From sequence record PQ400055.1: a DNA stretch of 64,000 bases. One strand, written 5' to 3'. The DNA is from a phage. Under the pieces are notes generated by a model. That model had not been told where the DNA came from, made no database searches, and saw only the letters and a list, made by a program, of their open reading frames with translations. Position numbers and translations under genes: made by a program. Shown one piece after another: positions 1 through 64,000 of the stretch. How positions within the stretch are numbered: position 1 is the stretch's first letter; every line of letters begins with the position of its first letter.

Positions 1-21
1 ATTATAACAGGAGACCCAATA

Positions 22-3000
22 ATGGCAGATTTTTCTCAACATTTCAAGGCCACATTTGGCTTTGACGCTGGTAATGAAAAGGTCGTCAATGTAGCATACG
101 CAGATAAAAACACATCAACGGATGCGGTCAACGTTGAATTTTTCAATTACCATAATGGCATTACTCAGTATGACACAACTCGCGGTTATGATCAATACGG
201 AACTACAATCTATCAAAACCGTCCGTATTATGCAAAAGAAGATATCACAAAGCCAGCAGGTGATTTTGACCCGACTAAATGGCAAGCACTGCGCACGGAC
301 CCACGTTGGGATTATATTGCAGCAACTTCCGGTGATACTCCTTTACAGTCTGGTGATTATATCGCAGCAGATGGTCAATTTGCAAACTTGACTTTCTCTA
401 TGCCAACTAAGCCAGCAGAGGGAGACACTATAACAGTAAAAGATATCGGTGGCAAGTGTGGTGTTAACGAATTATCGTTCTTGAGTACAGGACATGAGTT
501 TTACCATAACGGTAATGTGTATAACCGAAAATGGTATTGCACTACCCCGTATGCAATGAACTATTTCATCTTTGTTCGTAATCGTTGGCATGTTTATCAG
601 ACAGGAACAGAGCCACGCGGTGTGTACGCACAGCCAGCGATTGATGCTATTCAAATGCAGAATGGTGACCAGGTATTTCGTCGTAGTTCGTTGGGTAATA
701 TTACCTTAGTGCTTCCTAAGTTTGCCAACAATGGCGACATGATCCAGACTACAGACCTTGACGGATTAACCGCAACCAACCACGTTACGGTTAAAGTTCA
801 TGAGCACGCAGAAGAACAATCAATTGGCACGTCCGGTCTAAAAGAGATTATCGGTAAGCGTAGCGGTCATGGTGTATTCATCTTTGACAAGACGGAAAAC
901 TTATGGCGTTTGTGGGATGGTGATCAGTCTGTTCGTCTTAAACCGATCATCGATGACACTCGCTTGCAACCTAATAGCTATGTTGCTGTATTTGGTGATC
1001 GTGATGTTACTCTGACGCTGCCGACCAATGTCGAGCCGGGTGATCGTATTCAAGTTTCTATGCAGTATATGAACGGAAACCAGAATTGCCGTATTATCAC
1101 CGCCACAGAGGATACAAAAATCCTTATGCAGAAAAACATGGTTCAGTTTCCTAAGCGTAGCGAGTACCCATTCAATGGGACCGATACATGGACGGGAGTA
1201 TCTGAATTGTCTTTCAACGCTGCAAATGATTATGTACCTTATCTGGAGTTCTCTTATTCAGAAGGTGATGATGGTAAGAAATACTGGTTGGTGGCACATG
1301 CTCACCCGATTGTAGAACGAGTAGATCCGACTCGTAAAGATCGTGTTGGTGTAATTGCACTGGCTACCCAAACTGAAACGAATAAAAACCATGAAGAGAA
1401 TCCTAGCGACGAAGTTGCAGTAACACCAAAAATGCTGGCTAATAAAACCGCCAACGAAACTCGACGCGGTATTGCTCGCATTGCGACTCAAGCGGAAACG
1501 CATCAAGATACTGGTTCCAACTTCCTGGATGATGTTATCGTTACGCCTAAAAAGTTAAATGACTGTGTTGCTACCGAAGCCCGTCGTGGTGTGATGGAAA
1601 TTGCAACCCAGCACGAAACCAATGAAGGTTTAGACGATACCCGCGCTATTACTCCTAAGAAATTAGAAGAACGTCGCGCTTCCGAAGATCTCGCTGGTAT
1701 TGCTGAAATTGTTCAGGCTGGCGGCAGTGCTGCCGCTCGACGTGGCGAAGCTGGTACAGGGATCTATAACATCAATGACCATGCTAAAATTGTTACGCCA
1801 AAAAACATCAACGAAGTCAAGGCGACCGAAACTTCCCGTGGTGTTGGCTATCTGGCAACTGACGCGGAAGTGCAAGGGGCTACAGAATCAACCCCGCAAG
1901 ATGCTTTACTAATCACGACTCGCACGCTAACGAAACGTACTGCTACCGAATCGCGCACTGGTATCGCTGAAATTGCAACTCAGGAAGAAACAAACTTAGG
2001 TCAAAGTGATAACCATATCATCACGCCTAAAAAGTTGCATACTCGCCGCGCAACGGAAACTTTACACGGTTTAGCAGAAATTGCAACTCAACCGGAGTTT
2101 GACGCAGGTCGTGACGATTCTCGCATTTCTACCCCATTGAAGATTAAAACCTTCTTTGAGAATGCACAGCGTTTGAAAGTAGATCCGACTCAGGGGCTTA
2201 ACCTTACTGGTGATTTGTGGCAAGGTATCATGATCAGCGGTCTGGATGCAACCGAAGACACAAAAGGTGTCGCTAAAGTTGCGACTACTCAGCTTACTGA
2301 CGCTGGTCAAGATGATACTACAATCATCACGCCTAAAAAGCTGCAAGGCAAGAAGGCCACCGAAGGTAAAGAAGGCATTATCCGAGTTGGTACTCAAGCC
2401 GAAACCGTGGCTGGTATTATGGACAATGTAGCAATTTCTCCGAAGAACTTCAAATATGTTGTTCAGACAGAGGATACATGGAAAGCAACCGAAGCGCGTC
2501 GTGGATTCTTGAAAGTTGCTACTCAGGAAAACTGTTTTGTTGGTGATAATCTGCAAGGTTCTACTCAAGAACTAGGAAACTACCAGCATGACGGAATTGC
2601 TGTTACCCCTAAAGGATTAAACTACGCACTTGCTAATTTCTTACCTAAGATGGCAACCGCTCAGAATAGTTTGAAATTGGGTAACGTAGAGGCCTCTAAA
2701 TGGGCGCGTAGAGACATTGATCAGACCATAGAGAGCAATTACACGTTTAATAAAAACGTTAACGTGAAGGGCGATTTAGAGTGCTTAAAATCAGGTTCCT
2801 TTGAAACTCTGTCTGTGACTAAGAACTCGACCGATGTTCCGAGTAATGGTCATCTGGTGTTGGGTGATCGTGGAGTTGACGGTCACACCGGAATTACTCT
2901 GCATGGCACAACCGCATCGGAAGGAATGAAAAACTCTTGGTCTATTATCGTTGGTGGTACTGGAACAGCGCAAGTTGTTGATAGTGATGCTATCTCTTTC

Positions 3001-3762
3001 GGTAAAATCAATGATGGTGGAGTCGTTGAGCATTACGCCTTTGCTATGAAACACAATGGCGACGCGACAGCATATAGAGACTTTATTGCAGGTCGTAACC
3101 TGTATGCGAAACAAGGCGGTTTATACATTGTTGACCAGTCTAATCCGGCAATGACTCGTTCCCCAGATGGTACGCTGAATATCGGTCACGGTGGAAGTGT
3201 TAACATCAAGGCAGGGCATCAAACGTTAACTACAGAGATCGCCGGACAGAAGTATCAGATCGTACACGCAGGAAACGCCGACGAAGTTCTTAACCGTCAG
3301 TTTGTTAAGAATGCTGGCGATACAATGGTCGGTAAGCTGACTATGGATAATGCGCCTATTGTTTCTGTTAAGCATGAAGCTAGCGCGGCAACCGCTCCGG
3401 CAATCGGTAACATCGGTTTCTGGAATATGCGAGTTACTACCCAGAACATCAAAGAAACTTATCCAGAGAAGAAAAACGGTACTCTGATGCAATGGGGTAC
3501 TGACGCGGACGGGCTTACCCAGCTTTGGTCCCCTGATGGTACTCATAAACATTATATCCGTTCCGGTACTGGTGGTCAATGGACCGCATGGGGTGAAATT
3601 TACACCAAACAGAACAAGCCTACCGCTCAGGAAATTGGGGCAGTGGTTGCCGAAGGTGGTTTGATGAACTCTATGACGGTTCGTGATTGGATCAAAGTTG
3701 GTAATGTTAAAATCATCGCCAATAATCTGACTCGTACCGTAGACTTTATCTGGGAAGACTAA
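22..3762 (+). CDS. 34: long tail fiber proximal subunit (gp34)
   Basis: 1246 aa ORF (T4 gp34 1289 aa); first of four colinear tail-fibre genes; internal array of ~32-aa repeats (ITPKKL..ATE..RG.AEIATQ.ET); RBS aggag before ATG. Confidence 0.88.
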   Translation: MADFSQHFKATFGFDAGNEKVVNVAYADKNTSTDAVNVEFFNYHNGITQYDTTRGYDQYGTTIYQNRPYYAKEDITKPAGDFDPTKWQALRTDPRWDYIAATSGDTPLQSGDYIAADGQFANLTFSMPTKPAEGDTITVKDIGGKCGVNELSFLSTGHEFYHNGNVYNRKWYCTTPYAMNYFIFVRNRWHVYQTGTEPRGVYAQPAIDAIQMQNGDQVFRRSSLGNITLVLPKFANNGDMIQTTDLDGLTATNHVTVKVHEHAEEQSIGTSGLKEIIGKRSGHGVFIFDKTENLWRLWDGDQSVRLKPIIDDTRLQPNSYVAVFGDRDVTLTLPTNVEPGDRIQVSMQYMNGNQNCRIITATEDTKILMQKNMVQFPKRSEYPFNGTDTWTGVSELSFNAANDYVPYLEFSYSEGDDGKKYWLVAHAHPIVERVDPTRKDRVGVIALATQTETNKNHEENPSDEVAVTPKMLANKTANETRRGIARIATQAETHQDTGSNFLDDVIVTPKKLNDCVATEARRGVMEIATQHETNEGLDDTRAITPKKLEERRASEDLAGIAEIVQAGGSAAARRGEAGTGIYNINDHAKIVTPKNINEVKATETSRGVGYLATDAEVQGATESTPQDALLITTRTLTKRTATESRTGIAEIATQEETNLGQSDNHIITPKKLHTRRATETLHGLAEIATQPEFDAGRDDSRISTPLKIKTFFENAQRLKVDPTQGLNLTGDLWQGIMISGLDATEDTKGVAKVATTQLTDAGQDDTTIITPKKLQGKKATEGKEGIIRVGTQAETVAGIMDNVAISPKNFKYVVQTEDTWKATEARRGFLKVATQENCFVGDNLQGSTQELGNYQHDGIAVTPKGLNYALANFLPKMATAQNSLKLGNVEASKWARRDIDQTIESNYTFNKNVNVKGDLECLKSGSFETLSVTKNSTDVPSNGHLVLGDRGVDGHTGITLHGTTASEGMKNSWSIIVGGTGTAQVVDSDAISFGKINDGGVVEHYAFAMKHNGDATAYRDFIAGRNLYAKQGGLYIVDQSNPAMTRSPDGTLNIGHGGSVNIKAGHQTLTTEIAGQKYQIVHAGNADEVLNRQFVKNAGDTMVGKLTMDNAPIVSVKHEASAATAPAIGNIGFWNMRVTTQNIKETYPEKKNGTLMQWGTDADGLTQLWSPDGTHKHYIRSGTGGQWTAWGEIYTKQNKPTAQEIGAVVAEGGLMNSMTVRDWIKVGNVKIIANNLTRTVDFIWED

Positions 3763-3766
3763 TTAA

Positions 3767-3784
3767 AGGGGGCGAAAGCCCCCT
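3767..3784 (+). other. GC-rich stem-loop between genes 34 and 35 (no T-tract)
   Basis: gggggc-gaaa-gccccc, followed by the gp35 RBS. Confidence 0.4.
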
Positions 3785-3795
3785 ATGGGGTTATT

Positions 3796-4935
3796 ATGAC
3801 ACAAGATATAGAATTACGCAATACTGGAATTAGGTTTGCGCATTTCGACGAAGACTCTGCGACATTTACCAGCATTTCAGAAAATAACTCTGTGATGTAT
3901 AAGCTGGAAGTGCGCGGATCTAATGCGGATTCTACCAAACCAGCAAGGATTAGATTTAATGGAGTGGAGATCGTTGGCACTGGCTATGAAAATGGCCTAA
4001 ATTTTAAAGTTCTTACTCCAACTGGACAACTACACGAAGAAAAGGTATTCTATGGTCGCGGTGCTGTTTTGGCAATGCGTGATTATCTTTCTTTGCTGAA
4101 AGGTGACTATATCATTGCGATGGCAACGCATGGAGAATTGTTTGCAGATCCGATCAGTGATGGTGTATTCTCTAAGCTGGGATCTGTATCATTCCCGAAT
4201 CACATTTTGCTACAGCAAATGCCTCGTGTATCATATGCAGCAATTTATTCTACTAAAATGGGTAAAATTGTGTGCGAAGGGATGCAAGCAACTCACGGGG
4301 AAGGACAAGATTCATCTATACAAATTGAGAAAGTCTATGATACTATAGATGATCTTGCTATAACAGGAACACCACAACGATTTTTAGATTATCCGGTTGA
4401 GTATGTTAGCGAAGATGCCGAACATTTCGAGCTAATACAATGGCCTCATGATGAGACCAGCGCCCCACTTGAGGATTTTAACATAAAGGCAGGTGACAAA
4501 CTATCAATATCCTTTGAATTGTTCCGTGATAGTGCCGCAGCCGCAGCCAACGTAACAGCGCGTTTCTATCACAACTACTTCACCGATGGACAATATCAAA
4601 CTGGTGTTCGATACAATGCCAGCAAAAAAGACCAATGGGAAAAGTTTGAAGCCGTCTATACCGTACCGGAAGGAGTTGATAGTGTAGTAACTGGTTGTAT
4701 CAGATATCCAACCAACTCCAATGAAGGTATTGTTAAAATTAGAAACATACTAATAACGCCGATCAGTGGAGTCGTCAAAACTACTGGTCCTACTTCATTT
4801 GGTGTTAATGGTGTTAGAACAACTCATATTCAGGATAACGGTGATTTTACTAACCCTGTAATGAGTCTTCTTAAACTACCCAGAGATAATAAACACATCA
4901 CATCCAACAACTTTAAAGAGTTCGATGTTGATTAA
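3796..4935 (+). CDS. 35: long tail fiber hinge connector (gp35)
   Basis: 379 aa (T4 gp35 372 aa); position between gp34 and gp36; sequence not compared directly. Confidence 0.7.
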   Translation: MTQDIELRNTGIRFAHFDEDSATFTSISENNSVMYKLEVRGSNADSTKPARIRFNGVEIVGTGYENGLNFKVLTPTGQLHEEKVFYGRGAVLAMRDYLSLLKGDYIIAMATHGELFADPISDGVFSKLGSVSFPNHILLQQMPRVSYAAIYSTKMGKIVCEGMQATHGEGQDSSIQIEKVYDTIDDLAITGTPQRFLDYPVEYVSEDAEHFELIQWPHDETSAPLEDFNIKAGDKLSISFELFRDSAAAAANVTARFYHNYFTDGQYQTGVRYNASKKDQWEKFEAVYTVPEGVDSVVTGCIRYPTNSNEGIVKIRNILITPISGVVKTTGPTSFGVNGVRTTHIQDNGDFTNPVMSLLKLPRDNKHITSNNFKEFDVD

Positions 4936-4945
4936 CATTTTTAAC

Positions 4946-4977
4946 AAGCCGATCCATGTGGTCGGCTTTATTTTTAT
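4946..4977 (+). terminator. rho-independent terminator after gene 35
   Basis: aagccga-tccatgtgg-tcggctt followed by tttattttt. Confidence 0.7.
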
Positions 4978-5096
4978 ACAGTTGGTTAAATTGTAACCAA
5001 AACGAAGAAAGATCTTTAGAATAATAGAAAATTTGTTTCGGTTAAAAAATAGCCAGTGCCTACGGCACGTCGCGAAGCGATATTTTGTTAACATTC

Positions 5097-5104
5097 TATA
5101 AATA
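5097..5104 (+). promoter_or_regulatory. T4-type late promoter (TATAAATA) upstream of gene 36
   Basis: Exact tataaata ~35 nt upstream of the gene 36 ATG. Confidence 0.6.
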
Positions 5105-5137
5105 CTCGGAACTATAACTAATTTTTGAGGTTACTTT

Positions 5138-6628
5138 ATGGCAGATTTGAAATATGGATCTACTGTAGGTGGATCTCCCATTTGGACGCAAGGAAACTTG
5201 ACGATCCAGCCAGCGGGGGATCAGCTTTTCTACAAAGGTCATAAAATCTATACCGCTTTTGATAGACCTTCGGCTACCGATTTTGATGCTGTTAGTGCAT
5301 CCGAAGGTGGCACATTTCAAAAGCAAGTTCATTTCGAGGAAGGTTTAAGCGTAGGTAGCGCATCGGCTGGAGAAACCAAAAAGAATGGTATCTTTAAAGG
5401 TCAGAGCGACGCTGCTAATTTTGACGGCGTAAGCTGGGGTTTGCATTCATGGAAGTCAATCGGCTTTGTTAATGCCCGTGATGGCGTTATTATGGCGTAT
5501 ATTGACACCACAACGGGCGAATTTAAGTCTAAAGGGACTATCGAAGGGACAACCATTAAAGACACAGGTCAACGTGTCTATAGCCCTGTTAATAAACCAA
5601 CGAATAATGATTTGGATTTAGTTTCCCGTCGCGGTGATACTCTCTCAGGAACGTATAATTTAAACACTGTCACTGTTAAACTATCGGTTGATTCGAAATT
5701 AATTGCAAGGGAACGTGATTTAATTAATTTTGATGCGACTAAGATCTATTATGGTAACGTTCTTGATACGTTGGTCTTCCGAAGTAAAGATGAGCCTACC
5801 ATTTTTGTTAATGGCAGAGAAGGTCGTTTTTATCACACCAACAATAAACCAACTAAAGCCGATGTTGGGCTAGGCAATGTCACCAATGATGCACAGGTTA
5901 AACGTGCTGGTGATATTATGGAAGGTAACTTGCAAGCGCCTAGAATGTTGGCGACAAACGATCCCGCTGGTCCTAATGAATTGGTTCGTTTGAGCTACTT
6001 TGAGCGAAAATCAATGGTAGCAAATCCAACCATCATTGGAAACGTTGATTGGAACACTCTTATTAATCGCGGTATCTATCGTGTGGAAAATGCTGGGTCA
6101 GGTACTAATAAACCGTCTGATAGCTATTATAACGGCGTTTTGATGGTATATCGACCAGAAGATGCGGTCGGTACTCGTCGAATTGTTCAGGTGTATTATC
6201 CTGAATCTATTGACCATCCGATGTGCTGGCGTTCGTGTTCTAATGAATCATGGACTGCATGGAACTATGTAGATCACCGTAAATTAGCCGATATTCGCTA
6301 TGTTAACGTAACTGGCGATACCATGACAGGACCGTTAACTGTTCCGGCTGCAAATGGCGTTAGAACAGCTAAAACTAACTATAACGGGGATAACTGTTAT
6401 GCGGCGTTAAGCGGTGCTGATGGTACTGCTATGATTCACCGCATTAGTGATATTAAAGGGACCGAAAAGCTGGGGATCACCCACGACTCAAAGGTCGTGT
6501 TTTTCCGTTCTCGAAACAATACTCAAACCGTGGACCGCTATCAGCTTTATCATGAAGGTAATAAACCTACTCCGGCTGATGTTGGAGCGGTTCCACTTAA
6601 TGCGGTGATTGATTTTGGTACTTTCTAA
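5138..6628 (+). CDS. 36: long tail fiber distal connector (gp36), extended relative to T4
   Basis: N-terminus MADLKYGSTVGGSPIWTQGNL matches T4 gp36 MADLKVGSTTGGSVIWHQGNF; 496 aa vs 221 aa in T4; late promoter TATAAATA upstream. Confidence 0.82.
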   Translation: MADLKYGSTVGGSPIWTQGNLTIQPAGDQLFYKGHKIYTAFDRPSATDFDAVSASEGGTFQKQVHFEEGLSVGSASAGETKKNGIFKGQSDAANFDGVSWGLHSWKSIGFVNARDGVIMAYIDTTTGEFKSKGTIEGTTIKDTGQRVYSPVNKPTNNDLDLVSRRGDTLSGTYNLNTVTVKLSVDSKLIARERDLINFDATKIYYGNVLDTLVFRSKDEPTIFVNGREGRFYHTNNKPTKADVGLGNVTNDAQVKRAGDIMEGNLQAPRMLATNDPAGPNELVRLSYFERKSMVANPTIIGNVDWNTLINRGIYRVENAGSGTNKPSDSYYNGVLMVYRPEDAVGTRRIVQVYYPESIDHPMCWRSCSNESWTAWNYVDHRKLADIRYVNVTGDTMTGPLTVPAANGVRTAKTNYNGDNCYAALSGADGTAMIHRISDIKGTEKLGITHDSKVVFFRSRNNTQTVDRYQLYHEGNKPTPADVGAVPLNAVIDFGTF

Positions 6629-6632
6629 TTTT

Positions 6633-6657
6633 AGCGGGGATTATCTCCCCGCTTTTC
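6633..6657 (+). terminator. rho-independent terminator after gene 36
   Basis: agcgggga-ttatc-tccccgct followed by tttt. Confidence 0.65.
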
Positions 6658-6698
6658 TAAATAATATTATTCTAATAACCGTTTAAGGATTTTATAAA

Positions 6699-9629
6699 AT
6701 GGCAGATTTAAGCAGAATCCAATTTAAACGCACTAGCACTAAAGGTCGTAAACCGGATGCTAGTACGATGAATCCGGGGGAATTGGCAATCAACCTTGCG
6801 GATCAATATCTTCTTACTAAAAATGATTCCGGTGATATTATCAATTTAAGTTGTCCTCCGGTGTATGACCGCGATGTTACAATGGCGGGTAAGGTTAAAG
6901 GTAATAATTATATCTTAAGTAAAACCGCTAACTATCTGGAAGATCAGACAGCGAGAGATCTTAACTACTTTGGTGCTTTCCGTACCAATGGTCTTGATGG
7001 TCTTCTCGAACTCACGCTAAACGTTCCTCACTCTTCCGGTGTCCAATATGGTCGAGGATTTACTTTCCAGTATGGACATACTGGATCACGAGTAGAAACC
7101 TATGGCTATAATAGAGAAGGTCAAAAAGCATTTAGCTATAAAATGTATCACGAAGGTGATAAACCAACTCCAGGAGAATTGAACGTCTATAGCAAACAAG
7201 AAGTTGACCGTATGTTTGTTAAGAACGTTAAACTTGCTACATCTCCTCGTGATATCGTTGAAGGCTATTTTAAATTAGCAACTGCAATGATTCCACAAAA
7301 CGGTCTTAGCGTATTTTTCCGTATTCATGGCGGTAACGGATATAACGTTACTGCATACGATCAAGTTGATATTGTAGAAATTGTTATTCGCAGTGGAAAT
7401 GGTCGCCCTAAAGGTGTTAACGTTATTGCATATCGCCGAAATACAAACAAATCATTTGATGTTTTGGCTGTTAATACTTCTGGTGATAACTATGATATCT
7501 ATGTGAAATATCAGCGTTACACTGATAACGTTATTGTTGAATTTGGTAAAAGTGTTGGTGTTAATCTGGTAGTTCATGACGTTCCAGATTTTGTTGCTGA
7601 ACGTCCTGCTGGTGATAATGTTATTGGCGGTCGTGCTGTAACTCTTTTCAACACCGAAAATAAACGTGGTGTGTTAAGTTTTGATGATAACACACAAAAC
7701 AGCTATGACATTGTTCATCTAAGTAATGATAAAGGTACTGGACGGAAATATATTCGTAAATTCCGTAGCAATTATAACGAAATGGTTTGGCATGAAACCG
7801 TTCAGGGTGCTGTATATCGTCTTGCTACTGGTGCTACAGATTCTACAGAAGTTATTAGAATTGATTCTAATAGTGCAATACCGGGTAATTATAAAGGATA
7901 TGTAATTACTGGTAAAATGGAATTGCACGGTGGTGGTAATGCGATGACTTTACATCGACAGACTGGTCAAGCTGCATATATGGCGTGGTGGGATCGTCGT
8001 GATGGTAAAAACCAACGTAGTGGTTATATCGGTCATGCGGATGGTACTAGTGATGGTTTTGTGTGGCGTAATGATGTTGGTGCTAACTCATTTGATTTGG
8101 AAGGTAGTGGACAAGTAAATTTGACTACAGGAAAAACAAAAATTGTATATACCAATGGTCAATATTATTCCGCTAACGCTGATGCATTCCGTATGATTTA
8201 CGGTAAGTATGGTGCATTCTGGCGAAATGATGGTGGTAAAGTTTATCTGTTGTCTACTGCCGAAAATGATAGATTTGGTGGTTGGAATACATATCGACCT
8301 TTTATCTACGATCTTACTTCCGGTAACGTTCAATTAGGTGGTGATGGAAACGAAGATGTATTAACTCTAGAACGCGCAAGCAAGGCCGCTCGATTCTCTG
8401 GCAACGCTTACATCAAAGGTCAACATTTAACATTTGATGCTGGTGCTGGACAATCCCGCGATTACTTCCGGTTTAACCATTGGGGCGATAGTAATAACGC
8501 TCGCGATAACATCCTACAGATTGAAGACAGTCAGGGTGCACACTTTACCACTGAACGCGCTATGGGTACTGGCAATATCACAGCACGTTTTAAAGGCTTT
8601 GTGCGTGTAGAATCCGGTGAGATTGCCTTTGATGCTAATCGTGGATCTGCGTCTCAATTTACCTTACATACATGGGGTAACGAGCAACGCAAACAGGTTT
8701 TTGAATGTAAGGATGCTACTAGTTATCATTGGTATACCGAACGTACAAACGGTGGAACTGGTCCTATCCTGTTCTCTGTTGCTGGTACATTAAAAACTGC
8801 GAGCAATATACAGGTTGGCGGTGCTGATATTGAGTTTCGTCGCAGTGGTAATAAGCATTTATGGTTTAGAGATCCGAACGGTTTAGAATTAGGTTTGATG
8901 TACTGCGATGATGCTGGTGTTATCCGCTTCCGTGGTCAGAAACAAGGTCAAACTTGGAAACTTGCTGATAAAATGATTCATCTTGAGGCGGGGACTGTCG
9001 GCGGGTCTGATAAAGGTTTGATTCGTGGTAATGTTGCTGGTGGTAGCTGGGCTAGCTGGCGTGATCGTTCTGCCGGAATCCTCGTAGACTGTCCGAACTC
9101 AACCGATTCCGCTCATAACATCTGGAAAGCGACTCATTGGGGAAAATATCATATTGCGGCAATGGGTGTGCATGTTCCTAGGGGTACTATTACCAATGCT
9201 TTAGCTCGCCTAAACGTTCACGACGCCAACTTTGACTTTAACGCTGCGGGTGATTTTAGCGCAGGTCGTAACGGTAGCTTTAACGATGTTTATATTCGTT
9301 CTGATACTCGCCTTAAAATCAATAAGGAAGAGTATAAGGAGAATGCCACCGATAAAGTTAATCGCTTGACGGTATACACCTATGACAAGGTTAAATCTTT
9401 AACCGACCGTACTGTCATTGCTCATGAAGTTGGTATTATTGCTCAGGATCTTGAAAAAGAATTGCCGGAAGCCGTAACAACTTCTAAGATCGGCGATCCA
9501 GATAATCCAGAAGAGATCTTAACAATTTCTAACTCCGCTATCAACGCTCTTTTAATTAAGGCGTTTCAGGAAATGAGCGAAGAATTGAAAGCCGTTAAAG
9601 CTGAACTAGCGGAACTTAAAAAGAATTAA
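6699..9629 (+). CDS. 37: long tail fiber distal subunit (gp37) with C-terminal intramolecular chaperone-like domain
   Basis: N-terminus [29 protein letters not shown] matches T4 gp37 [29 protein letters not shown]; C-terminal ~110 aa ([14 protein letters not shown]...AELKKN) resembles peptidase S74 auto-cleaving chaperone. Confidence 0.88.
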   Translation: [976 protein letters not shown]

Positions 9630-9669
9630 GGAAACTCCCAGGGAAGGGAACTACTAAGGAGAAACGGCT

Positions 9670-9909
9670 ATGGTCTATAATATCGTCATTGGTGCTTTGT
9701 CTAATTTCGGAATGAAATTATTGTCAAAGTTAATTAGTGAAAAGATGCTCACTAAAATTTTCTTCTATTGCGCTCGTCGTCTTGCGGCCTATACCAATAC
9801 GCCAATTGATGATCGTTTCGTGGAAGAACTTTATAAGGAGTTTAATAAAGATCAGTCAGAAGATAGTAACGAGCAAGATAAACCTAGTGATAGTCAAGTA
9901 CCTAAATAA
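9670..9909 (+). CDS. hypothetical small protein with hydrophobic N-terminus, in the position of T4 gene 38
   Basis: 79 aa ORF with strong RBS aaggag 8 nt upstream; hydrophobic N-terminus, acidic C-terminus; no recognisable gp38 similarity. Confidence 0.5.
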   Translation: MVYNIVIGALSNFGMKLLSKLISEKMLTKIFFYCARRLAAYTNTPIDDRFVEELYKEFNKDQSEDSNEQDKPSDSQVPK

Positions 9910-9942
9910 GAGTACACTGTCATAGTTATCTTAGGGCATTAT

Positions 9943-10599
9943 ATGCAAGTTTCTGAAAAAGGGAAAGACTTTGCTATCTCAAATGTCCTGCGCGCTATTT
10001 TCACAACTAAAAGCACGGAGTTGCTCGTACTTCGTGTTTTTGCTGCCGTCGTGTTGTCCATATTAGCATTTGTCGTTTATAGTAAAAACGAGTTATTTGC
10101 GCTTTATAAAGAGACTCGTTATGAGACTTATGCTCACATTCTCCAGGTAGAGAAAGACCGCAATTTTGATAATGCAGCACAGGAGCAGTTACAGATAGTT
10201 CATGTGTCGGCTGATGCCGATTTTTCTGCTGTTTTTAGTTTTCGTCCGAAAAACCTAAACTATTTTGTTGATTTGGTGGCATATGAAGGAAAGCTACCGC
10301 ATACAATCGATGAAAAAAATTTAGGCGGATTCCCTATCAATAAAACGAGTGAAGAATATCGTAGGCATCTTTTAGGTAAATCATATTTTACCGATAAAGA
10401 TTTCCAGTATATTCCATCAAGAGAAAAGAAATTAGAGAATATCGATATAGGTTTCATGTATTCTTGTCCTATATTCAATCTCGATAATGTCTATTCTGGT
10501 AGTATCGCCATTTCATGGAAGAATAAACCGGATATTGACATTGAGAATTTAGATACTCTTTGCAATCAATCTGCCAGAATCCTCGGAAGGATTAGATAA
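9943..10599 (+). CDS. t: holin
   Basis: 218 aa, same length as T4 holin t; motifs YKETRYETYAHILQVEKDR, QLQIVHVSADADFSAVFSFRPKNLNYFVDLVAYEGKLP and MYSCPIFNLDNVYSG match T4 t. Confidence 0.92.
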   Translation: MQVSEKGKDFAISNVLRAIFTTKSTELLVLRVFAAVVLSILAFVVYSKNELFALYKETRYETYAHILQVEKDRNFDNAAQEQLQIVHVSADADFSAVFSFRPKNLNYFVDLVAYEGKLPHTIDEKNLGGFPINKTSEEYRRHLLGKSYFTDKDFQYIPSREKKLENIDIGFMYSCPIFNLDNVYSGSIAISWKNKPDIDIENLDTLCNQSARILGRIR

Positions 10600-10604
10600 C
10601 TTAA

Positions 10605-10638
10605 AGGGGAAGCCTTTCGGCCTCCCCTTCTTTTTTAT
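10605..10638 (+). terminator. terminator after holin t, at the convergence with minus-strand genes
   Basis: aggggaagcc-tttc-ggcctcccct followed by tcttttttatt. Confidence 0.75.
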
Positions 10639-10883
10639 TGGCGCATAGAAGCCCCTGAATCACATTTTGACGCTGTATGATGAAAACAGGTAGCGTACCA
10701 GTCATCGGCTTGTTTGTCTTCGTCAGAAAACGCGTAATTGCGTTGTATGCCGTTTTCTACTTTGACCAGTGCAATAGCTGTTTCTGGAAGATCAATCAAT
10801 CGGACAAAATCGCCATCTTCCCATTCTACACGAGCAATATCATAACCCATCTCAAAATAAACAATCGCTTGTTCTAATTTCAT
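10635..10883 (-). CDS. hypothetical protein
   Basis: 82 aa ORF convergent with t; no recognisable similarity. Confidence 0.45.
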   Translation of the reverse strand: MKLEQAIVYFEMGYDIARVEWEDGDFVRLIDLPETAIALVKVENGIQRNYAFSDEDKQADDWYATCFHHTASKCDSGASMRQ

Positions 10884-11212
10884 TCTGGAAACTTCCCGTA
10901 AATGTTCTCTGCTAACATACGCGCATCGCTAATGATATCTTTCATGCTATGACCGTAGTGTTCAGCCATTGAGTTGACACAATCAACAAAGAAATTATAA
11001 CGGCGACGGTTTAAGATTTCTTCTCTGCTATAGTTTTCATATTTGACGGTCGAGTGTGCTTTCTCGATTGCCTTGATTGCTATATTGACTTCATTGATAA
11101 TGGTTTTAGCATTGTATGCGCCACGACGGATCAGGATATTTGTCAATTCTCTTGCAATATCTTGCAATTCTTCATATTCATGTTCAAACATAATCAACCT
11201 CTCAAAATACAA
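10880..11212 (-). CDS. hypothetical protein
   Basis: 110 aa ORF, 4-nt overlap with downstream ORF; no recognisable similarity (not asiA by direct comparison). Confidence 0.5.
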   Translation of the reverse strand: MYFERLIMFEHEYEELQDIARELTNILIRRGAYNAKTIINEVNIAIKAIEKAHSTVKYENYSREEILNRRRYNFFVDCVNSMAEHYGHSMKDIISDARMLAENIYGKFPE

Positions 11213-11215
11213 TCC

Positions 11216-11548
11216 TTACAGATGAAAACCTGTTACGATCACCGCATCGATCTTACCGCTAGGAATAAACGGTTCGCCCTCTTTTATTTCAACTTTGAAT
11301 TGATGCCATTTCGCTAATACTTCTTCCGGTACACCCAGCGATTCGGCGTCTGCTTTAGTTTCATCCATAATCCAACTAGGCTGCATGAGAGCATAGTTTA
11401 CATAGTCCATTTCTGGGGTCATGTCATCAATGTTAATATATTTGCAGTTGACGCGTTTCAGAATTTCAAATTCTTTATTGTCAACCTGTACCATGTATAA
11501 TTCAGTAGTTTCTGGAATCAGTTCCCACACAATCAGTACATTTTTCAT
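11216..11548 (-). CDS. hypothetical protein
   Basis: 110 aa ORF in tightly packed minus-strand gene array. Confidence 0.5.
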   Translation of the reverse strand: MKNVLIVWELIPETTELYMVQVDNKEFEILKRVNCKYINIDDMTPEMDYVNYALMQPSWIMDETKADAESLGVPEEVLAKWHQFKVEIKEGEPFIPSGKIDAVIVTGFHL

Positions 11549-11556
11549 AGTTCACC

Positions 11557-11925
11557 TCACTTAACAAAGATTTTCTTTAATGCTTTCAAGATCGTTGCTT
11601 CCGGCGCTTCTTCCGGTGGAGGAAGCAATTCTACCACTTCCTCTTCCAACTCGATATAGTCTACCAGATATTCTACATAGAATGCAAGTGCTTCCATGAA
11701 ATTAGATGCTACATCCGATTCGCCACACGCGCCCACATGCATTGTATAAACATCACTGCGATCAAGTTTGTGGATGCTTCCCAGATAGTTCCGGTTATAC
11801 CAGACTTCCCACACTTTCAGCTTTCCGGTTTTGGTTGCTGTTTTATAATCGGTTTCGTAATGATGCAATTGACGTTGCAAATCATTGATAATAACACATT
11901 TTTCGTAATTGTTTTGAATTTCCAT
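11557..11925 (-). CDS. hypothetical protein
   Basis: 122 aa ORF with acidic C-terminal tail. Confidence 0.5.
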   Translation of the reverse strand: MEIQNNYEKCVIINDLQRQLHHYETDYKTATKTGKLKVWEVWYNRNYLGSIHKLDRSDVYTMHVGACGESDVASNFMEALAFYVEYLVDYIELEEEVVELLPPPEEAPEATILKALKKIFVK

Positions 11926-11935
11926 GATGTAATCC

Positions 11936-12127
11936 TCACTTATCGTTAAGAAGTTCTAAAACTTTCTGTCGTACTTTGTCAATATTAGTTGATTCAAAAA
12001 CTGTACGGTATCCCCAGCTTTGACCGTATGAGCGGTTGCAATCTCCATATCCCCATTGTTCAACCTGATAGTATTCAAGGAATGGATGCTGCCGAACTAT
12101 GATACCATCGCGATTAAAAATTACCAT
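11936..12127 (-). CDS. hypothetical protein
   Basis: 63 aa ORF; RBS gaggat upstream. Confidence 0.4.
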   Translation of the reverse strand: MVIFNRDGIIVRQHPFLEYYQVEQWGYGDCNRSYGQSWGYRTVFESTNIDKVRQKVLELLNDK

Positions 12128-12150
12128 AATATAATCCTCACGTCAACAAC

Positions 12151-12438
12151 TTATTTTCGGTTGTGGTCACGATATGTTTTAAAATATCCCTCGTACCACG
12201 GTAAAACATCTGGATTTTTACCACTATACAGACCTTTAACCATCATGTCAATAAGGCCATCTGGTGTTTGATAGTTTCCAGCTTTTATAAGCTCTCTGAT
12301 TAAAATCTCTCTGTATATGTCTTTCGGATCTTCGTAATCAACTTGTATTGTGGTTGTGGTCTCATTCAATTTGGTTTCTGGAGTATCTCGCATTGCATCC
12401 CACCAATCTTTTGTGACCTTCATGTTATTGAATTGCAT
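12151..12438 (-). CDS. hypothetical protein
   Basis: 95 aa ORF. Confidence 0.45.
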   Translation of the reverse strand: MQFNNMKVTKDWWDAMRDTPETKLNETTTTIQVDYEDPKDIYREILIRELIKAGNYQTPDGLIDMMVKGLYSGKNPDVLPWYEGYFKTYRDHNRK

Positions 12439-12449
12439 AATTTAACCTC

Positions 12450-13208
12450 TTACTTGCAAACGTATTGATCTACATCAATTGCGCCACCGAATGTGGGATG
12501 ACGTTTTTCAAATCGAATAGTTCCGTCGTTTGGTTCGAAAACGGAGTATTCATATAGATCTTTCTTGCCAACATTCTTATAAAACCCGCCTTTCGTCATA
12601 ACGGTTTCTTGTACGTTTGCTTTGTGTACGTTGTATTCATCAATGTATACAAAATCAACCATCTTCCCATTTTTAATGGTTACTTTAAGATCCCCTGGCT
12701 GGTTTCCATATTTTGCATACAGTGGAGCCTCTTTAATTTTTGTGGAAATTCCATCTTTCATACTCCACTCATAACGAACGGTGCATTGATAGGTAAAAGT
12801 TTCGACCTTCGGTTCTTCTACCACTTTTGCTTCCTGTTTCGGTTGTTCTTCTTCAACCTTCGCAGAAGTCTCTGAATCGCTTTCTGACGCGGTTTCTTCT
12901 TTAGGTAATACATTCATCAAGTTTTGGATTTGAGCGTTATATACAGCCTCCAGTGGCTGAATCTGCCCGATATTGATCATTGTATCACGAACAGTTTTAT
13001 TCCAGTTTCGTTGCTCTTGTTTCAGAGACGGATCAATCTTAACAGCCTTAACATACACCTCATGAAGTTTAGAGTCCAGTGCGGAGATAGACTCATTAGC
13101 ACAAATAAACTTCTCTGATTTGGTAGTAGCTTTAGCGCAATCAAAGGACGCAGCGTTAGCACCGAAAGCAGTAGCAGAAAGAACGATAGCAGCGATAATG
13201 TTTTTCAT
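12450..13208 (-). CDS. secreted protein with LprI/DUF1311-like (lysozyme-inhibitor-type) N-terminal domain
   Basis: 252 aa; signal peptide MKNIIAAIVLSATAFGANAAS; motif FDCAKATTKSEKFICANESISALDSKLHEVY...EQRNWNKTVRD fits the DUF1311 pattern; preceded by promoter cassette at 13237-13271. Confidence 0.6.
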   Translation of the reverse strand: MKNIIAAIVLSATAFGANAASFDCAKATTKSEKFICANESISALDSKLHEVYVKAVKIDPSLKQEQRNWNKTVRDTMINIGQIQPLEAVYNAQIQNLMNVLPKEETASESDSETSAKVEEEQPKQEAKVVEEPKVETFTYQCTVRYEWSMKDGISTKIKEAPLYAKYGNQPGDLKVTIKNGKMVDFVYIDEYNVHKANVQETVMTKGGFYKNVGKKDLYEYSVFEPNDGTIRFEKRHPTFGGAIDVDQYVCK

Positions 13209-13236
13209 AATATATTCCTCAGTGTTTTGTCTTGAT

Positions 13237-13271
13237 GGGAGTATCTTACTACTCCCTTAATCCGGTGTCAA
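13237..13271 (-). promoter_or_regulatory. sigma70-type early promoter cassette with palindrome around the -10
   Basis: Minus strand TTGACA-17-TAAGAT; inverted repeat GGGAGTA/TACTCCC brackets the -10. Confidence 0.6.
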
Positions 13272-13282
13272 CTACTTTTAAA

Positions 13283-13603
13283 TTATTTTCGCCATTCACC
13301 GGAAACAATAAAGTTTGTAAAGTGATCGTGGTCCATGATAACGTCATTAAGTACCATATGTGGATACACTTTAGTGATAATTTTACTAAGTACCATATGC
13401 GGATATGCTTTAGTGTAATCACGTTTACGATCAGTCATCCAGCCAACGAAAGTTGGTGCAAAGTACGGTACACCGTCAGACGATGCCATATTAAACCCTT
13501 TATCAACCATAAATGCAGCCGCCCTAAGATTTTTAATTGAAGTAGTGCGACTAATTTCAAAAACTTTATCGGTAAAATTCATTTTAAGCCCCCGCTCGTG
13601 CAT
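13283..13603 (-). CDS. hypothetical protein containing a 13-aa tandem duplication
   Basis: 106 aa ORF; in-frame 39-bp tandem repeat at 13348-13422 (KAYPHMVLSKIIT / KVYPHMVLNDVIM). Confidence 0.45.
   Translation of the reverse strand: MHERGLKMNFTDKVFEISRTTSIKNLRAAAFMVDKGFNMASSDGVPYFAPTFVGWMTDRKRDYTKAYPHMVLSKIITKVYPHMVLNDVIMDHDHFTNFIVSGEWRK
13348..13422. repeat. 39-bp tandem direct repeat (2 copies) inside a coding region
   Basis: taagtaccatatgtggatacactttagtgataattt / taagtaccatatgcggatatgctttagtgtaatcac. Confidence 0.6.
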
Positions 13604-13793
13604 TAATACGCATTTTCTGTATAGCCATGATCTGGTTTACTGCTTCTTCTTTACGTTCTTGCGTGATAATGTGACCAGATTCCGCAAACTCTCCAGCAAC
13701 TTCTTCTACGATCTCGCGAACTTGAGAACGTCCAAAGATGCGGTTTCCTTCGTAGCTCATAAACTCTGTTACTACTTGCTCGATAGATTTCAT
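13584..13793 (-). CDS. hypothetical protein
   Basis: 69 aa ORF preceded by promoter cassette and RBS aggag. Confidence 0.5.
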   Translation of the reverse strand: MKSIEQVVTEFMSYEGNRIFGRSQVREIVEEVAGEFAESGHIITQERKEEAVNQIMAIQKMRINARAGA

Positions 13794-13815
13794 GTGATTC
13801 TCCTTTCGTTTGGTA

Positions 13816-13850
13816 TGGGAGTATGTTACTACTCCCTTATCTTTACGTCA
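13816..13850 (-). promoter_or_regulatory. sigma70-type early promoter cassette with palindrome
   Basis: Minus strand TTGACG-17-TAACAT; GGGAGTAgtaacaTACTCCC; then conserved leader and AAGGAG. Confidence 0.6.
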
Positions 13851-13858
13851 ACTAGTTT

Positions 13859-14101
13859 TTAGAAATTTTTCGCTTCTTCTTCGGTCATCATAACCGCGCA
13901 TTCGTGCATAACTTTGAAAACCGGATCAATCATGTCGAATGCTTCGCGGGACAGTTTACGAGAAGCGATTTTGATTGCTTCTACGTCTTCTACTACAGGA
14001 ACAAAAACAGTTTTCAGTTCGTCGAGGACGGCAGCTTCTTTTTCATTCAGGAAGATCCCAGCGTCGTACAGTGCAACTTCGATAACATTAACTTTAACCA
14101 T
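13859..14101 (-). CDS. hypothetical protein (start moved to internal ATG)
   Basis: ORF track gives 13859..14164, but that start overlaps the -35 of a promoter cassette; internal ATG at 14101 has RBS ggagg. Confidence 0.5.
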   Translation of the reverse strand: MVKVNVIEVALYDAGIFLNEKEAAVLDELKTVFVPVVEDVEAIKIASRKLSREAFDMIDPVFKVMHECAVMMTEEEAKNF

Positions 14102-14128
14102 TTTTATTTCCTCCAGTTCGTTTCGGTA

Positions 14129-14165
14129 TGGGAGTATAATACTACCGATGACCTTTGGCGTCAAC
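14129..14165 (-). promoter_or_regulatory. sigma70-type early promoter cassette
   Basis: Minus strand TTGACG-18-TATTAT followed by ACTCCCATACC. Confidence 0.5.
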
Positions 14166-14365
14166 TAGTTTTTTGTTATTTTCGTGAAATTTTTCGTCGC
14201 CTCATGTGCTTTTCGCTGGGCTTCTTGTTGTGCTTGCTGGCGTGCTGCCTCTTGCGATGTCATAACAGACGCATTTGCAGCAGTTACAGCCGCGACCATC
14301 GCTGCGGTATTAGCATTTACCGTACATGCACTAGCCAGCAAAGCAATCGCAATCATTTTCTTCAT
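14165..14365 (-). CDS. small secreted protein
   Basis: 66 aa; N-terminal signal peptide MKKMIAIALLASACTVNA; Ala/Gln-rich mature part. Confidence 0.5.
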   Translation of the reverse strand: MKKMIAIALLASACTVNANTAAMVAAVTAANASVMTSQEAARQQAQQEAQRKAHEATKNFTKITKN

Positions 14366-14601
14366 AGTTTCCCCTTTAGGTTATCTTCGACCTTCACCCA
14401 TTCCGCGTATTCTTGCGCGGCTACTTTCGGATTTAAGCCGTCTTCGTACATTGCTTCAAGTAATTCTTCGTCGGTGGGCTTATACCCTAGATAAGCCTCC
14501 ACCTGATTTTTCCAAATTTTATACCAGTTCATATTATCACCAATCAAGAGCGCGTGTCTCTGCGTCTTCCCATGCTTGATCCATAACAGCCTTGAAAACA
14601 T
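14362..14601 (-). CDS. hypothetical protein
   Basis: 79 aa ORF; 4-nt overlap with downstream ORF. Confidence 0.45.
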   Translation of the reverse strand: MFSRLLWIKHGKTQRHALLIGDNMNWYKIWKNQVEAYLGYKPTDEELLEAMYEDGLNPKVAAQEYAEWVKVEDNLKGKL

Positions 14602-14808
14602 ATTCTAGAGTATCATCTTTAGAGAATCCGAAGACCTTAGACGGAATATCTTCAATTGCTACTCCCGCAACTTCTGCATTACGCGCTTGGCAATAATGCA
14701 ACTCTAAGTTATCGAGATAGCGACCGCCTAATTTCTCCATATCATCCCAGCATTTCCAGTAACCTACTTTATCTGCAATTGCCAACACTTTGCTGTTTTC
14801 GTTGTTCA
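14537..14808 (-). CDS. hypothetical protein (start moved to internal ATG)
   Basis: Internal ATG at 14808 preceded by ggagaatcaaag RBS and promoter cassette; track start 14872 lies inside the promoter. Confidence 0.5.
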
Positions 14809-14834
14809 TCTTTGATTCTCCTTTTGTTTGGTAT

Positions 14835-14869
14835 GGGTGTATTATGCAATGTTGGATTCTGTAAGTCAA
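14835..14869 (-). promoter_or_regulatory. sigma70-type early promoter cassette
   Basis: Minus strand TTGACT-17-CATAAT then ACACCCATACCAAAC...AAGGAG...ATG. Confidence 0.55.
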
Positions 14870-14882
14870 CAACTTTTTAAAA

Positions 14883-14910
14883 TAAAAAAGCCGACCACAA
14901 GGATCGGCTT
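14883..14910 (-). terminator. rho-independent terminator (minus strand)
   Basis: Minus-strand aagccga-tccttgtgg-tcggctt followed by ttttttatttt; same stem as the gene 35 terminator. Confidence 0.7.
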
Positions 14911-14919
14911 AATAATCAG

Positions 14920-15315
14920 TTACTTACTAAATTTCTTTTTGGCTTCGTCTACTGCATGAGATGCCAGCACCGCTGCCGCATGTGCACTTTTATCTGTGTT
15001 GCAGAGAACACCCAGATAAACATCACGCCAAAGTTTAATCATCTCGTAGATCATATCAATATCATTTTCTTGTTTGTTGGCGATGCTATTCGTCGTTATC
15101 TGGTAAGGCAACGGCTTGATCTGTACTGGTTCAGCCATCGGGCTAATCGGTTTCGGATCAGTCATAATAGGTGCTGTTGTTGGTGGTGTTTTCCATACAC
15201 CATTATTCCACGGTTTAATCGTTGTGTCGTAAAGTTTATAAGGATTTTTGTCTGGGTCAACCATCCATGCATGATGAGTACCCAAACCATTTGAAGTGAT
15301 GCGTCGTTCAGTCAT
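14920..15315 (-). CDS. hypothetical protein
   Basis: 131 aa ORF followed by a rho-independent terminator. Confidence 0.5.
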   Translation of the reverse strand: MTERRITSNGLGTHHAWMVDPDKNPYKLYDTTIKPWNNGVWKTPPTTAPIMTDPKPISPMAEPVQIKPLPYQITTNSIANKQENDIDMIYEMIKLWRDVYLGVLCNTDKSAHAAAVLASHAVDEAKKKFSK

Positions 15316-15318
15316 AAT

Positions 15319-15522
15319 TTATTTCCTCTCTGAAAATTCTTTCATCAAGCTGTCGATCTTTGCTCTGTGTTCTGGTGTGTTTGTCATCTCTGCTAATTTG
15401 CTCAGAGATTCAATAGTGATCCGGTTGGCTTCTTCCATAGTCTCAACGACCATTGGCACAATCTTTTTATTGTTGTACACAAATGCAATATAACCGCCTT
15501 CTGGATATTCTTTCATAATCAA
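15319..15522 (-). CDS. hypothetical protein
   Basis: 67 aa ORF directly downstream of gp52. Confidence 0.45.
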   Translation of the reverse strand: MIMKEYPEGGYIAFVYNNKKIVPMVVETMEEANRITIESLSKLAEMTNTPEHRAKIDSLMKEFSERK

Positions 15523-16865
15523 CCCTTCTTAAGTTCTTTAAGATCTTTCTTATATTCCTTCATTGCGGTCGTCTTTGTCCAATACTCATATTCACTATGA
15601 TGTTTATCGGCATCTTTGACCAGTCGATCATACTCTTCTTGAGTAACGCTATACAATGGCATAGAAACTAGCTTATCGGCGTATGGACGCAGTTTTTCAT
15701 GTCCATTGATGGATTGCATTACCTCGGCCTTTTTCTTGCCCTGTAGCTCGATTTCGCCCTTAATTACGCGGTCGATAAATTCGGCTTTAGCCATTGCATA
15801 ATTGTATGCTTCCAGCGTTTCCGCTTGCATCAATTCAATGCGTTTATCGACATACCCTAATCGGATTTCGACGAATCGACGGATCAGATCGCTCGCTTTC
15901 TCGAATACTTCTACTAAACCACGTTCATTAACCACTACGATATTCTGGGCTACTAACTGTGTTAGTTTAAAATCCTTCATGATTTGCTCATGTCGAGCGG
16001 ATTCATCTTCGCTTTTGAAATAATCGCGTTTCAGTGTTACTTCAAATCTGAATCCGTCCTTAGAGCAACGGTCATTATACGATACAATCAGATCTTTTTC
16101 TTCCAGTGCATCCAGTACCGCTACATATTCTTCACGGTCGAACTTATAAGGAACTTCTGATATTGTCAGTTTAGTCTTGCCGTTTAGTTCATATGTACCC
16201 TCAAGAATCACACCATCGCGATCATCTCGCGGGATAACTTTACCCGTGAATTTCGGGAATTGAACATTAGGTTCTTTATCCAGTTTTCCGGCAAGTGCTA
16301 GCTCTGTGCATTCAATAAGGCTTTCCAGTGAATGCGGTAAAATGTCAGTTTTATACCCTGAAGCAATACCACTAATACCATTAGCCAATACCATTGGCAC
16401 AACTGGCAAGTAGAACGCTGGCGGGATGTGTTCCAGATCTTCGTGCTTAGGTGCGCAATTCATATCTTTATAGATTTTAAAGAAGTTTTCATGCACACGA
16501 GCAAAGATATAACGTGCCGCTCCTGCTTTCTGGACTAAACGCGATCCGAAGTTACCTTGACCGTCAAGCAGTGGAGTATTATTGCTCCATGTATTCGCCA
16601 TGAGTGATCCGGCTTCTACGGCATTAGTTTCGCCGTGGTGATACCCCAACTCAGCGACACCAGATCCAATATCTGCCATCTTACGGAATTTCTTACGGTC
16701 GCCTTTACTCTTTTGCAAAGCACATTCCATAACAAAGCGTTGCACTGGTTTAAGCCCATCCACTAATTGAGGAATCCCGCGTTCCTCGGCAGAATAGATC
16801 GCATATTCCTTAGCTTCATTATGTACAATGCTTTCAAGGCTGCGGTAAGTAACTGATTTATTCAT
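15519..16865 (-). CDS. 52: DNA topoisomerase II medium subunit (gp52)
   Basis: GyrA-like motif GLKPVQRFVM as in T4 gp52 (GFKPVQRFVIA); about 448 aa from the ATG at 16865, which has RBS gaggtg (track start 16880). Confidence 0.88.
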   Translation of the reverse strand: MNKSVTYRSLESIVHNEAKEYAIYSAEERGIPQLVDGLKPVQRFVMECALQKSKGDRKKFRKMADIGSGVAELGYHHGETNAVEAGSLMANTWSNNTPLLDGQGNFGSRLVQKAGAARYIFARVHENFFKIYKDMNCAPKHEDLEHIPPAFYLPVVPMVLANGISGIASGYKTDILPHSLESLIECTELALAGKLDKEPNVQFPKFTGKVIPRDDRDGVILEGTYELNGKTKLTISEVPYKFDREEYVAVLDALEEKDLIVSYNDRCSKDGFRFEVTLKRDYFKSEDESARHEQIMKDFKLTQLVAQNIVVVNERGLVEVFEKASDLIRRFVEIRLGYVDKRIELMQAETLEAYNYAMAKAEFIDRVIKGEIELQGKKKAEVMQSINGHEKLRPYADKLVSMPLYSVTQEEYDRLVKDADKHHSEYEYWTKTTAMKEYKKDLKELKKG

Positions 16866-16872
16866 CTTCACC

Positions 16873-17235
16873 TCATACACGCTTACAAATCACATTCTTT
16901 ACTTTATCAGATTTATCAGCCCAATCCAATAGCCATTTTAACGGAAGGATTGACACAATAAACGGGGCAGCAATCAAAGCAAACATGATACACCTGATAA
17001 TCAGGAAAACGCAAGTGACAAAACTAGCGATAGTGATCCCGACAAAACAAAATACCATAGAAAACAGAGTAATGATATAGAAAGGCCAGAATACCCACTC
17101 CCGCATCTTAACGCCTTTGTATTCTCTGAATTGCTTAAAATCTACAAACAACTCTCGGATAGACGCGTACAGGACCGAAAAATCATCTTTCATTGCTCTG
17201 AATGAGCAATCTTCTATTTTAGAATGACCTAGCAT
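16873..17235 (-). CDS. hypothetical membrane protein
   Basis: 120 aa with multiple hydrophobic segments. Confidence 0.5.
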   Translation of the reverse strand: MLGHSKIEDCSFRAMKDDFSVLYASIRELFVDFKQFREYKGVKMREWVFWPFYIITLFSMVFCFVGITIASFVTCVFLIIRCIMFALIAAPFIVSILPLKWLLDWADKSDKVKNVICKRV

Positions 17236-17237
17236 TA

Positions 17238-17531
17238 TTAACCGCCTTTAACCATTGATACAGGAATTGTTTTCTGATTTGTGTATAAGTGGCCTACTTC
17301 AATTTTTTCTTGAATCACCACGACGTTACAATATCCACTGTCTTTAAGTTTTCTGATAATGACTCGCTTTTGTTCGTCGGTGATAGGATTGACTGTTCTC
17401 ACCAATTCACCGCAAATAATAGCACCATCTTTACAATTACCAGTAACTTTCATGCTACGACCGTGAACAACAACCACGTCACCGTAAATCACATTTTCGT
17501 CGTCGTATTTGGTAATAACCGTGACCGTCAT
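17238..17531 (-). CDS. hypothetical protein
   Basis: 97 aa ORF; RBS agaggg upstream. Confidence 0.5.
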   Translation of the reverse strand: MTVTVITKYDDENVIYGDVVVVHGRSMKVTGNCKDGAIICGELVRTVNPITDEQKRVIIRKLKDSGYCNVVVIQEKIEVGHLYTNQKTIPVSMVKGG

Positions 17532-17576
17532 AATATATTCCCTCTAAGAAAGGCCGCGCAAAGCGGCCTATGTTGA

Positions 17577-17903
17577 TTATTGTTCTACAGTATAACCGTT
17601 GTTTTCAAGCCATGCAATAACAATCTTTTCGCCAATTTCATCGAGCATTTCATCAGAGCCATATTCTTTGATGAAAGTCGATGGATCATTATTGCTTACT
17701 ACGTGCTGGATCACAACATGTTCAGGAATTGCGTCTAGTAGTTCGCTATGATCATACTCATTAACGATATCTTCAACACTAACATTATTAACCAAATCAA
17801 CATCATCCATAGTCACAGTAACGCGACCGGACGGACGCAATGAATATTGGCTACTTTCAACTTCAACATGTGCACTTTCGCAAGTAACTTTCATATCAAC
17901 CAT
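17577..17903 (-). CDS. hypothetical acidic protein
   Basis: 108 aa ORF; RBS agagg upstream. Confidence 0.5.
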   Translation of the reverse strand: MVDMKVTCESAHVEVESSQYSLRPSGRVTVTMDDVDLVNNVSVEDIVNEYDHSELLDAIPEHVVIQHVVSNNDPSTFIKEYGSDEMLDEIGEKIVIAWLENNGYTVEQ

Positions 17904-17917
17904 AATTAATTCCTCTG

Positions 17918-18920
17918 TTAGTAATGGCTAAAACCTTCGGTTACATCTTCAACCACATAGTAACGATGACAGCGCATTTTGGCATTCGCATAATCTTTCG
18001 GGATACTTACAACGTGACGCGGATCAACTTTACATTTAATGATTCGGCCTCGTCCACCGCCATAGTGCGGAATATAGTGTTTAGCTGCAACGTGGAGGCC
18101 ATTAGAGCAAGTGCGATCATCATCTGGGTCCACGTCTTTACGCTTCATTTTAACCGTGCGACCTGGGCTATTATCAAACGTATGCGTAAAGAAATCTTTA
18201 TAATCAACATCAACACGTTTCCATGCATAGAAACAACCATCTTCCACGATCTCAATGTCGTTGTGCTCTAAGAAGTCAAATAGACGATCTACGGCCTTAC
18301 GGCTAGGGTTTTTCTTGCACTTCTCAAAGAAGTTAAGATAGTGCGTATATGGCTTATTCTCTTTAATCGACTCCACAACTCGACGAGTCAGATTATTATC
18401 AAGAACAATATTATGATAATACACAATACCATTTTCGATACGGAAAGCGCCGTGATAATATACTTCAACCGCTTTCTTAATGTCAATCAGCGTAATAGCT
18501 TTGATGAAATCATTATGTTTAATCGCTTCCAGTGCTTCCTTAAAGTTAACATGTGATGGATCAGCAGTATAAACAATGTCACCACATGTAATAGTAATAA
18601 ACTTAGTTGAGGCTATGGCTACGATTTTTGAGGAAGTAGTTACGGGCTTTTTTTGCGCGTTCACCGCCTTTTCCTTTACTGGTTTTACGGCGTGCTTTAC
18701 GTTTTTCTAGTGCCTTGCGACCTTCCGCTACTGCGTCTTTCTGAATCAGTAATACACGGGAGGCAGTGCGACGAGATACACCAAATGCTGCCGCAAGTGC
18801 TTCGCGGGTAGTAAACTTACCTTCGCCCCACTGTTTAGCCAGTTTGATTTGTTTCGCAGAATCCAGACATTGAACGTTACGGTCAGAGACGGTGATTTTT
18901 GCTTTAGTCATAGTATTCAT
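17918..18920 (-). pseudogene. rIIB: rIIB split across two frames at an A7 run (frameshift mutation, homopolymer sequencing error, or recoding)
   Basis: N-terminal ORF 18603..18920 has the rIIB-like HTH (REALAAAFGVSRRTASRVL vs T4 QELADWQGVSVDTIRRVL); C-terminal ORF 17918..18664 matches T4 rIIB (RLFDFL..DIEI.EDG.FYAWK, FDN.PG..VKMKR.DVDPDD, DYA.AKMR); removing one A at 18648-18654 joins them as ...ERAKKPVTTSS..., ~333 aa. Confidence 0.8.
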
Positions 18921-18973
18921 TCCTCTATTAGTTGGGCGACTATTGCCGCCCGATTCACATCATTATACCAGAA

Positions 18974-19105
18974 TTATTTTGCTTCGACAACCTTGCGGAT
19001 TGTGCGGTCTGATACATTATAGATTCGTGCCAGTTCGCCTTTAGTCAAACCGCGAGCGTATTGTTTACGGATGGTTTCTTTCTGGATGGCGGTCAGTTTA
19101 GTCAT
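18974..19105 (-). CDS. small HTH protein resembling the rIIB N-terminus (not in ORF track)
   Basis: 43 aa, MTKLTAIQKETIRKQYARGLTKGELARIYNVSDRTIRKVVEAK; RBS aagaggtg; resembles T4 rIIB LTKNEQAEIVKLYSSGNYTQQELADWQGVSVDTIRRVL. Confidence 0.45.
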   Translation of the reverse strand: MTKLTAIQKETIRKQYARGLTKGELARIYNVSDRTIRKVVEAK

Positions 19106-19116
19106 AATATCACCTC

Positions 19117-21231
19117 TTAAAATTTAACATTCTTAACCAGTTTCATAAAGTCTTGTGCGCGTTTGTCATTATGCAGAATACGATACCAGTTATCGACAAT
19201 ATCATACAGTAACGGGCTATTCTCTTTAAACTTCGCACAAACTGCTTTAATTCGTTCGTTTGCTACCGTGAATTTTTCATCACAAATCTTTTTAGTTTCT
19301 TCGTCCATAATCCAACGAGTACGAAGGAGTAACTTGGAAACCTCTTTATTATAATGACGACCGTACAGTCTGTCAATAAATTCTGGAACACAGCGTTCTA
19401 GTTCATCGTCATGAAACAACATAGTGATCACACCCAGATATTCGCCATACCCCAGATGATTGGTCTTAACCTTCTTAGCCAGACCAGCCAGCTTACCGCG
19501 AACAAATTCTAGCGCACATTCCAATTGTTCGTCAACGAGATATTTTTGTGTCTCGTTTCGAGTAATAATATACTTTGTTACCCCGAAGTAGTCAAGCGCC
19601 GTGTGTAATGTATTTTCACTATGGATCGATTTACGACTACGGCTTTCGAATGCATCACCTACGCGGAACATGTGCAAGCCTGATAACTCGCGAATCTCTG
19701 CCGCTTTCATGTGATGGCTGGTTTTATGCCAACTGTCACCAATCTTTTCCATGATATACACGTTAGGCAGCTTAGGAGTCGCTTCACGTTGTGTACGTGT
19801 ACGCTCGGTCTTCTCCGGTTTAACTGCTTTAGCACGCAGATCATCGGCCTCAGAAACTTTAATCACGGTCATTTCAGAATCATCATAATACTGTTTGATG
19901 TACTCGAAAGTTTCCATATGTTTTTCGTTGCGCTGACGGAACACCAGTACCTTTTTATTGATGCCGTATTCCTGGACCATACCGTTAAGAGTCAGTGCGC
20001 GTAGTTTCGGTTTATCGGTATCATCAATAAGACACATAATATCTTCTTTATGCATCCATACAAAATGCGTAATGTTGTATTGACTGCTAACGAAAGCAGG
20101 GCGCAATTTACTGATTGTGTGACGAGTACGATACAGAGTATACACCTGACCTTCTACGTCATTAGGCGAATCTTTACCCGCATTCACAAACTTATTATAG
20201 ATTGCTACCGGATCATCCCACTGCCCGATCTTACCCATCTTGCTAATAATATTGCGTTGAGTCGATGAATACTCGCTCATAAATTGCGCAAGTTTACGCT
20301 CTGTTTTAATGTTGGCGATCTTCTCTTTGACCTTTTCCAACATCATTTCATTGATTTCTGCAATGCGTTTTTCGATGTTCGCTTTAGTCTCAATTGACAA
20401 GTGAACTTCTTCACGCGATGGCATCAGGTCCAGATCACCCAACTCAAAATTAATGTAAATGGTCTGGTGCTGGCGGTTTACAGCTTCTAACCATGTTCCG
20501 CGAACATATTCATACGGGATCGGATACTGGATCTTACCCATGATTGCATATACTACATAGGAATCGTTATCACGCCCATTACAAACATAATAATTATCAA
20601 AGCTAGGGAAATAATTAATTTCGATTGCATTGATATTAGGTTTGTGTTCCCCAAAATGACGCAGTACAAATTGCGCTTCTCGATGCCATGTCTGAATATC
20701 TTTTTCTTTCACCGGAATAGTGATTTTCAGACCATTGTCTTCATAGGTCGGTTCGTCGAAAATCTGCACCATTTTCGGCATAGAGTTTTGCACAAATGCC
20801 GTAAAGCCATAAGCGCGACCATTGTAATAGTTTACGATTGTAAAGGTGTCAGTGTAGCTATAAGCAGATTTCGCACCTAAACCAAAAGACCCGATATAGT
20901 CATTAGTCTGGTCTTTTGTTGATTCAAAGTAAACCGTAAACAGTTGTTCTAATTCTTTCTTAGACGGAATACCAGTACCATAATCACGCACAGAGAAATA
21001 CGGTTCGATTGCAGTCGGTAAATGAATATCAAACGGACGATCTAAGGTTCCGGCTTCTTTGTGAGTGTCGGTAGCATTGCACGAATACTCACGGACGCAA
21101 GCACGCTCACAATATTGATAAGTGTTCTTAGAAAGCACCATAAAAGCCTTGCTACTTGCTTTCAGTGAAAAATCAACCGCACCGCTCAGGTCACTGCCAA
21201 ATACTTCTTCATTATCAATATGCATTTTCAT
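19117..21231 (-). CDS. rIIA: rIIA protector from prophage-induced early lysis
   Basis: 704 aa (T4 725 aa); N-terminal block DYGTGIPSKKE...YIGSFGLGAKSAYSYTDTFTIVNYYNGRAYGF matches T4 rIIA DFGPGMS...[32 protein letters not shown]. Confidence 0.9.
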   Translation of the reverse strand: MKMHIDNEEVFGSDLSGAVDFSLKASSKAFMVLSKNTYQYCERACVREYSCNATDTHKEAGTLDRPFDIHLPTAIEPYFSVRDYGTGIPSKKELEQLFTVYFESTKDQTNDYIGSFGLGAKSAYSYTDTFTIVNYYNGRAYGFTAFVQNSMPKMVQIFDEPTYEDNGLKITIPVKEKDIQTWHREAQFVLRHFGEHKPNINAIEINYFPSFDNYYVCNGRDNDSYVVYAIMGKIQYPIPYEYVRGTWLEAVNRQHQTIYINFELGDLDLMPSREEVHLSIETKANIEKRIAEINEMMLEKVKEKIANIKTERKLAQFMSEYSSTQRNIISKMGKIGQWDDPVAIYNKFVNAGKDSPNDVEGQVYTLYRTRHTISKLRPAFVSSQYNITHFVWMHKEDIMCLIDDTDKPKLRALTLNGMVQEYGINKKVLVFRQRNEKHMETFEYIKQYYDDSEMTVIKVSEADDLRAKAVKPEKTERTRTQREATPKLPNVYIMEKIGDSWHKTSHHMKAAEIRELSGLHMFRVGDAFESRSRKSIHSENTLHTALDYFGVTKYIITRNETQKYLVDEQLECALEFVRGKLAGLAKKVKTNHLGYGEYLGVITMLFHDDELERCVPEFIDRLYGRHYNKEVSKLLLRTRWIMDEETKKICDEKFTVANERIKAVCAKFKENSPLLYDIVDNWYRILHNDKRAQDFMKLVKNVKF

Positions 21232-21245
21232 AATATAATCCTCAC

Positions 21246-21503
21246 TTAATTAAAATCTTCTTTGTCCATCTCTGCGTAGATTACATCCCACGCCCATAAA
21301 TCAATAAACGCATTATATGTCACGGTGCAATCGTTGTCAATCACTTCTTTCGCATATTTCTTGATGTTTTCGTAGGAAACTTGCGGGTCAATTTTGTGTT
21401 TACGAAGGTGCGCATATTCATATCTCAGACATTTCATAAACAGGTCCATCGATTTCTTTTCTCGATGACACTTGGCGATCATAAAATCAAAACTTCGACT
21501 CAT
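21246..21503 (-). CDS. hypothetical protein (rIIA.1 position)
   Basis: 85 aa ORF immediately upstream of rIIA. Confidence 0.5.
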   Translation of the reverse strand: MSRSFDFMIAKCHREKKSMDLFMKCLRYEYAHLRKHKIDPQVSYENIKKYAKEVIDNDCTVTYNAFIDLWAWDVIYAEMDKEDFN

Positions 21504-21514
21504 TTTTCTACTCC

Positions 21515-21709
21515 TTATACATTTTCAATTACCCATTGCAGATGGGCTTCTGCGTCAACCAGTTCAGCGCGGCTTTTCTCTAAGCACTTGCTGTATTCTT
21601 TACGTTCCCACTCGGCAATTTCGTTTTTCAGGACTTCTTCATAGTAAGCAATTACGCCTTTCAGGTCTGAAACTTTACGGCTTGCCAATTCGATGTAATG
21701 GTTACGCAT
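21515..21709 (-). CDS. hypothetical protein
   Basis: 64 aa ORF, predicted helical. Confidence 0.45.
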   Translation of the reverse strand: MRNHYIELASRKVSDLKGVIAYYEEVLKNEIAEWERKEYSKCLEKSRAELVDAEAHLQWVIENV

Positions 21710-21896
21710 TTTGATTCTCCTTTGTTACTAGATAACGAATTTGGTCTTGCATTGCGATCAGTTCCCAGCGTGCTACTTTCATCATGGAAACTGACTCTTT
21801 GAACATAATATTAGCTTTTTCCTTCTCCCCTGTCAAGTAGATTTCTGCAATTTTTTCACAAAATTTTTGAGTTTCTTCATTCTTAAACGGTTTCAT
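21702..21896 (-). CDS. hypothetical protein (start at ATG 21896)
   Basis: Track start 21905 is TTG; ATG three codons downstream, preceded by promoter cassette. Confidence 0.45.
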   Translation of the reverse strand: MKPFKNEETQKFCEKIAEIYLTGEKEKANIMFKESVSMMKVARWELIAMQDQIRYLVTKENQNA

Positions 21897-21920
21897 ATAA
21901 GTCAACCTTTTGTTTTCGAT

Positions 21921-21955
21921 GGGGACATTATGATATATCCCCGATCCAGTGTCAA
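21921..21955 (-). promoter_or_regulatory. sigma70-type early promoter cassette with palindrome
   Basis: Minus strand TTGACA-17-CATAAT; GGGGA...TCCCC brackets the -10. Confidence 0.55.
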
Positions 21956-21962
21956 CAGATTT

Positions 21963-22262
21963 TTAATCTTTTTTCAATGCATCCATTACTCGCTCTGCGA
22001 TCAGTTCTCGTAAGCACTGATAACCATGATATTTGATGGCAATGTCACGCAGATCATTAACCAGTTCCCGTACTTCATGGTCTTTCAGATCGTCTCTGTA
22101 TTTCGATTTAACCGTGTCTTTAGGTGGATTGTGGATAACCTGAAAACCTTGTTCTGCAATCACTGCGGCTTCTCGCTGGCGTTCATGTTGTACTGTATTT
22201 TTTATCAGGTCTACTTCCATGAACTTTGTCATACTCATCATCATGTTATTCTTTTTGCTCAT
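21963..22262 (-). CDS. hypothetical protein (start moved to internal ATG)
   Basis: ATG at 22262 with RBS gaggat; longer track ORF would run through the promoter cassette and the end of gp39. Confidence 0.5.
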   Translation of the reverse strand: MSKKNNMMMSMTKFMEVDLIKNTVQHERQREAAVIAEQGFQVIHNPPKDTVKSKYRDDLKDHEVRELVNDLRDIAIKYHGYQCLRELIAERVMDALKKD

Positions 22263-22284
22263 TATTAAATCCTCATAAACGAAA

Positions 22285-22324
22285 AGGGAGACTCCCATTA
22301 TAGAGAATCTCCCTTGTATGTCAA
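22285..22324 (-). promoter_or_regulatory. sigma70-type early promoter cassette with palindrome, downstream of gp39
   Basis: Minus strand TTGACA-16-TATAAT; GGGAGA...TCTCCC inverted repeat. Confidence 0.55.
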
Positions 22325-22327
22325 GTG

Positions 22328-24151
22328 TTATGATTGCATCCAAATTTTGCGGCGGTCTGAATCTTCGCTATAGAGCAAATCGAATAGCTCTTTATAGTTT
22401 TCCGGTAACGTGATGATTTCCATTACAGGATCGTTGATCACGCGATGATAATCTGATTCTGTAAGAGATGCTAACCCTTTGATATATCGAATGCTATAAC
22501 CTTTGATATTATCTCGGTCGTTCTCGAAATCTTCTAGGTCATAATACCATCGAACATCATCACCTTTCTTTGGTTCCGCAATGATAATAGGTGTTTTGAT
22601 AAACCGGATTCGTCCATCTTCGAACAATTCAGGCCAACGTGCAAAGAAAGAGATCAGACTAGGTTTAATAGACCCGATCCCGTCAGTATCAGCGTCTGTC
22701 ATAATCGCAATATTTTTGTATTGCATAACTTCCAATGCATCAACACCAAATTGCAAACCAGTGATCGCCATGATGTTAAAAATTTCGGCGTTCTTAACGA
22801 TCTTTGCCTCCGGTTGTTCCCACGTTGTAAGAGTTTTGCCTCGCAACGGGAAACCTCCATGTAAATCTGGATCACGTACAGAGACCAGATAGTTGATCGC
22901 GGAATCACCTTCCGTCAAAAACAGGGTAGTTTCTGCGTCAGTTCCAATAAGGTTAGCTTTAACGTGTTTTGCTACCTTAGCCCGTTTCGCTGCTTTGGCT
23001 GCCTTAGTCGCTGCCGCTTTATCTGCTGCCTCTTTGCGTGCCAGGACTACAGCAATAATAGGCATGATAATGTTTTCTTTCTTCGCAATGACTTTAGCCA
23101 GCTTTTTAAAATCAAGATCAATATGACGCTTGATATCACCAGTTGGATTAGTCAATCGTTCTTTTGTCTGTGAATCAAAACGAAGGTTAGGCAATTCACG
23201 AACAATAAGAATACAGGTCAATCCAGACTTAACCGCAGCTTTAGTAACATCAACCTTATGTTCTTTCTTGATTCGTTTTACAATCTCTTCACAAAGATCA
23301 TCTGTCACGTAGTCTACGTGTGTTCCCCCGTTTTTGGTAAACAGACCATTAGCAAAGGATACTGATTTAAAACCTTCTCCCTCGACCGCAGGAACTAGGG
23401 CAAGTGAAAAGTTTTTATCTTCAATGACAAACGGATCATCATTGTATAGTTTAGCATAATCCTTGAACTTACTAACAATACGTTTACCATTAAACTTAAA
23501 CGTGATCTTAGGAAAGATTACGCTCAATGATTGCAGACGATCATGAACAATATCTAAAACAGAGTTGTCCATCATATAACCTTCGAAGTGGTCGAAGTCT
23601 GGACAAAATGTAACCTTTGTTCCCTTCAATTTTGATGGTTTCGATGACCATGTGATATTTTCAGCACCGTTTGTACATTGAACGGTCATTTCTGTTTCTC
23701 CGTCACAGGTCACACCAGTAAACCAATCGCTAAAGAAATTTGACAACGACGACCCCACACCGTTCATCCCTTGCGTTAATCGATTGGTATCATCAAAGTT
23801 AGACCCTGCTTTTGTTCGTGTCCATGCGGCTACAGGTTGCGGAATCTGCGTGCCCTCTGGGGTAGTAACCATATGTTGAGGAATACCGCGACCGTTGTCT
23901 GTTACCGTAACAATATTGTTTTGGATATCGACGCTAATCACATTGGCAAATTCAAAATTAGTGCGAATCGCCTCGTCTACAGAGTTGTCGATGATCTCAT
24001 CAATGATTTTAACCAGTCCTGGAACATATGAAATTTTTGTCCATTTACCGAACAGGAAACGTTGGTGTTCTTCGTAAGTTGTTGATCCTATATACATTCC
24101 TGCACGCTTAAGGACATGTTCACGATCAGATAAAATGCGAAACTCACTCAT
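22328..24151 (-). CDS. 39: DNA topoisomerase II large subunit (gp39 with fused gp60 portion)
   Basis: 607 aa; N-terminus LSDREHVLKRAGMYIGSTTYEEHQRFLFGKW...GLVKIIDEIIDNSVDE matches T4 gp39; C-terminal TOPRIM-like IAIMTDADTDG; one continuous ORF. Confidence 0.9.
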   Translation of the reverse strand: MSEFRILSDREHVLKRAGMYIGSTTYEEHQRFLFGKWTKISYVPGLVKIIDEIIDNSVDEAIRTNFEFANVISVDIQNNIVTVTDNGRGIPQHMVTTPEGTQIPQPVAAWTRTKAGSNFDDTNRLTQGMNGVGSSLSNFFSDWFTGVTCDGETEMTVQCTNGAENITWSSKPSKLKGTKVTFCPDFDHFEGYMMDNSVLDIVHDRLQSLSVIFPKITFKFNGKRIVSKFKDYAKLYNDDPFVIEDKNFSLALVPAVEGEGFKSVSFANGLFTKNGGTHVDYVTDDLCEEIVKRIKKEHKVDVTKAAVKSGLTCILIVRELPNLRFDSQTKERLTNPTGDIKRHIDLDFKKLAKVIAKKENIIMPIIAVVLARKEAADKAAATKAAKAAKRAKVAKHVKANLIGTDAETTLFLTEGDSAINYLVSVRDPDLHGGFPLRGKTLTTWEQPEAKIVKNAEIFNIMAITGLQFGVDALEVMQYKNIAIMTDADTDGIGSIKPSLISFFARWPELFEDGRIRFIKTPIIIAEPKKGDDVRWYYDLEDFENDRDNIKGYSIRYIKGLASLTESDYHRVINDPVMEIITLPENYKELFDLLYSEDSDRRKIWMQS

Positions 24152-24250
24152 TATTAAACCTCTTCATAACATAACCATAACTTACTGCAACCGCCACAAA
24201 GACGGCTGCAACAATCATATTAAAAATTGAGTGATTGTCAAGTATATGAC

Positions 24251-24424
24251 TCATGACACGCGCACATTTTTATCGTAATACCCGCCATTAATCCCGCGCG
24301 GGGCAGTTAATCCCTGTTTACATTCTTTCCCACATTCAGGGCATTCTGCCTTTTCACGCTCGGAAATTTTGCGGATTTTCTGAAATTGACCGTGTTCTTC
24401 ACAAGAATAATCGTATAATGGCAT
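24251..24424 (-). CDS. FmdB-type zinc-ribbon protein
   Basis: MPLYDYSCEEHGQF...CPECGKEC fits the FmdB zinc-ribbon pattern; start assumed at the internal Met of the 84-aa track ORF. Confidence 0.5.
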   Translation of the reverse strand: MPLYDYSCEEHGQFQKIRKISEREKAECPECGKECKQGLTAPRGINGGYYDKNVRVS

Positions 24425-24425
24425 A

Positions 24426-25094
24426 TTATCCCCTTTGTTTCTTAACTGAATTTGGATCTGGATTTTCTGGTAGGTCTTCCAGACCCATAGCATAACGTTG
24501 TGCATAGATTAGCATAAGAATATCGCGAGCGCAATCATGAATTGCATCATGTGCGATAAAACCATCTAGCGTACCCATTGGTAACGGACACTCACACATC
24601 CCGCGATGCATCAATGTACGCTCAATGGCGGTGCGAACATCTCGGATATTCCAGAATCGCACAGGTTCAAGATTGAACGTCTCTCGTGTATTGTGTGCAC
24701 GGCGGATCATATCAACTAGTAACGGAATATCAAACGCATTACCGCGTGACCACAATACGGATTTAACCGGATCTACCCCTACGGCTTCACAGAATGCGTT
24801 AAAACGCGCTAAACCTTCTTTAGTTGATACTTCCGTACCATTTGTGATTAATTGCTTTCTCATGCCTTCTGAGGCGGTATTCTTCCACCATTCAACCACA
24901 CCATGATCAAACACCCTTACACCTTTCTGGGAAGGAATATCAAATTTTACCAGAAAGGAATTGTCAACCAGTTCTTTAAATGTAGGTGGGTTGTGCGGAT
25001 CTTCTTTAAATCCGATTGCCGCCATATTGATAACCGCCCCATCAGGCGGATAACCTAAACTTTCAAAGTCAATCATTAAATCCACTGGAAGCAT
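24426..25094 (-). CDS. dexA: exonuclease A (DEDD 3'-5' exonuclease)
   Basis: MLPVDLMIDFESLG exonuclease motif; ~222 aa from the ATG at 25094 with RBS ggagga (T4 DexA 227 aa); position between 39 and dda. Confidence 0.75.
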   Translation of the reverse strand: MLPVDLMIDFESLGYPPDGAVINMAAIGFKEDPHNPPTFKELVDNSFLVKFDIPSQKGVRVFDHGVVEWWKNTASEGMRKQLITNGTEVSTKEGLARFNAFCEAVGVDPVKSVLWSRGNAFDIPLLVDMIRRAHNTRETFNLEPVRFWNIRDVRTAIERTLMHRGMCECPLPMGTLDGFIAHDAIHDCARDILMLIYAQRYAMGLEDLPENPDPNSVKKQRG

Positions 25095-25095
25095 T

Positions 25096-25515
25096 TTAAA
25101 TATCCTCCGCGATATGCCGGAACAACTCCAGATCGTTTTTATCCAGAATGAAACCGCTACAATCAATAATCCCGTTACCGTAATTATCGGTTAACAGTCG
25201 TTCCGTTGCCATGTATGCGCGTACTTTGTTGTTAAAATTCATTACATGTTGTGCATAGTCACAATGAATCTTTTGACGGTTCCACGCGACAATTGATTGT
25301 AGATGTATTACATTAGCCACATTATTAATAACAACCATATCAAAACCCTCGCTTAGTGGAATGTTCTGACATTTTATTGATACATACAGCTTGGTAGTCA
25401 CGAGATTTTTTGACGAATTAAGAGCTACGGCCAAAAAATCCTGTAACTGTTCGTTTGTCATTGTTGGCTTACACCGCGTATCTAAACTCTTCTTTCTTCT
25501 AGCTTCATTAGCCAT
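25096..25515 (-). CDS. hypothetical protein containing an internal duplicate of its own RBS/start cassette
   Basis: 139 aa ORF; ~55-bp direct repeat at 25339-25395 and 25516-25575, each ending in gagggttttgatATGg. Confidence 0.45.
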   Translation of the reverse strand: MANEARRKKSLDTRCKPTMTNEQLQDFLAVALNSSKNLVTTKLYVSIKCQNIPLSEGFDMVVINNVANVIHLQSIVAWNRQKIHCDYAQHVMNFNNKVRAYMATERLLTDNYGNGIIDCSGFILDKNDLELFRHIAEDI

Positions 25516-25575
25516 ATCAAAACCCTCGCTTAGTGAAATATTCGATCATTTTATTGATACATTCAGCTTCACTGT
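25339..25575. repeat. ~55-bp direct repeat pair carrying RBS and start codon
   Basis: Copies at 25339-25395 and 25516-25575, ~85-90% identical by eye. Confidence 0.55.
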
Positions 25576-25694
25576 CGCCGGATACGTTCCATCCATAATG
25601 ACCCCAACTAAAACACATGGTAACAGTTCCATTGTGACGGCGTACCGTCACTTCGTCAAATTCGGGGATACTTCGCATAATCATAATAATTTCC

Positions 25695-27086
25695 TCAAAT
25701 ATAGTCTACTCGATACCTCGCACGGGTAACACCAACATATAATAACTGCATTGCCAATTCAAAGTCAACATTGTCTGTACACATGCAAGGAGTATACAGG
25801 AACACGCGGTCTACGCTGATCCCTTGTGACTTATGAATGGTGCAAGCTGGTAATGCTTTTACATTCAAGAACATACGCTTCATCGTCCAGAATGAATCCC
25901 AATCTGGTTTAAATTTTGGATTCTCTTTCTTCATTTCGCGATATTGTCCGGCAACCGTATTCAGATAGATAGAGAAAATGTTCTTCTGACGTTGTTCTGT
26001 CAGAATGTTGATTTCTACCAAATCCGGTTTATCTGTAGTGATTCCGACTGTATCTAAACCGACTTTCTGATTTAGGATTTCTTTGTCTTCGTCATCATCG
26101 ACGCTTTCCACTTTCAGAGTATAGCCTAAAACTGGTTGCGGATCTACCCCCGTGCAACGTAATGTAAATTCGCGCGGTATAACCTCTTTAACTCGGATCA
26201 TCTCACCATTGTTAAAAATAACATTGGGGATCTTCTTCCCGCGTTCATCTCGCAGATATTCGATCAATGGTTCCTGAGTAACCAGAATTTCATCTACAAT
26301 CACTGGTTCATCGGTGTTATAAACGCGCTTACGCACAATTTCATTGAGTTTTTCGACGCTCTTGTTAGTGTAGGCCAGAATACGGTTTTCTAGAAGGTCT
26401 TCCGGCGTTTTAACGGTTTCGAAATAATGCTTCATAAACTCCGGCAGAGTTGAGCTATGGAATACACCCTCGTTGCCGCACTGCTTTTCGAATACCCATT
26501 TACCATTACGGACAGCGGTCGCCACATCAATTATTGGCGCATTAGATCGTTTAATCTCTGTAAGTTCTACATTCTGAAACCTTTCATCGGTGAAGAAAGG
26601 AGAGATCGACGTTGCACCGCTCGGATCAACTGGTCGTAACTGGTACAGATCACCCACGGCAATAATAACAATTCGACCGTTGATACTCTTCATGAGAATA
26701 TCAAATAGTTTCTTATCGACCATACTCGCTTCATCAACAATGATGATCTGAACATCATCTAGCTTAGGAGTATCTTTTTGCTCAAATACTTGAGTATCTT
26801 CATAGTTGGTCGGGTTTAGTCGCAGTAGTGCATGTAAAGTAAATGCTTGACGACCTACCGCTTTACTCAAAACTTTTTTAGCCTGGTGGGTAGGCGTTGC
26901 CAAAACCACACCAGTTACACCACGGCGGACCATTTCCTGAACAATGAATTTCATCATTGCGGTTTTACCAGTACCCGCCGCACCACGGACAGTTGTATGC
27001 TTCTTTTGTTCAATACGTTTCATTAGAACATCAAAAGCATGTTTTTGCCCGTCTGTTAACATATCGAAAGTTAATACTCTGCTCAT
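25695..27086 (-). CDS. dda: Dda DNA helicase (SF1)
   Basis: N-terminus LTFDMLTDGQKHAFDVLMKRIEQKKHTTVRGAAGTGKTAMMKFIV matches T4 Dda MTFDDLTEGQKNAFNIVMKAIKEKKHHVTINGPAGTGKTTLTKFII; 463 aa. Confidence 0.9.
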   Translation of the reverse strand: MSRVLTFDMLTDGQKHAFDVLMKRIEQKKHTTVRGAAGTGKTAMMKFIVQEMVRRGVTGVVLATPTHQAKKVLSKAVGRQAFTLHALLRLNPTNYEDTQVFEQKDTPKLDDVQIIIVDEASMVDKKLFDILMKSINGRIVIIAVGDLYQLRPVDPSGATSISPFFTDERFQNVELTEIKRSNAPIIDVATAVRNGKWVFEKQCGNEGVFHSSTLPEFMKHYFETVKTPEDLLENRILAYTNKSVEKLNEIVRKRVYNTDEPVIVDEILVTQEPLIEYLRDERGKKIPNVIFNNGEMIRVKEVIPREFTLRCTGVDPQPVLGYTLKVESVDDDEDKEILNQKVGLDTVGITTDKPDLVEINILTEQRQKNIFSIYLNTVAGQYREMKKENPKFKPDWDSFWTMKRMFLNVKALPACTIHKSQGISVDRVFLYTPCMCTDNVDFELAMQLLYVGVTRARYRVDYI

Positions 27087-27400
27087 TATCCTAAAATCCT
27101 CACCTTGCGAACACAGATAGTATTGAGTTCTCGCCGTACCCGTTCTTTTTCATATTCAGGAATTTTATATTCGATACCATCCCGAACAATTTCAGAAGAC
27201 CGGATTATGCCAAATTTTCGTTTAGGTACAACCTTGTATTTCGGTTCACCAGCCAATAGACTCTCACAATAATCTATCTGATCACACATTGACGCTAACG
27301 CAGCATCATGTGTTTCGCAAGTTAGGACGCGACCTTTCGCGTCCACTGAGTATTGAAAGAATCCGTCTTTATCACGATAACATACAGCAAATACATGCAT
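27086..27400 (-). CDS. hypothetical protein (dda.1 position)
   Basis: 104 aa ORF. Confidence 0.5.
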   Translation of the reverse strand: MHVFAVCYRDKDGFFQYSVDAKGRVLTCETHDAALASMCDQIDYCESLLAGEPKYKVVPKRKFGIIRSSEIVRDGIEYKIPEYEKERVRRELNTICVRKVRILG

Positions 27401-28155
27401 TATAAACCTACCTTCGCTTTCATCAATTCAATCCACGACGCATCAATCGGAAGCCCGTATTTCACGCGTTCTTTTTGTGCTGGCGTTAAGTTCTCATACT
27501 TAGAAAGAGATTCAATCAAAACGCTGGTATATTTTAGCACGATTTCGGTATTGTTTGCAATAGCCTTAAGTTTTTCTTCTTTCTTGTTGATTTCGCTAAG
27601 GGCTTGCTTGAGATCTGCAATTTTCTGATAACGTTCTTCCATACGGAAGAGAGTATTTTTAATCGCTCGCTCGGCTGCCTCTGCTTTCTCCGGTTCGTTG
27701 TGCTTTTTATGGCGCTCGATTGCTAATTTCTTTTCTTCGATTGCCATTTCCTGATTTTTGATGCGATTCTCGTTAAGTTCGATCCACTCGATGTACTTCG
27801 CACGTAGGGCAATTTCATCATCAGAAAGTTTACCGTTAGTTCCTAGTTCCTGGATCTCTTTAAGAGATTCGATAGTGTGATTGCCACGGAAAGAATTGTA
27901 TTTCAGTTTAACCGGAATTACATTGCCATCAACATATCCCAGATTGCAATCAATGCGCTCTAAGGAGAGTCCGTCATCACCTTCACCGAAAGCCTCACCT
28001 GAATAGGCACAATGAGTCTGACGGTAAATGTTACGAACAGTGACTAAGCTCATAGAGAAGTCTTTGTTGCGACGTGAAGCACCAGCCATGATAGAGTTCA
28101 GCCGGAAAACAACCAGCGCCAATTCTTCGTTAGATTTAAAAGCAAACAGTTTCAT
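27400..28155 (-). CDS. hypothetical protein with coiled-coil C-terminal half (positional equivalent of T4 srd)
   Basis: 251 aa; positional inference only; preceded by promoter cassette. Confidence 0.5.
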   Translation of the reverse strand: MKLFAFKSNEELALVVFRLNSIMAGASRRNKDFSMSLVTVRNIYRQTHCAYSGEAFGEGDDGLSLERIDCNLGYVDGNVIPVKLKYNSFRGNHTIESLKEIQELGTNGKLSDDEIALRAKYIEWIELNENRIKNQEMAIEEKKLAIERHKKHNEPEKAEAAERAIKNTLFRMEERYQKIADLKQALSEINKKEEKLKAIANNTEIVLKYTSVLIESLSKYENLTPAQKERVKYGLPIDASWIELMKAKVGL

Positions 28156-28179
28156 AATTGATTCTCCTTAGTTGGTATG

Positions 28180-28213
28180 TGTGTATTATTGTCTATCTGG
28201 TTTGTGCTGTCAA
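28180..28213 (-). promoter_or_regulatory. sigma70-type early promoter cassette
   Basis: Minus strand TTGACA-17-AATAAT then ACACACATACCAACTAAGGAG...ATG. Confidence 0.5.
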
Positions 28214-28216
28214 CAC

Positions 28217-28720
28217 TTAAATTAAAGAAAATTTGTAAATCTCTATCAGATCGCCGTTACACGCGTAAACTTCCTCGATCTCATCAAGGATCATGGTCGT
28301 CCCTGTCTTGTATATGCACTCGCGCTCATCTGCCAACATAGCATACAAAGACAGTCGAGTAGTCGGATTGTCATACTCTTTAGACACCACTCGGTCAATA
28401 GCATGTTCGTAATAATTCATGCAAGGCTTGGTAGGTTTTATTGCAATAATCTTTCCTGTTGCATAAACATCGGTTGCAAAGTCCTCTGCTGTTGATTGTA
28501 GTGGCGTAAAGCTCATAGGACGCTCTACAACGAAAGAATCACCCACAATTAAGGTATCCAGCTTACGGCCTTCTCTTTTGCTCACACCGCGATACAAGGC
28601 TTCATGATGCACTAACCGCTCAGTCTTTTCAATCAATCCATTAAGGATCGACATATCGATATTTTCTTTAGAGTTCATCACTTCATCAATGATGTTAAGT
28701 TCTTCTGGTGTAAATTGCAT
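28217..28720 (-). CDS. putative mono-ADP-ribosyltransferase (ModA/ModB-like)
   Basis: 167 aa; candidate R-S-E triad in order (ALYRG ... MSFTP ... DERECIY); T4 modA/modB position. Confidence 0.5.
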   Translation of the reverse strand: MQFTPEELNIIDEVMNSKENIDMSILNGLIEKTERLVHHEALYRGVSKREGRKLDTLIVGDSFVVERPMSFTPLQSTAEDFATDVYATGKIIAIKPTKPCMNYYEHAIDRVVSKEYDNPTTRLSLYAMLADERECIYKTGTTMILDEIEEVYACNGDLIEIYKFSLI

Positions 28721-28727
28721 AATAAAA

Positions 28728-28781
28728 AAGCCTCCAATCTTTCGACGGGAGGCATAATAAAACCATTATAGAGTAGTGTCA
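28728..28781 (-). promoter_or_regulatory. promoter followed by a stem-loop that contains the RBS of the ModA-like gene
   Basis: Minus strand TTGACA-17-TATTAT, then gcctccc-gtcgaaagatt-ggaggc-ttttttatt-ATG; the GGAGG RBS is the 3' arm of the stem. Confidence 0.5.
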
Positions 28782-28789
28782 ACTAATTT

Positions 28790-29314
28790 TTAGTAGCCGC
28801 GTTCTTGACGGGCGAAGTTTTCAGCATTTTTCAGATAGTACAGAATAAAGAGTTCTTGAGCGTCAATACCCAGCGGGATCATCTTTGACAGAATGAAGTG
28901 GATCGCGTCCACAAATTCAAATTTCACTTCAAGCTGATCTTCCGGTGACAGTTCAGAGAATTTACGCGCTCGCGCTTCTCCGTGGTTCTTTTTCCACATT
29001 TTCCAGATTGCACTTGCATCTTTACCATTGGACATTCCACCCAGCGATGTGTAAAGCTCTCGTGTTTCGTCTGCGATAGCGTCATCCATCCGTTGCATCC
29101 AATCCAGCATTTCACCGCAAGTCTCTAGCTTAGTTGGATTTGGGACCCAATCAAATTTTTCGGATAATGCAACCTGCAAACCAGTTTGCATTTCGAGCAT
29201 CACCTGAAACGGATCTTTACCTTCTGCAATAGCGTGATGATATGCGGCGATAGCCGCGTTAATATCTTTTTCGTTAACCAGACCAGCACAAGAATTAAAT
29301 TCTGACATATTCAC
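28790..29314 (-). CDS. 56: dCTP pyrophosphatase (gp56, MazG-like)
   Basis: 174 aa (T4 171 aa); C-terminus ...YYLKNAENFARQERGY and EFVDAIHFIL as remembered for T4 gp56; position before gene 61. Confidence 0.75.
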   Translation of the reverse strand: MNMSEFNSCAGLVNEKDINAAIAAYHHAIAEGKDPFQVMLEMQTGLQVALSEKFDWVPNPTKLETCGEMLDWMQRMDDAIADETRELYTSLGGMSNGKDASAIWKMWKKNHGEARARKFSELSPEDQLEVKFEFVDAIHFILSKMIPLGIDAQELFILYYLKNAENFARQERGY

Positions 29315-29322
29315 CTCATTAA

Positions 29323-30351
29323 TTAAAATTTACAATATTTCATAAACCGCATTTTAGCCATCAGACCTTGTACGGTGTTCTCTTTGATGTATTCCATGAT
29401 CTGGTCGCGTGTAGCGCCCTCGTCCTGAATCATGGCGTTAACGTCTTTAGAATGCCACGGGCAGCGATCCCACAAAACAATCTTTTCCCCTGCATTGATA
29501 AACTTTTCCAGTCGGTGCATTGTATCGGCAGACCGTGGTTCCGCATCAAGTACAAACACTCGCTGGTCTGGGAAAGGGATTTCATCTAATCCCAACGTAC
29601 CGCCAGTAATTGCACACCCGTTATCAATAAACAATGAATCGATCGGACCTTCTAAGAAATACACTGGTTTACTCGGATCGGCGCGTTCAAGACCATAGAC
29701 CTTACTCGCTAACTCGTGAGTTTTAATCGTCATATATTTGGTCTTTCCGTAATCCTTTCTCAATGCTCGCCCCTGAACGGATTCTATCTTGTTCTCGCGG
29801 TTAAAGATAGGAATAACTAAACGCGGTTCAGGTTGTGGATTCTTGAAAGTATCAGCCTTAATGTGATTTGCTACCTTTTGCCATTCTCTCGTGAAATACA
29901 GAAGATCCCATTTATCGTGGGGAATGCAACGATCACTGACATACTTTATTATAGGATGATTAGCCGGAAGAGTATCTAATCTCTCGCAGAAAGGCAATGT
30001 TTGCACTTTCTTAATCTCCGGCTTTTCTACCTTTTTCAGTGGCTTGAACGTGGTGTTCTTGTGGTCGCCTTGTTCCTTCCGTCGTTCCATAAGCCATTCC
30101 CTGAATAGGTCCGGCTTATACTGTTTGAGAAATTCACCTAACGGCTGATTGTAGTTACAGTTGAAACAGCCGCAACGCAAACTATCTTTATAGGTATAGA
30201 TACGGAATCGCGCTTGAGTATGATTTTTCTTTGAGTCACCGCAGATCGGACAACTACAGACCAGCGTAAATGAGCTAGTATGCAACCGTTTAAAATTTCG
30301 TTCGCCGTATATGGCTTTTTCCGCTATTTCATAATCTGCGTAGTAAATCAT
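29323..30351 (-). CDS. 61: DNA primase (gp61)
   Basis: 342 aa, same as T4 gp61; N-terminal zinc finger CSCPICGDS...CGCFNC and TOPRIM-like core. Confidence 0.85.
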   Translation of the reverse strand: MIYYADYEIAEKAIYGERNFKRLHTSSFTLVCSCPICGDSKKNHTQARFRIYTYKDSLRCGCFNCNYNQPLGEFLKQYKPDLFREWLMERRKEQGDHKNTTFKPLKKVEKPEIKKVQTLPFCERLDTLPANHPIIKYVSDRCIPHDKWDLLYFTREWQKVANHIKADTFKNPQPEPRLVIPIFNRENKIESVQGRALRKDYGKTKYMTIKTHELASKVYGLERADPSKPVYFLEGPIDSLFIDNGCAITGGTLGLDEIPFPDQRVFVLDAEPRSADTMHRLEKFINAGEKIVLWDRCPWHSKDVNAMIQDEGATRDQIMEYIKENTVQGLMAKMRFMKYCKF

Positions 30352-30360
30352 AATAACCTC

Positions 30361-30564
30361 TTATAGCTCAAATTTCATGAAAGTTCCTACACTTTCATTT
30401 TCATTCTCTCCGTTTTCATCTAAGCCAAATTTGTATACACTACCATCTGGCGATGTGTAAGAGAATACACGAAAACGGCCTACCGAATCAAGTTCTGTAA
30501 ATTCATATTCTTTTCCGGCTTCAAAAAGTGCATATGTGCTTTTAAGACATTTCATCGTAATCAT
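30361..30564 (-). CDS. hypothetical protein
   Basis: 67 aa ORF; start overlaps stop of the upstream small ORF (ATGA). Confidence 0.45.
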   Translation of the reverse strand: MITMKCLKSTYALFEAGKEYEFTELDSVGRFRVFSYTSPDGSVYKFGLDENGENENESVGTFMKFEL

Positions 30565-30719
30565 TTAAGCGCCACCGACAACAGAATGAGAACTACACCA
30601 ACATACATTGTGATCTCGGATAACTTTTCTGTTTTTGTTTTGTGTCCAGATAATCCGAAAACAACAACACCGATAATAGCGGACAGCAAGCCAACGATAA
30701 ACATGATGATACTAAGCAC
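30561..30719 (-). CDS. small two-helix membrane peptide (not in ORF track)
   Basis: 52 aa from GTG with RBS aaggag: VLSIIMFIVGLLSAIIGVVVFGLSGHKTKTEKLSEITMYVGVVLILLSVALK; ATGA coupling to the next gene. Confidence 0.4.
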   Translation of the reverse strand: MLSIIMFIVGLLSAIIGVVVFGLSGHKTKTEKLSEITMYVGVVLILLSVALK

Positions 30720-30888
30720 CGTCTTTCTCCTTTTTGCGTTTTTCTTTACCCGCTACACTAGGTCCACGATTGGTAATAGATCCGCTCGTTTCCCCTGCTG
30801 CGATCTTCTCAGGATTGCCGCCAGCATCGCCAGCGGTCATATCTTCTTTGAGTTTATTTTCTTCAACAAACTGTTTAAATCCAATCAT
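30712..30888 (-). CDS. small Gly/Lys-rich protein (not in ORF track)
   Basis: 58 aa; ATG overlaps the stop of 30885..31262 (ATGA). Confidence 0.35.
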   Translation of the reverse strand: MIGFKQFVEENKLKEDMTAGDAGGNPEKIAAGETSGSITNRGPSVAGKEKRKKEKDGA

Positions 30889-31262
30889 AGAATAATCTCT
30901 TTCAGTAAGTCAACAATCTGGTCTTTCGTCAGTTTATCCTGATTCTCTACAATCTTGATAACACAAGCATTAACATCTTTTCGAGTCACGCGGGAGATCG
31001 TTTTAATACGATGAAACGGTTCGTAGAAATATACTGCTTCATTATAGAGCGCAGCAATTTTTCGACGCATTTGATCTTTATCTGACAAGAAAACAAGTGC
31101 TGTTTTATGACCTTCTACACCCGCCACGTTATATAGTTCAGCAACACCCCAGCGACCTTCCGGTTCAATCATTCCGGCGTGTTTACCGTCGATAAAAATA
31201 AGAATATCTCCGTTGAATGCGGTTTTGAATGCTACATCTTCCGGCGTAATCATATTTTTCAT
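30885..31262 (-). CDS. hypothetical protein
   Basis: 125 aa ORF. Confidence 0.5.
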   Translation of the reverse strand: MKNMITPEDVAFKTAFNGDILIFIDGKHAGMIEPEGRWGVAELYNVAGVEGHKTALVFLSDKDQMRRKIAALYNEAVYFYEPFHRIKTISRVTRKDVNACVIKIVENQDKLTKDQIVDLLKEIIL

Positions 31263-31292
31263 AATATCGTCTCCTTAGAGTTTCATTATAGA

Positions 31293-31928
31293 TCAAGCGA
31301 ATGTAGAAAGCAAACGTTTTGTTTCTTTCAGTTGTCGTTCAAGATCTTTGCGTTTCTCTTTAAGTTGCATTTTAGCATTATTTCGCTCTCTTGTAACCTC
31401 TTTATCAATGCTCTTATTCCAGTTATCAATATCAGAATAAGTTGGCATACCCAATTCTAGACCTAATGCGGTTGGATACAGGGTAACAGTCCATAAACCG
31501 CTAATCTTCTTAAATAGGTCGGGGTGTAGTGTACTATCTACATCTTCCGGTGTCAACTCTTTTTCTTCTTTCAGTGGTGGGATCTCGTCATATGGTTCCA
31601 GTGCATTTACTTTAATATCAGATACCTCATCAAAGAATCCGCGTACATCCGCAGGAAATACACAAGCAATTTCCCAACCGTGATCACGCAGAGAAGTAAT
31701 ATTTTTCACTCCCCCACCATGTGTGATGATTGATGTGACATTGCCATCAAGGTCCACCGAATTTACGAGAAATGGCTTATCGTCTGTCAGATCATTATAA
31801 AACTGTGCTTCGGCTGTAGTCATCTCCAGAAACAGATCTCGGATCGGACGACCATCAGGTGCGTTACCTTCCTTGAGAGTATAAAAGCGACTTACGATCC
31901 ATTTTGGCGGTAAAGCATTAGCGATCAT
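31293..31928 (-). CDS. hypothetical protein
   Basis: 211 aa ORF between gp41 and gp61. Confidence 0.5.
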   Translation of the reverse strand: MIANALPPKWIVSRFYTLKEGNAPDGRPIRDLFLEMTTAEAQFYNDLTDDKPFLVNSVDLDGNVTSIITHGGGVKNITSLRDHGWEIACVFPADVRGFFDEVSDIKVNALEPYDEIPPLKEEKELTPEDVDSTLHPDLFKKISGLWTVTLYPTALGLELGMPTYSDIDNWNKSIDKEVTRERNNAKMQLKEKRKDLERQLKETKRLLSTFA

Positions 31929-31978
31929 GTTATATCTCCTATCAAATCATTCACCAGCGCCCCGTAGGGCGCATTTTA

Positions 31979-33391
31979 TTAGAAAGTCATGTTATTTGCT
32001 AGCTCGTCGAGTTTTTCTCGTTTCTCGGCTTGCTGTGCGCTTTGTGGTTTAACTTGTGCATTCTCCTGATCTGCGATCTGGTTTGGGACTTCATACCAAC
32101 GCTGATTGCCTTTTTTCACACCAACGTTAAACCGTGAATAATAGTTCTTATCACCGTAACGAGACTTGATCTGCTTCATGAGTTGGACGCCCATTTTAGC
32201 CAGGTCTTCGGTTTCGATAACACCCAACATAAAGTCGGCAGTAGCCGGAAGACCTGCTGATTCAGCGGTATCACTCATGTTAAGGTCGGAAGCATCCCAA
32301 CCAGCACGGGTAGTTTGTGCCGCAGTCCAACCAACAACATCCCACTTAACAAAAAATCCGCGAAGTTCTTCCGCAATCGCTTTAACGAGAGTGTAGCTAT
32401 TCTCAGAGTATACACGCAAGCGAGACGATGCGCAAATCCCCAGATAGTCAACAATCACAACATCAGGTTTAAACTGTTTCTTGAGTCGCAATTCATTCAT
32501 TAACGCCTCAAAGTGATTGGAGTTCGCGCCACCAGTCGGATACTGCTTGATCATCAATTTTCCAACCGGACGATCTCCGATCTTCTTATTCTTAACACGC
32601 TTCATACGTGCGGAATATTCCGCAAAAGAAACATTACCATTATCCAATTCATCTAATGTAATGTCAAGCAAGTTTGCGTCGATACGTTTGGCTACGACAT
32701 GCTCTGCCATCTCCATTGAGATATACAATACATCATAACCACATTCCATATAATCCGCAGCAAGAGAACATAATCCAAGCGATTTACCAACATTTACACC
32801 AGCAAGCAACACATTTAGCGTTTTTCTTTCCGCACCTCCTTTCGTGATTTTATTCAACATCGGCAGCTTAAACGGGATCTTATTCGCCTTAGTCTGATAT
32901 AGCAAGAATCGTTTTTCAAAGTCATTAAACCAGTCATGACCTACATCAGAATCAAACGTAATGGATAGTGCTTCCTGCATGATCTCAGGAATAGCACCCT
33001 CACTCGGCAATTTCTTATTCTGTTTCTCTTTTGGTAGTTGTGCGTTCGCCTGAATCTCTAGCGCCCGTGACATTGCATTATACATGGCACGGTCACGAAT
33101 AAATTTTTCGGTTTCCTTCATTAACCAATCAAGGTCTTCCGGTGTATTCTCAAGCGAATCAAGAAGAGTTTTAGCCCCTTCATATGTTGTCTGATTGCCT
33201 CTCTCCTTGTCTAAAGCAATCTGTAATGCAGTTGGCGTAGGAATGTTGGAATATTCGTCTACGTGCTTTTTAATCAGCTTATAAATCAGTTTTTCTTCGT
33301 CTTCGGTGAAGTAGTCCGCTTTAAGGTGAGGCCATACATTCGTAAAGAATGCGCCATTGTAAATCAACTGTGAAAAGATAGTTTTAATCAT
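31979..33391 (-). CDS. 41: replicative DNA helicase (gp41, DnaB-like)
   Basis: 470 aa (T4 475 aa); Walker A GVNVGKS and DnaB-like C-terminal RecA fold; adjacent to gp61. Confidence 0.88.
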   Translation of the reverse strand: MIKTIFSQLIYNGAFFTNVWPHLKADYFTEDEEKLIYKLIKKHVDEYSNIPTPTALQIALDKERGNQTTYEGAKTLLDSLENTPEDLDWLMKETEKFIRDRAMYNAMSRALEIQANAQLPKEKQNKKLPSEGAIPEIMQEALSITFDSDVGHDWFNDFEKRFLLYQTKANKIPFKLPMLNKITKGGAERKTLNVLLAGVNVGKSLGLCSLAADYMECGYDVLYISMEMAEHVVAKRIDANLLDITLDELDNGNVSFAEYSARMKRVKNKKIGDRPVGKLMIKQYPTGGANSNHFEALMNELRLKKQFKPDVVIVDYLGICASSRLRVYSENSYTLVKAIAEELRGFFVKWDVVGWTAAQTTRAGWDASDLNMSDTAESAGLPATADFMLGVIETEDLAKMGVQLMKQIKSRYGDKNYYSRFNVGVKKGNQRWYEVPNQIADQENAQVKPQSAQQAEKREKLDELANNMTF

Positions 33392-33705
33392 ACATAGCCC
33401 CCAACTACACGCATAACAAAGGTCTTGAGTTTATACCAGAAAGTTTCTTTTTTCAACTTTTCTTCTGCTTCTTTGATCTGCGCGGTTAACGCCTTAATGA
33501 CGTGTGGATATACCACATCACGATCTGACGGCGTGGAGTAGTCGACCACAATACCTTTAGTGTCTGTATCGTATTCAACATTATGAATATAGACAATATG
33601 ATGTTCTCCCTCTTCATCAACAATTATCAGTTCCTGAATAACTGTCTTCATTGCTTCTTGAATCAAGCCGTGTGCTTCTTCTAAACTTGTTGGTTTCTTA
33701 TCCAT
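33388..33705 (-). CDS. 40: hypothetical protein at gene 40 position (head vertex assembly chaperone)
   Basis: 105 aa with hydrophobic C-terminus; positional inference. Confidence 0.5.
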   Translation of the reverse strand: MDKKPTSLEEAHGLIQEAMKTVIQELIIVDEEGEHHIVYIHNVEYDTDTKGIVVDYSTPSDRDVVYPHVIKALTAQIKEAEEKLKKETFWYKLKTFVMRVVGGYV

Positions 33706-33725
33706 AATATAATCCTCTCTAGATA

Positions 33726-33750
33726 TGAAAAAGGGGCACGTAGCCCCTTT
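33726..33750 (-). terminator. rho-independent terminator after uvsX
   Basis: Minus-strand aaaggggc-tacgt-gccccttt followed by tttc. Confidence 0.65.
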
Positions 33751-33760
33751 ACTACCATTG

Positions 33761-34831
33761 TTATGCTAACATATCTTCGATTTCTTTGTCAACTGCTTCG
33801 TCGCTGATCACTTGCCCCAGCTTATAATGATCGTTGATTGCTTCGTTAAACTTATCGTTTGTCAGAAGTGGTTTCCAGAACTCAATGCTATTGGTTTCTT
33901 TAGCACGGAACTTGCGTTCTTCGGTTTCCATCTCTCCGGTCTCGGTATTTAGGATTGAACGAGAATACCAGCCGTTTGACGGTTTCACTACCCAGCCTAA
34001 ATCTACAGCCAATTCCAGCAACCCGGAATAAGGATCGATACCACCGCTAAATGTTACGCTAATCGGGAACTTAGATTTTTCTTTAACGGTTCGTGATTTT
34101 TCCGCATTCAGGATAAAATCATAACCAGTAATTTCGGTTCCTTCTTTCTGCTGACGACGACCAATAATGAAAACTTCATTGGCTGAATACATCGCGCCCG
34201 TACCGCCGGACATAACGGTCTTACTAAACATTTCTTGCGTTTCGTAAGTGTGGTTAATAGCGATGCACGGGATATCATTCATAGTCAGATACGGCGTAAC
34301 CATACGGAACAAGCCTTTAAGTGCTTTAGCTCGCGTCATATCCTGCGCTGATTTCTCATTAATCGCGTCTTCAACTTCTTTTTTGCTTGCTAAGTTACCG
34401 ATTGAGTCAATAAAGATGATCACTTTATCTTCACGGGTAATTTGCTCAAGCTGGTTCATGATTTCAAATTTCAGTTCTTCGATGTTCTTGATTGGAACAT
34501 GCACCACGCGATCAGGATCTACACCCATAGATTCAAGATAAGCGGACGTAATACCAAACTCAGAATCAAAGAACAAGCACGCCGCATCAGGATTCTGTTT
34601 CATGTATGCACTAACGCAAGTTAATCCCATGTTTGATTTAAAGTGCTTAGACGGACCAGCAAAGAAAATCAGACCAGATTGAAAGCCTTTTTTAAGATCA
34701 CCTGAAAACGCAATATTCAGCATCGGGATCTTAGTGCGAGTATTTGTTTTTTCGTTAAAGAAGCTGGATTTAGACAGTACCGCAGTAGTTTTCAGGGTAG
34801 AGTTCTTTTTCAGTTTTTCCAGTACAGACAT
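33761..34831 (-). CDS. uvsX: UvsX recombinase (RecA-like)
   Basis: 356 aa; RecA-fold Walker A GPSKHFKS and overall RecA-like organisation; position between 41/40 and 43. Confidence 0.85.
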   Translation of the reverse strand: MSVLEKLKKNSTLKTTAVLSKSSFFNEKTNTRTKIPMLNIAFSGDLKKGFQSGLIFFAGPSKHFKSNMGLTCVSAYMKQNPDAACLFFDSEFGITSAYLESMGVDPDRVVHVPIKNIEELKFEIMNQLEQITREDKVIIFIDSIGNLASKKEVEDAINEKSAQDMTRAKALKGLFRMVTPYLTMNDIPCIAINHTYETQEMFSKTVMSGGTGAMYSANEVFIIGRRQQKEGTEITGYDFILNAEKSRTVKEKSKFPISVTFSGGIDPYSGLLELAVDLGWVVKPSNGWYSRSILNTETGEMETEERKFRAKETNSIEFWKPLLTNDKFNEAINDHYKLGQVISDEAVDKEIEDMLA

Positions 34832-34842
34832 TATTAATACCT

Positions 34843-35031
34843 CTATTCAGTTAATCCGTAATACTTTAATTGCTTCATTGTTATTCGATCTTTGTAGTGC
34901 TCTTGAATTAACTTTTTCATCGCATCAACATCGATCGTCACAAATACTTCGTTGCTGTGATTTCCGTGAACTTTCTTGAAATGCTCTATGCCTTCCTCAC
35001 GTTCACGTTTAATCTTTTCAATGTCTCTCAT
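34843..35031 (-). CDS. hypothetical small protein
   Basis: Only ORF between uvsX and gene 43; ATG at 35031 chosen over the GTG at 35070. Confidence 0.4.
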   Translation of the reverse strand: MRDIEKIKREREEGIEHFKKVHGNHSNEVFVTIDVDAMKKLIQEHYKDRITMKQLKYYGLTE

Positions 35032-35092
35032 CGTATATTTCTCACGTTGGCGGGTATCGTCACCCAACACCCGCCATTATACACACTTTATC

Positions 35093-37771
35093 TTAAATGT
35101 CAAACAGGTCAGTCAGAGAAGCAACTTTCTCATATTGCAGCTTTGCAGCCGTGGTAATGTTCTCCAGTGGTTTGACGAAAGTCTTATTAAACAACAAAGG
35201 CCAGTCTAACCACTTTAACACCTCTGATTCAATTTCTGGAGGAATACGAGTACCGGACAACCAACCAAAACAGATTTCTCCAAACGGATTTCGATCTTTC
35301 AGCGGTACAATCATAACCTTCTCGCCCTCACGAATTGGATCTAGTCCGAATTTTCGAGCATTACGATTATAACACAATACACTCTTAACCGCATACGGAC
35401 AACCCTTAATCGGATACCCGTTTGAATCGCTGTATTTCTGTAGGTTGTTTGCAGATGATACCGCAGCAACCTCAAGATAATCAAGTTTTCTAAATTCTTG
35501 CTCAAAAATACCGTAGTATTCCTGCAATGACTCTTCACCTTCCTGCAACATACGGCGAATACATTCTTTCAGTGATTTCTGACATGCTTTAGGGGTGGAG
35601 CTACGTTGCGTTTCCAAGCCCATGATTTTTAGCTTAGGTTCAGCAAAGCGCGTTCCTTCCATATCCCAAACATTAAGAGCATAACGCTTTTTGCCAGTCC
35701 AGAATCCACCGATACCCGCAGATTTCAACGGAGGACCAGCAATTGCCTCACGGTCCATAAACATCAAGTGCTCATAGTTGTTCATGTACTCGCATAACTC
35801 GCGATATCCCTTGTCGATAATAGGTTCCATTCGATGTTTACCGAAATTATCAAGGAAGTCAACAAGTTTTTCGGTATCGTCGAAACGGTCTTCCCCGCCA
35901 ACCTTATCAACAACATTGTTAACCAGCACATAAACGGAGTCAGTATCACAATAACGAACATATGCAAAATCGGTTGTTCCGCAAAGCTCGTTTAAGTATT
36001 CGTTAATCTTACGCTCAATCCACTGAATTGCAAGCTGACCAAACAAGGTGATCGCACTAGCGTTACGGAGATCATAAAAACGGAATTTAGGATTCCCCAA
36101 CGCACCATAAAGGGAGTTGATCAAAACTTTTCGAGAAAGCTGGTTTGTATTGCACAAGATCGACTCGTCTTTACATTCTTCCAGCAATTTCTCTAAGGCA
36201 TCTTTACTTAATTCAGAAAGCATCGATTTAAACGCTTCATCAAAGTCGTGACGTACTTCAACGCTATAGCTAATGGTTCCCCCATAAACATGATTTTCAT
36301 CGTGTAGAATCGCTTTACAGAGTTCAGCATTGCGATCACATGCCAACATCATGTTTTTGTACTGCTTACGCTGATCGAATACCTTTTTAATCTCAATCGG
36401 TACGATACCGTGAATATCTTTTCTATACATCCATCCGTTAGGAGAGCAAGAATACTCATCACTCGGACGTGGTGCAGTTTTATTGATATACTCGTGCATC
36501 GGTGCAGCATCAAAAGATCCGGCGATTGTTTCCGGCGAAATGTTAACCTGTCGAATAATAGATGGGTACAGACTTGTTAAGTCAAAGCTCATCATCCAAC
36601 GGTAAGCATTCGGCACAGGTTCTTTTACGAATGCGCCTGGATACGTCTGCTTAGGCTGTATCTTATTTTCCGGTACTACTTTACCCTCAGCTTTCAGAGA
36701 TCCGAAGATAATAGCATCCCATACTTTCATCGGGTTATAAACATGGTTAAATTTAATCTTTGCATAGAAACATAGACTATACACAAGATCGATAAATCCA
36801 CGCTTTTTATCAATCGCCAGCACACGATCAACGTCGCCGATGTTATAATCGATGTAAAGTTGATGGTTGTCATCACGCAATTTCTTTAACGGACCATCAT
36901 AATCAACCTTACCGATTCCTGTCTCATATTCAGCAACATAATCTAACGCATATGTTGGTTGAGTCGTAAAGCTAAATTTCTTGTACAGGTCAATATAATC
37001 AAGGCTTTCGATCCCCATGATCGTAAATGCTTCACGCTCGTTGCCAAAATCATCCTGTGAGATTCGGGATTTAATCTTACCGCACGGGCTTAGACGGTTA
37101 GCGGTTCTACTTCCGAACTTATTACTGATACGTTTAATGATATATGGAATATCGAATGTTTCTGTGTTCCAGCCAGTGAAACCAACGGGTCGGTTTTCCT
37201 CAAAGAATCGGATGTATTCTAACAGCAATTCATCTTCTGTGTCATAGACGTTATAAACAACGCGCTCTACAATATCAGGTCGAAGAATAGACTTGCTTGC
37301 TTCCCAGATTTCACCGTTTTTTCCCTTCAAATCAAATACAAAGAAACGATCATGTACTGAATCATAATGCGTAATTGCATCGATAGGATATTTCGCTTCT
37401 TCTGGTTTAGGAAATTCTGGGGCAGTGACCTCGATATCAACCCATGCTACACGGATTTTATTTCGGTCATATCGAATCTCTCCTTTATACGTATCAGACA
37501 GATAGGAGATGATAAAATCATCCATCCCTAGCGCCTCTTGCCCCATTTCTCCCATCTTTTTACGCCATTTGTTGGCCTCGTTCATAGAGGGGAATTTTTT
37601 AGCAATGCAAGGCTTGCCATAGATATCTTTATAATTCGTAACCATACCAGGCGCGGCATGATGAAATAAAGTTGGCGTATATTCAACGTAACGCTCTTGT
37701 TCTTGTCCAGCATCATCAATATAACGCTCGTAGATCTTATCACCTACTCGCTCACATGACAGAAAATACAT
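35093..37771 (-). CDS. 43: DNA polymerase (gp43, family B)
   Basis: N-terminus ...VGDKIYERYIDDAGQEQERYVEYTPTLFHH...KDIYGKPCIAKKFPSMNEANKW matches T4 gp43; ATG at 37771 has RBS ggag and a promoter cassette upstream (track start 37801 lies inside it). Confidence 0.92.
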   Translation of the reverse strand: MYFLSCERVGDKIYERYIDDAGQEQERYVEYTPTLFHHAAPGMVTNYKDIYGKPCIAKKFPSMNEANKWRKKMGEMGQEALGMDDFIISYLSDTYKGEIRYDRNKIRVAWVDIEVTAPEFPKPEEAKYPIDAITHYDSVHDRFFVFDLKGKNGEIWEASKSILRPDIVERVVYNVYDTEDELLLEYIRFFEENRPVGFTGWNTETFDIPYIIKRISNKFGSRTANRLSPCGKIKSRISQDDFGNEREAFTIMGIESLDYIDLYKKFSFTTQPTYALDYVAEYETGIGKVDYDGPLKKLRDDNHQLYIDYNIGDVDRVLAIDKKRGFIDLVYSLCFYAKIKFNHVYNPMKVWDAIIFGSLKAEGKVVPENKIQPKQTYPGAFVKEPVPNAYRWMMSFDLTSLYPSIIRQVNISPETIAGSFDAAPMHEYINKTAPRPSDEYSCSPNGWMYRKDIHGIVPIEIKKVFDQRKQYKNMMLACDRNAELCKAILHDENHVYGGTISYSVEVRHDFDEAFKSMLSELSKDALEKLLEECKDESILCNTNQLSRKVLINSLYGALGNPKFRFYDLRNASAITLFGQLAIQWIERKINEYLNELCGTTDFAYVRYCDTDSVYVLVNNVVDKVGGEDRFDDTEKLVDFLDNFGKHRMEPIIDKGYRELCEYMNNYEHLMFMDREAIAGPPLKSAGIGGFWTGKKRYALNVWDMEGTRFAEPKLKIMGLETQRSSTPKACQKSLKECIRRMLQEGEESLQEYYGIFEQEFRKLDYLEVAAVSSANNLQKYSDSNGYPIKGCPYAVKSVLCYNRNARKFGLDPIREGEKVMIVPLKDRNPFGEICFGWLSGTRIPPEIESEVLKWLDWPLLFNKTFVKPLENITTAAKLQYEKVASLTDLFDI

Positions 37772-37803
37772 AATATAAACTCCTTCACTTACGAAAGACA
37801 CTC

Positions 37804-37832
37804 ATTATAGGGGAATCGACTTAGTTTGTCAA
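37804..37832 (-). promoter_or_regulatory. sigma70-consensus promoter upstream of gene 43
   Basis: Minus strand TTGACA-17-TATAAT between regA stop and the gp43 start. Confidence 0.6.
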
Positions 37833-37853
37833 TACCCCTATCCCATCAGTATC

Positions 37854-38216
37854 TTATCGCCCGATCTGATATTTCTCGATCAGCGTCCACTCTTCTTTCT
37901 GTTTGAAAGACAATACACGGAAATTATTAACTTCGGTAGTTTCAAAATCACTATCAATCAGGGTACACAGATTCCACTGCGCCAGAAGTTTTGCAATGTT
38001 ATTACGGCGTAATTCATCTTCCCACGTCATTTTAACACTACGACCATCTAATTTCAACAACTCCTTGAAATGAACGATGTAATAGCGCCCTTTCTTCTGG
38101 AGAATATGACAAGACTGATACAGTGTCTTGTCTCGATTGTTGGCAATGCCGCAGCGGGTTAAAGTTTCCTTAATTTTAAGGAAGTTTTCAGGACTAATCA
38201 AATTAATTTCAATCAT
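37854..38216 (-). CDS. regA: RegA translational repressor
   Basis: 120 aa; MIEINLISPENFLKIKETLTRCGIANNRDKTLYQSCHILQKKGRYYIVHFKE nearly identical to T4 RegA. Confidence 0.95.
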   Translation of the reverse strand: MIEINLISPENFLKIKETLTRCGIANNRDKTLYQSCHILQKKGRYYIVHFKELLKLDGRSVKMTWEDELRRNNIAKLLAQWNLCTLIDSDFETTEVNNFRVLSFKQKEEWTLIEKYQIGR

Positions 38217-38217
38217 T

Positions 38218-38796
38218 TTACCACCTTTCTATAATCTTTTTAAGTCGTTTCCTTTCTGTCTGATTCTTAGTAACACCCGCCAAAAGTTCATCGGTCGCAT
38301 ACGGTTTAATGTGCTTCAATAACTTGTCCATATATCCCTTTTCATTAGCCAAATCGAGATAAAACCGGGCGTCATCCATATTTACACAATATGCTTTCGC
38401 CACTGCCATTAAAACCAATTTTTGGTCCAATTCTTCTGTTAGTTTAGCCCATTTACCGTATCGTTTCCCCTTAGAAATACTCTGTAAGAGATAATCAAAA
38501 TGCATTTGATCTGGGAGGCCATGACCGATTAAATTCATCACATACGCGCTATATAGGCAATCTGCGTGCTGGGAAAGAGCGGTGTTAATCCATCTCTGGT
38601 TATATGCAGAATTGTTTCCCACATTAACGCGCTGTTTATCTAAGGTGATATGATCCATCAGAGCAAATAATGCATTGTCGGTTTTCTCGGTGAATGTGTC
38701 CGCTAATTCAGACACCTTTTCCCAATCACGAGAGCGCCATGCAATTTCATGCTCGTTTAATTGTGTATCATCTTCACCGAAAAATTGACCTAACAT
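38218..38796 (-). CDS. 62: clamp loader small subunit (gp62)
   Basis: 192 aa (T4 187 aa); position between regA and 44. Confidence 0.75.
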   Translation of the reverse strand: MLGQFFGEDDTQLNEHEIAWRSRDWEKVSELADTFTEKTDNALFALMDHITLDKQRVNVGNNSAYNQRWINTALSQHADCLYSAYVMNLIGHGLPDQMHFDYLLQSISKGKRYGKWAKLTEELDQKLVLMAVAKAYCVNMDDARFYLDLANEKGYMDKLLKHIKPYATDELLAGVTKNQTERKRLKKIIERW

Positions 38797-39785
38797 TATA
38801 CGAACTCCAATTCAACCATTAATTGCATTAACAAAAAGACAATGTGAATCTCTTTATCAGCCGCGTGCGCAAACATCTGATTATTTTCACCAATAATCTC
38901 GGTCAGACGAATAATAGACGCTGGCTTAACTTGAGTATACAACTCATTATAAAGTTTCTTGACAAATTGAGCGTATGTATTGGTATAGCGTGGCGCGAGT
39001 TTACGCACATTAGCAAACTGTTTAGTTTTAAGTGCTTCCACCACATCGGTTACTTCGGTATTGCTACTTTCGATAACCATGCTCAATACGCCAGCATCAA
39101 TTTTACCATGTTTAGCGTAGCGGTCCAAAAGTTTCATTACGCGTCGGAAGTCTGGGAAGTTCTGCTTAACCAATTCCGCTAATACGCGCATTTCTTCTAC
39201 TGGTACACCTTCTTTATCAAGAATTGCTTTACACCGGACGATCATTTCTTTCATCATGCGAAGCTGATCATCTTTAGTCGGAGATCCAAACGTGATGGGG
39301 TCAAAACGAGATCGTAACGCTGGGATAATACCTTCTAGATCGTTTGCTGTGATAATGAATGTTACATTGTTTGAGTATGCCTCAGAGAAACTACGCAAGT
39401 GTCTTTGAGCATCAGCTAGCCCCGCTCGGTCATACTCATCGATAATAACAACTTTGCCTTTTTCTCGTTTTTCTTCATCGAGTGATACACTCTGCGCAAA
39501 GCGTGTAATCTCATCTCGGATAAAATCAATCTTACAATCTGCGCCGTTAACAAACAGATAATCAACACCCACATCTTCGCAAAGCGCCTTAGCAACGGTT
39601 GTTTTACCAGTACCCGGCGATGGGCTATGCAGAATCATTGAAGGGATTCGGCCTTGCTTAACAATCTGCGCGAAGATCTTTTTATCTGCTTCCGGCAGAA
39701 TACATTCAGAAATTGATTTCGGACGGTATTTCTGTTCCCACTGAAACTCATTTTCATTAACACTCAGCATATAATCACCTCTCAC
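38796..39785 (-). CDS. 44: clamp loader large subunit (gp44, AAA+)
   Basis: 329 aa; Walker A SPSPGTGKTT, Walker B IIDEYD; regA-62-44-45 order. Confidence 0.88.
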   Translation of the reverse strand: MRGDYMLSVNENEFQWEQKYRPKSISECILPEADKKIFAQIVKQGRIPSMILHSPSPGTGKTTVAKALCEDVGVDYLFVNGADCKIDFIRDEITRFAQSVSLDEEKREKGKVVIIDEYDRAGLADAQRHLRSFSEAYSNNVTFIITANDLEGIIPALRSRFDPITFGSPTKDDQLRMMKEMIVRCKAILDKEGVPVEEMRVLAELVKQNFPDFRRVMKLLDRYAKHGKIDAGVLSMVIESSNTEVTDVVEALKTKQFANVRKLAPRYTNTYAQFVKKLYNELYTQVKPASIIRLTEIIGENNQMFAHAADKEIHIVFLLMQLMVELEFV

Positions 39786-39798
39786 AAATTACATCATT

Positions 39799-39824
39799 AA
39801 AACGGGGAGTATTTTATACTCCCC
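39799..39824 (-). terminator. stem-loop with T-tract between genes 45 and 44
   Basis: Minus-strand ggggagtat-aaa-atactcccc followed by gtttt; just downstream of a -10 element. Confidence 0.55.
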
Positions 39825-39830
39825 ACAAAC

Positions 39831-39859
39831 ATTATATTAGTCGGTGTAGCTGGAGTCAA
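39831..39859 (-). promoter_or_regulatory. sigma70-type promoter at the 3' end of gene 45
   Basis: Minus strand TTGACT-17-TATAAT; followed by the GGGGAGTAT/ATACTCCCC stem-loop. Confidence 0.45.
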
Positions 39860-40526
39860 GGTCACACGCGATCATATAAGATACGGTTTCACTTGCCAGC
39901 CATACAGCCTTACGGCGAGTGAAGCTCAGTTTGTAATCGCCGAAGTCAGTAGCAACCAGTTTCATGTTATCTTTACGAATAAAGAAATGGAAGTCTGCGG
40001 TTCCGGTATATTCGCCCATATCAAGACAAAACATCTCATTAGGATTATTTTTGTCAATCTCTTCCCAACCTTTGATCATCAGACGACCATCAATCGGAAG
40101 AAATTCAAGGCGGTCCACTTTAAGCTGATTGCTCATTTTCATAAGCTGTTTCAGATCGTCGTTGCTCAGTTCGTAATCTACATCGCTTGCAGGTGGAGTA
40201 ACTCGGCCTTTCGGTGATACGATAGCAGCAGCACTAGCACCAGGATAATTAATTTTCAGACGATCATTAGACACACGAATGTTTCCGGTGCGGTCATCAA
40301 CCGTAATATCTGCTTCATCGCCTACCAGATTCAGAATACCCAGGAAAGAGTTAAGATCATAGATCCCAATTTCGTGTTCCAGTTCTTGATTCAGAGTCGC
40401 TTCACCATATACAACGTTTGTCATGTTTTTGGTGATTAGGACGTTTCCTTTTTTCAGGATGATACCTGGGTTAATAGCGGAAAAGTTTTTCAGGGTAGCA
40501 ATGGTTTCTTTAGTCAGTTTCATCAA
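39837..40526 (-). CDS. 45: sliding clamp (gp45)
   Basis: 229 aa; MMKLTKETIATLKNFSAINPGIILKKGN...IYDLNSFLGILNLVGDEADI matches T4 gp45. Confidence 0.92.
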   Translation of the reverse strand: MMKLTKETIATLKNFSAINPGIILKKGNVLITKNMTNVVYGEATLNQELEHEIGIYDLNSFLGILNLVGDEADITVDDRTGNIRVSNDRLKINYPGASAAAIVSPKGRVTPPASDVDYELSNDDLKQLMKMSNQLKVDRLEFLPIDGRLMIKGWEEIDKNNPNEMFCLDMGEYTGTADFHFFIRKDNMKLVATDFGDYKLSFTRRKAVWLASETVSYMIACDLDSSYTD

Positions 40527-40553
40527 ATCACCTTTATCATGTTAATCAATTAA

Positions 40554-40952
40554 TTACGGGTTTACTTCGTGCTCATTTTGAATCTTTAGCATTCTTTCGA
40601 TAAATTTTTTCTCGGCTTCCTTGTCGGATGAGTGAGTATACTTCAATCCAATGTAAGCTGTCAAGTATTGTTGCAGAGCATAGACAGTAACAGGATTCTT
40701 TGCGGTCTTTTTGCCGTCGAGATATACCAGATCACCACGAACATCAAACGCAAGTTTACGACGAATCACATCATCAACAAATTTATCTAGAACAAAATAC
40801 CACTCAATACACTCTATCCCGTGACGGTAGTTCATTACATCATTATCTTTGATATAGTCAAACGGAATATGACATAATTTACTATTTTGTAGGATGAATA
40901 GCATTTGTTCTTTTAAGCTCATACGTTTCATTCTATCACTTCCCATCAGCAA
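40554..40952 (-). CDS. hypothetical protein at rpbA position
   Basis: 132 aa (T4 RpbA 129 aa); positional inference only. Confidence 0.45.
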   Translation of the reverse strand: MLMGSDRMKRMSLKEQMLFILQNSKLCHIPFDYIKDNDVMNYRHGIECIEWYFVLDKFVDDVIRRKLAFDVRGDLVYLDGKKTAKNPVTVYALQQYLTAYIGLKYTHSSDKEAEKKFIERMLKIQNEHEVNP

Positions 40953-41328
40953 TTGCGATCAGACGAGTTACTACTACGCTAGCGGCTTCAATCAGCAGTT
41001 CATCAGTGTCAATCTGATAACCCTTTTCGAGAATATCTTTACCTCGAATAGTTTTAGCGCCTTTAGCAATTGAATCATCGTAATACTTGCGCATTGCCGC
41101 GATCCATTCTTTTTGCACCATATCATCAATATGCGCGTACAGTTCAAAGCGTGCTTGCTGCGGGATAACCTTCATTTTAGCTTTCTCGCTTTCCGGCATT
41201 TGTAGTACCCACGCTTTACGGATCTTGTTCATTGCTCGGTCAAATTCGAGACTGGTTTTCTTGTTCTGAATGTCTGCTACAGTAATTTTAGCCAGGTTTG
41301 CGGAAGTAGTCATAATATTAATCTCCAA
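40936..41328 (-). CDS. hypothetical protein
   Basis: 130 aa ORF between 45 and 46. Confidence 0.5.
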   Translation of the reverse strand: MEINIMTTSANLAKITVADIQNKKTSLEFDRAMNKIRKAWVLQMPESEKAKMKVIPQQARFELYAHIDDMVQKEWIAAMRKYYDDSIAKGAKTIRGKDILEKGYQIDTDELLIEAASVVVTRLIAIADGK

Positions 41329-41343
41329 AATAAAATCAGTATA

Positions 41344-41574
41344 TCACGTTCTAAAGTTTGTTGCAACCCCAGCATCAGGGTAATCGAGTTTATCAAAGTT
41401 GGGGACCAGCATAAACTCATGATGACGACAAGACAACATTTTTGTTATGTCTGCATCGCTGTATATGCTGTTTTTCATATCCCCCATACTAACTACATAT
41501 TCTTCACCGGAATATAGATTGATTAAGGTATACAATTCTAACTCCGGCTGCGTTACTCTGTCAAATGTTAACAT
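41344..41574 (-). CDS. hypothetical protein
   Basis: 76 aa ORF; overlaps gp46 start. Confidence 0.4.
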   Translation of the reverse strand: MLTFDRVTQPELELYTLINLYSGEEYVVSMGDMKNSIYSDADITKMLSCRHHEFMLVPNFDKLDYPDAGVATNFRT

Positions 41575-43258
41575 TCATTTCAGTGAATCGCCCACGTTTA
41601 ACCATCTTGAGATGACGGCTAAAATCATCAGGGTTATGGTCACGATGGCTGATAATATACACGTTATCATCTAACTTGTCAATGATGGAATCAAGTGCTT
41701 TTACGCCTTGAACGTCCGTAGCCCCATCATAAATTTCGTCGAGTACCAACAAAGAAATGTTAGTACCAGATACTTTACCAGCAACATCACGCCATGTAAA
41801 GAGCATCGCAAGGTCAATACGTGCTTTTTCGCCTTGACTGAACGATGTATACGAAAACGATTCACGCCCCCGTGATTTGATTGTTTCGTTAAACTCTTCA
41901 TCTAGCGTAAAGATATAATCCGCTTCCATGATATCAAGATAATACGCAATCCGATCATTGAAATATGGAATATATTTCTTGACGATAGACGCCTTAACAC
42001 CGGAATCCTTCAACATTTCTGTTACAAATCCACGGTGATATTTTTCAAGAACTAGCTTTGATTTTTCATTAGTAATCTCTACCAGTTCGTGTTCCAGTTT
42101 AGCAAGTTCTTCGGAATTGTCAACCCTTTCTTTTTGTAATTCCTGAATTGCTTTCTGGATCTGTTTAGCCCGACCTACAGATGCCGTTAAATTCGCTCTC
42201 TGTGACTCTATAGCGCGTTTAATTTCCAAGACCTTAGTTTGTGCTGTCTGGAAAGAATTGGCTTTCTCTGCGTATTCTACGCGTTTCTCGTCAATAAGAG
42301 ACAGTTTATGTTCGGCTTGTGCTTTTTGTTCGCGTACAGCCTGATCATTACCCTGAATGATCGGTTGTGTGCACGTAGGACAGATCCCGCCTTTCTCGTG
42401 CATATGGATAACACGGTCAAAGTTCTGGATCTGCGCACCAATCTGTGCGATAGCAGTATTAATTTTAGCCAATGCTGCGCTAGGATCTTCCGGCATAACA
42501 ACAGCCAATAGCTCATCGGTCAAGCGCGTTTCTTCGGCTTTAAACGCTTTAGCTGATTCTACTTCTTTCTCGTACATATTCTGCAAACGCTGTAGATTCT
42601 CGGCACTCGCCTTGCTAGCGTCTTCTATGTACTTTTTATGAGTGTTGATTTGTTGCTGAACGTGATTAGCTTTCATTTCCTGCATTTGGATATTCTGGGT
42701 AATCTCTCGCACATACGCTTTATTCAGTTTATCCATTTCGCCTAGCGTAGCAATATCAAGCAAATCCTCGACCAGTTTACGGCGACCCGCTGCCGGAAGA
42801 CTCATAAACGGAACATAACCAGCAGTGCCTAAAACAACGATCTGTTTAAAGCTGGCTAGGTTCATGCCTATGATACCTTCAAAATATTCCTGAAAGTCTT
42901 TGGTGCTTGCGCTCTCGTCGATCTTTTGACCGTCGCGATGCACTTCGAATACTTCCGGTTTTTGACCACGTTTGATATAAAACTCTTTCCCGTCCAGTTC
43001 AAACCAGACTTCGACTAACAGTTTCTTTTTGTTGACGCTGTTAATCAATTGGCCTTTCTTGATACTACGAAACGGTTTACCGAACAACACAAAGCAAAGC
43101 GCCTCGATCATTGTTGATTTACCAGCACCGTTAACACCAGTGATTAGTGTCTTTTTGAATCCGTCTAGCTGAATCTCTACAGGTTCAGCACCCACGCTCA
43201 TTATATTTTGATAGCGCAAGGTTTTAAAATTTAACTTTGCCATTAATCCACTCCGCAA
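41561..43258 (-). CDS. 46: recombination endonuclease subunit gp46 (Rad50/SbcC-like)
   Basis: 565 aa (T4 560 aa); Walker A GVNGAGKST, long coiled-coil with CPTC zinc hook, C-terminal LLVLDE. Confidence 0.88.
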   Translation of the reverse strand: MRSGLMAKLNFKTLRYQNIMSVGAEPVEIQLDGFKKTLITGVNGAGKSTMIEALCFVLFGKPFRSIKKGQLINSVNKKKLLVEVWFELDGKEFYIKRGQKPEVFEVHRDGQKIDESASTKDFQEYFEGIIGMNLASFKQIVVLGTAGYVPFMSLPAAGRRKLVEDLLDIATLGEMDKLNKAYVREITQNIQMQEMKANHVQQQINTHKKYIEDASKASAENLQRLQNMYEKEVESAKAFKAEETRLTDELLAVVMPEDPSAALAKINTAIAQIGAQIQNFDRVIHMHEKGGICPTCTQPIIQGNDQAVREQKAQAEHKLSLIDEKRVEYAEKANSFQTAQTKVLEIKRAIESQRANLTASVGRAKQIQKAIQELQKERVDNSEELAKLEHELVEITNEKSKLVLEKYHRGFVTEMLKDSGVKASIVKKYIPYFNDRIAYYLDIMEADYIFTLDEEFNETIKSRGRESFSYTSFSQGEKARIDLAMLFTWRDVAGKVSGTNISLLVLDEIYDGATDVQGVKALDSIIDKLDDNVYIISHRDHNPDDFSRHLKMVKRGRFTEMNVNI

Positions 43259-43487
43259 TCACACATTCCATAATATTAAATGCTAACACATCTTCATCAA
43301 TGTTGTAAACACTTGCCGCCTTCACTTTAACTAATGTGTCTCTGCGATCTGGCAACATGATCACATAATCCAGTGTCGCAGGATCATATGTCATAAAGGG
43401 ATCAACATAAATCCCTTTATTCAATGCCAGATATTCGTGAAGACCTTCTATAACCCTGTGTCTAAGGTAGGTCATCGATAGAATCAT
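43224..43487 (-). CDS. hypothetical protein
   Basis: 87 aa ORF. Confidence 0.45.
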   Translation of the reverse strand: MILSMTYLRHRVIEGLHEYLALNKGIYVDPFMTYDPATLDYVIMLPDRRDTLVKVKAASVYNIDEDVLAFNIMECVIAEWINGKVKF

Positions 43488-44080
43488 TTTAGTTTATGTT
43501 CCTCTAAAAATTCTTCAATTTCACCTTGCAGGTCTTCCGCTTGCTGTTCCAGAATATCGCGAAATTCACCTACAGTCAAGCGGTGATCACATTTCACCAG
43601 TCGATGCGGGAGAATATATCCCTTGTACATTGTCTCTGACGCTTCCAGGAATACACCGCTATGCATGACAGAGATCCAACCTGTTAGCGTCAATGGAGTA
43701 TTCGGAAAATAATACTTGCTGGATTGTATCCACTGGACGAAAGCACCATATACAATCGGATTATATTCACCAACCACACTCTTAATAATTGCTTCTACTT
43801 TGTCTTTTACAAAGTCGCCAATGTCCATAGTTACCATCAAATCCTGTGGATGAATAACTTTAAGGTAACGACGGTAGCCGTCATCATACCACATCTTAAC
43901 CACTGGCTGACCCCACATTTTAGCAATACGCGCTTTCAGATAGCCATAGATTGGATTCTTGTGATATGATTGTTTTATTGTGTATTTGTTCACCAATTCA
44001 ATAAAATGTTCAATTACCAGCGAATCAGAATCAGCCGCGACCATAGTCATATTCATAATATGTTCCTCGTTCAATCTCAT
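43484..44080 (-). CDS. hypothetical protein
   Basis: 198 aa ORF between 46 and 47. Confidence 0.5.
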   Translation of the reverse strand: MRLNEEHIMNMTMVAADSDSLVIEHFIELVNKYTIKQSYHKNPIYGYLKARIAKMWGQPVVKMWYDDGYRRYLKVIHPQDLMVTMDIGDFVKDKVEAIIKSVVGEYNPIVYGAFVQWIQSSKYYFPNTPLTLTGWISVMHSGVFLEASETMYKGYILPHRLVKCDHRLTVGEFRDILEQQAEDLQGEIEEFLEEHKLK

Positions 44081-44348
44081 ATTGTTTCAGGTCTTCTAAA
44101 AGTTCATCCATTGCTTGTTTCAGCACATGACGCAGCGTAAAGTAATAGCTTTCATCAAATTCTATCTCCTCGCGAGGAATAGAACGAATCTTACACTTAA
44201 CGGTAGTGTCAGTGAGTCGCTTTTCTAGCATCATCCGAACTTCTTCATGCTCTTTGGAATACCATACGTCAACGGAGATCCCCTTACGGCGAGCGAACAT
44301 CGGCAACGCTGCATTAAATTCCATTACTTTTTGTGTAAGTGTTTTCAT
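44031..44348 (-). CDS. hypothetical protein
   Basis: 105 aa ORF. Confidence 0.45.
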   Translation of the reverse strand: MKTLTQKVMEFNAALPMFARRKGISVDVWYSKEHEEVRMMLEKRLTDTTVKCKIRSIPREEIEFDESYYFTLRHVLKQAMDELLEDLKQYEIERGTYYEYDYGRG

Positions 44349-44596
44349 CGTACAGACTCCATAGATCCACGCGCAATAACATTCTGGGTAATATCAGCAA
44401 TCTTACGGGATACAATGGTTGCTAGTTCCAGTCTAGTGATATTGTCTCGGTCGAAAGGAATTTCGTCATGTGTCCACATCCCGTAGTTAGAACGGAAGGA
44501 TAGCATATGTTGACCATTCCGAACAACCTCAAAAACTCGGATCTTAGTAAACTTCTCTAAACTTGCGTTAAATTCTTTCAGTGCATCAGTAATCAT
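44345..44596 (-). CDS. hypothetical protein (start at second ATG)
   Basis: RBS ggagg overlaps the first ATG at 44608, so the ATG at 44596 is the likelier start. Confidence 0.45.
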   Translation of the reverse strand: MITDALKEFNASLEKFTKIRVFEVVRNGQHMLSFRSNYGMWTHDEIPFDRDNITRLELATIVSRKIADITQNVIARGSMESVR

Positions 44597-44621
44597 AATA
44601 ACCTCCAATCAATTTTTAATG

Positions 44622-44651
44622 AGTATAACGGGGATTTCTCCCCGCGTCAAC
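44622..44651 (-). promoter_or_regulatory. sigma70-type early promoter cassette with palindromic spacer
   Basis: Minus strand TTGACG-18-TATACT; CGGGGA-gaaa-TCCCCG palindrome in the spacer. Confidence 0.5.
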
Positions 44652-45676
44652 TAACTTTTTGCGCTATTTACTTCTGCTAAAAGTTCATCAGAGATACGCT
44701 TAACTGCCGCAAGTTCTTCCGGTTCTAGGTTTTGTTCTTCCAGATATTCATAGACCATCTGAATAGTGCTTTTAACTTCAATAACACCTGTTTCCTGTGA
44801 TGCGCTACTCTCCAGTTTATGGACCACTTTTAGCTTGTGTACAACGGCCTCTAACGCGCTTTCTAACTTAGTTAACCCATTATCAGCAACCGTTGCAATA
44901 AGACGCACACTAAGCCCCTTAAAGCGTTCTACATCGATTTTATCATCTGACGGGTAAGTGATACGCACATGATAAGTTTTGTCATTCTGGATAAACTCTT
45001 TTTTGTGTGTATCGGTATCGAATACCCAAAACCCACGCGGATCGTTTTCGTCACCCGCCGTTAGTGTGTATGGTGTACCGATATACGTTACATTACCGCC
45101 ATCGCTGATAGTATGAAAATGACCGGAAAACACTTCACGGTATTTCTTGAGGAAGTCCGCGCTATAACCTTCGGATTTTAGCCCTTTATAGAAATAGTAA
45201 CCGGACAATTCCCAATGGCCTACACAATATTCGCTGAATGAGTTTTGAATAAACTCTAAAATCTCTGATTTATTGTCATCACAAAACCACGGGAACAGAT
45301 CAAATGATACACCATCAAAGGTAACTGTTTCCGGTTTATCGATAACCTTAATGCAATCATACTGGCTTAACACTTCACGCGGTGCGTTAGGCTGGATCTT
45401 GTTTCGTTTAAACATATCATGGTTCCCGACCGTGATATAACAAGTAATTCCAGCCTCTTCCAGTAATGGGATGACCTTAGTACGGTTAAATTTCATGGTT
45501 TCATGGGTAATTGCTTTTCGGCAATCAAACCAATCCCCTGTTTGAATCCATGTCTTAATATTATGCTCTTTGGAGTATTCAACCGCCTTCTTGATGGTAT
45601 CAAGAATATACTCATGCACCCACGGATCATCGCCACCGATACCAGTATGCAGATCACCTAAAAGCAAAATTTTCAT
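44651..45676 (-). CDS. 47: recombination endonuclease subunit gp47 (Mre11/SbcD-like)
   Basis: 341 aa (T4 339 aa); calcineurin-like phosphoesterase motifs LGDLH, GNHD, GHFH. Confidence 0.88.
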   Translation of the reverse strand: MKILLLGDLHTGIGGDDPWVHEYILDTIKKAVEYSKEHNIKTWIQTGDWFDCRKAITHETMKFNRTKVIPLLEEAGITCYITVGNHDMFKRNKIQPNAPREVLSQYDCIKVIDKPETVTFDGVSFDLFPWFCDDNKSEILEFIQNSFSEYCVGHWELSGYYFYKGLKSEGYSADFLKKYREVFSGHFHTISDGGNVTYIGTPYTLTAGDENDPRGFWVFDTDTHKKEFIQNDKTYHVRITYPSDDKIDVERFKGLSVRLIATVADNGLTKLESALEAVVHKLKVVHKLESSASQETGVIEVKSTIQMVYEYLEEQNLEPEELAAVKRISDELLAEVNSAKS

Positions 45677-45721
45677 AGTCTCTTCCTCTCTTCGTTTTCG
45701 ATGCTCTCACTATATCACAGA

Positions 45722-45746
45722 AAAATAAAAAGGGAAACCCCTTTCA
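45722..45746 (-). terminator. weak terminator-like hairpin upstream of gene 47
   Basis: Minus-strand aaaggg-gttt-cccttt followed by ttatttttc. Confidence 0.4.
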
Positions 45747-45766
45747 GAGTCTCCCTTATAAAGCCA

Positions 45767-46054
45767 TTACAGCATACTTAATACCGTTTGCCGTGTACTA
45801 ATCCACATAGCAGAAAGCAGTTCTGGCGTGTGTGGCTGTTTGTAGATATCACGTAACTTTCCGATAGCGTAGATATACGCATCACGGTTATCATCGATGA
45901 TAGCTTGTTCAGCCCACCGCTTAAGGCGTGCAATCTCTCGCGAGTTCTTACGCAAGATCTTTTCCGCTTTCTTAGCGGCTTTAGCCTCTAGTTCTGCTTG
46001 TACTTTGTCTACTTCATTCACTGCAATCTGGTCATGCTGTTCATTGCAAGTCAT
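45767..46054 (-). CDS. hypothetical protein
   Basis: 95 aa, predicted helical. Confidence 0.45.
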   Translation of the reverse strand: MTCNEQHDQIAVNEVDKVQAELEAKAAKKAEKILRKNSREIARLKRWAEQAIIDDNRDAYIYAIGKLRDIYKQPHTPELLSAMWISTRQTVLSML

Positions 46055-46055
46055 A

Positions 46056-46289
46056 TTATTTTACCTCTGGGATATAATCAATTATTAAAGAAAATTCATC
46101 TTCTGATACATTATAGCTATGTGAGATTGTACCCGTAAAGACCTCAAGATCCGGTGATTTGATATTGCACGGATCGATAATCACCGGAACGCCGCAATCT
46201 CTCAAAAATAATTTGGCGAAATACGGCACAAGGTCAGTTTCAAACTCTGCTTCTTCCAGCAAACGGGAAATGTTAATTTTCAATCTCAT
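46056..46289 (-). CDS. hypothetical protein
   Basis: 77 aa ORF. Confidence 0.4.
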
Positions 46290-46806
46290 AAAATTGGTCC
46301 AAGCTAGGCAATTCCTCGGTCAATACATCTTCAACCTTTGGCGCTTTCGGTTTATTGACCGATTCCTCGTAGTTGTTGATTTTATCGTAAATGTCCTGTA
46401 TGAATGCCTCATCAGCAATCTGGCACATATCAGCGTCGCGTTCGTCATATACATGATGCACAAAATATTTGTATTTTGCGGCTGTCGCTGTTCTCTCTTT
46501 TTTAATGCGCTGTACAAAAGCATTAAAGCACGCTTGCGTGATGTAAGCATGAGGATTTTTATACTTTGTCTCGTCAAAATTAATCAAACCCTTGACCGCC
46601 GCTTCGATTCCGTCGTCGATCATTTCTTCGCGCCACGTTTGACTATAACCAGAAAAGTTAAAACGACGTGATAGATTTTTAGAGATTTGCATAATTGCTA
46701 GGCCGATTTGATCGCTCATTGGAACTTGCCGACCTTCTGCTGCAATTTGTTGTTTCCAACGGCAAATTTCTTCGTAAAGCTCTTTATTGTTTACATAATC
46801 AGACAC
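46273..46806 (-). CDS. 55: late-transcription sigma factor gp55
   Basis: YVNNKEL...[58 protein letters not shown] nearly identical to T4 gp55; GTG start with RBS gaggg. Confidence 0.95.
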
Positions 46807-46846
46807 TTCGCACCCTCGCTATTATTTAGGAAATAACCCTTTCGGG

Positions 46847-48316
46847 CTATTCCCCATTACCATTATACTTTCTTTGCTTAGTTATCCACACTCTAACCAT
46901 CTCTACAGATTCGCCGTCAGACGGATCAAGAGTTTTTCCTTTTTTCTTCATGCGGTACTTAAATCCGTTAAATCTTGCATTCTCTTGCTCGTTAAAGTCG
47001 AACATCTTTTTAAATGATTTTCGCCCTTTACGTTCACCACATTCTAGCGGAATCATTCGATCTGTTATTACATTGGCATTAGGCAGAAACGTTTTTAGAT
47101 AATCCACCAACGCCCAATCAGGAACATATAGATTAACATTCTCCTTGCTCTCGTTGTCTCTCAGGTTACAACGCAAACATAATTGAAATGCTGGTTCCAG
47201 ATAATCAGACACATGACGCGCTTTCAAAAACTCGTTTGTCGGGAGATCACAACTATTAGCAAGACCTTTTAAAATATCAATCTCCCATCGTTGAGGGTTA
47301 AAGCTGAACATCACAGCAACATTTTTATGATGAATGTAAGAGTTAAGACCATAAGACCCGTAAGGTATCCGCTCACCAATACCATTTGTACACGCTTCAC
47401 GGTCCCGATTCACGGTATAAATGAAGTCATCGCCACATTCATTTTTAACCATATCAACAAGACGTTCAAAGGTATTGTTTGTTTCTGACTGGTGACGCGA
47501 CCATCGTTCAGAGTCCGTCATAAGGATGATATTAACTCTATCTGTATTTTTATACTCTTTGAAATATAGTCTGGATTCTAGCGCACTCGGAACAAAATCG
47601 CAATTTGCATAGTATCGTAGATACTTCCCACTATATGTATCAAAGAGATTTGCACATGCTATCGTAACCTTTTTAAAGTCTCCCCACGTACCGTGTTTGT
47701 TATCGTTCAAGAAAACAATTTTCGACCCATTCTTCCGGTGTCCTTCGTTATGTTTTACCATAACGTTGATTTTCTTCTCTAATAACGCCTCATAAAGCCC
47801 TCTAAGAGAAGAATCGATCATATCAGTACCATCCTTCGCACTTTCTATCTTTTCTTTGATAGCGGCCTTCTCAGAGTCTTTTAGAACTAAGTTCTGTAGG
47901 CATTCCGATTCGTCGGCGATTGGTTCGCAATGCTTCGTGATAAGTTCAAGATTAGACTTAAACGGATACTCATTAAATTCAACCAGTTGAGGAACTTCAT
48001 CAATGTAAAGAGCATAATCACCAAACATTTTTGAACGTTCCATATTAGATAACGCTGTATGTGTAATGAATATCACATCAGCACCATCTTTAACTGATTG
48101 CATTATCGACGCTTGCACTGTCTTAAGGCTTCTTAGTCTTGTGCTATCAATCAAGACAGCACGACCGCCCATTCTTTTAAACTTATTGTAAGATTGTTCA
48201 CTTAAAACACGAGATGGCGAAGCAATAACCGCTTTTTCTTTTGTCTCTAGGACGTGGGAAAGTATAGCATCAGTTTTCCCCGCCGCTGGCAATGCGATTA
48301 ATGTTTCAATCTTCAT
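46847..48316 (-). CDS. P-loop NTPase, possible helicase-like N-domain, function unknown
   Basis: 489 aa; Walker A-like LPAAGKTDA and DEAD-like YIDEVP; C-terminal ~300 aa without recognisable motifs. Confidence 0.55.
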   Translation of the reverse strand: MKIETLIALPAAGKTDAILSHVLETKEKAVIASPSRVLSEQSYNKFKRMGGRAVLIDSTRLRSLKTVQASIMQSVKDGADVIFITHTALSNMERSKMFGDYALYIDEVPQLVEFNEYPFKSNLELITKHCEPIADESECLQNLVLKDSEKAAIKEKIESAKDGTDMIDSSLRGLYEALLEKKINVMVKHNEGHRKNGSKIVFLNDNKHGTWGDFKKVTIACANLFDTYSGKYLRYYANCDFVPSALESRLYFKEYKNTDRVNIILMTDSERWSRHQSETNNTFERLVDMVKNECGDDFIYTVNRDREACTNGIGERIPYGSYGLNSYIHHKNVAVMFSFNPQRWEIDILKGLANSCDLPTNEFLKARHVSDYLEPAFQLCLRCNLRDNESKENVNLYVPDWALVDYLKTFLPNANVITDRMIPLECGERKGRKSFKKMFDFNEQENARFNGFKYRMKKKGKTLDPSDGESVEMVRVWITKQRKYNGNGE

Positions 48317-48621
48317 TAGAAACCCTTACGTCGTGCTTTCTGGCATTTCTTGATCATTTTATCAGAAATTTCGCGCTTAGGTGCAATCTCTTTCACACCG
48401 AAAGCACTAATGCCAAATTCAGAGAGAATATATTCAACAAACAATTCACGCACACGCGCTTTACCGATATTCACGCCGTTATTTTTCAGATATGTCTGGC
48501 CTTCGACTTGCATCAGATCTAAATCTGCGTCGGTAATATTGATTTCTTCCATGCGCCCAAATCGAGAATAAACCATGTGTGCGATTGCATTGTGTACTAA
48601 CATAATATATTCCTCACTCAA
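48316..48621 (-). CDS. hypothetical protein
   Basis: 101 aa ORF. Confidence 0.5.
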   Translation of the reverse strand: MSEEYIMLVHNAIAHMVYSRFGRMEEINITDADLDLMQVEGQTYLKNNGVNIGKARVRELFVEYILSEFGISAFGVKEIAPKREISDKMIKKCQKARRKGF

Positions 48622-48624
48622 GAA

Positions 48625-48783
48625 TTACTTAATGATACTTACTTTACCAGATCCATGACAATGAGCGCAACACCCATCACCACGCAATCCTGTTCCGTTA
48701 CAGTGTTTACACTTCTTCAACGGTAAAGCCATTATAGCAAATAAAGCAATAATGAATACCGAAACTAAATTCTCAATAATCAT
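48625..48783 (-). CDS. small membrane-anchored zinc-finger peptide with two CxxCxGxG motifs (not in ORF track)
   Basis: 52 aa by manual translation: MIIENLVSVFIIALFAIMALPLKKCKHCNGTGLRGDGCCAHCHGSGKVSIIK; RBS gaggg 7 nt upstream. Confidence 0.5.
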   Translation of the reverse strand: MIIENLVSVFIIALFAIMALPLKKCKHCNGTGLRGDGCCAHCHGSGKVSIIK

Positions 48784-49042
48784 AAATCGCCCTCAGTTCT
48801 TTATAGCCTCCAATGTGCTCGTTGTCAATGAATATCTGGGGGTATACAAACCGGAGGCTCTTTGAGTTTAGCCTCCCCGCCAGTTCTTCAATCATATCAC
48901 GGTCGGGAATAATGTCAACCCCGACCTGCTTGAATACTGGTTTAAGTGTATACGGAATACCCAGATCATCCAGTAGCTTCATTGCACTAATACAACCATA
49001 ACAATGATAAGCCTCTTTCGGTATACCGTATATCTCGATCAT
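48773..49042 (-). CDS. glutaredoxin/thioredoxin-fold protein (NrdH-like)
   Basis: 89 aa; CxxC active site YHCYGCIS near the N-terminus. Confidence 0.65.
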   Translation of the reverse strand: MIEIYGIPKEAYHCYGCISAMKLLDDLGIPYTLKPVFKQVGVDIIPDRDMIEELAGRLNSKSLRFVYPQIFIDNEHIGGYKELRAIYDY

Positions 49043-49560
49043 TTCTCAGCCTTTAATCTTTCTAGTTCTTCTTCCAGTTCCTTGATCCGTTGGTCACGTT
49101 CAAAGTCACGCTGTAGCTTAGTGGCAAATACTCGCTTAAACTGATTGTAATCATCGATTTTAAACACTTCTTCTTCGCCATAGCGACGTACAGAAACTTC
49201 GTAGTTGTTGAAAAATTGTTCCAACATTGCATCAGTAGTCAGTTCTGACGACACCACTTTAAAATAACGTTCTTCTGATTGCAAAAACCAGTTGTGCGCG
49301 TATTCCCGTACATCATCAACATCTCGACAGGTGTATGTTTTTCCATCAATTTCAATCGCAGAAACATATTCGATATCTGACGCAATTTTTTCAAAAGCGA
49401 TAACTTTAAATGTACGGTCACCGATAAAGTCTGCTATTGCATCATTTGCAACACTGGTTGCAAATGCTTTCCGCGCTCGCTCGTTTTTCCACTGATAGGT
49501 CATACCAACAACAAACATATTACCATCAACAAACATATTACCAACCTCGCTCTTTACCAA
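49039..49560 (-). CDS. paralogous-family protein, member 1 (one repeat unit plus coiled-coil tail)
   Basis: 173 aa; motifs GMTYQWKN...FKV...IEIDGKTYT...WF..ERYFKVV; C-terminal RIKELEEELERLKAEK. Confidence 0.55.
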   Translation of the reverse strand: MVKSEVGNMFVDGNMFVVGMTYQWKNERARKAFATSVANDAIADFIGDRTFKVIAFEKIASDIEYVSAIEIDGKTYTCRDVDDVREYAHNWFLQSEERYFKVVSSELTTDAMLEQFFNNYEVSVRRYGEEEVFKIDDYNQFKRVFATKLQRDFERDQRIKELEEELERLKAEK

Positions 49561-50362
49561 TCAAAAATTCAACTTCACGACGTTTAATGTCTTCTTGAAG
49601 GTCTTTAATCTTCTGGCGATCTTGCATGATTTCATCCATCTTGTCAAGTGCCGCAATGAAATCATCGAAACGTTCAAAGGTTTTACCTTCATTTGCTTCG
49701 CCAAATTTAACCATTGTCAGGCCGTAACGACTACTAAACAGACGTTTCAACTGTCCAACGATCTTAGAATCAGTGGTTATAACTTCCAATTCTTCTACTT
49801 CACGAAAGAATTTTCTATCAGAATCAATAAACCAGCTAGTTCCTTTATGGTCTCTATCTTCGGTTGCGCTCATTAGAGTATGGTCTTTACCATCAATTTC
49901 AATTACATCAATTTGCCCACATGGACTAACATTTTTAACAGTAAAAGGTCTATAATTTATTGCTCGTGCAATAACATAATTAAGGTTAGATACGTTTTCA
50001 GCATAATGGCAGAAGTCGGTCATAGCATTCGCATCTTTCCAAGTATAAGTTTTACCAACTTCCCATTTCTGGGGAACTTCTTCAACTTCACGAAAGAATT
50101 TTCTATCGAATGGACTAAAGAAATATGTGGCAGTCCAAATGTCTTTTCCTGTAGCAGTTTTCGCCGTATGATAAACACCGTCTAGCTCTATTGCATCAAT
50201 CCAACCGTTACCATCGATCTCGATGATGGTAAATGGCTTGTCACCAATAGCTGCACTAATATCGCTGTTAAGTGGAGAAAGAACACCTTCTCCGTTAGTA
50301 ATAAACTCAGTTTTAGCGTTTTCATCTTTCCAGGTGTAGGTTTTACCAATTTCCCATTTCAT
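49538..50362 (-). CDS. paralogous-family protein, member 2 (two tandem repeat units plus coiled-coil tail)
   Basis: 274 aa; WEIGKTYTWKDENA...PFT..IEIDG...RKFFREVEE twice, then a coiled coil. Confidence 0.55.
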   Translation of the reverse strand: MKWEIGKTYTWKDENAKTEFITNGEGVLSPLNSDISAAIGDKPFTIIEIDGNGWIDAIELDGVYHTAKTATGKDIWTATYFFSPFDRKFFREVEEVPQKWEVGKTYTWKDANAMTDFCHYAENVSNLNYVIARAINYRPFTVKNVSPCGQIDVIEIDGKDHTLMSATEDRDHKGTSWFIDSDRKFFREVEELEVITTDSKIVGQLKRLFSSRYGLTMVKFGEANEGKTFERFDDFIAALDKMDEIMQDRQKIKDLQEDIKRREVEFLIGKERGW

Positions 50363-50374
50363 AATATATTCCCC

Positions 50375-50875
50375 TTAACCGATTTTATCAAGTTCGTTTA
50401 ATGCTTTCTCTGCTTCCTGTATAGCTTGCACTCTTTCCGGCATTTTGTCAAGAAAATCTTTCAACTCTTCAAAACTGGAGATATGACGCAAGGCATTAGC
50501 ACCGATAGCCGCATGTGATTTGCATTCAAAGCGAATTTTATAATTATCCATCGCCAATTTGAGAAGGTCTATTAGATCATATTCATGACCAGGCAATAAA
50601 ACTTCTTTGAAGCACGCTCGGTCGCCATCGGAAAACCATATATTATCACCAACATCGATAGAACTAATATAATCCCCTTCGTGATTATAGATTGAACGTA
50701 CATTACCCCAACGGTCTACCGTAGCGACAGTAAATGGTTTATCTAGATATGTAAACACACCATCAATATTAGGTTTTTGTTCGTAACGCCAACAATCACG
50801 CAAAATGCGCTTTTCGTCCTCACCAACCAACTTATATGTCTTCCCTTCTTCCCATTTCATAATATCATCTCTCAT
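50375..50875 (-). CDS. paralogous-family protein, member 3
   Basis: 166 aa; WEEGKTYK...PFTVATVD...WFSDGDRACFKEV plus C-terminal coiled coil. Confidence 0.55.
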   Translation of the reverse strand: MRDDIMKWEEGKTYKLVGEDEKRILRDCWRYEQKPNIDGVFTYLDKPFTVATVDRWGNVRSIYNHEGDYISSIDVGDNIWFSDGDRACFKEVLLPGHEYDLIDLLKLAMDNYKIRFECKSHAAIGANALRHISSFEELKDFLDKMPERVQAIQEAEKALNELDKIG

Positions 50876-51402
50876 TTTTTGATACGTGATTCTAATTGGA
50901 TCATACGGTCGCGCGTTTGCTTGTATTCGCGGATAGCACCGATCCGGCTAGGCATACCATCAAGCACGCTCTTAATCCCTTCTAGGGTAGTGATTTTAGC
51001 AATGCTATTATGTAACCCCATCTTATCGATCAACTGAATGTCGTAGGCTTCCATAAGCAGACCCAGACGTTCTAAAGTTAGGTCTTCTTCTTTTTCTTCC
51101 GATTCTGGAATCTTAGGTTCAATAATAACTTCGGTAAAGAAACGACGCTCACCCGACCAAAACCACACACCGGAACAGCCAATAGGGGATTCTTTTAACG
51201 TCATAGAGTCGAAATCACTACCGATAATAGTAATTTCTCTAACATCACCATCATCGTCAATGTCTTCTACCCTAAACGGGCGACCAGCCAACAAGTCAAC
51301 AATACATCTGTTAATAGACGACGAAAATTTAGTCAGTTCGGCTTTCGACGCTTCGCATTCAATCTTGTAAGTTTTACCAACTTCCCATTCCATAATAATC
51401 AC
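50872..51402 (-). CDS. paralogous-family protein, member 4
   Basis: 176 aa; WEVGKTYK...PFRVEDID...WFWSGERRFFTEV plus C-terminal coiled coil. Confidence 0.55.
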   Translation of the reverse strand: MIIMEWEVGKTYKIECEASKAELTKFSSSINRCIVDLLAGRPFRVEDIDDDGDVREITIIGSDFDSMTLKESPIGCSGVWFWSGERRFFTEVIIEPKIPESEEKEEDLTLERLGLLMEAYDIQLIDKMGLHNSIAKITTLEGIKSVLDGMPSRIGAIREYKQTRDRMIQLESRIKK

Positions 51403-51403
51403 C

Positions 51404-51913
51404 TCAAATAATTTTCACTGGAATACTATTAACAATCTTGTATTGTACTTGATTGTCAGACCCCCGCCACGGCTTCTTCGTTGGCATATCTTTAATATAA
51501 CGCCCATCGATGAACATGTCAACTGATTCTACAATTTTTCTTTGCTCATCATTCAATTGGTCAAGGGTATAACCGGACCATAGCCAAATATCTTTATTTG
51601 GCATCCATGATTTTACTTCATCGATGATCCGCTGTACACCCTTTAAATTGCGTTTATACAGTGGATCGCCACCTAAGAATGTTAGCCCCTGAATAAAATC
51701 AGGTCTAAGCAGGTCCAGAATCAATCCCATTGTATCATCGGTGAATGGTTCCCCGTTCTTAGGATTGAGTAGGCTAGCATTAAAGCAACCATCACATGCG
51801 TGTGAACATCCGGTAACGTAAAGGGAGACTCTCACTCCCTCACCGTTAACCATATCACAATCTTTAATATCGGCATAGCGTAGTTTGCCGTATGTATCAG
51901 AACTCATATTCAA
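51404..51913 (-). CDS. nrdG: anaerobic ribonucleotide reductase activating protein (radical SAM)
   Basis: 169 aa; CSHACDGC radical-SAM cysteine motif; adjacent to nrdD region. Confidence 0.85.
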   Translation of the reverse strand: MNMSSDTYGKLRYADIKDCDMVNGEGVRVSLYVTGCSHACDGCFNASLLNPKNGEPFTDDTMGLILDLLRPDFIQGLTFLGGDPLYKRNLKGVQRIIDEVKSWMPNKDIWLWSGYTLDQLNDEQRKIVESVDMFIDGRYIKDMPTKKPWRGSDNQVQYKIVNSIPVKII

Positions 51914-52047
51914 TTACCCCGAACTCGTTTACAATCTGCGCTTTATAGTAACCACCGCGAGATGCTAATAGATAAGCTGGGCTTAGGTATTCGTATTCAC
52001 GGATTTCTACTTGTGCGTTTTCAGTTTCCCAAATCAGTAAAGTCCAC
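51897..52047 (-). CDS. hypothetical small protein (start moved to internal ATG)
   Basis: Track start 52124 lies inside the promoter cassette; internal ATG at 52047 has RBS ggag. Confidence 0.35.
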
Positions 52048-52091
52048 ATATTTGATTCTCCTGTAAAGTTGTATCTCGTCTTGATGAATAT

Positions 52092-52120
52092 AGTATAGGG
52101 GATCTCGCGATCCCCGTCAA
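52092..52120 (-). promoter_or_regulatory. sigma70-type early promoter cassette with palindromic spacer
   Basis: Minus strand TTGACG-17-TATACT; spacer GGGGATC-gcga-GATCCCC. Confidence 0.55.
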
Positions 52121-52124
52121 GCAT

Positions 52125-52673
52125 TTATTTTAAATTTTTTCGAATGTAGTCAGACCATTCCTTCCCTGTCAGTTCGGTCCCATTCTGGAAACTGAAATAT
52201 TCATACGGCATCGAGTCAAGATAAAACAGGATCATACATCGCGCCATATAATACCAATCACGATTAAAGTAAACTACGTTATCGCCAGTACCATCAGCAC
52301 CTTTATCATAACCATCGCGGGTACGGGCGACCCATTGAATAGTATCATTTTTCTCACGGATCGTAACAGGTTCCCAATATCCAGCACATCCAGCATGACC
52401 ACACGAACAAGTAATGAAATATTGTCCTTTTGCTTTGTTGTCATCCCATTCACGATGGATTGGTTCGATCTCGTGAAACAGTGCTAAGCAATCATGATTA
52501 TGCAACACTGGCTTACCATCAATCAATGCATGGAATGTATACAAACGACCCGTAGACAAATAGCTATCCTCACGCTCAACCAGTTCAATAGCAATCTTTT
52601 TAGCTCGTTCTTTGTGTCGTTGTGCTTTACGCTTACGGTTTAATGATTTCATATTCACCTCACACATTATCAA
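52125..52673 (-). CDS. hypothetical Cys-rich protein
   Basis: 182 aa; basic N-terminus; CSCGHAGCAGYW cluster. Confidence 0.5.
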   Translation of the reverse strand: MIMCEVNMKSLNRKRKAQRHKERAKKIAIELVEREDSYLSTGRLYTFHALIDGKPVLHNHDCLALFHEIEPIHREWDDNKAKGQYFITCSCGHAGCAGYWEPVTIREKNDTIQWVARTRDGYDKGADGTGDNVVYFNRDWYYMARCMILFYLDSMPYEYFSFQNGTELTGKEWSDYIRKNLK

Positions 52674-53209
52674 AGGTCGCGATATAGTACATTATGAAAA
52701 TGAGAACTTGCATTACCAATATTGTAGATAATAAATTCTTCATCCGGCGCTTGCGCTACAAATTGAGTATGAGCAACCGCCACAACCTTAAAAATACGAT
52801 CCGTGATCTTGTGTTTAATTTCTGCCCCTACTTCCATAGGAACATATTCATTTGTTTCTGTTTCAGTCGCAAAACAGCCATCTTCTTCATAAGCACGAAC
52901 AAATCGATCGCAATCAGTACGCTTAACAAATTCAAGAGTATACAATTCTCGTGAATTGTCGGTATAGACCAATACAGAATTATTATGATAGCGAATCACA
53001 TACAGGTTATTATCATCGTCAATTACGCAAAAGCTACGGATTCCTTCGCCTTTACTCCAGCAGATATTAACCACCGTTCCTCTAATAAAAAAACTTTCCT
53101 TTAAATTAAAACTAGTCAATGTGCTAGCGTGCATTTTAACAACAACACCATCGCCAATTTCCAGTTTACGAAGTTTAACTTCTTTGTTCAGTACACAAAA
53201 CATCATCAT
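52670..53209 (-). CDS. hypothetical protein
   Basis: 179 aa ORF preceded by promoter cassette. Confidence 0.5.
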   Translation of the reverse strand: MMMFCVLNKEVKLRKLEIGDGVVVKMHASTLTSFNLKESFFIRGTVVNICWSKGEGIRSFCVIDDDNNLYVIRYHNNSVLVYTDNSRELYTLEFVKRTDCDRFVRAYEEDGCFATETETNEYVPMEVGAEIKHKITDRIFKVVAVAHTQFVAQAPDEEFIIYNIGNASSHFHNVLYRDL

Positions 53210-53238
53210 GTTGTCCTCTCGTTGTTTTCGATGTGAGC

Positions 53239-53266
53239 ATTATACATTAGCTAATCATGTTGTCAA
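53239..53266 (-). promoter_or_regulatory. sigma70-type early promoter cassette
   Basis: Minus strand TTGACA-16-TATAAT then ...CATCGAAAACAACGAGAGGA...ATG. Confidence 0.55.
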
Positions 53267-53278
53267 CACCCCAAAACG

Positions 53279-53303
53279 AAAAAGCCGACCCTTTCGGATC
53301 GGC
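53279..53303 (-). terminator. rho-independent terminator after nrdD
   Basis: Minus-strand agccga-tccgaaaggg-tcggct followed by ttttt. Confidence 0.65.
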
Positions 53304-53309
53304 TGAAAT

Positions 53310-55172
53310 TTACATGTGCTTAACGCGGTTTACCATCTCGGAGTGTTTCCCGTGGTTGAATGGACGCAGATCAACAGATCCAAGATATCCACTAACGCGA
53401 CGGATAACATTCATCTTTTCCAGATTGTCATTACCGCAATCAGGACAAACAAAACCAGACTCGGTCGCTCTCATTTCCTTAGTAGATCCGCATACATGAC
53501 ATACATCAGAAGGAGTATTAACACCGAAGTAGTGCAATTTATCCATTGCATAGTCTACTACAGTTTCAAGACCTTTCAGGTTGTTTTTCATGTCTGGGAA
53601 CTCAACATAAGAGATCATGCCACCGGACGCCAGCCAGTGATAATCTTTCTCAAAGTCAATTTTCTCAAATGGAGTGACTTTCCGGTCTACGTCAAGGTGG
53701 AATGAGTTGGTGTACCAGTCTTTATCGGTAGCACCCTTAACAATACCAAATTGCTCTCGGTCCAGTCGATTAAATCGATAGCAAAGGCTCTCGGCTGGAG
53801 TACCGTAAAGACTAAACCCAAGTCCGGTTTCGTCCTTCCATTTTTCAGTATAATGACGCAAGATCTTAAGAATATGTTTACCGTATCGCTGCGCATCTTC
53901 CGAATCAAACGGATGAACACCAAACAGGACGCTCAATACCTCATGTAAACCAATATATCCAAGAGAGATACTAGCGCGACCATCTTTCAACACTTCCAAA
54001 ATTTCATCGTTTTGATGAATACGGAAAAACGCACCTTCGGTATACAGCACCGGAGCAACATTGGCTTTAGCCCCTTTTAAAGCGTCTACGCGACTCATGA
54101 GCGCATCAAAGCAAATAGGCATACGATTGGCTAGCTCTTGTTCGAATAGCTCAATTCTGCGCATTACAGACGCTTTACCAGCACGACGCGCGGCAATAAG
54201 GGCAATACGCGGAAGATTCAGGGTCACAACACCCAAGTTATTACGTCCGTCTAATACTTCTTCTCCTTTCTCATTATGCCACACACCCAGGAAGCTACGA
54301 CAACCCATCGGGCTAACCGGAACACTAGATCCGGTGATACTACGGTTATTCTTCGCAGAGATATAATCAGGGTAAAGACGCTTACTAGAACATTCCAATG
54401 CAAGTTGCTTAATGTCGTAGTTCGGATCTTCCGGTTTAAGGTTTAATCCTTCTTCTAAGAACATCACCAGCTTAGGAAACACCGGAGTGATACCATCTTT
54501 ACCTAAACCTTTAGTTCGAACGTTCAGGATCGCTTTCTGAATCAGTTTTTCTTCCCAGCTAGTACCCATACCAAAGGTTAAAGTCACAAAAGGCGTTTGA
54601 CCGTTGGTGGAGAACAAAGTGTTGATTTCATATTCCAACGCCTGATATCCGTCTAACGTTTCTTTTTCTGTTTTCTCTTGTGCATAGAGAGTATCAGCTT
54701 TGATTCCGTAGGTTTCGGCATCAGCAAGGTGTTTATAATATGTTTTCTCAACATACGGTGCTAACACCTGATCGATGTTTGCGATTGTGGTCCCGCCATA
54801 TTGATGACTTGCCACCTGTGCGATAATTTGAGCGGTTACAGCACAAGCAACGCCGATTGATTTCGGACTTTCGATTTGTGCGCTACCCAATTTAAAACCA
54901 TTCTCTAACATGTCTTTGAGATTAACAAGACAGCAGTTAGTAAACGGCATAGCGGGTGCATAATCCATATCATGATAATGAATGTCACCGTCTACATGCG
55001 CTTTATAGATGTGCTCAGGTAACACGGTTTTAGCAATCTGTTTAGACACAGCACCAGCAATCAGATCTCGACGTGTCGGGAATGTTCGCGCGTCTTTGTT
55101 CGCGTTCTCTTTGCTTACTTCGTTTTCTTTACCCGTTGCGATCTCTGTAATGTCTTTGATTAGTTTTTCCAT
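53310..55172 (-). CDS. nrdD: anaerobic ribonucleoside-triphosphate reductase
   Basis: 620 aa; C-terminal zinc ribbon CHVCGS...CPDCG followed by glycyl-radical motif RVSGYLG; uninterrupted ORF. Confidence 0.9.
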   Translation of the reverse strand: MEKLIKDITEIATGKENEVSKENANKDARTFPTRRDLIAGAVSKQIAKTVLPEHIYKAHVDGDIHYHDMDYAPAMPFTNCCLVNLKDMLENGFKLGSAQIESPKSIGVACAVTAQIIAQVASHQYGGTTIANIDQVLAPYVEKTYYKHLADAETYGIKADTLYAQEKTEKETLDGYQALEYEINTLFSTNGQTPFVTLTFGMGTSWEEKLIQKAILNVRTKGLGKDGITPVFPKLVMFLEEGLNLKPEDPNYDIKQLALECSSKRLYPDYISAKNNRSITGSSVPVSPMGCRSFLGVWHNEKGEEVLDGRNNLGVVTLNLPRIALIAARRAGKASVMRRIELFEQELANRMPICFDALMSRVDALKGAKANVAPVLYTEGAFFRIHQNDEILEVLKDGRASISLGYIGLHEVLSVLFGVHPFDSEDAQRYGKHILKILRHYTEKWKDETGLGFSLYGTPAESLCYRFNRLDREQFGIVKGATDKDWYTNSFHLDVDRKVTPFEKIDFEKDYHWLASGGMISYVEFPDMKNNLKGLETVVDYAMDKLHYFGVNTPSDVCHVCGSTKEMRATESGFVCPDCGNDNLEKMNVIRRVSGYLGSVDLRPFNHGKHSEMVNRVKHM

Positions 55173-55185
55173 TGTATCACCTATG

Positions 55186-55207
55186 AAAAAGCGGGATTTC
55201 TCCCGCT
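55186..55207 (-). terminator. terminator-like hairpin directly upstream of the nrdD start
   Basis: Minus-strand agcggga-gaaa-tcccgct followed by ttttt, then RBS ggtga and the nrdD ATG. Confidence 0.55.
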
Positions 55208-55216
55208 CGTTGATAG

Positions 55217-55711
55217 TTATTTTACCAGTTCTGCTAATTCTTTTTCTTTAGCTTCTAGTTCAGCTTTAAGCTGTTTAATCTCTTGTCGCTTCTTATTAGC
55301 GGCTTCCTGCTTACTATTTCGGATAACCTGATCTAGATACAACTCCCAATCCTGAATATTTTTGATAATGTATCCGTCAACATTAATTGGTCGGAGATTC
55401 AGTACAGCTTCCAGTTTAGTCGCAAAAACTTTAATTGCTGGCGTGAAGTATTCATATTCGTTATCTTCAAACCAATAACCTAGACTTGCATTATCAATAC
55501 GAAGACGAAGTTCAAGATCAAGGTCTTTATCTTCGGTGTAAAGATCTTTCACCTGACCCAGCGAACTAACAACAACTTTAAAACGAATTTTATCTACACC
55601 ACCAAACACATCAGTAAGTATACCAGCAATTGAGCTATTAGCGCAAGATTGGTCGCTGAATGCGTCAAGGTTTTCTTTAGTTACAGTATACCAAACATCT
55701 TGTACCCACAT
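55217..55711 (-). CDS. paralogous-family-related protein with coiled-coil tail
   Basis: 164 aa; ...FKVV...WFEDNEYEYF... and C-terminal KQLKAELEAKEKELAELVK. Confidence 0.5.
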   Translation of the reverse strand: MWVQDVWYTVTKENLDAFSDQSCANSSIAGILTDVFGGVDKIRFKVVVSSLGQVKDLYTEDKDLDLELRLRIDNASLGYWFEDNEYEYFTPAIKVFATKLEAVLNLRPINVDGYIIKNIQDWELYLDQVIRNSKQEAANKKRQEIKQLKAELEAKEKELAELVK

Positions 55712-55735
55712 AATATAATCCTCTCGTTGTTAAGT

Positions 55736-55769
55736 GGGAGTATTATAGCATACTCCCTTCGCATGTCAA
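55736..55769 (-). promoter_or_regulatory. sigma70-type early promoter cassette with palindrome
   Basis: Minus strand TTGACA-16-TATAAT; GGGAGTAtgctataaTACTCCC; leader ...CAACGAGAGGATTATATTATG. Confidence 0.6.
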
Positions 55770-56944
55770 GCACTAACTTTTTTCTTTACTGCTTTCACCT
55801 TCTGGCGAATTGCTCGAATCTCTTCGATCTCTTTTTCAGTCTCTTTAACAATTTCTTTGCGATTCTGAATATCTGTATCTAGATTATCATCAAGTTTAGG
55901 CAGCATGTCAATCAAGAACTTTTTAAAGTCTTTCAGGTTTCGGATAACAGCACCTTCACCCATTACCGCCACGCCTACACCATCCGGCAGATCACCAAAC
56001 AGCTTAACCAGTTCAGACAGATGATCATGATCTTCTAGTGCTTCTTCCGGTTCAGATGGCAGTTCAACAAAGTTATAACGTTCATCATTGCTGATCAAGT
56101 GATACCAGCAAAGACCGAAAGATTTCGGTGTATATTCTACACCATCAATTTCAACCGCGTCAACACTTCCATAATCATCTACTTTAGTTACCTTAAATCC
56201 TTGTCCCAGCTTTTGAACAATTTCAACAACATGACTTGATACAGTTTCAGCGGTAAACCAATATGGCAAATTATGCTGATTTGGTTTGTAGCGTTCACCT
56301 ACTTTAAATCTCTGACCATCCGCTTGCATAGAATGAAATTGTTGTTTCGTGATTTCCGCGAAGTATTCAAATTCGCTACCGTCAAACAAGCAATTCCATT
56401 GATCACAAAAACGGTCCGCCTTGACGGTTTCACCTTTCGCGGTGATCATGGTAGCTGATCCGTGCAATTCTTCTTCAACTAAAAAGCCATATTCGACAAA
56501 ATCAACAAGTTTCATGGCTTCTTTGTGCTCTGGGTCATGCTCTCCCCAGAATCGCTTAAATTCTTGCAAACCTTCTGGGGTAAACGAATAACATTTACCT
56601 TTTTCAAAGTAAGTCGGCATTGCATCCTCTTTCTTGTTCATCGCTTCGTATGCCTCTTTTGAGATACGTTTAAAGTATTTGCGCTCATTGTGCATAATCA
56701 TAGTAGACCAATAATAAACGATATCCTCAGCGGAATAAACTACATCTCCAGCTTCAATAGTAATAACATGACCGTGGTCATCTTTTTCTAATACTTTAAA
56801 GCCCTTTTCTACGATTTCAGCAACCCGAATATGACCACGGCGCGAAGCATCGGTCAGAATAATTGAATAGCGAGAAAAGTCTAGAAACTCATCTTTACCG
56901 CCTTCACGGAATGCATAGTAATGACCTTCAAAGAATTTAGCCAT
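55766..56944 (-). CDS. paralogous-family protein (multi-repeat member)
   Basis: 392 aa; repeated ...YYAF...GFKVL...ERKYFKRISKE... units plus C-terminal coiled coil. Confidence 0.55.
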   Translation of the reverse strand: MAKFFEGHYYAFREGGKDEFLDFSRYSIILTDASRRGHIRVAEIVEKGFKVLEKDDHGHVITIEAGDVVYSAEDIVYYWSTMIMHNERKYFKRISKEAYEAMNKKEDAMPTYFEKGKCYSFTPEGLQEFKRFWGEHDPEHKEAMKLVDFVEYGFLVEEELHGSATMITAKGETVKADRFCDQWNCLFDGSEFEYFAEITKQQFHSMQADGQRFKVGERYKPNQHNLPYWFTAETVSSHVVEIVQKLGQGFKVTKVDDYGSVDAVEIDGVEYTPKSFGLCWYHLISNDERYNFVELPSEPEEALEDHDHLSELVKLFGDLPDGVGVAVMGEGAVIRNLKDFKKFLIDMLPKLDDNLDTDIQNRKEIVKETEKEIEEIRAIRQKVKAVKKKVSA

Positions 56945-56969
56945 AATATAATCCTCTCGTTGTTTAGAT

Positions 56970-57004
56970 GGGAGTATCTTACTACTCCCGTTTCATCATG
57001 TCAA
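56970..57004 (-). promoter_or_regulatory. sigma70-type early promoter cassette with palindrome
   Basis: Minus strand TTGACA-17-TAAGAT; GGGAGTAgtaagaTACTCCC; near-identical to the copy at 13237. Confidence 0.6.
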
Positions 57005-57585
57005 GCGTTAAATGACTTTTGGATCTCTTTCAGTTCTTCCACTTTCTCGGCGCTGAATTTAGCGTAGGTATCATGTCGAATAATTTCACTTTCAAGAAAG
57101 GTTTCCAGTCGAGATCTATTTTCAATAAGGAACTCTTTCAGGTCTTCCGCGTTCTTGATAAAGATTTTATTGTCGGTAATGTCATCTTCAATCGCAAAGG
57201 AGATAGAGCGAACTTTACCAAACAAGTTAATCAGATCTTCCAGAGATTCTTCTTTCTTAACTGGTTTCATTTCTTCAAACTGCTTTTTAGTGATGCGTTT
57301 AAAGTATTTGCGCTCGCTTGCATCAATCATGATTGACGCACCCTCATAATCATGAGTTTCTACCAAATACACTTTACCCATAACATTAACCGTAAGAACT
57401 TTAAAGCCCCTGTGAAGCACACCATACAGGAACTTGTTATGTTGTGGGTAGCGTTTAACAAATTCCTCTGCGGACTCAGCATTACGGAAAGTGTAATAAC
57501 GACCTCGTTCAAAAACAGCATCATTTGAAGACTTAGCCGGATACAATTTATACGTTTTCTGTACCATAATATAATCCTCTATCAT
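57001..57585 (-). CDS. paralogous-family protein
   Basis: 194 aa; GRYYTFRNAESAEEF...GFKVLTVN...ERKYFKRITKKQFEEM plus coiled coil. Confidence 0.55.
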   Translation of the reverse strand: MIEDYIMVQKTYKLYPAKSSNDAVFERGRYYTFRNAESAEEFVKRYPQHNKFLYGVLHRGFKVLTVNVMGKVYLVETHDYEGASIMIDASERKYFKRITKKQFEEMKPVKKEESLEDLINLFGKVRSISFAIEDDITDNKIFIKNAEDLKEFLIENRSRLETFLESEIIRHDTYAKFSAEKVEELKEIQKSFNA

Positions 57586-57854
57586 TTCACTAATTGAACA
57601 GCACGGAACAGAATGCGCTCACACGGAAGCAGCATAAATTCCCAACGCGGATCAAAGTCTTTAGCGGTGTACGTTTTCCCATCAACCGAGATTTCACTTA
57701 CATAACCAACAGGTGACACTTTAAGAACAGTAAACCCATTCTTGATGACTTCGTAGGTATCTTTCACCCCTTCGTATTCATCATCTAAGAAGTCTTTATG
57801 TGCTTGCTCAGATTTAAAAACATAGGCCACACCGGATTTAAACATCTTACGCAT
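57582..57854 (-). CDS. paralogous-family protein (single unit; start moved to internal ATG)
   Basis: MRKMFKSGVAYVFK...GFTVLKV...ISVDGKTYT; RBS aaggag; track start 57914 lies inside the promoter. Confidence 0.5.
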   Translation of the reverse strand: MRKMFKSGVAYVFKSEQAHKDFLDDEYEGVKDTYEVIKNGFTVLKVSPVGYVSEISVDGKTYTAKDFDPRWEFMLLPCERILFRAVQLVK

Positions 57855-57879
57855 TGTTGATTCTCCTTCTTGATTAGAT

Positions 57880-57914
57880 GGGAGTATTTTACTACTCCCA
57901 TTTCTTATTGTCAA
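57880..57914 (-). promoter_or_regulatory. sigma70-type early promoter cassette with palindrome
   Basis: Minus strand TTGACA-17-TAAAAT; GGGAGTAgtaaaaTACTCCC. Confidence 0.6.
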
Positions 57915-57917
57915 CTA

Positions 57918-58406
57918 CTATCTTAATCTTTGTATGAATTGTTTCTTATACTTCTTCGTGATCTCTTCTCTTGTATCAGCGTCGCAGTAATCGAAACCTT
58001 CTGCGTCCATAATAGCAACCATCTCCGCGCGTGTCAAGCGTGAAAATCGTTTTACTTTATCAACAGCATATTGAGGATGTAAATGATTGTTGGTGTAGTC
58101 TCCTTTGATGTAATTAACATAGTTTGTAGCCCAAACAACGAAATCAGCACCTAAAGCACCAACACCAAACCGTTTAAAGTCTCCGGTCAACGATCCTTCT
58201 AGGCGGTTGCAACACGAATGAAGCAATCCCCTTACGCGGCCTTGCCCTTTACCATCTAGATCGTGGTCGTGGTCAAGATGGTTTTTGCTCATATCCTCAA
58301 AAAGTGGCAATTGACAAAGGGGGCAAATGCCCCCCTGTTTTTCGAATAGTTCTTGTTTGTACTCTTTAGCACTCTTAGCAGTCAGTAACATAAATTCACC
58401 CTCCAA
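57918..58406 (-). CDS. 49: endonuclease VII (Holliday junction resolvase, gp49)
   Basis: HLDHDHDLDGKGQGRVRGLLHSCCN matches T4 gp49 HLDHDHELNGPKAGKVRGLLCNLCN; zinc-binding CPLCQ; 162 aa. Confidence 0.9.
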   Translation of the reverse strand: MEGEFMLLTAKSAKEYKQELFEKQGGICPLCQLPLFEDMSKNHLDHDHDLDGKGQGRVRGLLHSCCNRLEGSLTGDFKRFGVGALGADFVVWATNYVNYIKGDYTNNHLHPQYAVDKVKRFSRLTRAEMVAIMDAEGFDYCDADTREEITKKYKKQFIQRLR

Positions 58407-58415
58407 AGAAGGTAT

Positions 58416-58709
58416 TTAACCATTAATCTTGTTTTTGACTACAAAGGATCGGAACTCATCAAAACCACCGATATAATCACCATCATAGAAAATCTGCGGC
58501 ATGGTGGCAATAACTTCTACCCCTGCGCGATCCTGAATATCGGCAATGATAGAATCAATCTTTACCGGGCGACCGTTTTCGTCCACACCATCATTAACCG
58601 GAATGTAGATGTAAGGGATCTTACGCGCTTCACAAAGGCGCTTTGCATTCTGGCAATACTTACAGTTGTAACCTTCAAAACCAAAAATTTCTACCATGTT
58701 ATACCTCAA
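58416..58709 (-). CDS. nrdC: thioredoxin/glutaredoxin (NrdC-like)
   Basis: 97 aa; CKYCQNAKRL...MPQIFYDGDYIGGFDEF matches T4 NrdC CVYCDNAKRL...MPQVFAPDGSHIGGFDQL. Confidence 0.85.
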   Translation of the reverse strand: MRYNMVEIFGFEGYNCKYCQNAKRLCEARKIPYIYIPVNDGVDENGRPVKIDSIIADIQDRAGVEVIATMPQIFYDGDYIGGFDEFRSFVVKNKING

Positions 58710-59518
58710 TCTACGTTAGTTACATAAACTTCTTGCGTATCAGAAGACTTGCCACCTGAACGATCTAGGCAATAGGTCTTATTCAACAAGACGCAGTTTA
58801 AATCATTCCGCTTGATAAAGTCAAGAAGATGATCATTTGCCTTTCCCTTATGATGCGTGACATTACTTATACCAAACTGAAAACCACGCGCCATAATAGA
58901 TTCTACCCACTGATAGAATTTAATCTCTTCCTCGTCACTCCAGAACTTATTGTATTCCGCAGAAGTGATAAGGTACGGCGGGTCCAAATAAACGAAATCA
59001 CCTGGCAAGATCTCGATCTCGTCATAACGACCAGAAGTAAAACTGATTCGACCGTCTTTGTTTTCTTCCTTAAAATTCAGGACGCGCTCTACCGCGTTTT
59101 CGTTAAAAGTCCGTCGGCCAAAATTAGCATTAAATTCTCCCTTCCTGTTATGGCGGTTAATGTTGCTAAAACTGTGCTGAATCAACACAAACAGAGATAG
59201 AGGGTCTGGATTCTCGTTATACTTCTTACGGAATGTCATGTAAGCGTCTTTATCTTCGCGAGACAAACCATTTTCGGCAATAATACGCTTGATCGTAGAA
59301 ACCGGATCAGGACACTCATCAATGGCCTTGTAAGCGTCAATTAAGCGATGATCATAGTCATTAGCCAGTACATCACCTTCAACATACAGAGACACGCTCA
59401 AGCCACCACAAAAGGCATCAACAAAGCGGTTATAGTGCTTAGGGAAATATTTACTAACACCGGGCAATAACTTTTCCTTATTGCCCGTATAGGGAATTAA
59501 ACCTAATGCTTTCTTCAT
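58706..59518 (-). CDS. dam: DNA adenine methyltransferase (Dam)
   Basis: 270 aa; YTGNKEKLLP..YNRFVD.FCGGLSVSL...LANDYD and GDFVYLDPPYLITSAEYNKFWSDEEE match T4 Dam. Confidence 0.9.
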   Translation of the reverse strand: MKKALGLIPYTGNKEKLLPGVSKYFPKHYNRFVDAFCGGLSVSLYVEGDVLANDYDHRLIDAYKAIDECPDPVSTIKRIIAENGLSREDKDAYMTFRKKYNENPDPLSLFVLIQHSFSNINRHNRKGEFNANFGRRTFNENAVERVLNFKEENKDGRISFTSGRYDEIEILPGDFVYLDPPYLITSAEYNKFWSDEEEIKFYQWVESIMARGFQFGISNVTHHKGKANDHLLDFIKRNDLNCVLLNKTYCLDRSGGKSSDTQEVYVTNVD

Positions 59519-59949
59519 TATCCCTTCCTCAAATAAGTTCGCTCAATCTCTACCAGTTCGAAAAATTCATCCCAATCACACGGAAAGTTGCAGTTTCCGA
59601 AATGATCCTCTTTGTAAAGTTCTTTACCGGATGGCAGCTTAATATCTGTTACGCTGTAGTATCCACAACAATCGCAATCACCCTCTGTATATTCTGTTTT
59701 AGTCGGAATATCCATCATTGCCAGATACAAAGGTACATCGTCTTGCTCAAAGTTCATGTAACCTTCATGGTCAAACGAGACAAAATTGTCATCACCCAAA
59801 AAAGGGATATAATGGTCATAATCGGTTACAGGTTGACCGTGTAATTCCCATTCTACAATTTTAACATTACCACTAAATTTTATACCCATAATTTCAACAA
59901 GAAAATGAGTATCGTCAATGTAAATCTTACTAGGGGTTGGATAAACCAT
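59518..59949 (-). CDS. hypothetical Cys-rich protein
   Basis: 143 aa; CDCCGYY...CNFPCDWDEF. Confidence 0.5.
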   Translation of the reverse strand: MVYPTPSKIYIDDTHFLVEIMGIKFSGNVKIVEWELHGQPVTDYDHYIPFLGDDNFVSFDHEGYMNFEQDDVPLYLAMMDIPTKTEYTEGDCDCCGYYSVTDIKLPSGKELYKEDHFGNCNFPCDWDEFFELVEIERTYLRKG

Positions 59950-59959
59950 TATATAATCC

Positions 59960-60256
59960 TCATATATCAGAGAATAGAATCTCTGTTAGCTTCACTGACT
60001 GCTCTCTGAATGTTAGCGTATACTCGAAAGGAAAGTCAACACCTAATTTCAGAAGAGAATAGCCTACCGCCTCTTTATGCTTATCGGTTAGGGCGATCCT
60101 AACCAATTCCCGTTGAATCTCTTTAGGCGGTGAATGGATAGTAACACGGGTATCATGCAATGTCCAGTCACCATTTCGAATTAAGATTAACGGTTTATCA
60201 TCATTGAAGATCACCGACCCCTTTCCGGTCGGTGAGTGTTTTATACTAATCATCAA
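59960..60256 (-). CDS. hypothetical protein
   Basis: 98 aa ORF. Confidence 0.45.
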   Translation of the reverse strand: MMISIKHSPTGKGSVIFNDDKPLILIRNGDWTLHDTRVTIHSPPKEIQRELVRIALTDKHKEAVGYSLLKLGVDFPFEYTLTFREQSVKLTEILFSDI

Positions 60257-60467
60257 ATTCTAAGAAATATTCTGGAACGATATAACCGTTAAAGTCATTA
60301 CACTTATAAAAATGTGGTGCATTTAATGCTGGATGAGCATTAGTAAAGAGTTTACCCTCTAGAAACAGAATGTAATTAATAGGTCTAATACCTACAGAAT
60401 CAGGGTCTAAACCTTTTTCTTTCAGTTCAGCCAGCGTTAAAACTCGTCCAGATCGTAACTTAGCCAT
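60246..60467 (-). CDS. hypothetical protein
   Basis: 73 aa ORF. Confidence 0.4.
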   Translation of the reverse strand: MAKLRSGRVLTLAELKEKGLDPDSVGIRPINYILFLEGKLFTNAHPALNAPHFYKCNDFNGYIVPEYFLEFDD

Positions 60468-60753
60468 GATTTACCCCTAATTCATCAAGATTATGTCGCA
60501 GCATTTCAGAGTATTTTTCTACTTCCTTGATCTTAGTGTGGATCTCCACGATCTCATCTTCACTATCAGATAGTTTAATGGCAATAGCGAGCGTGCTTTT
60601 ACCAGCTTTCATAGTCTCTTTCCGTTCAACCAATAGATCCGCGTGTTTCAATAGCAATTCTTCACGTCGAACATAAGCGACGGTCAAAGCCTCATCAGCG
60701 ATTTCTAAAGCATTTTCAGCGACACCAACAACCATTTTACGAGTAGACAGCAT
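60460..60753 (-). CDS. hypothetical protein
   Basis: 97 aa, predicted helical. Confidence 0.45.
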   Translation of the reverse strand: MLSTRKMVVGVAENALEIADEALTVAYVRREELLLKHADLLVERKETMKAGKSTLAIAIKLSDSEDEIVEIHTKIKEVEKYSEMLRHNLDELGVNHG

Positions 60754-60767
60754 AAATTCACCTCACA

Positions 60768-61112
60768 TTATTTCACGTTAACGCCGTTATCAATCCAGCC
60801 GACGCTATTTGGTTTAACAGTTTTACCATAGGATGCATACTTAATCAAGCATGGTTTAACATCATTATCAAATCTTCCTAAACGTACTCCCAAATCAGGA
60901 ATATCCATGTATGCGGCTTTATATCCCCATGTACCGTATTCAGAATCAATCTCAACCGGACGGCCTTTAAAAGCATACACTACACCGTGACGGTCAACGA
61001 TAACATAGCGATAGCCAGCCGGAAGATACACAGTTTCGCCGTAAACTTTAACTGGAGTAGCAGAAGAGATAAACATAATATAATCCTCACATCGTTCATT
61101 TGATGCGGTCAT
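60768..61112 (-). CDS. hypothetical protein
   Basis: 114 aa ORF. Confidence 0.45.
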   Translation of the reverse strand: MTASNERCEDYIMFISSATPVKVYGETVYLPAGYRYVIVDRHGVVYAFKGRPVEIDSEYGTWGYKAAYMDIPDLGVRLGRFDNDVKPCLIKYASYGKTVKPNSVGWIDNGVNVK

Positions 61113-61146
61113 TATATGATAACCGCATTTTCATGTCAACAGTTTT

Positions 61147-61521
61147 TTAAAAATCTTCTTCCGGTTTATATCGACCGTCATCGACTGGTTTTGGACTGAA
61201 TCCTTTATGCGTGCGCGGCTTCGCTTCCGGTTTACCAGCAATCATCAAACCAAAACATTTCAGCCCCTTATAACACATAACAATATCAACCACGGTCCAC
61301 GTTATAGGCCAGACGATTGCAGCAATACAAAATGCTCCTGTATCGACCTCTTTGGTGTCCTTGTCGAATCTGGCATACAAGCAGAATACTAGATACGAGA
61401 TCATTGCACCAGTAATCCAGATATAAAGTACATTAACAATATCTTGTGTTGTCAAATTGTCCTCCTTACATGTCTTGCAGTGCATAAAAGCATTTTTCTT
61501 CGTAGTCATAGAAAATGTCAA
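61147..61521 (-). CDS. hypothetical membrane protein
   Basis: 124 aa with 2-3 hydrophobic helices. Confidence 0.5.
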   Translation of the reverse strand: MTFSMTTKKNAFMHCKTCKEDNLTTQDIVNVLYIWITGAMISYLVFCLYARFDKDTKEVDTGAFCIAAIVWPITWTVVDIVMCYKGLKCFGLMIAGKPEAKPRTHKGFSPKPVDDGRYKPEEDF

Positions 61522-61744
61522 AGTATGCTTTTTCTACATACTCGCCATTGATCCAAGCGGCAGTAACAATCAGAGTGGTCCAGGTAGATCCGCTCTCAAC
61601 GGTAAAGGTTTTAATACCCAGCTTCGCTGCCAAGTCGAACGCAAACCGGACGCAACCACGGCAGGAAGTGATATTGGAAGTTTTGATTTTAAAGCCACCG
61701 CGAGTTTTAGAAATTTCTACTTTAGCGAAAGACAGGTTGCTCAT
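61466..61744 (-). CDS. hypothetical protein (start moved to internal ATG)
   Basis: MSNLSFAKVEIS... with RBS aaggag; track start 61801 lies inside the promoter. Confidence 0.45.
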   Translation of the reverse strand: MSNLSFAKVEISKTRGGFKIKTSNITSCRGCVRFAFDLAAKLGIKTFTVESGSTWTTLIVTAAWINGEYVEKAYFDIFYDYEEKCFYALQDM

Positions 61745-61786
61745 TTTGATTCTCCTTAAGAAAGTGTGTTTCGTTTTGATGTGTGT

Positions 61787-61815
61787 AGTATAGGGGATCA
61801 CCGATCCCCTGTCAA
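61787..61815 (-). promoter_or_regulatory. sigma70-type early promoter cassette with palindromic spacer
   Basis: Minus strand TTGACA-17-TATACT; spacer GGGGATC-ggt-GATCCCC. Confidence 0.55.
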
Positions 61816-61831
61816 CAACTTTTTTATGATT

Positions 61832-62152
61832 TTAGTGAATTAACTCTACACCAAAATGAGGCACAGAGAACGCCTTACAAAACACATATTCATCATGTTT
61901 AGGAATCGCCCCTAACCGCTCTATTTCGCTCGCTAACACTATAAACTGTTTATCTGGTGCATATGCCTTGCGTGCTTCAACAACGCACGGAAAACGCGTT
62001 TTAGAGAGTTCTGGATAGTTTTCCGAATCCAACAGGACAATGAATACCCTGTTACATTGATTGTAGAATCCTGTTTTTGATTTCATCAAGTTTTCTTCTC
62101 TGTACAATTCGTGCAATCTTCCTTTCATGATTTCGTTGGTTCTTGTCTTCAC
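61832..62152 (-). CDS. hypothetical protein
   Basis: 106 aa; overlaps 62052..62369 by ~100 nt in another frame, so one start is probably mis-set. Confidence 0.35.
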   Translation of the reverse strand: MKTRTNEIMKGRLHELYREENLMKSKTGFYNQCNRVFIVLLDSENYPELSKTRFPCVVEARKAYAPDKQFIVLASEIERLGAIPKHDEYVFCKAFSVPHFGVELIH

Positions 62153-62369
62153 AGTTTACCCATTCAACAAGGTCTTTACCTAACTCGAAAGCCCATTCTC
62201 GGTCCTGCTTTACGTTTTGTAGGTATGGACTTTCTGACACTCTACGAAGTGATGTTGTCGTAACAAGAATGATCTCAGGAATGGTCGGATGTTCTTTTCC
62301 ATATACAATAGGACGCGAGTCACTATCAATACCTTGTAAGAAGGTGTATCCTGAATCACTTAGAATCAT
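62052..62369 (-). CDS. hypothetical protein
   Basis: 105 aa ORF; see overlap above. Confidence 0.4.
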   Translation of the reverse strand: MILSDSGYTFLQGIDSDSRPIVYGKEHPTIPEIILVTTTSLRRVSESPYLQNVKQDREWAFELGKDLVEWVNCEDKNQRNHERKIARIVQRRKLDEIKNRILQSM

Positions 62370-62388
62370 ATACTTTTCATTTCACACA

Positions 62389-62646
62389 TCACAGTTTCCT
62401 CAACCAGTTATTCAAGCGAGTAAACCATGATGCTTTTCGTGCTTCTTTTACTTTATGTGCACGTAAACCACTGAAACACCATTCATAATCATCACTGAAA
62501 CATGATTCAACAGGAACACCCGCATTTCGTAGTTCTCTGGTCTTTATCATGAATCCTTGACATAAGGGGCGACCTTCAACAATGATAGGAAGTTTAACTT
62601 TTTCCATGAAAGTATACCCAGCACGGTCAATAATTTCAATTTTCAT
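62389..62646 (-). CDS. hypothetical protein
   Basis: 85 aa ORF. Confidence 0.4.
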   Translation of the reverse strand: MKIEIIDRAGYTFMEKVKLPIIVEGRPLCQGFMIKTRELRNAGVPVESCFSDDYEWCFSGLRAHKVKEARKASWFTRLNNWLRKL

Positions 62647-62890
62647 TTACATTGTCTCCATAGATCTTTCCAGCAATATCAATTTCACCAGCGCGAACAT
62701 CTAGGATAAGATGCGGTAGGTGTATGCAGTTTTCCCACCCCACTCGCTTCATTTCTTCTACGGTAATATAAGCCCACCCGTTCGCTGTAATAAAGTCTAC
62801 TTCAACCTTGAGAGGAAAGCAAGACTTTTCTATGTCTTCGAATCCGATAATGTGTTTTGTCGTTGAATATGGAATATATCCGGTGATCAT
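62636..62890 (-). CDS. hypothetical protein
   Basis: 84 aa ORF. Confidence 0.4.
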   Translation of the reverse strand: MITGYIPYSTTKHIIGFEDIEKSCFPLKVEVDFITANGWAYITVEEMKRVGWENCIHLPHLILDVRAGEIDIAGKIYGDNVNEN

Positions 62891-63348
62891 TTTGTGATCT
62901 CCTTATACTCAACACACCATAAGCGGGTAGCCCATGATAAACACTCATAACGCTGGCAGAAATCGGACCATAGATATTGTGCACCGTTCGGCATAGTTGA
63001 AATATGCGTTTTCTCTCCAACTTTCACGAAAGAAGTATTCGATTTTGTGATCTCGACCGGAGTATATCCGAAAGCGGGTTCCAAGCCAACATCTGAACTA
63101 AATGCCAATTTAACAGAATTTGTTTTTCTGACCGCTGTCCGGTTTCCTTCTGGGTATAGTACAGCAGGTTTAGCGCCTAAGCGGATAAACTCAGTGTTTT
63201 TAATAAACAGAATATCATGATAACCGTCATATTCCGACACTTCCATAGTAACAGGAAAATCGACATGTGCTAAACCTGGTAGATCTCGCATATCATGAAA
63301 GGTCGCCATCAACTTTTTCATTCTATATTCCTCACTCTTCTGTTTCAT
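62887..63348 (-). CDS. hypothetical protein
   Basis: 153 aa ORF. Confidence 0.45.
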   Translation of the reverse strand: MKQKSEEYRMKKLMATFHDMRDLPGLAHVDFPVTMEVSEYDGYHDILFIKNTEFIRLGAKPAVLYPEGNRTAVRKTNSVKLAFSSDVGLEPAFGYTPVEITKSNTSFVKVGEKTHISTMPNGAQYLWSDFCQRYECLSWATRLWCVEYKEITK

Positions 63349-63568
63349 TTCTTTTATATGGTACTATAACAGGATTAATACAGCAAGCACCAATTACGTT
63401 ATGAGCACCACAATTTAAGCATTTATAATCATGGAACTTATTAAGGAATCGCCCGAACTCATAACCGACTAGCGCAGCATGTACTTGAGTCTCGATCTCA
63501 TCCATATCAGCCAATGTTTTAACCTTCATAATATAATCCTCAAATTGTAGTTTTGCGAAGATGGTCAT
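63332..63568 (-). CDS. hypothetical Cys-containing protein
   Basis: 78 aa; CLNCGAHNVIGACC. Confidence 0.4.
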   Translation of the reverse strand: MTIFAKLQFEDYIMKVKTLADMDEIETQVHAALVGYEFGRFLNKFHDYKCLNCGAHNVIGACCINPVIVPYKRNETEE

Positions 63569-63830
63569 TACATGCTTTTAATGCATCGGTCGCGGTGTCA
63601 TAGCGAGTATTATCATAGCACCAATAACCATCTGTCAACTGATAAATTAATCCATCCTTTTTAGCTTCGATGAAAGATAACTCTTTGAAAGTTTCTACTT
63701 TCTTTGCTGATAATCCACGGTCACGGCGTTTATAGAGTTTAGCTAAAATGCGTTCAGCTTGTTCCTCTTTATCGCCAGACAGATCCCAGATGATGTTTCT
63801 TATATGCTTGATTAATTGTTCAGTGGTCAT
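63540..63830 (-). CDS. hypothetical protein
   Basis: 96 aa ORF preceded by promoter cassette and RBS aaggag. Confidence 0.5.
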   Translation of the reverse strand: MTTEQLIKHIRNIIWDLSGDKEEQAERILAKLYKRRDRGLSAKKVETFKELSFIEAKKDGLIYQLTDGYWCYDNTRYDTATDALKACNDHLRKTTI

Positions 63831-63859
63831 CTTTGATTCTCCTTAGTTGGTATGCGTGC

Positions 63860-63887
63860 ATTATAGCATTGTGATTATCTTTGTCAA
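63860..63887 (-). promoter_or_regulatory. sigma70-type early promoter cassette
   Basis: Minus strand TTGACA-16-TATAAT then GCACGCATACCAACTAAGGAGAATCAAAGATG. Confidence 0.55.
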
Positions 63888-63898
63888 CACCCAAAAAC

Positions 63899-63924
63899 AA
63901 AAAAGGCTATCCCGAAGGATAGCC
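63899..63924 (-). terminator. rho-independent terminator (minus strand)
   Basis: Minus-strand ggctatcc-ttcg-ggatagcc followed by ttttttg. Confidence 0.65.
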
Positions 63925-64000
63925 CATAAAATTACACACGAGCGCCGTAGATCGTGCCTACTTTATCCCAGCGTGGGGCATTACCAGTAACAGCTTTACC

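Follow-up and report, generated by a model that had tools for sequence, protein, structure and literature searches.

The window analysed here, a 64,000-nucleotide stretch of phage DNA (sequence record PQ400055.1), is from a Krischvirus, an RB49-like T4-type coliphage. The region is 93–99% identical to 59 Krischvirus genomes, with phage MIZ4 the best match at 98.9%. On its minus strand, a gene for a microprotein of 52 residues lies between an nrdH-like glutaredoxin gene and a homologue of gene 55.2. The features of the locus, in the order in which they are read, are:

48773..49042, minus strand: upstream neighbour, an NrdH-like glutaredoxin of 89 aa with a CYGC active site (from Pfam, PHROG and the RB49/ECD7 annotation)
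48790..48794, minus strand: Shine-Dalgarno-like GAGGG, six nucleotides 5' of the ATG (48783) and within the 3' end of nrdH
48773..48783, minus strand: overlap of nrdH and the microprotein gene, 11 nucleotides; the nrdH TGA (48775..48773) falls in microprotein codons 3–4
48625..48783, minus strand: microprotein CDS, 52 aa, stop codon included in the coordinates; orthologue of RB49p046 / NP_891617 / Q7Y3T0
48718..48768, minus strand: predicted single transmembrane (TM) helix, residues 6–22, LVSVFIIALFAIMALPL, flanked by the acidic tail MIIEN on its N-terminal side and by KK on its C-terminal side
48688..48711, minus strand: first CxxCxGxG motif, C25 K H C28 N G30 T G32, whose Cys and Gly are invariant columns and which aligns to the DnaJ and anti-TRAP motifs
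48646..48669, minus strand: second CxxCxGxG motif, C39 A H C42 H G44 S G46, likewise with invariant columns and alignable to the DnaJ and anti-TRAP motifs
48316..48603, minus strand: downstream neighbour, a gp55.2 homologue (DUF7570; Pfam PF24454, E=4e-28)

The initial annotation had described a membrane-anchored peptide at this position, with a ribosome-binding site and a start that overlaps the end of the glutaredoxin gene by 11 nucleotides. Translation of 48625..48783 on the minus strand reproduces exactly the peptide that it gave, MIIENLVSVFIIALFAIMALPLKKCKHCNGTGLRGDGCCAHCHGSGKVSIIK*. The GAGGG is present at the spacing listed above, and the position of the nrdH stop codon confirms the overlap, an arrangement typical of translational coupling. 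The upstream neighbour matches Pfam Glutaredoxin at 23.4 bits against a cut-off of 22.9, also matches phrog_22, and is named nrdH in both RB49 and ECD7. The gp55.2/DUF7570 gene starts (48603) 21 nucleotides past the microprotein ORF.

The gene had also been called unannotated, which is true solely of the ORF track from which the initial annotation was made and does not hold for public records. The microprotein is already a CDS in RB49 (RB49p046 / NP_891617, ‘hypothetical protein’), ECD7 (YP_009602012), MIZ4 (WNA14958) and Makalu_002 (QGS83651, ‘putative membrane protein’), as well as in JSE, Phi1 and GEC-3S, and it has the UniProt/BFVD entry Q7Y3T0. RB49ORF046c is among the novel ORFs tabulated by Nolan et al. 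2006, with a weak match to the Pfam ‘N-terminal methylation motif’ (PMC1524935). We rejected a type IV pilin-like reading, as the PF07963 match reaches 9.7 bits against a cut-off of 21.2 and spans the hydrophobic stretch alone, and a G|F cleavage site is lacking.

Gene order is the same in every Krischvirus-like contig: nrdG, paralogous hypothetical genes, nrdH, the microprotein gene, 55.2, a 489-aa DEAD-like gene and gp55. In all the Krischvirus-like relatives that we examined, the last 8–11 nucleotides of nrdH double as the first of the microprotein gene, and GAGGG or GGAGAG stands at the same place in the related sequences L025, L120, L122, L123 and L124. T4 has no counterpart between 55.2 and nrdH. 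We found no minus-strand terminator-like site in 46000–52500 and no T4-type late-promoter motif (TATAAATA) near the ORF; these absences are consistent with a predicted early or middle co-transcription. Rfam returned no RNA family anywhere in the window.

The reading frame is under purifying selection

Conservation across related phages had been suggested as a check on the gene, with an ORF interrupted or absent in close relatives counting against it. By tblastn, the ORF is intact and full-length in all 59 Krischvirus records, at 95% amino-acid identity or more, and it is also intact at the same position in six more divergent metagenomic relatives. The differences between close relatives are almost all synonymous and lie at third codon positions. 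The metagenomic relative L025, compared with the window, gives a dN/dS of 0.14 for the whole gene and 0.06 for the part that carries the putative zinc site, and the sole indel is an in-frame insertion of three codons inside the TM segment. Within the Felix O1 group, whose relationship to this family is described below, pairwise dN/dS is 0–0.24 in 13 of 15 comparisons, and the remaining two values (0.38 and 0.58) are based on very few substitutions. Ratios in the range 0.02–0.4 identify the ORF as coding, and the gene is under purifying selection. The earlier proposal of a genuine gene for a peptide with a predicted N-terminal membrane anchor is thus upheld by both its conservation and its mode of evolution.

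The motif pair was also compared with chance expectation. Six-frame translation of the 64-kb window contains four matches to C..C.G.G, two of which are interrupted by a stop codon and two of which form the motif pair of this ORF; in shuffled windows (n=200) the pattern occurred on average 0.2 times per window, with a maximum of 2. Because both of the stop-free matches fall in this one ORF, these counts exclude a chance origin of the motif pair.

Another view, that the ORF is non-functional, a chance frame or an annotation artefact in the nrdH–55.2 gap, kept through conservation of the DNA, we consider very improbable. The codon-usage score of the ORF (-0.05) is under that of the long genes (0.47) and ranks 85th of 126 small ORFs, as might be expected of a short and compositionally odd gene whose product is rich in Cys and Gly and hydrophobic, but it clearly favours the annotated frame over the other two (about -1.0); there are also rare frameshifted copies in Felixounavirus. 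Against this reading stand the strong synonymous excess, the in-frame indel of L025, a motif count far over chance, the conserved ribosome-binding site, and a frame and eight motif residues that are held at 24–50% identity in two unrelated phage groups. Moreover, the DNA here is less conserved than its flanks, yet the ORF persists.

Divergence and distribution of the family

The microprotein diverges unusually fast compared to its neighbours. In three relatives, the gene products share the following amino-acid identities with those of the window:

L120: microprotein 50%, NrdH 94%, 55.2 98%, nrdG 97%, DEAD-like 100%, gp55 99%
L124: microprotein 77%, NrdH 98%, 55.2 95%
L025: microprotein 87%, NrdH 98%, 55.2 97%, gp55 97%, DEAD-like 70%

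For the L120 microprotein gene, dN is 0.375 and dS 0.92, with dN/dS below 1, compared to a dN of 0.001–0.03 in the flanks. The raised dS suggests that the allele was replaced through recombination and did not arise in place by positive selection. Most of the changes fall within the membrane helix and the inter-motif loop; the protein retains its MI(I)E start, both motifs and its GKVSI tail. The fastest divergence in an otherwise near-identical block is the usual sign of a host-interaction determinant, and rapid allelic turnover of this kind fits a role in host interaction or counter-defence.

The peptide matches phrog_3931 (function unknown) with E=4.3e-10 and 40.5 bits, its residues 7–48 aligning to profile positions 15–56 of 59. 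A single-sequence, word-indexed protein search returned near-identical matches only, and the wider family was found through alignment-based searches and a full HMMER scan of 1.84 billion representative proteins, which gave ~16 small proteins of 49–60 aa with the same build of a TM segment and two motifs. In tblastn, in two alignment-seeded searches and in the HMMER scan, the sources of the family are two groups, the Krischvirus-like phages and the Ounavirinae. The latter include Felix O1 (ORF131, NP_945023, ‘hypothetical membrane protein’), Mooglevirus Silverhawkium, Yersinia P778 and Pectobacterium Arno162, along with Erwinia phiEa21-4 and Rouille, in which the protein is wrongly labelled ‘dnaJ chaperone’. 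Among 16–18 diverse members the only invariant columns are C25, C28, G30, G32, C39, C42, G44 and G46, and it is these eight Cys and Gly residues, together with the reading frame, that the two phage groups share at 24–50% identity. The frameshifted copies, which are rare, occur in the Felixounavirus entries P0007, P0009 and P0010, and the gene may thus be dispensable under some conditions.

The genomic context differs in the Ounavirinae, where the microprotein gene is downstream of nadV and directly upstream of rIIA–rIIB. In the Felix O1 and Erwinia types it is preceded by a gene for a protein of 112–114 aa without a Pfam match; these upstream partners (Felix O1 ORF130 and the 114-aa Erwinia protein) belong to no Pfam family and have no homologue in the window. 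In L121, rIIA is separated from the microprotein gene by an inserted HNH endonuclease gene.

Pattern scans covered viral, genome and metagenome contigs, and in the bacterial genomes and the metagenomes we saw no cellular counterpart to the microprotein. Apart from family members already known, the bacterial matches to the patterns were real DnaJ proteins, all of them in the genome contigs and all but a few in the metagenomes, along with a small number of unrelated proteins in which the motif happens to occur; the real DnaJ proteins caught in this way all carry a J domain with HPD. Matches in Pbunavirus, S-RIM2 and RHEph05 from the contig scans are motifs within large unrelated proteins. We also left out L108 (68 aa), which has a different, signal-peptide-like N-terminus, and L012, a soluble multi-motif protein of 102 aa. 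The second tblastn match in the window (51788..51877) is the radical-SAM cysteine cluster of NrdG and not a paralogue. A PADLOC search gave no match, and matches to Gad1 and to a Q antiterminator were weak noise from the Cys motifs.

Predicted membrane topology and zinc site

Residues 6–22 have a mean Kyte-Doolittle hydropathy of 2.80, and the AF2 model has a helix over residues 3–18. In 22 family members, the N-terminal tails contain one K/R and 18 D/E in total, usually as a single Glu at the start of the helix, whereas the 15 residues past the TM segment contain 45 K/R in total, with at least one in each member. By the positive-inside rule this charge bias predicts an N-out/C-in orientation with the knuckle in the cytoplasm. 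The call is statistical and not absolute, since P0067 has a Lys in its N-tail and a few members have a net negative charge past the TM segment. We thus predict from the sequences a single-pass N-out/C-in inner-membrane microprotein. A Zn-thiolate site would be compatible with the reducing cytoplasm.

Curated DnaJ, RtpA and GRXCR models matched the Cys-rich part far under their thresholds. The top Pfam match was GRXCR1-2_C (PF23733; E=0.0036), which covers 12 residues at 17.6 bits against a cut-off of 26. DnaJ_CXXCXGXG (PF00684) reached 14.6 bits against 32.7, and NCBIfam RtpA (NF058604) 12.8 bits against 65. A profile of the family itself matched the cysteine-rich domain of E. coli DnaJ (1EXK) with E=1.8e-8, aligning to either half (repeats 1–2 or 3–4), and Bacillus licheniformis anti-TRAP (3LCZ) with E=0.019 and identical motif spacing, the first cysteines of the two motifs (C25 and C39) being 14 residues apart as in 3LCZ. 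A fifth cysteine, C38, is just ahead of the second motif and is not conserved across the wider family.

An AF2 model built from 18 family sequences has a pLDDT of 74–81 over the knuckle and was the one used; a model from 4 sequences had a pLDDT of 60 and was set aside. The best Foldseek matches in the PDB are the anti-TRAP structures 3LD0, 3LCZ and 2BX9, with an rmsd of 0.8–0.9 Å over 27–29 residues and a probability of 0.92–1.0, at E-values that are weak (0.15–0.7) because the domain is tiny. DnaJA2 and BSD2 follow after anti-TRAP. Each anti-TRAP subunit is a chain of 53 residues with a pair of CXXCXGXG motifs and a single zinc; the protein works through binding to TRAP and cannot function without the metal (PMC2896485). 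Because both the spacing and the predicted fold match those of anti-TRAP, the two motifs of the microprotein are best read as the halves of one predicted Zn(Cys)4 site, formed by C25, C28, C39 and C42. The initial annotation had counted two DnaJ-type zinc-finger motifs; both CxxCxGxG motifs are indeed present, but in our reading they would make up one zinc site and not two fingers.

An opposite orientation also has to be weighed. The protein may be an uncleaved signal-anchor protein, N-in/C-out, with a disulfide-bonded Cys-rich domain in the periplasm that takes part in superinfection exclusion, lysis timing or envelope remodelling. Small N-terminally anchored proteins of T4-type phages often act in the periplasm, as do T4 RI, Sp and Imm, and the Ounavirinae homologues are next to rIIA/rIIB, membrane-associated genes linked to lysis and exclusion. 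The members with net negative charge past the TM segment would fit this orientation as well, as would sequence matches in the PDB to defensin-type Cys-rich peptides (E=0.1–0.8), although the latter are weak matches of composition. We nevertheless find the reversed topology quite unlikely, given a single K/R in 22 N-tails, which usually have one acidic residue, and K/R past the TM segment in every case. The invariant glycines of CxxCxGxG and the anti-TRAP/DnaJ fold likewise indicate a zinc site, and oxidation by DsbA in the periplasm would destroy it.

Candidate roles and related proteins

Taken with moderate confidence, our reading is that the gene encodes an early N-out/C-in membrane microprotein, probably coupled to nrdH, whose single-zinc knuckle binds a protein at the membrane. 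A short acidic N-tail would be periplasmic, the one TM helix would serve as the anchor, and a domain of ~28 residues would be cytoplasmic, where C25, C28, C39 and C42 would bind a single zinc to form a knuckle like that of anti-TRAP or of the DnaJ cysteine-rich domain. The protein would be made from the early region, probably by translation coupled to the upstream nrdH, and on the cytoplasmic side of the membrane the knuckle would most likely bind a protein of host or phage origin, which would thereby be recruited, sequestered or blocked. The analogy is with anti-TRAP, which blocks TRAP, and with BSD2 and the DnaJ cysteine-rich domain, which hold clients. A membrane-tethered protein-binding or inhibitory module is the most likely role of the microprotein.

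A more specific form of this hypothesis, which we put forward as a tentative possibility, is that the microprotein is a fast-evolving, membrane-tethered inhibitor of the anti-TRAP type whose single zinc knuckle captures a cytosolic or membrane-proximal host protein at the inner membrane, in host takeover or counter-defence. It would have passed by horizontal exchange between Krischvirus and Ounavirinae, two unrelated lineages of enterobacterial myoviruses, and within Krischvirus its alleles would be swapped as cassettes as the host varies.

Anti-TRAP (RtpA) is close to the microprotein in size (53 aa compared to 52 aa) and shares with it two adjacent CxxCxGxG motifs at the same 14-residue spacing; it is a stand-alone zinc knuckle that blocks another protein by binding. 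However, anti-TRAP is a soluble protein that assembles into trimers and dodecamers through a C-terminal helix, whereas the sole helix of the microprotein is the N-terminal TM segment and only a 6-residue C-tail extends past its second motif. The settings differ as well, T-box-regulated trp control in Bacilli in one case and the early region of enterobacterial myoviruses in the other; to our knowledge, E. coli and other Enterobacterales hosts do not have TRAP. In our assessment the microprotein would resemble a membrane-tethered anti-TRAP-type knuckle in its action while being outside the RtpA and DnaJ families.

The cysteine-rich domain of type I DnaJ/Hsp40 proteins (1EXK) shares the CxxCxGxG chemistry and is the strongest sequence match of the family profile. 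It has four repeats and two zinc ions compared to the two repeats of the microprotein, and the zinc sites of 1EXK pair repeats 1 with 4 and 2 with 3, not neighbours. Furthermore, the J domain with HPD, the G/F region and the C-terminal client-binding domains of DnaJ are all absent from the microprotein. We therefore rejected an identity as DnaJ: there is no HPD or Pfam DnaJ match, the repeats are two instead of four, and PF00684 is sub-threshold.

BSD2 and the chloroplast DnaJ-like zinc-finger proteins (ZnJ6, LQY1, CYO1/SCO2 and OR) resemble the microprotein in having a CxxCxGxG module free of a J domain that is membrane-anchored or membrane-associated, and they act as holdases, assembly factors or thiol-active factors. 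They differ from it in having four motifs and two zinc sites, in being several times larger and in having thylakoid or stromal clients; their lineage is eukaryotic or cyanobacterial, and we detected no orthology to the microprotein. ZnJ6 carries its CxxCxGxG module without a J domain and is membrane-associated (PMC7865324).

These proteins bear on a further hypothesis, that the microprotein works with NrdH as a thiol/redox or holdase partner, with a Zn-Cys4 knuckle that is redox-active or holds clients as in the DnaJ cysteine-rich domain or in ZnJ6, LQY1 and CYO1. The two genes might then be a split version of the GRXCR1/2-type architecture of a glutaredoxin and a Cys-rich part, and the microprotein might hold NrdH at the membrane or be a substrate that NrdH reduces. 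All the Krischvirus-like alleles keep the 8–11-nucleotide overlap, even where identity falls to 48% in the microprotein and 59% in NrdH, and the best Pfam match, sub-threshold, is to GRXCR1-2_C. Krischvirus and Felix-type members have the extra Cys beside the second motif, and ZnJ6 and similar proteins provide precedents (PMC7865324). Still, we regard a partnership with NrdH as unlikely. No glutaredoxin adjoins the Ounavirinae homologues, the fifth Cys is not conserved family-wide, and the GRXCR match covers 12 residues at a score well short of its cut-off (17.6 bits compared to 26). NrdH stays at 94–98% identity where the microprotein falls to 50–87%, unlike tightly co-evolving partners. As to membership of GRXCR1/2 itself, we rejected it, since PF23733 is below its gathering score and the glutaredoxin here is a separate, overlapping gene.

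In the literature we found no characterised case of a CxxCxGxG knuckle of ~50 residues with a membrane anchor, and nothing relevant on the function of this family, on Krischvirus transcriptomics or on phage membrane zinc-finger microproteins. The combination of an anti-TRAP-like knuckle and an anchor within ~50 residues, its restriction to two lineages of enterobacterial myoviruses and its divergence as a hot spot thus appear to be undescribed. Stand-alone CxxCxGxG knuckles are known protein binders, as in anti-TRAP, BSD2 and the DnaJ cysteine-rich domain. Every Krischvirus has the microprotein, which is also widespread among the Felix O1-like phages, and phages of both groups find use in therapy and biocontrol. 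It can be made by chemical synthesis and its four Cys ligands provide clean mutational controls, so that the protein offers a tractable route to what may be a new phage–host contact at the inner membrane. If it should be only a minor accessory anchor, the analysis still provides a corrected and fuller annotation for PHROG 3931.

The gene, as a hypothetical one, and the motif class are already known, and soluble two-motif knuckles are common in phages. The latter, such as RB43ORF179c (61 aa) and many uncharacterised BFVD entries, differ from the microprotein in having no TM helix and in belonging to other PHROG families, none of them characterised; what they share with it is the stand-alone knuckle of two CxxCxGxG motifs.

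Two-motif zinc knuckles in other phages

Besides the microprotein (the 52-aa ORF carrying a membrane helix and two CxxCxGxG motifs), we find the following proteins with two such motifs:

L119 (phage RB43), 1411-1596: RB43ORF179c, 61 aa, soluble, two-motif knuckle
L005 (Erwinia phage Rouille), 2971-3135: 54-aa member of the microprotein family, annotated 'dnaJ / chaperone protein DnaJ'

RB43ORF179c has the same two-motif knuckle as the microprotein (CLACNGSG...CSSCNGTG), however it does not contain the membrane helix. RB43ORF179c shows that stand-alone two-motif knuckles recur among other T4-like phages.

The family members of Erwinia phages Tian and Pistou are labelled as in Rouille. We rejected a DnaJ identity for the Erwinia protein because it lacks a J domain and carries just two repeats, and the label in all three phages is thus an over-annotation. 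In three Felixounavirus entries or contigs (P0007, P0009 and P0010), the homologue of the Felix O1 ORF131 kind is frameshifted in three independent versions, which enter a common out-of-frame tail from differing positions. These frameshifts could be sequencing errors or occasional gene loss.

Allele exchange beside the microprotein locus

The microprotein locus is adjoined by one further gene with a distinct pattern of conservation:

46847..48316, minus strand: DEAD-like P-loop gene, RB49ORF044c, 489 aa

In the Krischvirus-like relative L025, this protein is just 70% identical in amino acid sequence to that of the window, whereas the surrounding gp55, 55.2 and nrdH are 97-98% identical. In contrast, the protein of a second such relative, L120, is 100% identical. 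On these comparisons the DEAD-like gene is mosaic across relatives, and the difference between L025 and L120 makes it the second hot spot of allele exchange here, independent of the microprotein gene.

The nrdH gene and its upstream interval

48891..48918, minus strand: near-consensus sigma-70-like site within nrdH, from consensus match alone
49039-49536, minus strand: hypothetical gene, tandem paralogue 1
49538-50362, minus strand: hypothetical gene, tandem paralogue 2
50375-50875, minus strand: hypothetical gene, tandem paralogue 3
50872-51402, minus strand: hypothetical gene, tandem paralogue 4
51404..51913, minus strand: NrdG, anaerobic ribonucleotide reductase activase

The sigma-70-like site (TTGACA and TATGAT separated by 16 nt, with a TG extension) matches at 11 of 12 positions and lies ~105 nt upstream of the microprotein ATG; the promoter total across the region does not exceed the shuffled expectation. 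This candidate promoter could drive internal transcription covering the microprotein and 55.2.

The four tandem paralogues fill the nrdG-nrdH interval (49039..51402) and share an N-terminal 'W-E/K-x-GKTY-x-W' module, present twice in the 274-aa member, as well as a charged helical tail. They match phrog_5347, phrog_3710 and phrog_3089, with a weak match to the goF-like phrog_2980. A tblastn match of the Felix O1 zinc-knuckle protein to NrdG was spurious, arising from the radical-SAM cysteine cluster.

Follow-up and report, generated by a model that had tools for sequence, protein, structure and literature searches.

Eight minus-strand genes on either side of nrdG and nrdD, together with a ninth gene, dc2, very probably belong to the GoF/Frd.2 family, of which they form a lineage-specific expansion in RB49-like phages. 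The family consists of early accessory proteins of T4-type phages and was published in 2025 as GoF/MotB.1/Frd.2, with an 'LSm-like fold' (Kim et al., PMC12152347). The window (the whole 64,000-nucleotide stretch of phage DNA analyzed) comes, judging by its sequence, from an RB49-like T4-type coliphage (Krischvirus), and a nucleotide comparison gave 95-98% identity to RB49-type phages across the whole region. The eight open reading frames were found where a preliminary description of this DNA had placed them, and correspond to RB49p048-051 and RB49p057-060. That description had confined the family to the surroundings of nrdG/nrdD, a limit that did not hold: dc2, immediately downstream of the helicase gene 41 and outside the range described earlier, carries a twelfth unit, for a total of nine genes and twelve units in about 5 kb of genome. 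The genes and their units, with leave-one-out scores in bits, are as follows.

31293..31928, minus strand: ninth family gene (RB49 'dc2', 211 aa), one unit (28.2 bits) and a 106-aa C-terminal module
49039..49536, minus strand: gene A (RB49p048 homologue), one unit (ORF residues 13-108; 47.3 bits) and a 67-aa C-terminal module
49538..50362, minus strand: gene B (RB49p049 homologue, 274 aa), two tandem units and an 82-aa C-terminal module with a long final helix
50072-50362 and 49787-50071, minus strand: units B1 and B2 of gene B (58.6 and 61.5 bits)
50375..50875, minus strand: gene C (RB49p050 homologue), one unit (46.5 bits) and a 71-aa C-terminal module
50872..51402, minus strand: gene D (RB49p051 homologue), one unit (63.6 bits) and an 81-aa C-terminal module
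55217..55711, minus strand: gene E (RB49p057 homologue, 164 aa), one divergent unit and a 69-aa C-terminal module
55766..56944, minus strand: gene F (RB49 'frd.2', RB49p058, 392 aa), three tandem units and a 94-aa C-terminal module
56645-56944, 56330-56623 and 56051-56317, minus strand: units F1, F2 and F3 of gene F (40.6, 29.4 and 35.7 bits)
57001..57585, minus strand: gene G (RB49p059 homologue), one basic unit (pI 9.6; 44.3 bits) and a 93-aa C-terminal module
57582..57854, minus strand: gene H (RB49p060 homologue, 90 aa), a bare unit (52.4 bits) without C-terminal module

The longest reading frame of gene A opens at TTG 49560; its start is probably ATG 49536, one base past the stop of B, a spacing also present in RB49. 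Gene C may start at ATG 50875, which overlaps the stop of D as ATGA, or alternatively at ATG 50860, and gene D, directly downstream of nrdG, at either GTG 51402 or ATG 51393. The ATG 57585 of gene G overlaps the stop of H as ATGA, and the RB49 start is annotated at the equivalent of ATG 57567. For gene H the start was set at ATG 57854, since a longer TTG frame would overlap its own promoter.

Six units served as the seed of a hidden Markov model (HMM) that was run iteratively against every one of the window's 652 six-frame segments; it recovered 11 units in the eight genes (two in B, three in F and one in each of the others), and no further unit in the 49-58 kb region. When each gene in turn was left out of the model, every unit of the eight genes scored 20-64 bits (E-values of 2e-5 to 7e-19, 652 targets), compared with 12.7 bits at most for the best of 500 shuffles per unit, supporting the earlier proposal that the ~90-aa units align with one another as about a dozen copies of one fold. 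The motifs WExGKTY, PFT/GFKV, IE[IL]DG and WF...[ED]RKFF.EV were visible in the alignment. Genes with several units do exist, as had been proposed, with a maximum of three rather than four; there is no room for a fourth unit in F because three units and the 94-aa tail fill all 392 aa. Gene E was the weakest member (20.0 bits leave-one-out), aligning with the other 11 units over 85 columns (hhalign E 2.3e-4, probability 44%) and cross-hitting phrog_3710 at 2.4e-4. The three reading frames between nrdG and nrdD were not recovered by the unit HMM and were rejected as members. A scan of the rest of RB49 (50-146 kb) with the unit profile led to no additional member being accepted, RB49p109 (E 0.0015-0.008) and RB49p125 (E 0.04) giving marginal, partial matches.

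The unit HMM matched residues 3-91 of T4 GoF at 37.7 bits and residues 2-87 of T4 Frd.2 at 20 bits; the MotB.1 alignment was partial (8.8 bits, E 0.07), and Kim et al. put this protein on a separate branch (PMC12152347). In the PHROGs collection six of the eight proteins were tied to 'goF mRNA metabolism modulator' families, A, B, F, G and H directly and D solely via cross-hits to shared families; phrog_8944 ('goF') matched F at 2.6e-214, and the RB49 RefSeq entry gives the same 'goF mRNA metabolism modulator' name to F and G. The domain, which the preliminary description did not recognize, thus belongs to a known family according to PHROGs, RefSeq and the profile matches to the N-terminal domains of T4 GoF and Frd.2. 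It is indeed unnamed in the curated domain libraries: a Pfam scan of all the proteins gave no match at E<=1 near any gathering score, and an NCBIfam scan of the same proteins nothing meaningful. Searched against PDB sequences, the unit profile returned nothing below E 0.27.

An exhaustive scan of 1.84 billion protein representatives with the unit profile yielded 82 clusters, about 74 of which were small phage-type proteins with an N-terminal unit, the GoF and Frd.2 clusters included; it replaced a word-indexed search with the 12-unit alignment, which was limited by its prefilter and gave at least 9 matches. Eight long matches (807-1721 aa), surface or repeat-rich proteins with 4-12 short stretches each that covered a short part of the profile, were discarded as false positives on sequence inspection. 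In BFVD 72 structural matches were obtained, of which those with a name were all from tailed phages, mostly T4-like, one being called GoF.

Every one of the nine proteins contains the ~90-aa unit one to three times, and the unit is predicted to be an SH3-like/FeoA-like ('LSm-like') beta-barrel. The fold was tested on B, the sole confident AlphaFold2 (AF2) model, because the F model (9 near-identical orthologues, pLDDT 41.7) could not be used. The B model had a pLDDT of 77.5 (about 85-90 in the units, below 50 in the linker) and a unit topology of b1-a1-a2-b2-b3-b4-a-b5, with two helices inserted after strand 1; strands were located at residues 8-11, 44-49, 55-60, 63-65 and 90-93, and the pattern was repeated at 105-189. 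It predicts the bent five-stranded antiparallel N-terminal sheet, linker and separate C-terminal domain that characterize the family. Its nearest solved folds were FeoA, DtxR-type and MIB SH3-like barrels, in agreement with the FeoA/DtxR neighbours of the family; Foldseek ranked the tandem MIB repeat of Mind bomb first (E 5e-5), followed by FeoA and SloR. This top PDB match, the Mind bomb 1 MIB-repeat (MIB/HERC2, PDB 4tse; E 4.9e-5, 166 columns), has two tandem SH3-like barrels per chain that bind peptide motifs, and B likewise has two barrels; it belongs to a eukaryotic E3 ligase, shows 14% identity and reaches a TM-score of only 0.2-0.3, and is an architectural analogue and not a relative.

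In all the genes except H the units are followed by a small conserved C-terminal alpha/beta module whose last element is a charged helix. The preliminary description had placed a short C-terminal coiled coil in every gene; a tail was found in seven of the eight, since H (90 aa) is a bare unit, and a coiled coil was not established. The AF2 model of B has one long terminal helix (residues 242-271, pLDDT ~58-75), coiled-coil matches in Pfam were sub-threshold (genes C, E and F), and a crude heptad score of the tails fell within about 2 sd of shuffles, the best window not being C-terminal in D and G. The C-terminal modules of F and G are homologous (blastp 5e-7). Among orthologues the units were 64-85% identical versus 92-93% for the C-terminal module, indicating that the units diverge faster.

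The T4 proteins GoF and Frd.2 share with the RB49-type genes the homologous N-terminal ~90-aa domain, the predicted five-stranded barrel with FeoA/SH3-like neighbours, and a layout in which a linker joins the N-terminal barrel to a small C-terminal domain, where the strand-helix motif 'I.n.edfk.fL' recurs; they are likewise acidic, lie in an early-gene context and are almost confined to T4-type phages. In contrast, the three T4 genes each encode a single domain and occupy two loci; in the RB49 type, twelve domains are spread over nine genes, with two- and three-domain fusions among them. The RB49-type loci flank nrdG/nrdD and adjoin gene 41, none being found at the T4 goF/motB.1 position, and the RB49-type C-terminal module is longer, with a final charged helix of 25-35 residues that GoF and Frd.2 lack.

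Predicted signals around the second cluster were the following.

57886..57914, minus strand: predicted sigma-70-type early promoter of H, TTGACA-17-TAAAAT, with the palindrome GGGAGTAGTAAAATACTCCC across the -10
56976..57004, minus strand: predicted sigma-70-type early promoter of F, TTGACA-17-TAAGAT, with the palindrome GGGAGTAGTAAAATACTCCC as at H
55742..55769, minus strand: predicted perfect-consensus early promoter of E, TTGACA-16-TATAAT, with the palindrome GGGAGTATGCTATAATACTCCC
55186..55206, minus strand: intrinsic-terminator-like hairpin between E and nrdD, GCGGGA GAAA TCCCGC followed by TTTTT

The F promoter lies within a 78-nt upstream module that is duplicated in front of H, and the hairpin closes the H-G-F-E block. 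The GEC-3S annotation has promoters at the H and E sites and a terminator at the E-nrdD site. We infer that the family genes are read from sigma-70 early promoters, and the strong promoter-like sequences at H, F and E are in keeping with the earlier placement of the array in an early region of the phage; the region is also variable.

The genes arose through tandem duplication in place, and domain fusion (twofold in B, threefold in F) also shaped the family. Units clustered by location: those of A-D formed one group, those of F, G and H another close to Frd.2, and dc2 lay nearest to T4 GoF in a neighbour-joining tree. Among Krischvirus strains the gain, loss and swapping of units is still under way: gene B has either two units or one, its unit 2 comes in two alleles, and a D/B chimera also occurs. 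F was the sole three-unit protein among 77 family representatives, and its orthologues all had 391-392 aa and were at least 82% identical across all relatives. The B alignment, searched in IMG/VR, found two Krischvirus contigs only. Yersinia phage MHG19 carries independent tandem arrays of the family at another locus, adjoining gene 39. A literature search found no earlier description of the RB49 paralogue family; the Krischvirus expansion, the three-unit F and the strain-to-strain gain, loss and swapping of units appear to be new here.

Taken together, the proteins are rather likely to be early, accessory, non-enzymatic binders of the GoF/Frd.2 family. The invariant or near-invariant columns of the unit are core residues only (Y, F, V, G, F), and the alignment has no conserved polar, His or Cys site, no conserved Asp or Glu and no conserved surface residue; the absence of a polar, His or Cys site speaks for a non-enzymatic binder, as do the faster divergence of the units and the strain forms of B. 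With a pI of 4.3-5.1, ten of the twelve units are acidic, and so are almost all of the full-length proteins, which makes them a poor fit for general RNA binding. The proteins would act pre-replicatively as binding modules, with the variable barrels recognizing the ligand and the conserved C-terminal module possibly mediating self-association or contact with a common partner.

Tentatively, and by analogy with GoF, mRNA fate is proposed as the process affected. GoF(D25Y) stabilizes the RNA of a gene-41 leader reporter post-transcriptionally, and D25Y and G84R in GoF suppress rho alleles, while wild-type GoF and MotB.1 have hardly any effect on the reporter and family knock-outs plate normally (PMC12152347). 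RB49-type phages have neither motA nor middle promoters (PMC1524935), so their delayed-early expression must depend on read-through. By this analogy, read-through early transcripts would be shielded after transcription from decay or Rho-linked loss, either through RNA contact or through binding of a host RNA-processing or termination protein.

It is possible, with a lower probability, that, in line with the preliminary description, the acidic SH3-like barrels each neutralize a different host protein, forming an arms-race array for host takeover or anti-defence; candidate targets would be an immune sensor, a nuclease, Rho, RNA polymerase or degradosome components. The nearest folds are peptide- or protein-binding SH3-like modules: the MIB repeat, FeoA, the C-terminal domain of the DtxR family, the KOW domain of NusG, and the Tudor domains with which PcrA/UvrD and CarD bind RNA polymerase. 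The mostly acidic units without conserved surface residues, their faster evolution relative to the C-terminal module, their gain, loss, swapping and recombination among Krischvirus strains, the separate arrays in MHG19, the predicted early, dispensable-type character of the genes in a variable region, and the nature of goF mutations as genetic suppressors of host rho alleles all point the same way. Against it, a literature search on goF in relation to defence returned nothing relevant, no member of the family is known to be linked to a defence system, the sole experimental phenotype of the family is RNA stability, and the architecture of F is near-invariant, unlike that of a usual arms-race target binder. 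If the function were binding of a host factor or immune sensor, RB49-type phages would gain further importance, given their wide use in therapy-oriented collections.

It is improbable that the proteins are genuine Sm/LSm (Hfq-like) RNA chaperones whose units build six- or seven-membered RNA-binding rings. Kim et al. class the N-terminal domain of GoF/MotB.1/Frd.2 as LSm-like, with Hfq among its structural relatives and an RNA role by analogy (PMC12152347); the small bent five-stranded antiparallel sheet is common to both, the G unit is basic, and the three units of F and two of B would permit pseudo-rings by dimerization or trimerization. However, the helices of the B model lie between strands 1 and 2 instead of forming the N-terminal helix that precedes the five strands of a canonical Sm fold, the domains are acidic, Sm1/Sm2 motifs and Pfam LSM or Hfq matches were not found, Sm/Hfq proteins were absent among the top structural matches, and AlphaFold3 gave no confident GoF hexamer or dimer (PMC12152347). 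Most improbable of all is a role as accessory factors of the NrdD/NrdG anaerobic ribonucleotide reductase or in metal handling, suggested by the FeoA-like fold and by the two clusters directly flanking nrdG and nrdD: FeoA and the SH3-like domains of DtxR/IdeR/SloR/ScaR show 6-14% identity and no sequence similarity to the phage units, which have no Pfam FeoA (PF04023) match and no conserved His, Cys or acidic ligands, GoF also lacks metal ligands (PMC12152347), no feoB or metalloregulator genes were seen near the family genes, T4 goF and motB.1 lie near gene 39 and frd.2 near frd and gene 32, dc2 adjoins gene 41 and the MHG19 array gene 39, and the terminator-like hairpin and separate promoters isolate H-G-F-E from nrdD.

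Returning to the GoF/Frd.2-type binders and their tentative link to mRNA fate, indirect evidence for the link is that several RB49-type units naturally bear residues that are gain-of-function substitutions in GoF. By alignments at 15-25% identity, on which these equivalences rest, the position of G84 is K or R in six of the twelve window units, that of A83 is R in nine and that of D25 is F or Y in four; across the family the G84 position is most often occupied by K/R (31/83 residues), and units B2, F1 and D have a natural 'Y/F + K/R' state. More speculatively, and with a low probability, fast-evolving barrels on a constant, self-associating C-terminal module may form a phage 'binder array' that, in RB49-type phages with their lack of a MotA/AsiA middle-promoter system, takes on part of the early-to-middle transition by guarding long read-through early transcripts from Rho-linked termination or decay, the paralogues being tuned to different transcripts or host factors and GoF D25Y and G84R being reversions to an ancestral active state kept in B2, F1 and D.

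Ever since the rho/nusD suppressor work GoF has been a puzzle of T4 biology, and its family was recognized only in 2025. That an RB49-type genome spends about 5 kb on nine genes with twelve domains argues for a useful role of the family. The divergent units, some with GoF gain-of-function residues, constitute a natural variant panel for the reporter assay already in use. In the RB49 RefSeq entry dc2 and six of the eight genes are annotated as 'hypothetical' and could be re-annotated.

The 8.9-kb region showed 95-98% nucleotide identity to 59 RB49-like T4-type coliphages (Krischvirus, Straboviridae), and its eight minus-strand ORFs, here lettered A to H along the window, match RB49p048-051, which lie downstream of nrdG, and RB49p057-060, which lie upstream of nrdD. 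A ninth gene of the same family, named dc2 in RB49, was located directly downstream of the replicative helicase gene 41.

Genes encoding the repeated unit of about 90 aa
31293-31928, minus, dc2: 211 aa, one unit and a charged C-terminal helix
49039-49536/49560, minus, A: 165 or 173 aa, one unit
49538-50362, minus, B: 274 aa, two units (B1, B2)
50375-50875, minus, C: 166 aa, one unit
50872-51402, minus, D: 176 aa, one unit
55217-55711, minus, E: 164 aa, one unit
55766-56944, minus, F: 392 aa, three units (F1-F3)
57001-57585, minus, G: 194 aa, one unit
57582-57854, minus, H: 90 aa, one unit

If the longest ORFs are taken, start and stop overlap as ATGA in D/C (50872-50875) and H/G (57582-57585), an arrangement that suggests translational coupling within each pair; the starts of C and G are annotated later in RB49 and in the related phage GEC-3S. 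At the N-terminus of A (49516-49560), an apparent short in-frame tandem duplication (NMFVDG NMFVVG) lengthens the gene by about 7 codons relative to RB49p048. Just downstream of the first cluster, a 489-aa ORF (46847-48316, minus strand) with an N-terminal Walker-A-like PAAGKT, and phrog_2467 (unknown function) as its sole match, encodes a putative NTPase.

An HMM of the unit, built from six seeds and applied in rounds to each of the 652 six-frame segments of the window, settled at 12 units, of which A-H contain 11 and the ORF at 31293-31928 contains one; none of the three ORFs separating nrdG from nrdD was related to the family. When each gene was scored with a model from which it had been excluded, every unit reached 20-64 bits, against a best score of 12.7 bits for shuffled sequences (500 per unit), and all-against-all BLASTP joined an A-B-C-D-H and an F-G-H group, with bridges connecting both, confirming the repeat proposed in the preliminary description. 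The copies per gene were one to three, not one to four as proposed there, and the family had been slightly under-counted; the twelfth unit lies in dc2, outside the range considered. The most divergent member was E (20 bits leave-one-out), which hhalign matched to the other eleven units over 85 columns (E 2.3e-4, probability 44%), and whose C-terminal layout and cluster position are common to other members. Pairwise identity between units was just 13-50%, indicating that the duplications are old; repeats at the DNA level were restricted to the conserved motifs and one duplicated upstream regulatory module.

Pfam and NCBIfam scans of the proteins yielded nothing. PHROGs tied the proteins to each other and also to three of its families that carry the label 'goF mRNA metabolism modulator', the name that RefSeq already gives to F and G. 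An HMM built from the window units only aligned end to end with the N-terminal domains of T4 GoF (37.7 bits) and T4 Frd.2 (20 bits), and the match to MotB.1 was marginal (8.8 bits); these three T4 early proteins are the founders of the family of Kim et al. 2025 (PMC12152347). The domain of A-H, initially unrecognised, is thus identified by profile comparison as the N-terminal domain of GoF/Frd.2. HMMER, run exhaustively against 1.84 billion representative proteins, returned just 82 clusters at E<=1e-3, eight of which were long surface or repeat-rich proteins with 4-12 stretches each matching a short part of the profile, and were rejected as false positives. The remaining ~74 comprised proteins of 76-392 aa with the unit at the N-terminus, the T4 GoF and Frd.2 clusters among them. 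Of 77 family proteins, counting the T4 founders (three) along with the ~74 clusters, 62 had one unit, 14 had two, and F alone had three. The Krischvirus set is a lineage-specific expansion of the known, functionally unsolved GoF/Frd.2 family; this expansion, like the sole three-unit protein and the variability of the modules, seems new within the literature searched, and Kim et al. (PMC12152347) make no mention of RB49 or Krischvirus.

A scan of the whole RB49 genome with the family HMM revealed no other clear member, so that the Krischvirus complement amounts to nine genes and twelve units; the position of goF/motB.1 in T4 (gene 39 to dexA) is empty of family members in RB49. Marginal partial matches in RB49p109 and RB49p125 (RB49 50001-85000; 6409-6741 and 10240-10683; E 0.0015-0.008 and 0.04, respectively) may reflect chance or a very distant relationship. 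In a neighbour-joining tree the units sorted according to where their genes lie (A, B1, B2, C and D versus F1-3, G and H), a grouping consistent with duplication in tandem on the spot and later fusion; the F1-3/G/H group was nearest Frd.2 and dc2 nearest GoF. Among relatives B is architecturally unstable, with two-unit forms of 274-281 aa, carrying two very different unit-2 alleles, and one-unit forms of 174-185 aa; F orthologues keep a constant length of 391-392 aa, with identity of at least 82%. The metagenomic protein P0077 (154 aa) joins an N-terminal half with a pattern identical to the D unit to the C-terminal module of B, a chimeric sequence that indicates recombination between paralogues. 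Units evolve faster than tails (the C-terminal modules) among orthologues, with identities of 78% and 64% for B units 1 and 2 against 92% for the tail, and of 85%, 91% and 79% for the F units against 93%. Local expansion of the family is recurrent in T4-like phages, since Yersinia phage MHG19 (Tevenvirinae, OQ331036) carries an independent array at 3918-6744, where four genes encode five units and one protein has two of them; the array occupies the T4 goF position, adjoining topoisomerase gene 39. Serratia phage ChuuTotoro (Vequintavirinae, ON287369) has a 146-aa ORF segment at 5998-6435 (+) scoring 53.6 bits to the family HMM; it sits in an unannotated gap and represents a missed gene, extending the family outside Straboviridae.

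The AF2 model of B (26-sequence alignment) had a mean pLDDT of 77.5, with both units at ~85-90 and a unit topology of b1-a1-a2-b2-b3-b4-(a)-a-b5; that of F (pLDDT 41.7) was too low for use. Foldseek with the B model placed the tandem MIB repeat of Mind bomb 1 first (E 4.9e-5), then FeoA, SloR and ScaR. Hfq or Sm chains were absent from its structural match lists, and for this reason SH3-like/FeoA-like barrel would describe the predicted fold, 'LSm-like' being a published label and not demonstrated membership; FeoA-type SH3-like domains are also the nearest PDB neighbours reported for the GoF/MotB.1/Frd.2 family (Kim et al., PMC12152347). Viral predicted structures gave 72 matches at E<=1e-3, the named ones all uncharacterised, from T4-like phages of many enterobacteria and Aeromonas, plus phAPEC8, and one named GoF.

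All proteins except H extend 67-106 residues beyond the unit(s), and these tails align to a common layout (first a helix, next one or two short strands, then an 'I.s.edfk.fLd.m' helix and last a charged terminal helix), with significant similarity between those of F and G (5e-7). T4 GoF and Frd.2 share the strand-helix motif but lack the charged terminal helix. A short coiled coil had been proposed after each set of units. H has no tail, B ends in a single long helix in its model (residues 242-271), and crude heptad scoring did not tell the tails apart from shuffles, so 'coiled coil' is a reasonable guess rather than a finding.

Strong sigma-70-type promoters were found upstream of H, F and E, with consensus matches of 12/12 or 11/12 (E, H) and 10/12 (F), and the interval from E to nrdD contains a hairpin with a T-run after it; the GEC-3S annotations agree with the promoters and terminator-like hairpin of this H-G-F-E block. 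These signals would fit early transcription. A perfect inverted repeat, GGGAGTA-N5-8-TACTCCC, was present in six copies in the window, versus 0 expected by chance.

Copies of the inverted repeat
13237-13256: just upstream of ORF 12450-13208
13817-13836: just upstream of ORF 13584-13793
39805-39823: inverted repeat
55736-55757: across the -10 hexamer of the E early promoter
56970-56989: across the -10 hexamer of the F early promoter
57880-57899: across the -10 hexamer of the H early promoter

The repeat may act as an operator-like element, or it may mark a subclass of promoters in RB49-type phages. A promoter and leader module of 78 nt occurs in duplicate, ahead of F (56927-57004) and H (57837-57914), and the leader/Shine-Dalgarno string AACAACGAGAGGATTATATTATG, which precedes both E (55709-55734) and F (56942-56967), recurs in weaker form at 53204-53229, ahead of ORF 52670-53209, indicating that regulatory sequence was copied along with, or between, genes.

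No conserved polar site was found among the units, and we favour non-enzymatic binding modules that would act early. The leading, though uncertain, candidate for the process affected is mRNA fate, because GoF mutants, which stabilise RNA and suppress rho, provide the only family phenotype. Reporter RNA was stabilised post-transcriptionally by GoF(D25Y), not by wild-type GoF or MotB.1, and each of the three genes (goF, motB.1, frd.2) was dispensable in the laboratory (Kim et al., PMC12152347). Many Krischvirus units naturally have the residues that the GoF gain-of-function mutations create. The G84-equivalent residue is K/R in six of the 12 window units (and the residue before it is R in nine of the 12), K/R being the commonest class family-wide, and the D25-equivalent is F/Y in four; B2, F1 and D combine both. 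The classic goF suppressor substitutions D25Y and G84R move GoF towards common Krischvirus residues (at G84, those of the family at large too), which suggests that the suppressors restore a family-typical state, not a new one.

Against mRNA fate stand the acidity of 10 of the 12 units, the inactivity of wild-type GoF in the reporter assay (PMC12152347) and nearest folds that are protein-binding modules, and the same observations make a protein-binding role in host takeover or anti-defence a serious, though rather doubtful, rival. Involvement with NrdD/NrdG or with metals is improbable, as the units have no ligand residues, relatives elsewhere occupy unrelated loci and the transcription units are separate. 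For the preferred effect on mRNA fate, read-through would be the step where Rho-linked effects matter: motA and middle promoters are missing from RB49-type phages (PMC1524935), so read-through must be how their delayed-early genes are reached. The dc2 gene, with the unit nearest T4 GoF, adjoins gene 41, and the known GoF phenotype concerns gene 41 mRNA.

Follow-up and report, generated by a model that had tools for sequence, protein, structure and literature searches.

Inverted repeats around the -10 hexamer in an RB49-like phage as probable stem-loops of known PeSL cassettes

The inverted repeat GGGAGTA/TACTCCC at positions 56970-56989 of phage sequence record PQ400055.1 (plus strand GGGAGTATCTTACTACTCCC) raises the question of why a palindrome should be wrapped around the -10 hexamer of a promoter, and why the same arms recur at other promoters of the genome. 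An initial annotation of the window, by which we mean the whole 64,000-nucleotide stretch analysed here, had offered three possibilities: the operator of a dimeric protein, a cruciform affecting promoter activity, or a recombination site. Our analysis indicates that the repeats are very probably the stem-loops of promoter-early stem-loop (PeSL) cassettes of the RB49 type, an element that is already known, and this degree of confidence covers the identification together with the roles that we propose for the cassettes below. Recognition of the PeSL avoids re-describing the repeat as a new operator or cruciform, and leaves a hairpin inside a promoter and lacking a U-tract for which termination, protection of RNA 3' ends and a recombination signal are the mechanistic options.

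Geometry and setting of the repeat

An exact search of the window for GGGAGTA-N4-12-TACTCCC returned six matches (13237-13256, 13817-13836, 39805-39823, 55736-55757, 56970-56989 and 57880-57899) and the same search of 100 dinucleotide-preserving shuffles returned none, which bears out the repeat as real, although this count overstates the significance because the copies, as paralogous cassettes, did not arise independently. All five copies listed by the initial annotation were recovered, one of them beginning at 13817 and not at 13816, and the sixth, at 39805, had been missed. Five copies bracket a -10 hexamer, and in these the minus (coding) strand reads TTGAC(A/G)-N16/17-TAnnAT, with TAAGAT, TAACAT, TAAAAT or TATAAT as the -10 hexamer, followed by a Shine-Dalgarno sequence and an ATG. 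The 5' arm is made of the last seven or eight bases of the spacer and the 3' arm runs from the last T of the -10 hexamer through the discriminator to -1, in agreement with the earlier placement of one arm in the spacer and the other at the transcription start. The hexamer had been assigned to the loop; this is correct for most of it, but its last one or two bases belong to the 3' arm. Likewise, the perfect 7-bp stem that had been described is found at 13237, 13817 and 56970, but the stem is 8 bp at 55736 and 9 bp at 57880. The arms are separated by 5, 6 or 8 nt, the 5-nt spacing being that of the 39805 copy.

Around this core the cassettes share a common layout. The promoters are preceded by an A/T-rich stretch such as gaaaataatttaaaagtag, upstream stop codons lie 0-9 nt from the -35 hexamer and in two cassettes (57004 and 55769) the TGA is embedded within TTGACA itself, the hairpin follows the stop codon of the upstream gene by 12-25 nt, and in the GGGAGTA cassettes the Shine-Dalgarno sequence and ATG come 35-40 nt after the -10 hexamer. 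The transcript of the 57004 cassette is predicted to start at A 56969, from the usual 7-nt distance to the -10 hexamer. These cassettes are intergenic, directly upstream of small early ORFs in a Krischvirus genome, and are found preferentially in hyperplastic regions; the genes neighbouring them all lie on one strand, the minus-strand genes of the cassette region are confirmed by the annotation of the closest relative, and the GC skew of the window is negative beyond about 10 kb. All 59 records that match the window are Krischvirus (RB49-like, T4-type), with identities to the window of 99.7% for Escherichia phage kaaroe and 97.7% for RB49. Promoters are annotated in the GEC-3S record at several of the cassettes, that at 57914 among them. 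A search of the whole window against Rfam gave no family match. Separately, a late-promoter reading of the loops was rejected, as TATAAATA occurs in none of them.

Table 1. Probable PeSL cassettes and related hairpins in the window, all on the minus strand
Feature	Span	Promoter	Stem-loop	Translation start	Setting
Cassette 57004, probable PeSL	56942..57004	-35 TTGACA 56999-57004, containing TGA stop (57001-57003) of upstream ORF; -10 TAAGAT 56976-56981	5' arm GGGAGTA 56983-56989; 3' arm TACTCCC 56970-56976	SD GAGAGGA 56952-56958; ATG 56942-56944	Upstream of frd.2/goF-like gene
Cassette 57914, probable PeSL	57852..57914	-35 57909-57914; -10 TAAAAT 57886-57891	9-bp stem ATGGGAGTA/TACTCCCAT 57878-57901	ATG 57852-57854	Downstream of gene 49 (endonuclease VII)
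Cassette 55769, probable PeSL	55709..55769	-35 55764-55769, containing frd.2 TGA stop; -10 TATAAT 55742-55747; promoter annotated in GEC-3S	8-bp stem GGGAGTAT/ATACTCCC 55736-55757	ATG 55709-55711	Between frd.2 and ORF057c
Cassette 13851, probable PeSL	13791..13851	TTGACG-17-TAACAT	Repeat 13817-13836	ATG 13791-13793; product begins MKSIEQ...	Hyperplastic region
Cassette 13271, probable PeSL	13206..13271	TTGACA-17-TAAGAT	Repeat 13237-13256	ATG 13206-13208	Hyperplastic region of cassette 13851
Sixth arm copy (39805)	39804..39824		GGGGAGTAT-AAA-ATACTCCCC, then GTTTTAAT		Gene 45/gene 44 intergenic region
Half cassette 14164	14099..14164	TTGACG-17-TATTAT-ACTCCCAT	3' arm kept; no complementary 5' arm (atcGGTAg)		
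Cassette with -10 in loop	61103..61128		ATGCGGT-N12-ACCGCAT; 10 bp when extended with one G.U pair		
Cassette with -10 in loop	21921..21942		GGGGA(TAT)-...CATAAT...-(ATG)TCCCC		
Probable PeSL hairpin, spacer class	61792..61810		AGGGGATC-ggt-GATCCCCT, between -35 and -10		
Probable PeSL hairpin, spacer class	52098..52115		GGGGATC-gcga-GATCCCC		
Probable PeSL hairpin, spacer class	44629..44644		CGGGGA-gaaa-TCCCCG		

This layout is that of the PeSLs defined in RB49 and phi1 by Arbiol et al. 2010 (Genome Biol Evol 2:140; PMC2839356), who described about 100 such motifs, 51 in RB49 and 52 in phi1, each composed of an upstream stop codon, an AT-rich region, a sigma-70 consensus promoter, a stem-loop, a Shine-Dalgarno sequence and an ATG, with the stem-loop mostly between -35 and -10 or overlapping -10. 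Comeau et al. 2014 (PMC4122927) summarized the RB49-type stem as 'GN-loop-CN' and extended PeSLs to T4/PST and KVP40/nt-1. Reconstruction of the experimentally used RB49 PeSLs from the RB49 sequence makes the correspondence direct: PeSL193/192, which comes from the ORF192 mini-circle region and was cloned to test promoter activity (PMC2839356), has TTGAAA-17-TAAGAT with GGGAGTGTC/GATACTCCC around the -10 hexamer and belongs to the sub-class of the 57004 cassette, and the arms of PeSL205/204 are TGGAGTA/TACTCCC. RB49 and Phi1 both have direct orthologues of cassettes 57914, 57004 and 55769, placed alike with respect to gene 49, ORF060c, ORF059c, frd.2 and ORF057c and with 0-4 differences per 105 nt. 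The further palindromes reported by the initial annotation, including GGGGATC/GATCCCC and CGGGGA/TCCCCG, are indeed present, in the spacers of cassettes 61815, 52120 and 44650, and the hairpin at 61792-61810 is of the class of RB49 PeSL211/210.

Two loci depart from the common layout. The 39805 copy lies 6 nt downstream of TTGACT-17-TATAAT without bracketing its -10 hexamer, is identical to the 57880 hairpin minus one loop base (-14.9 kcal/mol, z -4.1), and is the only copy followed by GUUUUAAU; our reading of it is a PeSL-derived intercistronic hairpin. The 14164 half cassette folds poorly in its core (MFE only -6.7, shuffle p 0.10). Its 3' half agrees with the 13851 cassette as found in RB49, so that from its sequence it looks like a recombinant cassette.

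Pairing, conservation and the DNA-level readings

Folding of the cassettes provides a test of the stem that is more informative than the count of GGGAGTA copies. When the core, a 38-nt stretch from -35 to just past the start site, was folded for the 20 curated intergenic cassettes of the window, 11 had a hairpin of -11.6 kcal/mol or lower, each with a spacer-shuffle p of 0.013 or less, and the mean core fold of the cassettes was -7.1 against -3.8 kcal/mol for promoter look-alikes inside genes (p = 0.03). In these 11 cassettes, in which the 17-nt spacer is complementary to the discriminator, at least six arm sequences are used (GGGAGTA, ATGCGGT, GGGAGA, GGGGA(TAT), GGGGATC and CGGGGA), and four arm types bracket the -10 hexamer: GGGAGTA/TACTCCC, ATGCGGT/ACCGCAT, GGGAGA.../...TCTCCC and GGGGATAT/ATGTCCCC. 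The discriminator thus varies among cassettes and the spacer changes to match it, which favours selection on pairing over recognition of a single sequence, and pairing itself appears to be under selection. Individual hairpins illustrate the range, with -12.9 kcal/mol (shuffle p 0.000) at 61103-61128, -12.7 kcal/mol (shuffle p 0.013) at 21921-21942 and, for regions of 51-56 nt around the six GGGAGTA hairpins, -11.9 to -14.9 kcal/mol with z of -2.3 to -4.1; the RNA hairpin of the 57004 cassette has -13.6 kcal/mol over 56 nt (z -3.9). Other cassettes have, in place of such a core hairpin, canonical terminators just upstream of the -35 hexamer or hairpins downstream of the promoter. The mean difference between sense and antisense folds, compared in order to tell RNA from duplex DNA, is -1.0 kcal/mol (Wilcoxon p = 0.078), and the G.U counts in this comparison are confounded by the flanks.

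Comparison among relatives, based on GenBank records, places this pairing within a cassette that is conserved as a whole. When a 2.5-kb region was aligned for 14 relatives, polymorphism affected 6% of the columns in cassettes against 17% of those in the flanks, and mean divergence was 1.0% against 6.9% (Fisher p = 2.6e-5), a divergence about 7-fold lower in the cassettes than in the flanking genes; these 14 relatives carry the 57004 cassette either unchanged or with 1-2 nt of difference. Within the cassettes of the same alignment, the 5' arms were polymorphic at 0 of 21 columns and the 3' arms at 3 of 21, and extra constraint on the arms was not seen (3 of 42 arm columns against 11 of 183 other columns polymorphic); constraint on the arms therefore does not exceed that on the cassette in which they sit. 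Changes that do occur in the stem are of two kinds. TACTCCC has become TGCTCCC in two different cassettes; the A that directly follows the -10 hexamer is here replaced by G, which keeps a G.T/G.U pair on the sense strand. With the promoter hexamers intact, the palindrome has also been damaged, ECD7 having TACTACA at the 57004 site, with two G-C pairs lost, GEC-3S having TACTACC at the 13851 site, and the 14164 cassette having no 5' arm at all. The palindrome is thus usually kept among relatives, yet, as these sequences show, the stem is not an absolute requirement. Beyond the genus, an IMG/VR scan for GGGAGTA-N5-8-TACTCCC matched at least 120 loci, roughly the chance level and almost all listed without promoter context, and among the matches listed a TTGACA promoter was present only in two pelagiphage-like groups; this exact-pattern scan says little about the Krischvirus element, and an anchor-pattern scan of IMG/VR for orthologous cassettes yielded 3 contigs only.

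These patterns bear directly on the two proposals that place the function of the repeat in duplex DNA. A dimeric protein that regulates early promoters, such as a phage shut-off protein occupying GGGAGTA/TACTCCC over the -10 hexamer, would account for identical 7-bp half-sites centred on the -10 of five promoters and for 5' arms that are invariant in 14 relatives. Such an operator would be expected to have half-sites of fixed sequence and spacing, and the copies have neither: the spacing differs among copies, paralogous cassettes show the same geometry with unrelated arms or a stem-loop shifted relative to the promoter, and at 39805 the GGGAGTA arms stand downstream of a promoter. The recurrent A-to-G change, moreover, preserves a wobble pair on one strand and breaks the dyad symmetry, and the identity of the arms is explained by homology of whole cassettes, flanks included. 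Because arm spacing and arm sequences vary among cassettes in this way, we regard an operator as highly improbable.

Extrusion of a cruciform from supercoiled duplex, with a consequent modulation of promoter activity, has in its favour that the palindrome is perfect over the -10 hexamer, where initiation melts the DNA, and that both strands can fold. Stable cruciform extrusion normally needs longer arms and short spacers. Here the stems are 7-9 bp, the loops are 6 nt, and folding of either strand as a DNA hairpin yields just -5.3 to -5.4 kcal/mol, to be set against the melting of about 20 bp; in other cassettes, in addition, imperfect stems contain G.T pairs on one strand only, which weaken the second hairpin that a cruciform would form. 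Given the short stems, the 6-nt loops and the weak DNA hairpin, a cruciform is extremely unlikely.

RNA-level roles and recombination between cassettes

The model that we favour treats the repeat as one part of a PeSL cassette of about 60-100 bp. Such a cassette begins with the stop codon of the preceding gene (sometimes within the -35 hexamer) and leads through an A/T-rich stretch into a near-consensus sigma-70 early promoter; after this come a G(n)-loop-C(n) hairpin, a Shine-Dalgarno sequence and the start codon, ATG, of a small early gene. In the bracketing sub-class the hairpin is nested in the promoter, its 5' arm supplied by the end of the spacer and its 3' arm by the discriminator (-7 to -1). 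The cassette's own transcript, starting at the A just past the 3' arm, would lack the hairpin, and read-through RNA from the upstream gene on the same strand would form it, where it could act as an attenuator or terminator, or as a 3'-end hairpin, that insulates each gene module. The hairpin would form in single-stranded DNA as well, and the general homologous recombination of the phage may use the conserved cassette as a portable patch of homology through which the flanked genes are deleted, inserted or swapped. Identical GGGAGTA arms in five or six copies would then reflect common descent or gene conversion, and not a sequence recognized by a protein. Strong transcription has been reported for other PeSLs, PeSL206/205 having been measured at about 13,000 Miller units as a promoter (PMC2839356).

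The repeat had been characterized as largely a DNA-level structure. That description suits the cassette's own transcript, which is predicted to begin after the 3' arm, but does not extend to read-through RNA from upstream, which carries the whole hairpin because the neighbouring genes share one strand; the published role as terminator or attenuator concerns this RNA and had been overlooked in the initial annotation. What the hairpin does in such RNA is constrained by what follows it. The tails of the five bracketing hairpins (AUCUAAAC, AUCUAAUC, ACUUAACA, AUACCAAA and AUCAAGAC) are not U-rich and include no U-tract, and a consensus terminator scan of the minus strand gave no match at these five sites; the bracketing hairpins are therefore not canonical intrinsic terminators, with which they share a G+C-clamped hairpin just after a stop codon. 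Canonical terminators with T-runs do occur directly upstream of other cassettes in the window (63904-63925, 53283-53304 and approximately 14884-14905), and the 57880 hairpin is annotated as an ARNOLD terminator (-12.0) in two GenBank records (G37-3 and G2248). A terminator or attenuator role for the bracketing hairpins is suggested by analogy with PeSL211/210, whose stem-loop, the one put to an experimental terminator test, cut lacZ expression about as much as rrnB T1 did (PMC2839356). In the RB49 sequence that element is a spacer-class GGGGAT.../...ATCCCC hairpin without a U-tract, and the published test thus concerns another sub-class, the hairpin at 57004 bracketing the -10 hexamer instead.

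A lacZ reporter responds alike to termination and to RNA decay, and the published result is compatible with both. The hairpin might accordingly be a processing or stability element that sets the 3' end and half-life of the upstream mRNA, either by blocking 3' exonucleases or by hiding or presenting the GGAG of GGGAGUA to a RegB-type endoribonuclease. Its position 12-25 nt after the upstream stop without a U-tract would suit such an element, and the GGAG in the 5' arm is reported to be the target motif of T4 RegB (PMC1702504); several PeSL hairpin classes, such as GGGGATC and ATGCGGT, lack GGAG, however, and we consider this explanation, by either route, unlikely. Of the eight papers on record in the literature searched that mention PeSLs, none appears from its title and abstract to be a study of transcript ends in RB49-like phages.

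The proposal that the repeats are recombination sites holds at the level of the whole cassette, where it is supported by junctions in two relatives and by the published mini-circles that arise by recombination between neighbouring PeSLs (PMC2839356), but not for the arms as such. KFS-EC is the only relative without ORF060c and ORF059c, the genes between the 57914 and 57004 cassettes, and in their place carries a single cassette. On its left this cassette has the gene 49 flank and 57914-type diagnostic bases (gc, T), and on its right it has 57004-type diagnostics (the loop G, the downstream sequence and the start of frd.2), which places the crossover within the 11 nt GGGAGTAGTAA, comprising the 5' arm and part of the loop. 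In ECD7, a terminator-type cassette is joined to the MKSIEQ gene through a crossover in the Shine-Dalgarno stretch AAAGGAGAATCA. Gene content also varies more widely around the cassettes: the 12.5-15 kb hyperplastic region is covered to between 48 and 100% across the 59 relatives, RB49, JSE and ECD7 have an extra gene with a GGGGATC cassette, and JK32 has a divergent, mosaic ORF057c allele that starts about 25 nt after the cassette ATG. Junctions at several positions of the cassette, as read from these alignments, fit general homologous recombination over a short conserved patch.

The same junctions could be asked to support a more active role, in which the hairpin, folded in single-stranded DNA during replication or recombination, stalls a polymerase or is the target of a phage protein that binds or cuts it, and so becomes a crossover hotspot. 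The KFS-EC crossover lies in the 11-nt GGGAGTAGTAA and not in the adjoining ATACTCCCATCTAA, where identity extends further, over 14 nt, and one cassette lies directly downstream of the gene for endonuclease VII. In the published work one RB49 mini-circle crossover was mapped to the loop, PeSL stem-loops blocked sequencing reactions unless betaine was added, and a specific DNA-binding protein was the subject of speculation (PMC2839356). On the other side, only two junctions bear on this question here and the ECD7 crossover falls elsewhere in the cassette, in the Shine-Dalgarno region; a dedicated recombinase has not been identified in RB49 or phi1, and T4-type recombination is reported in the cited literature to need less than 50 bp of homology. 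A structure-directed hotspot is on balance distinctly unlikely. The more specific idea, that a putative phage protein reads the PeSL hairpin, in its single-stranded DNA fold, as a structure-specific recombination signal, is a long shot, similar to a speculation already raised by Arbiol et al. (PMC2839356); if it were true, the PeSL-flanked genes of a lytic phage would resemble integron cassettes in their behaviour, the hairpins being attC-like. General recombination over the PeSL cassette is the account that we retain.

Relation to published PeSLs and to other gene modules

It has been proposed that T4-like phages acquire, lose and exchange small accessory genes by way of PeSLs, with each gene kept transcriptionally self-contained. 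Our analysis adds to that picture a natural two-gene deletion in KFS-EC with its crossover in the stem-loop, figures for the conservation of the cassettes against the surrounding genes, and the maintenance of pairing with different arms. Compared with the PeSLs of RB49 and phi1, nothing essential differs: the genus, the loci and the architecture are shared, the sequences are nearly identical, and the location at small ORFs in hyperplastic regions and the chimeric cassettes at indel junctions are common to both. The PeSL and PmSL elements of T4/PST and KVP40/nt-1 are likewise cassettes of a promoter and a stem-loop at indel boundaries in hyperplastic regions, but they differ in their promoters (TTTACW and TTGYVH) and stems (AGNA-loop-TCNT and A3-4G3-loop-C3T3-4), and some are built on MotA middle promoters (PMC4122927).

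Wider parallels exist with lambdoid morons and with the attC cassettes of integrons, which are also small single-gene modules bounded by conserved elements. Lambdoid morons carry their own promoter and terminator but are not thought to move via these regulatory sequences. Integrons differ in that no integrase or other dedicated recombinase is known for PeSLs, whose crossovers are spread over the cassette; the likeness lies in attC sites that act as folded single strands and in PeSL-flanked genes that can be excised as circles.

A chimeric cassette, a mosaic gene and a putative half cassette

Comparison of the window with Escherichia virus KFS-EC (MH560358.1) revealed that the segment at KFS-EC 584-646, which corresponds to window 57914-56942, lacks ORF060c and ORF059c, two genes that in the window are flanked by two GGGAGTA-class cassettes, promoters in which the arms GGGAGTA/TACTCCC surround the -10 hexamer. 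At the deletion site KFS-EC retains one chimeric cassette, with the crossover inside GGGAGTAGTAA. A mosaic ORF057c allele occurs in Shigella phage JK32 (3289-3783, against window 55711-55217). Its identity with the window is complete across the cassette and the ~25 nt that open the gene, gives way to high divergence over about 350 nt, and is almost complete again at the 3' end. A further cassette, at 14099-14164, is missing the 5' arm complementary to ACTCCCAT. In its 3' half it agrees with the neighbouring cassette as found in RB49, and so it looks, from sequence comparison, like a recombinant "half" PeSL, the promoter-early stem-loop element of RB49-like phages.

Promoter and terminator packing

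The next gene's TTGACA -35 hexamer contains the TGA stop of the upstream gene at window 57001-57003 and 55766-55768, which packs promoter and gene end very tightly together. Canonical intrinsic terminators lie directly upstream of the -35 in other cassettes, and the phage therefore uses U-tract terminators as well as U-less hairpins embedded in promoters. Read on the plus strand, window 57876-57903 carries the antisense form of the 57880 hairpin, the 9-bp stem of the cassette downstream of gene 49, followed by ATTTCTTATT, with a terminator-like score. This predicted antisense terminator could provide a stop to antisense transcription; the T-rich tail on the antisense strand is absent from the other copies of the hairpin.

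On a larger scale, the sign of the GC skew flips near 10 kb (about 1-10400 versus the rest of the window), coinciding with a strand switch between tail-fibre and holin genes on the plus strand and early and replication genes on the minus strand.

Coordinates of sequence features in the window and in uncultivated marine contigs
Feature	Location	Strand	Description
Half cassette	14099-14164	minus	TTGACG-17-TATTAT + 3' arm ACTCCCAT
Canonical intrinsic terminators	63904-63925, 53283-53304, about 14884-14905	minus	G+C-rich stem + T-run
Short tandem repeats	49503-49545, 56713-56752, 57975-58024		periods 18, 21 and 22; about 2 copies each
Marine promoter, L019	2736-2780		TTGACA, GGGAGTA/TACTCCC arms
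Marine promoter, L111	5174-5220		TTGACA, GGGAGTA/TACTCCC arms
Marine promoter, L070	about 1959	minus	TTGACA, GGGAGTA/TACTCCC arms
Marine promoter, L103	about 3868	minus	TTGACA, GGGAGTA/TACTCCC arms

Matching arms in marine contigs

In all four marine promoters the arms are exactly those of the GGGAGTA class, and a TATACT -10 hexamer shares bases with the 3' arm. Searches, made with L111 and L103, showed that these two contigs resemble Pelagibacter phages, with about 80% and about 73% identity, respectively, to HTVC027P. The marine promoter-hairpins could be a convergent design or a product of chance.
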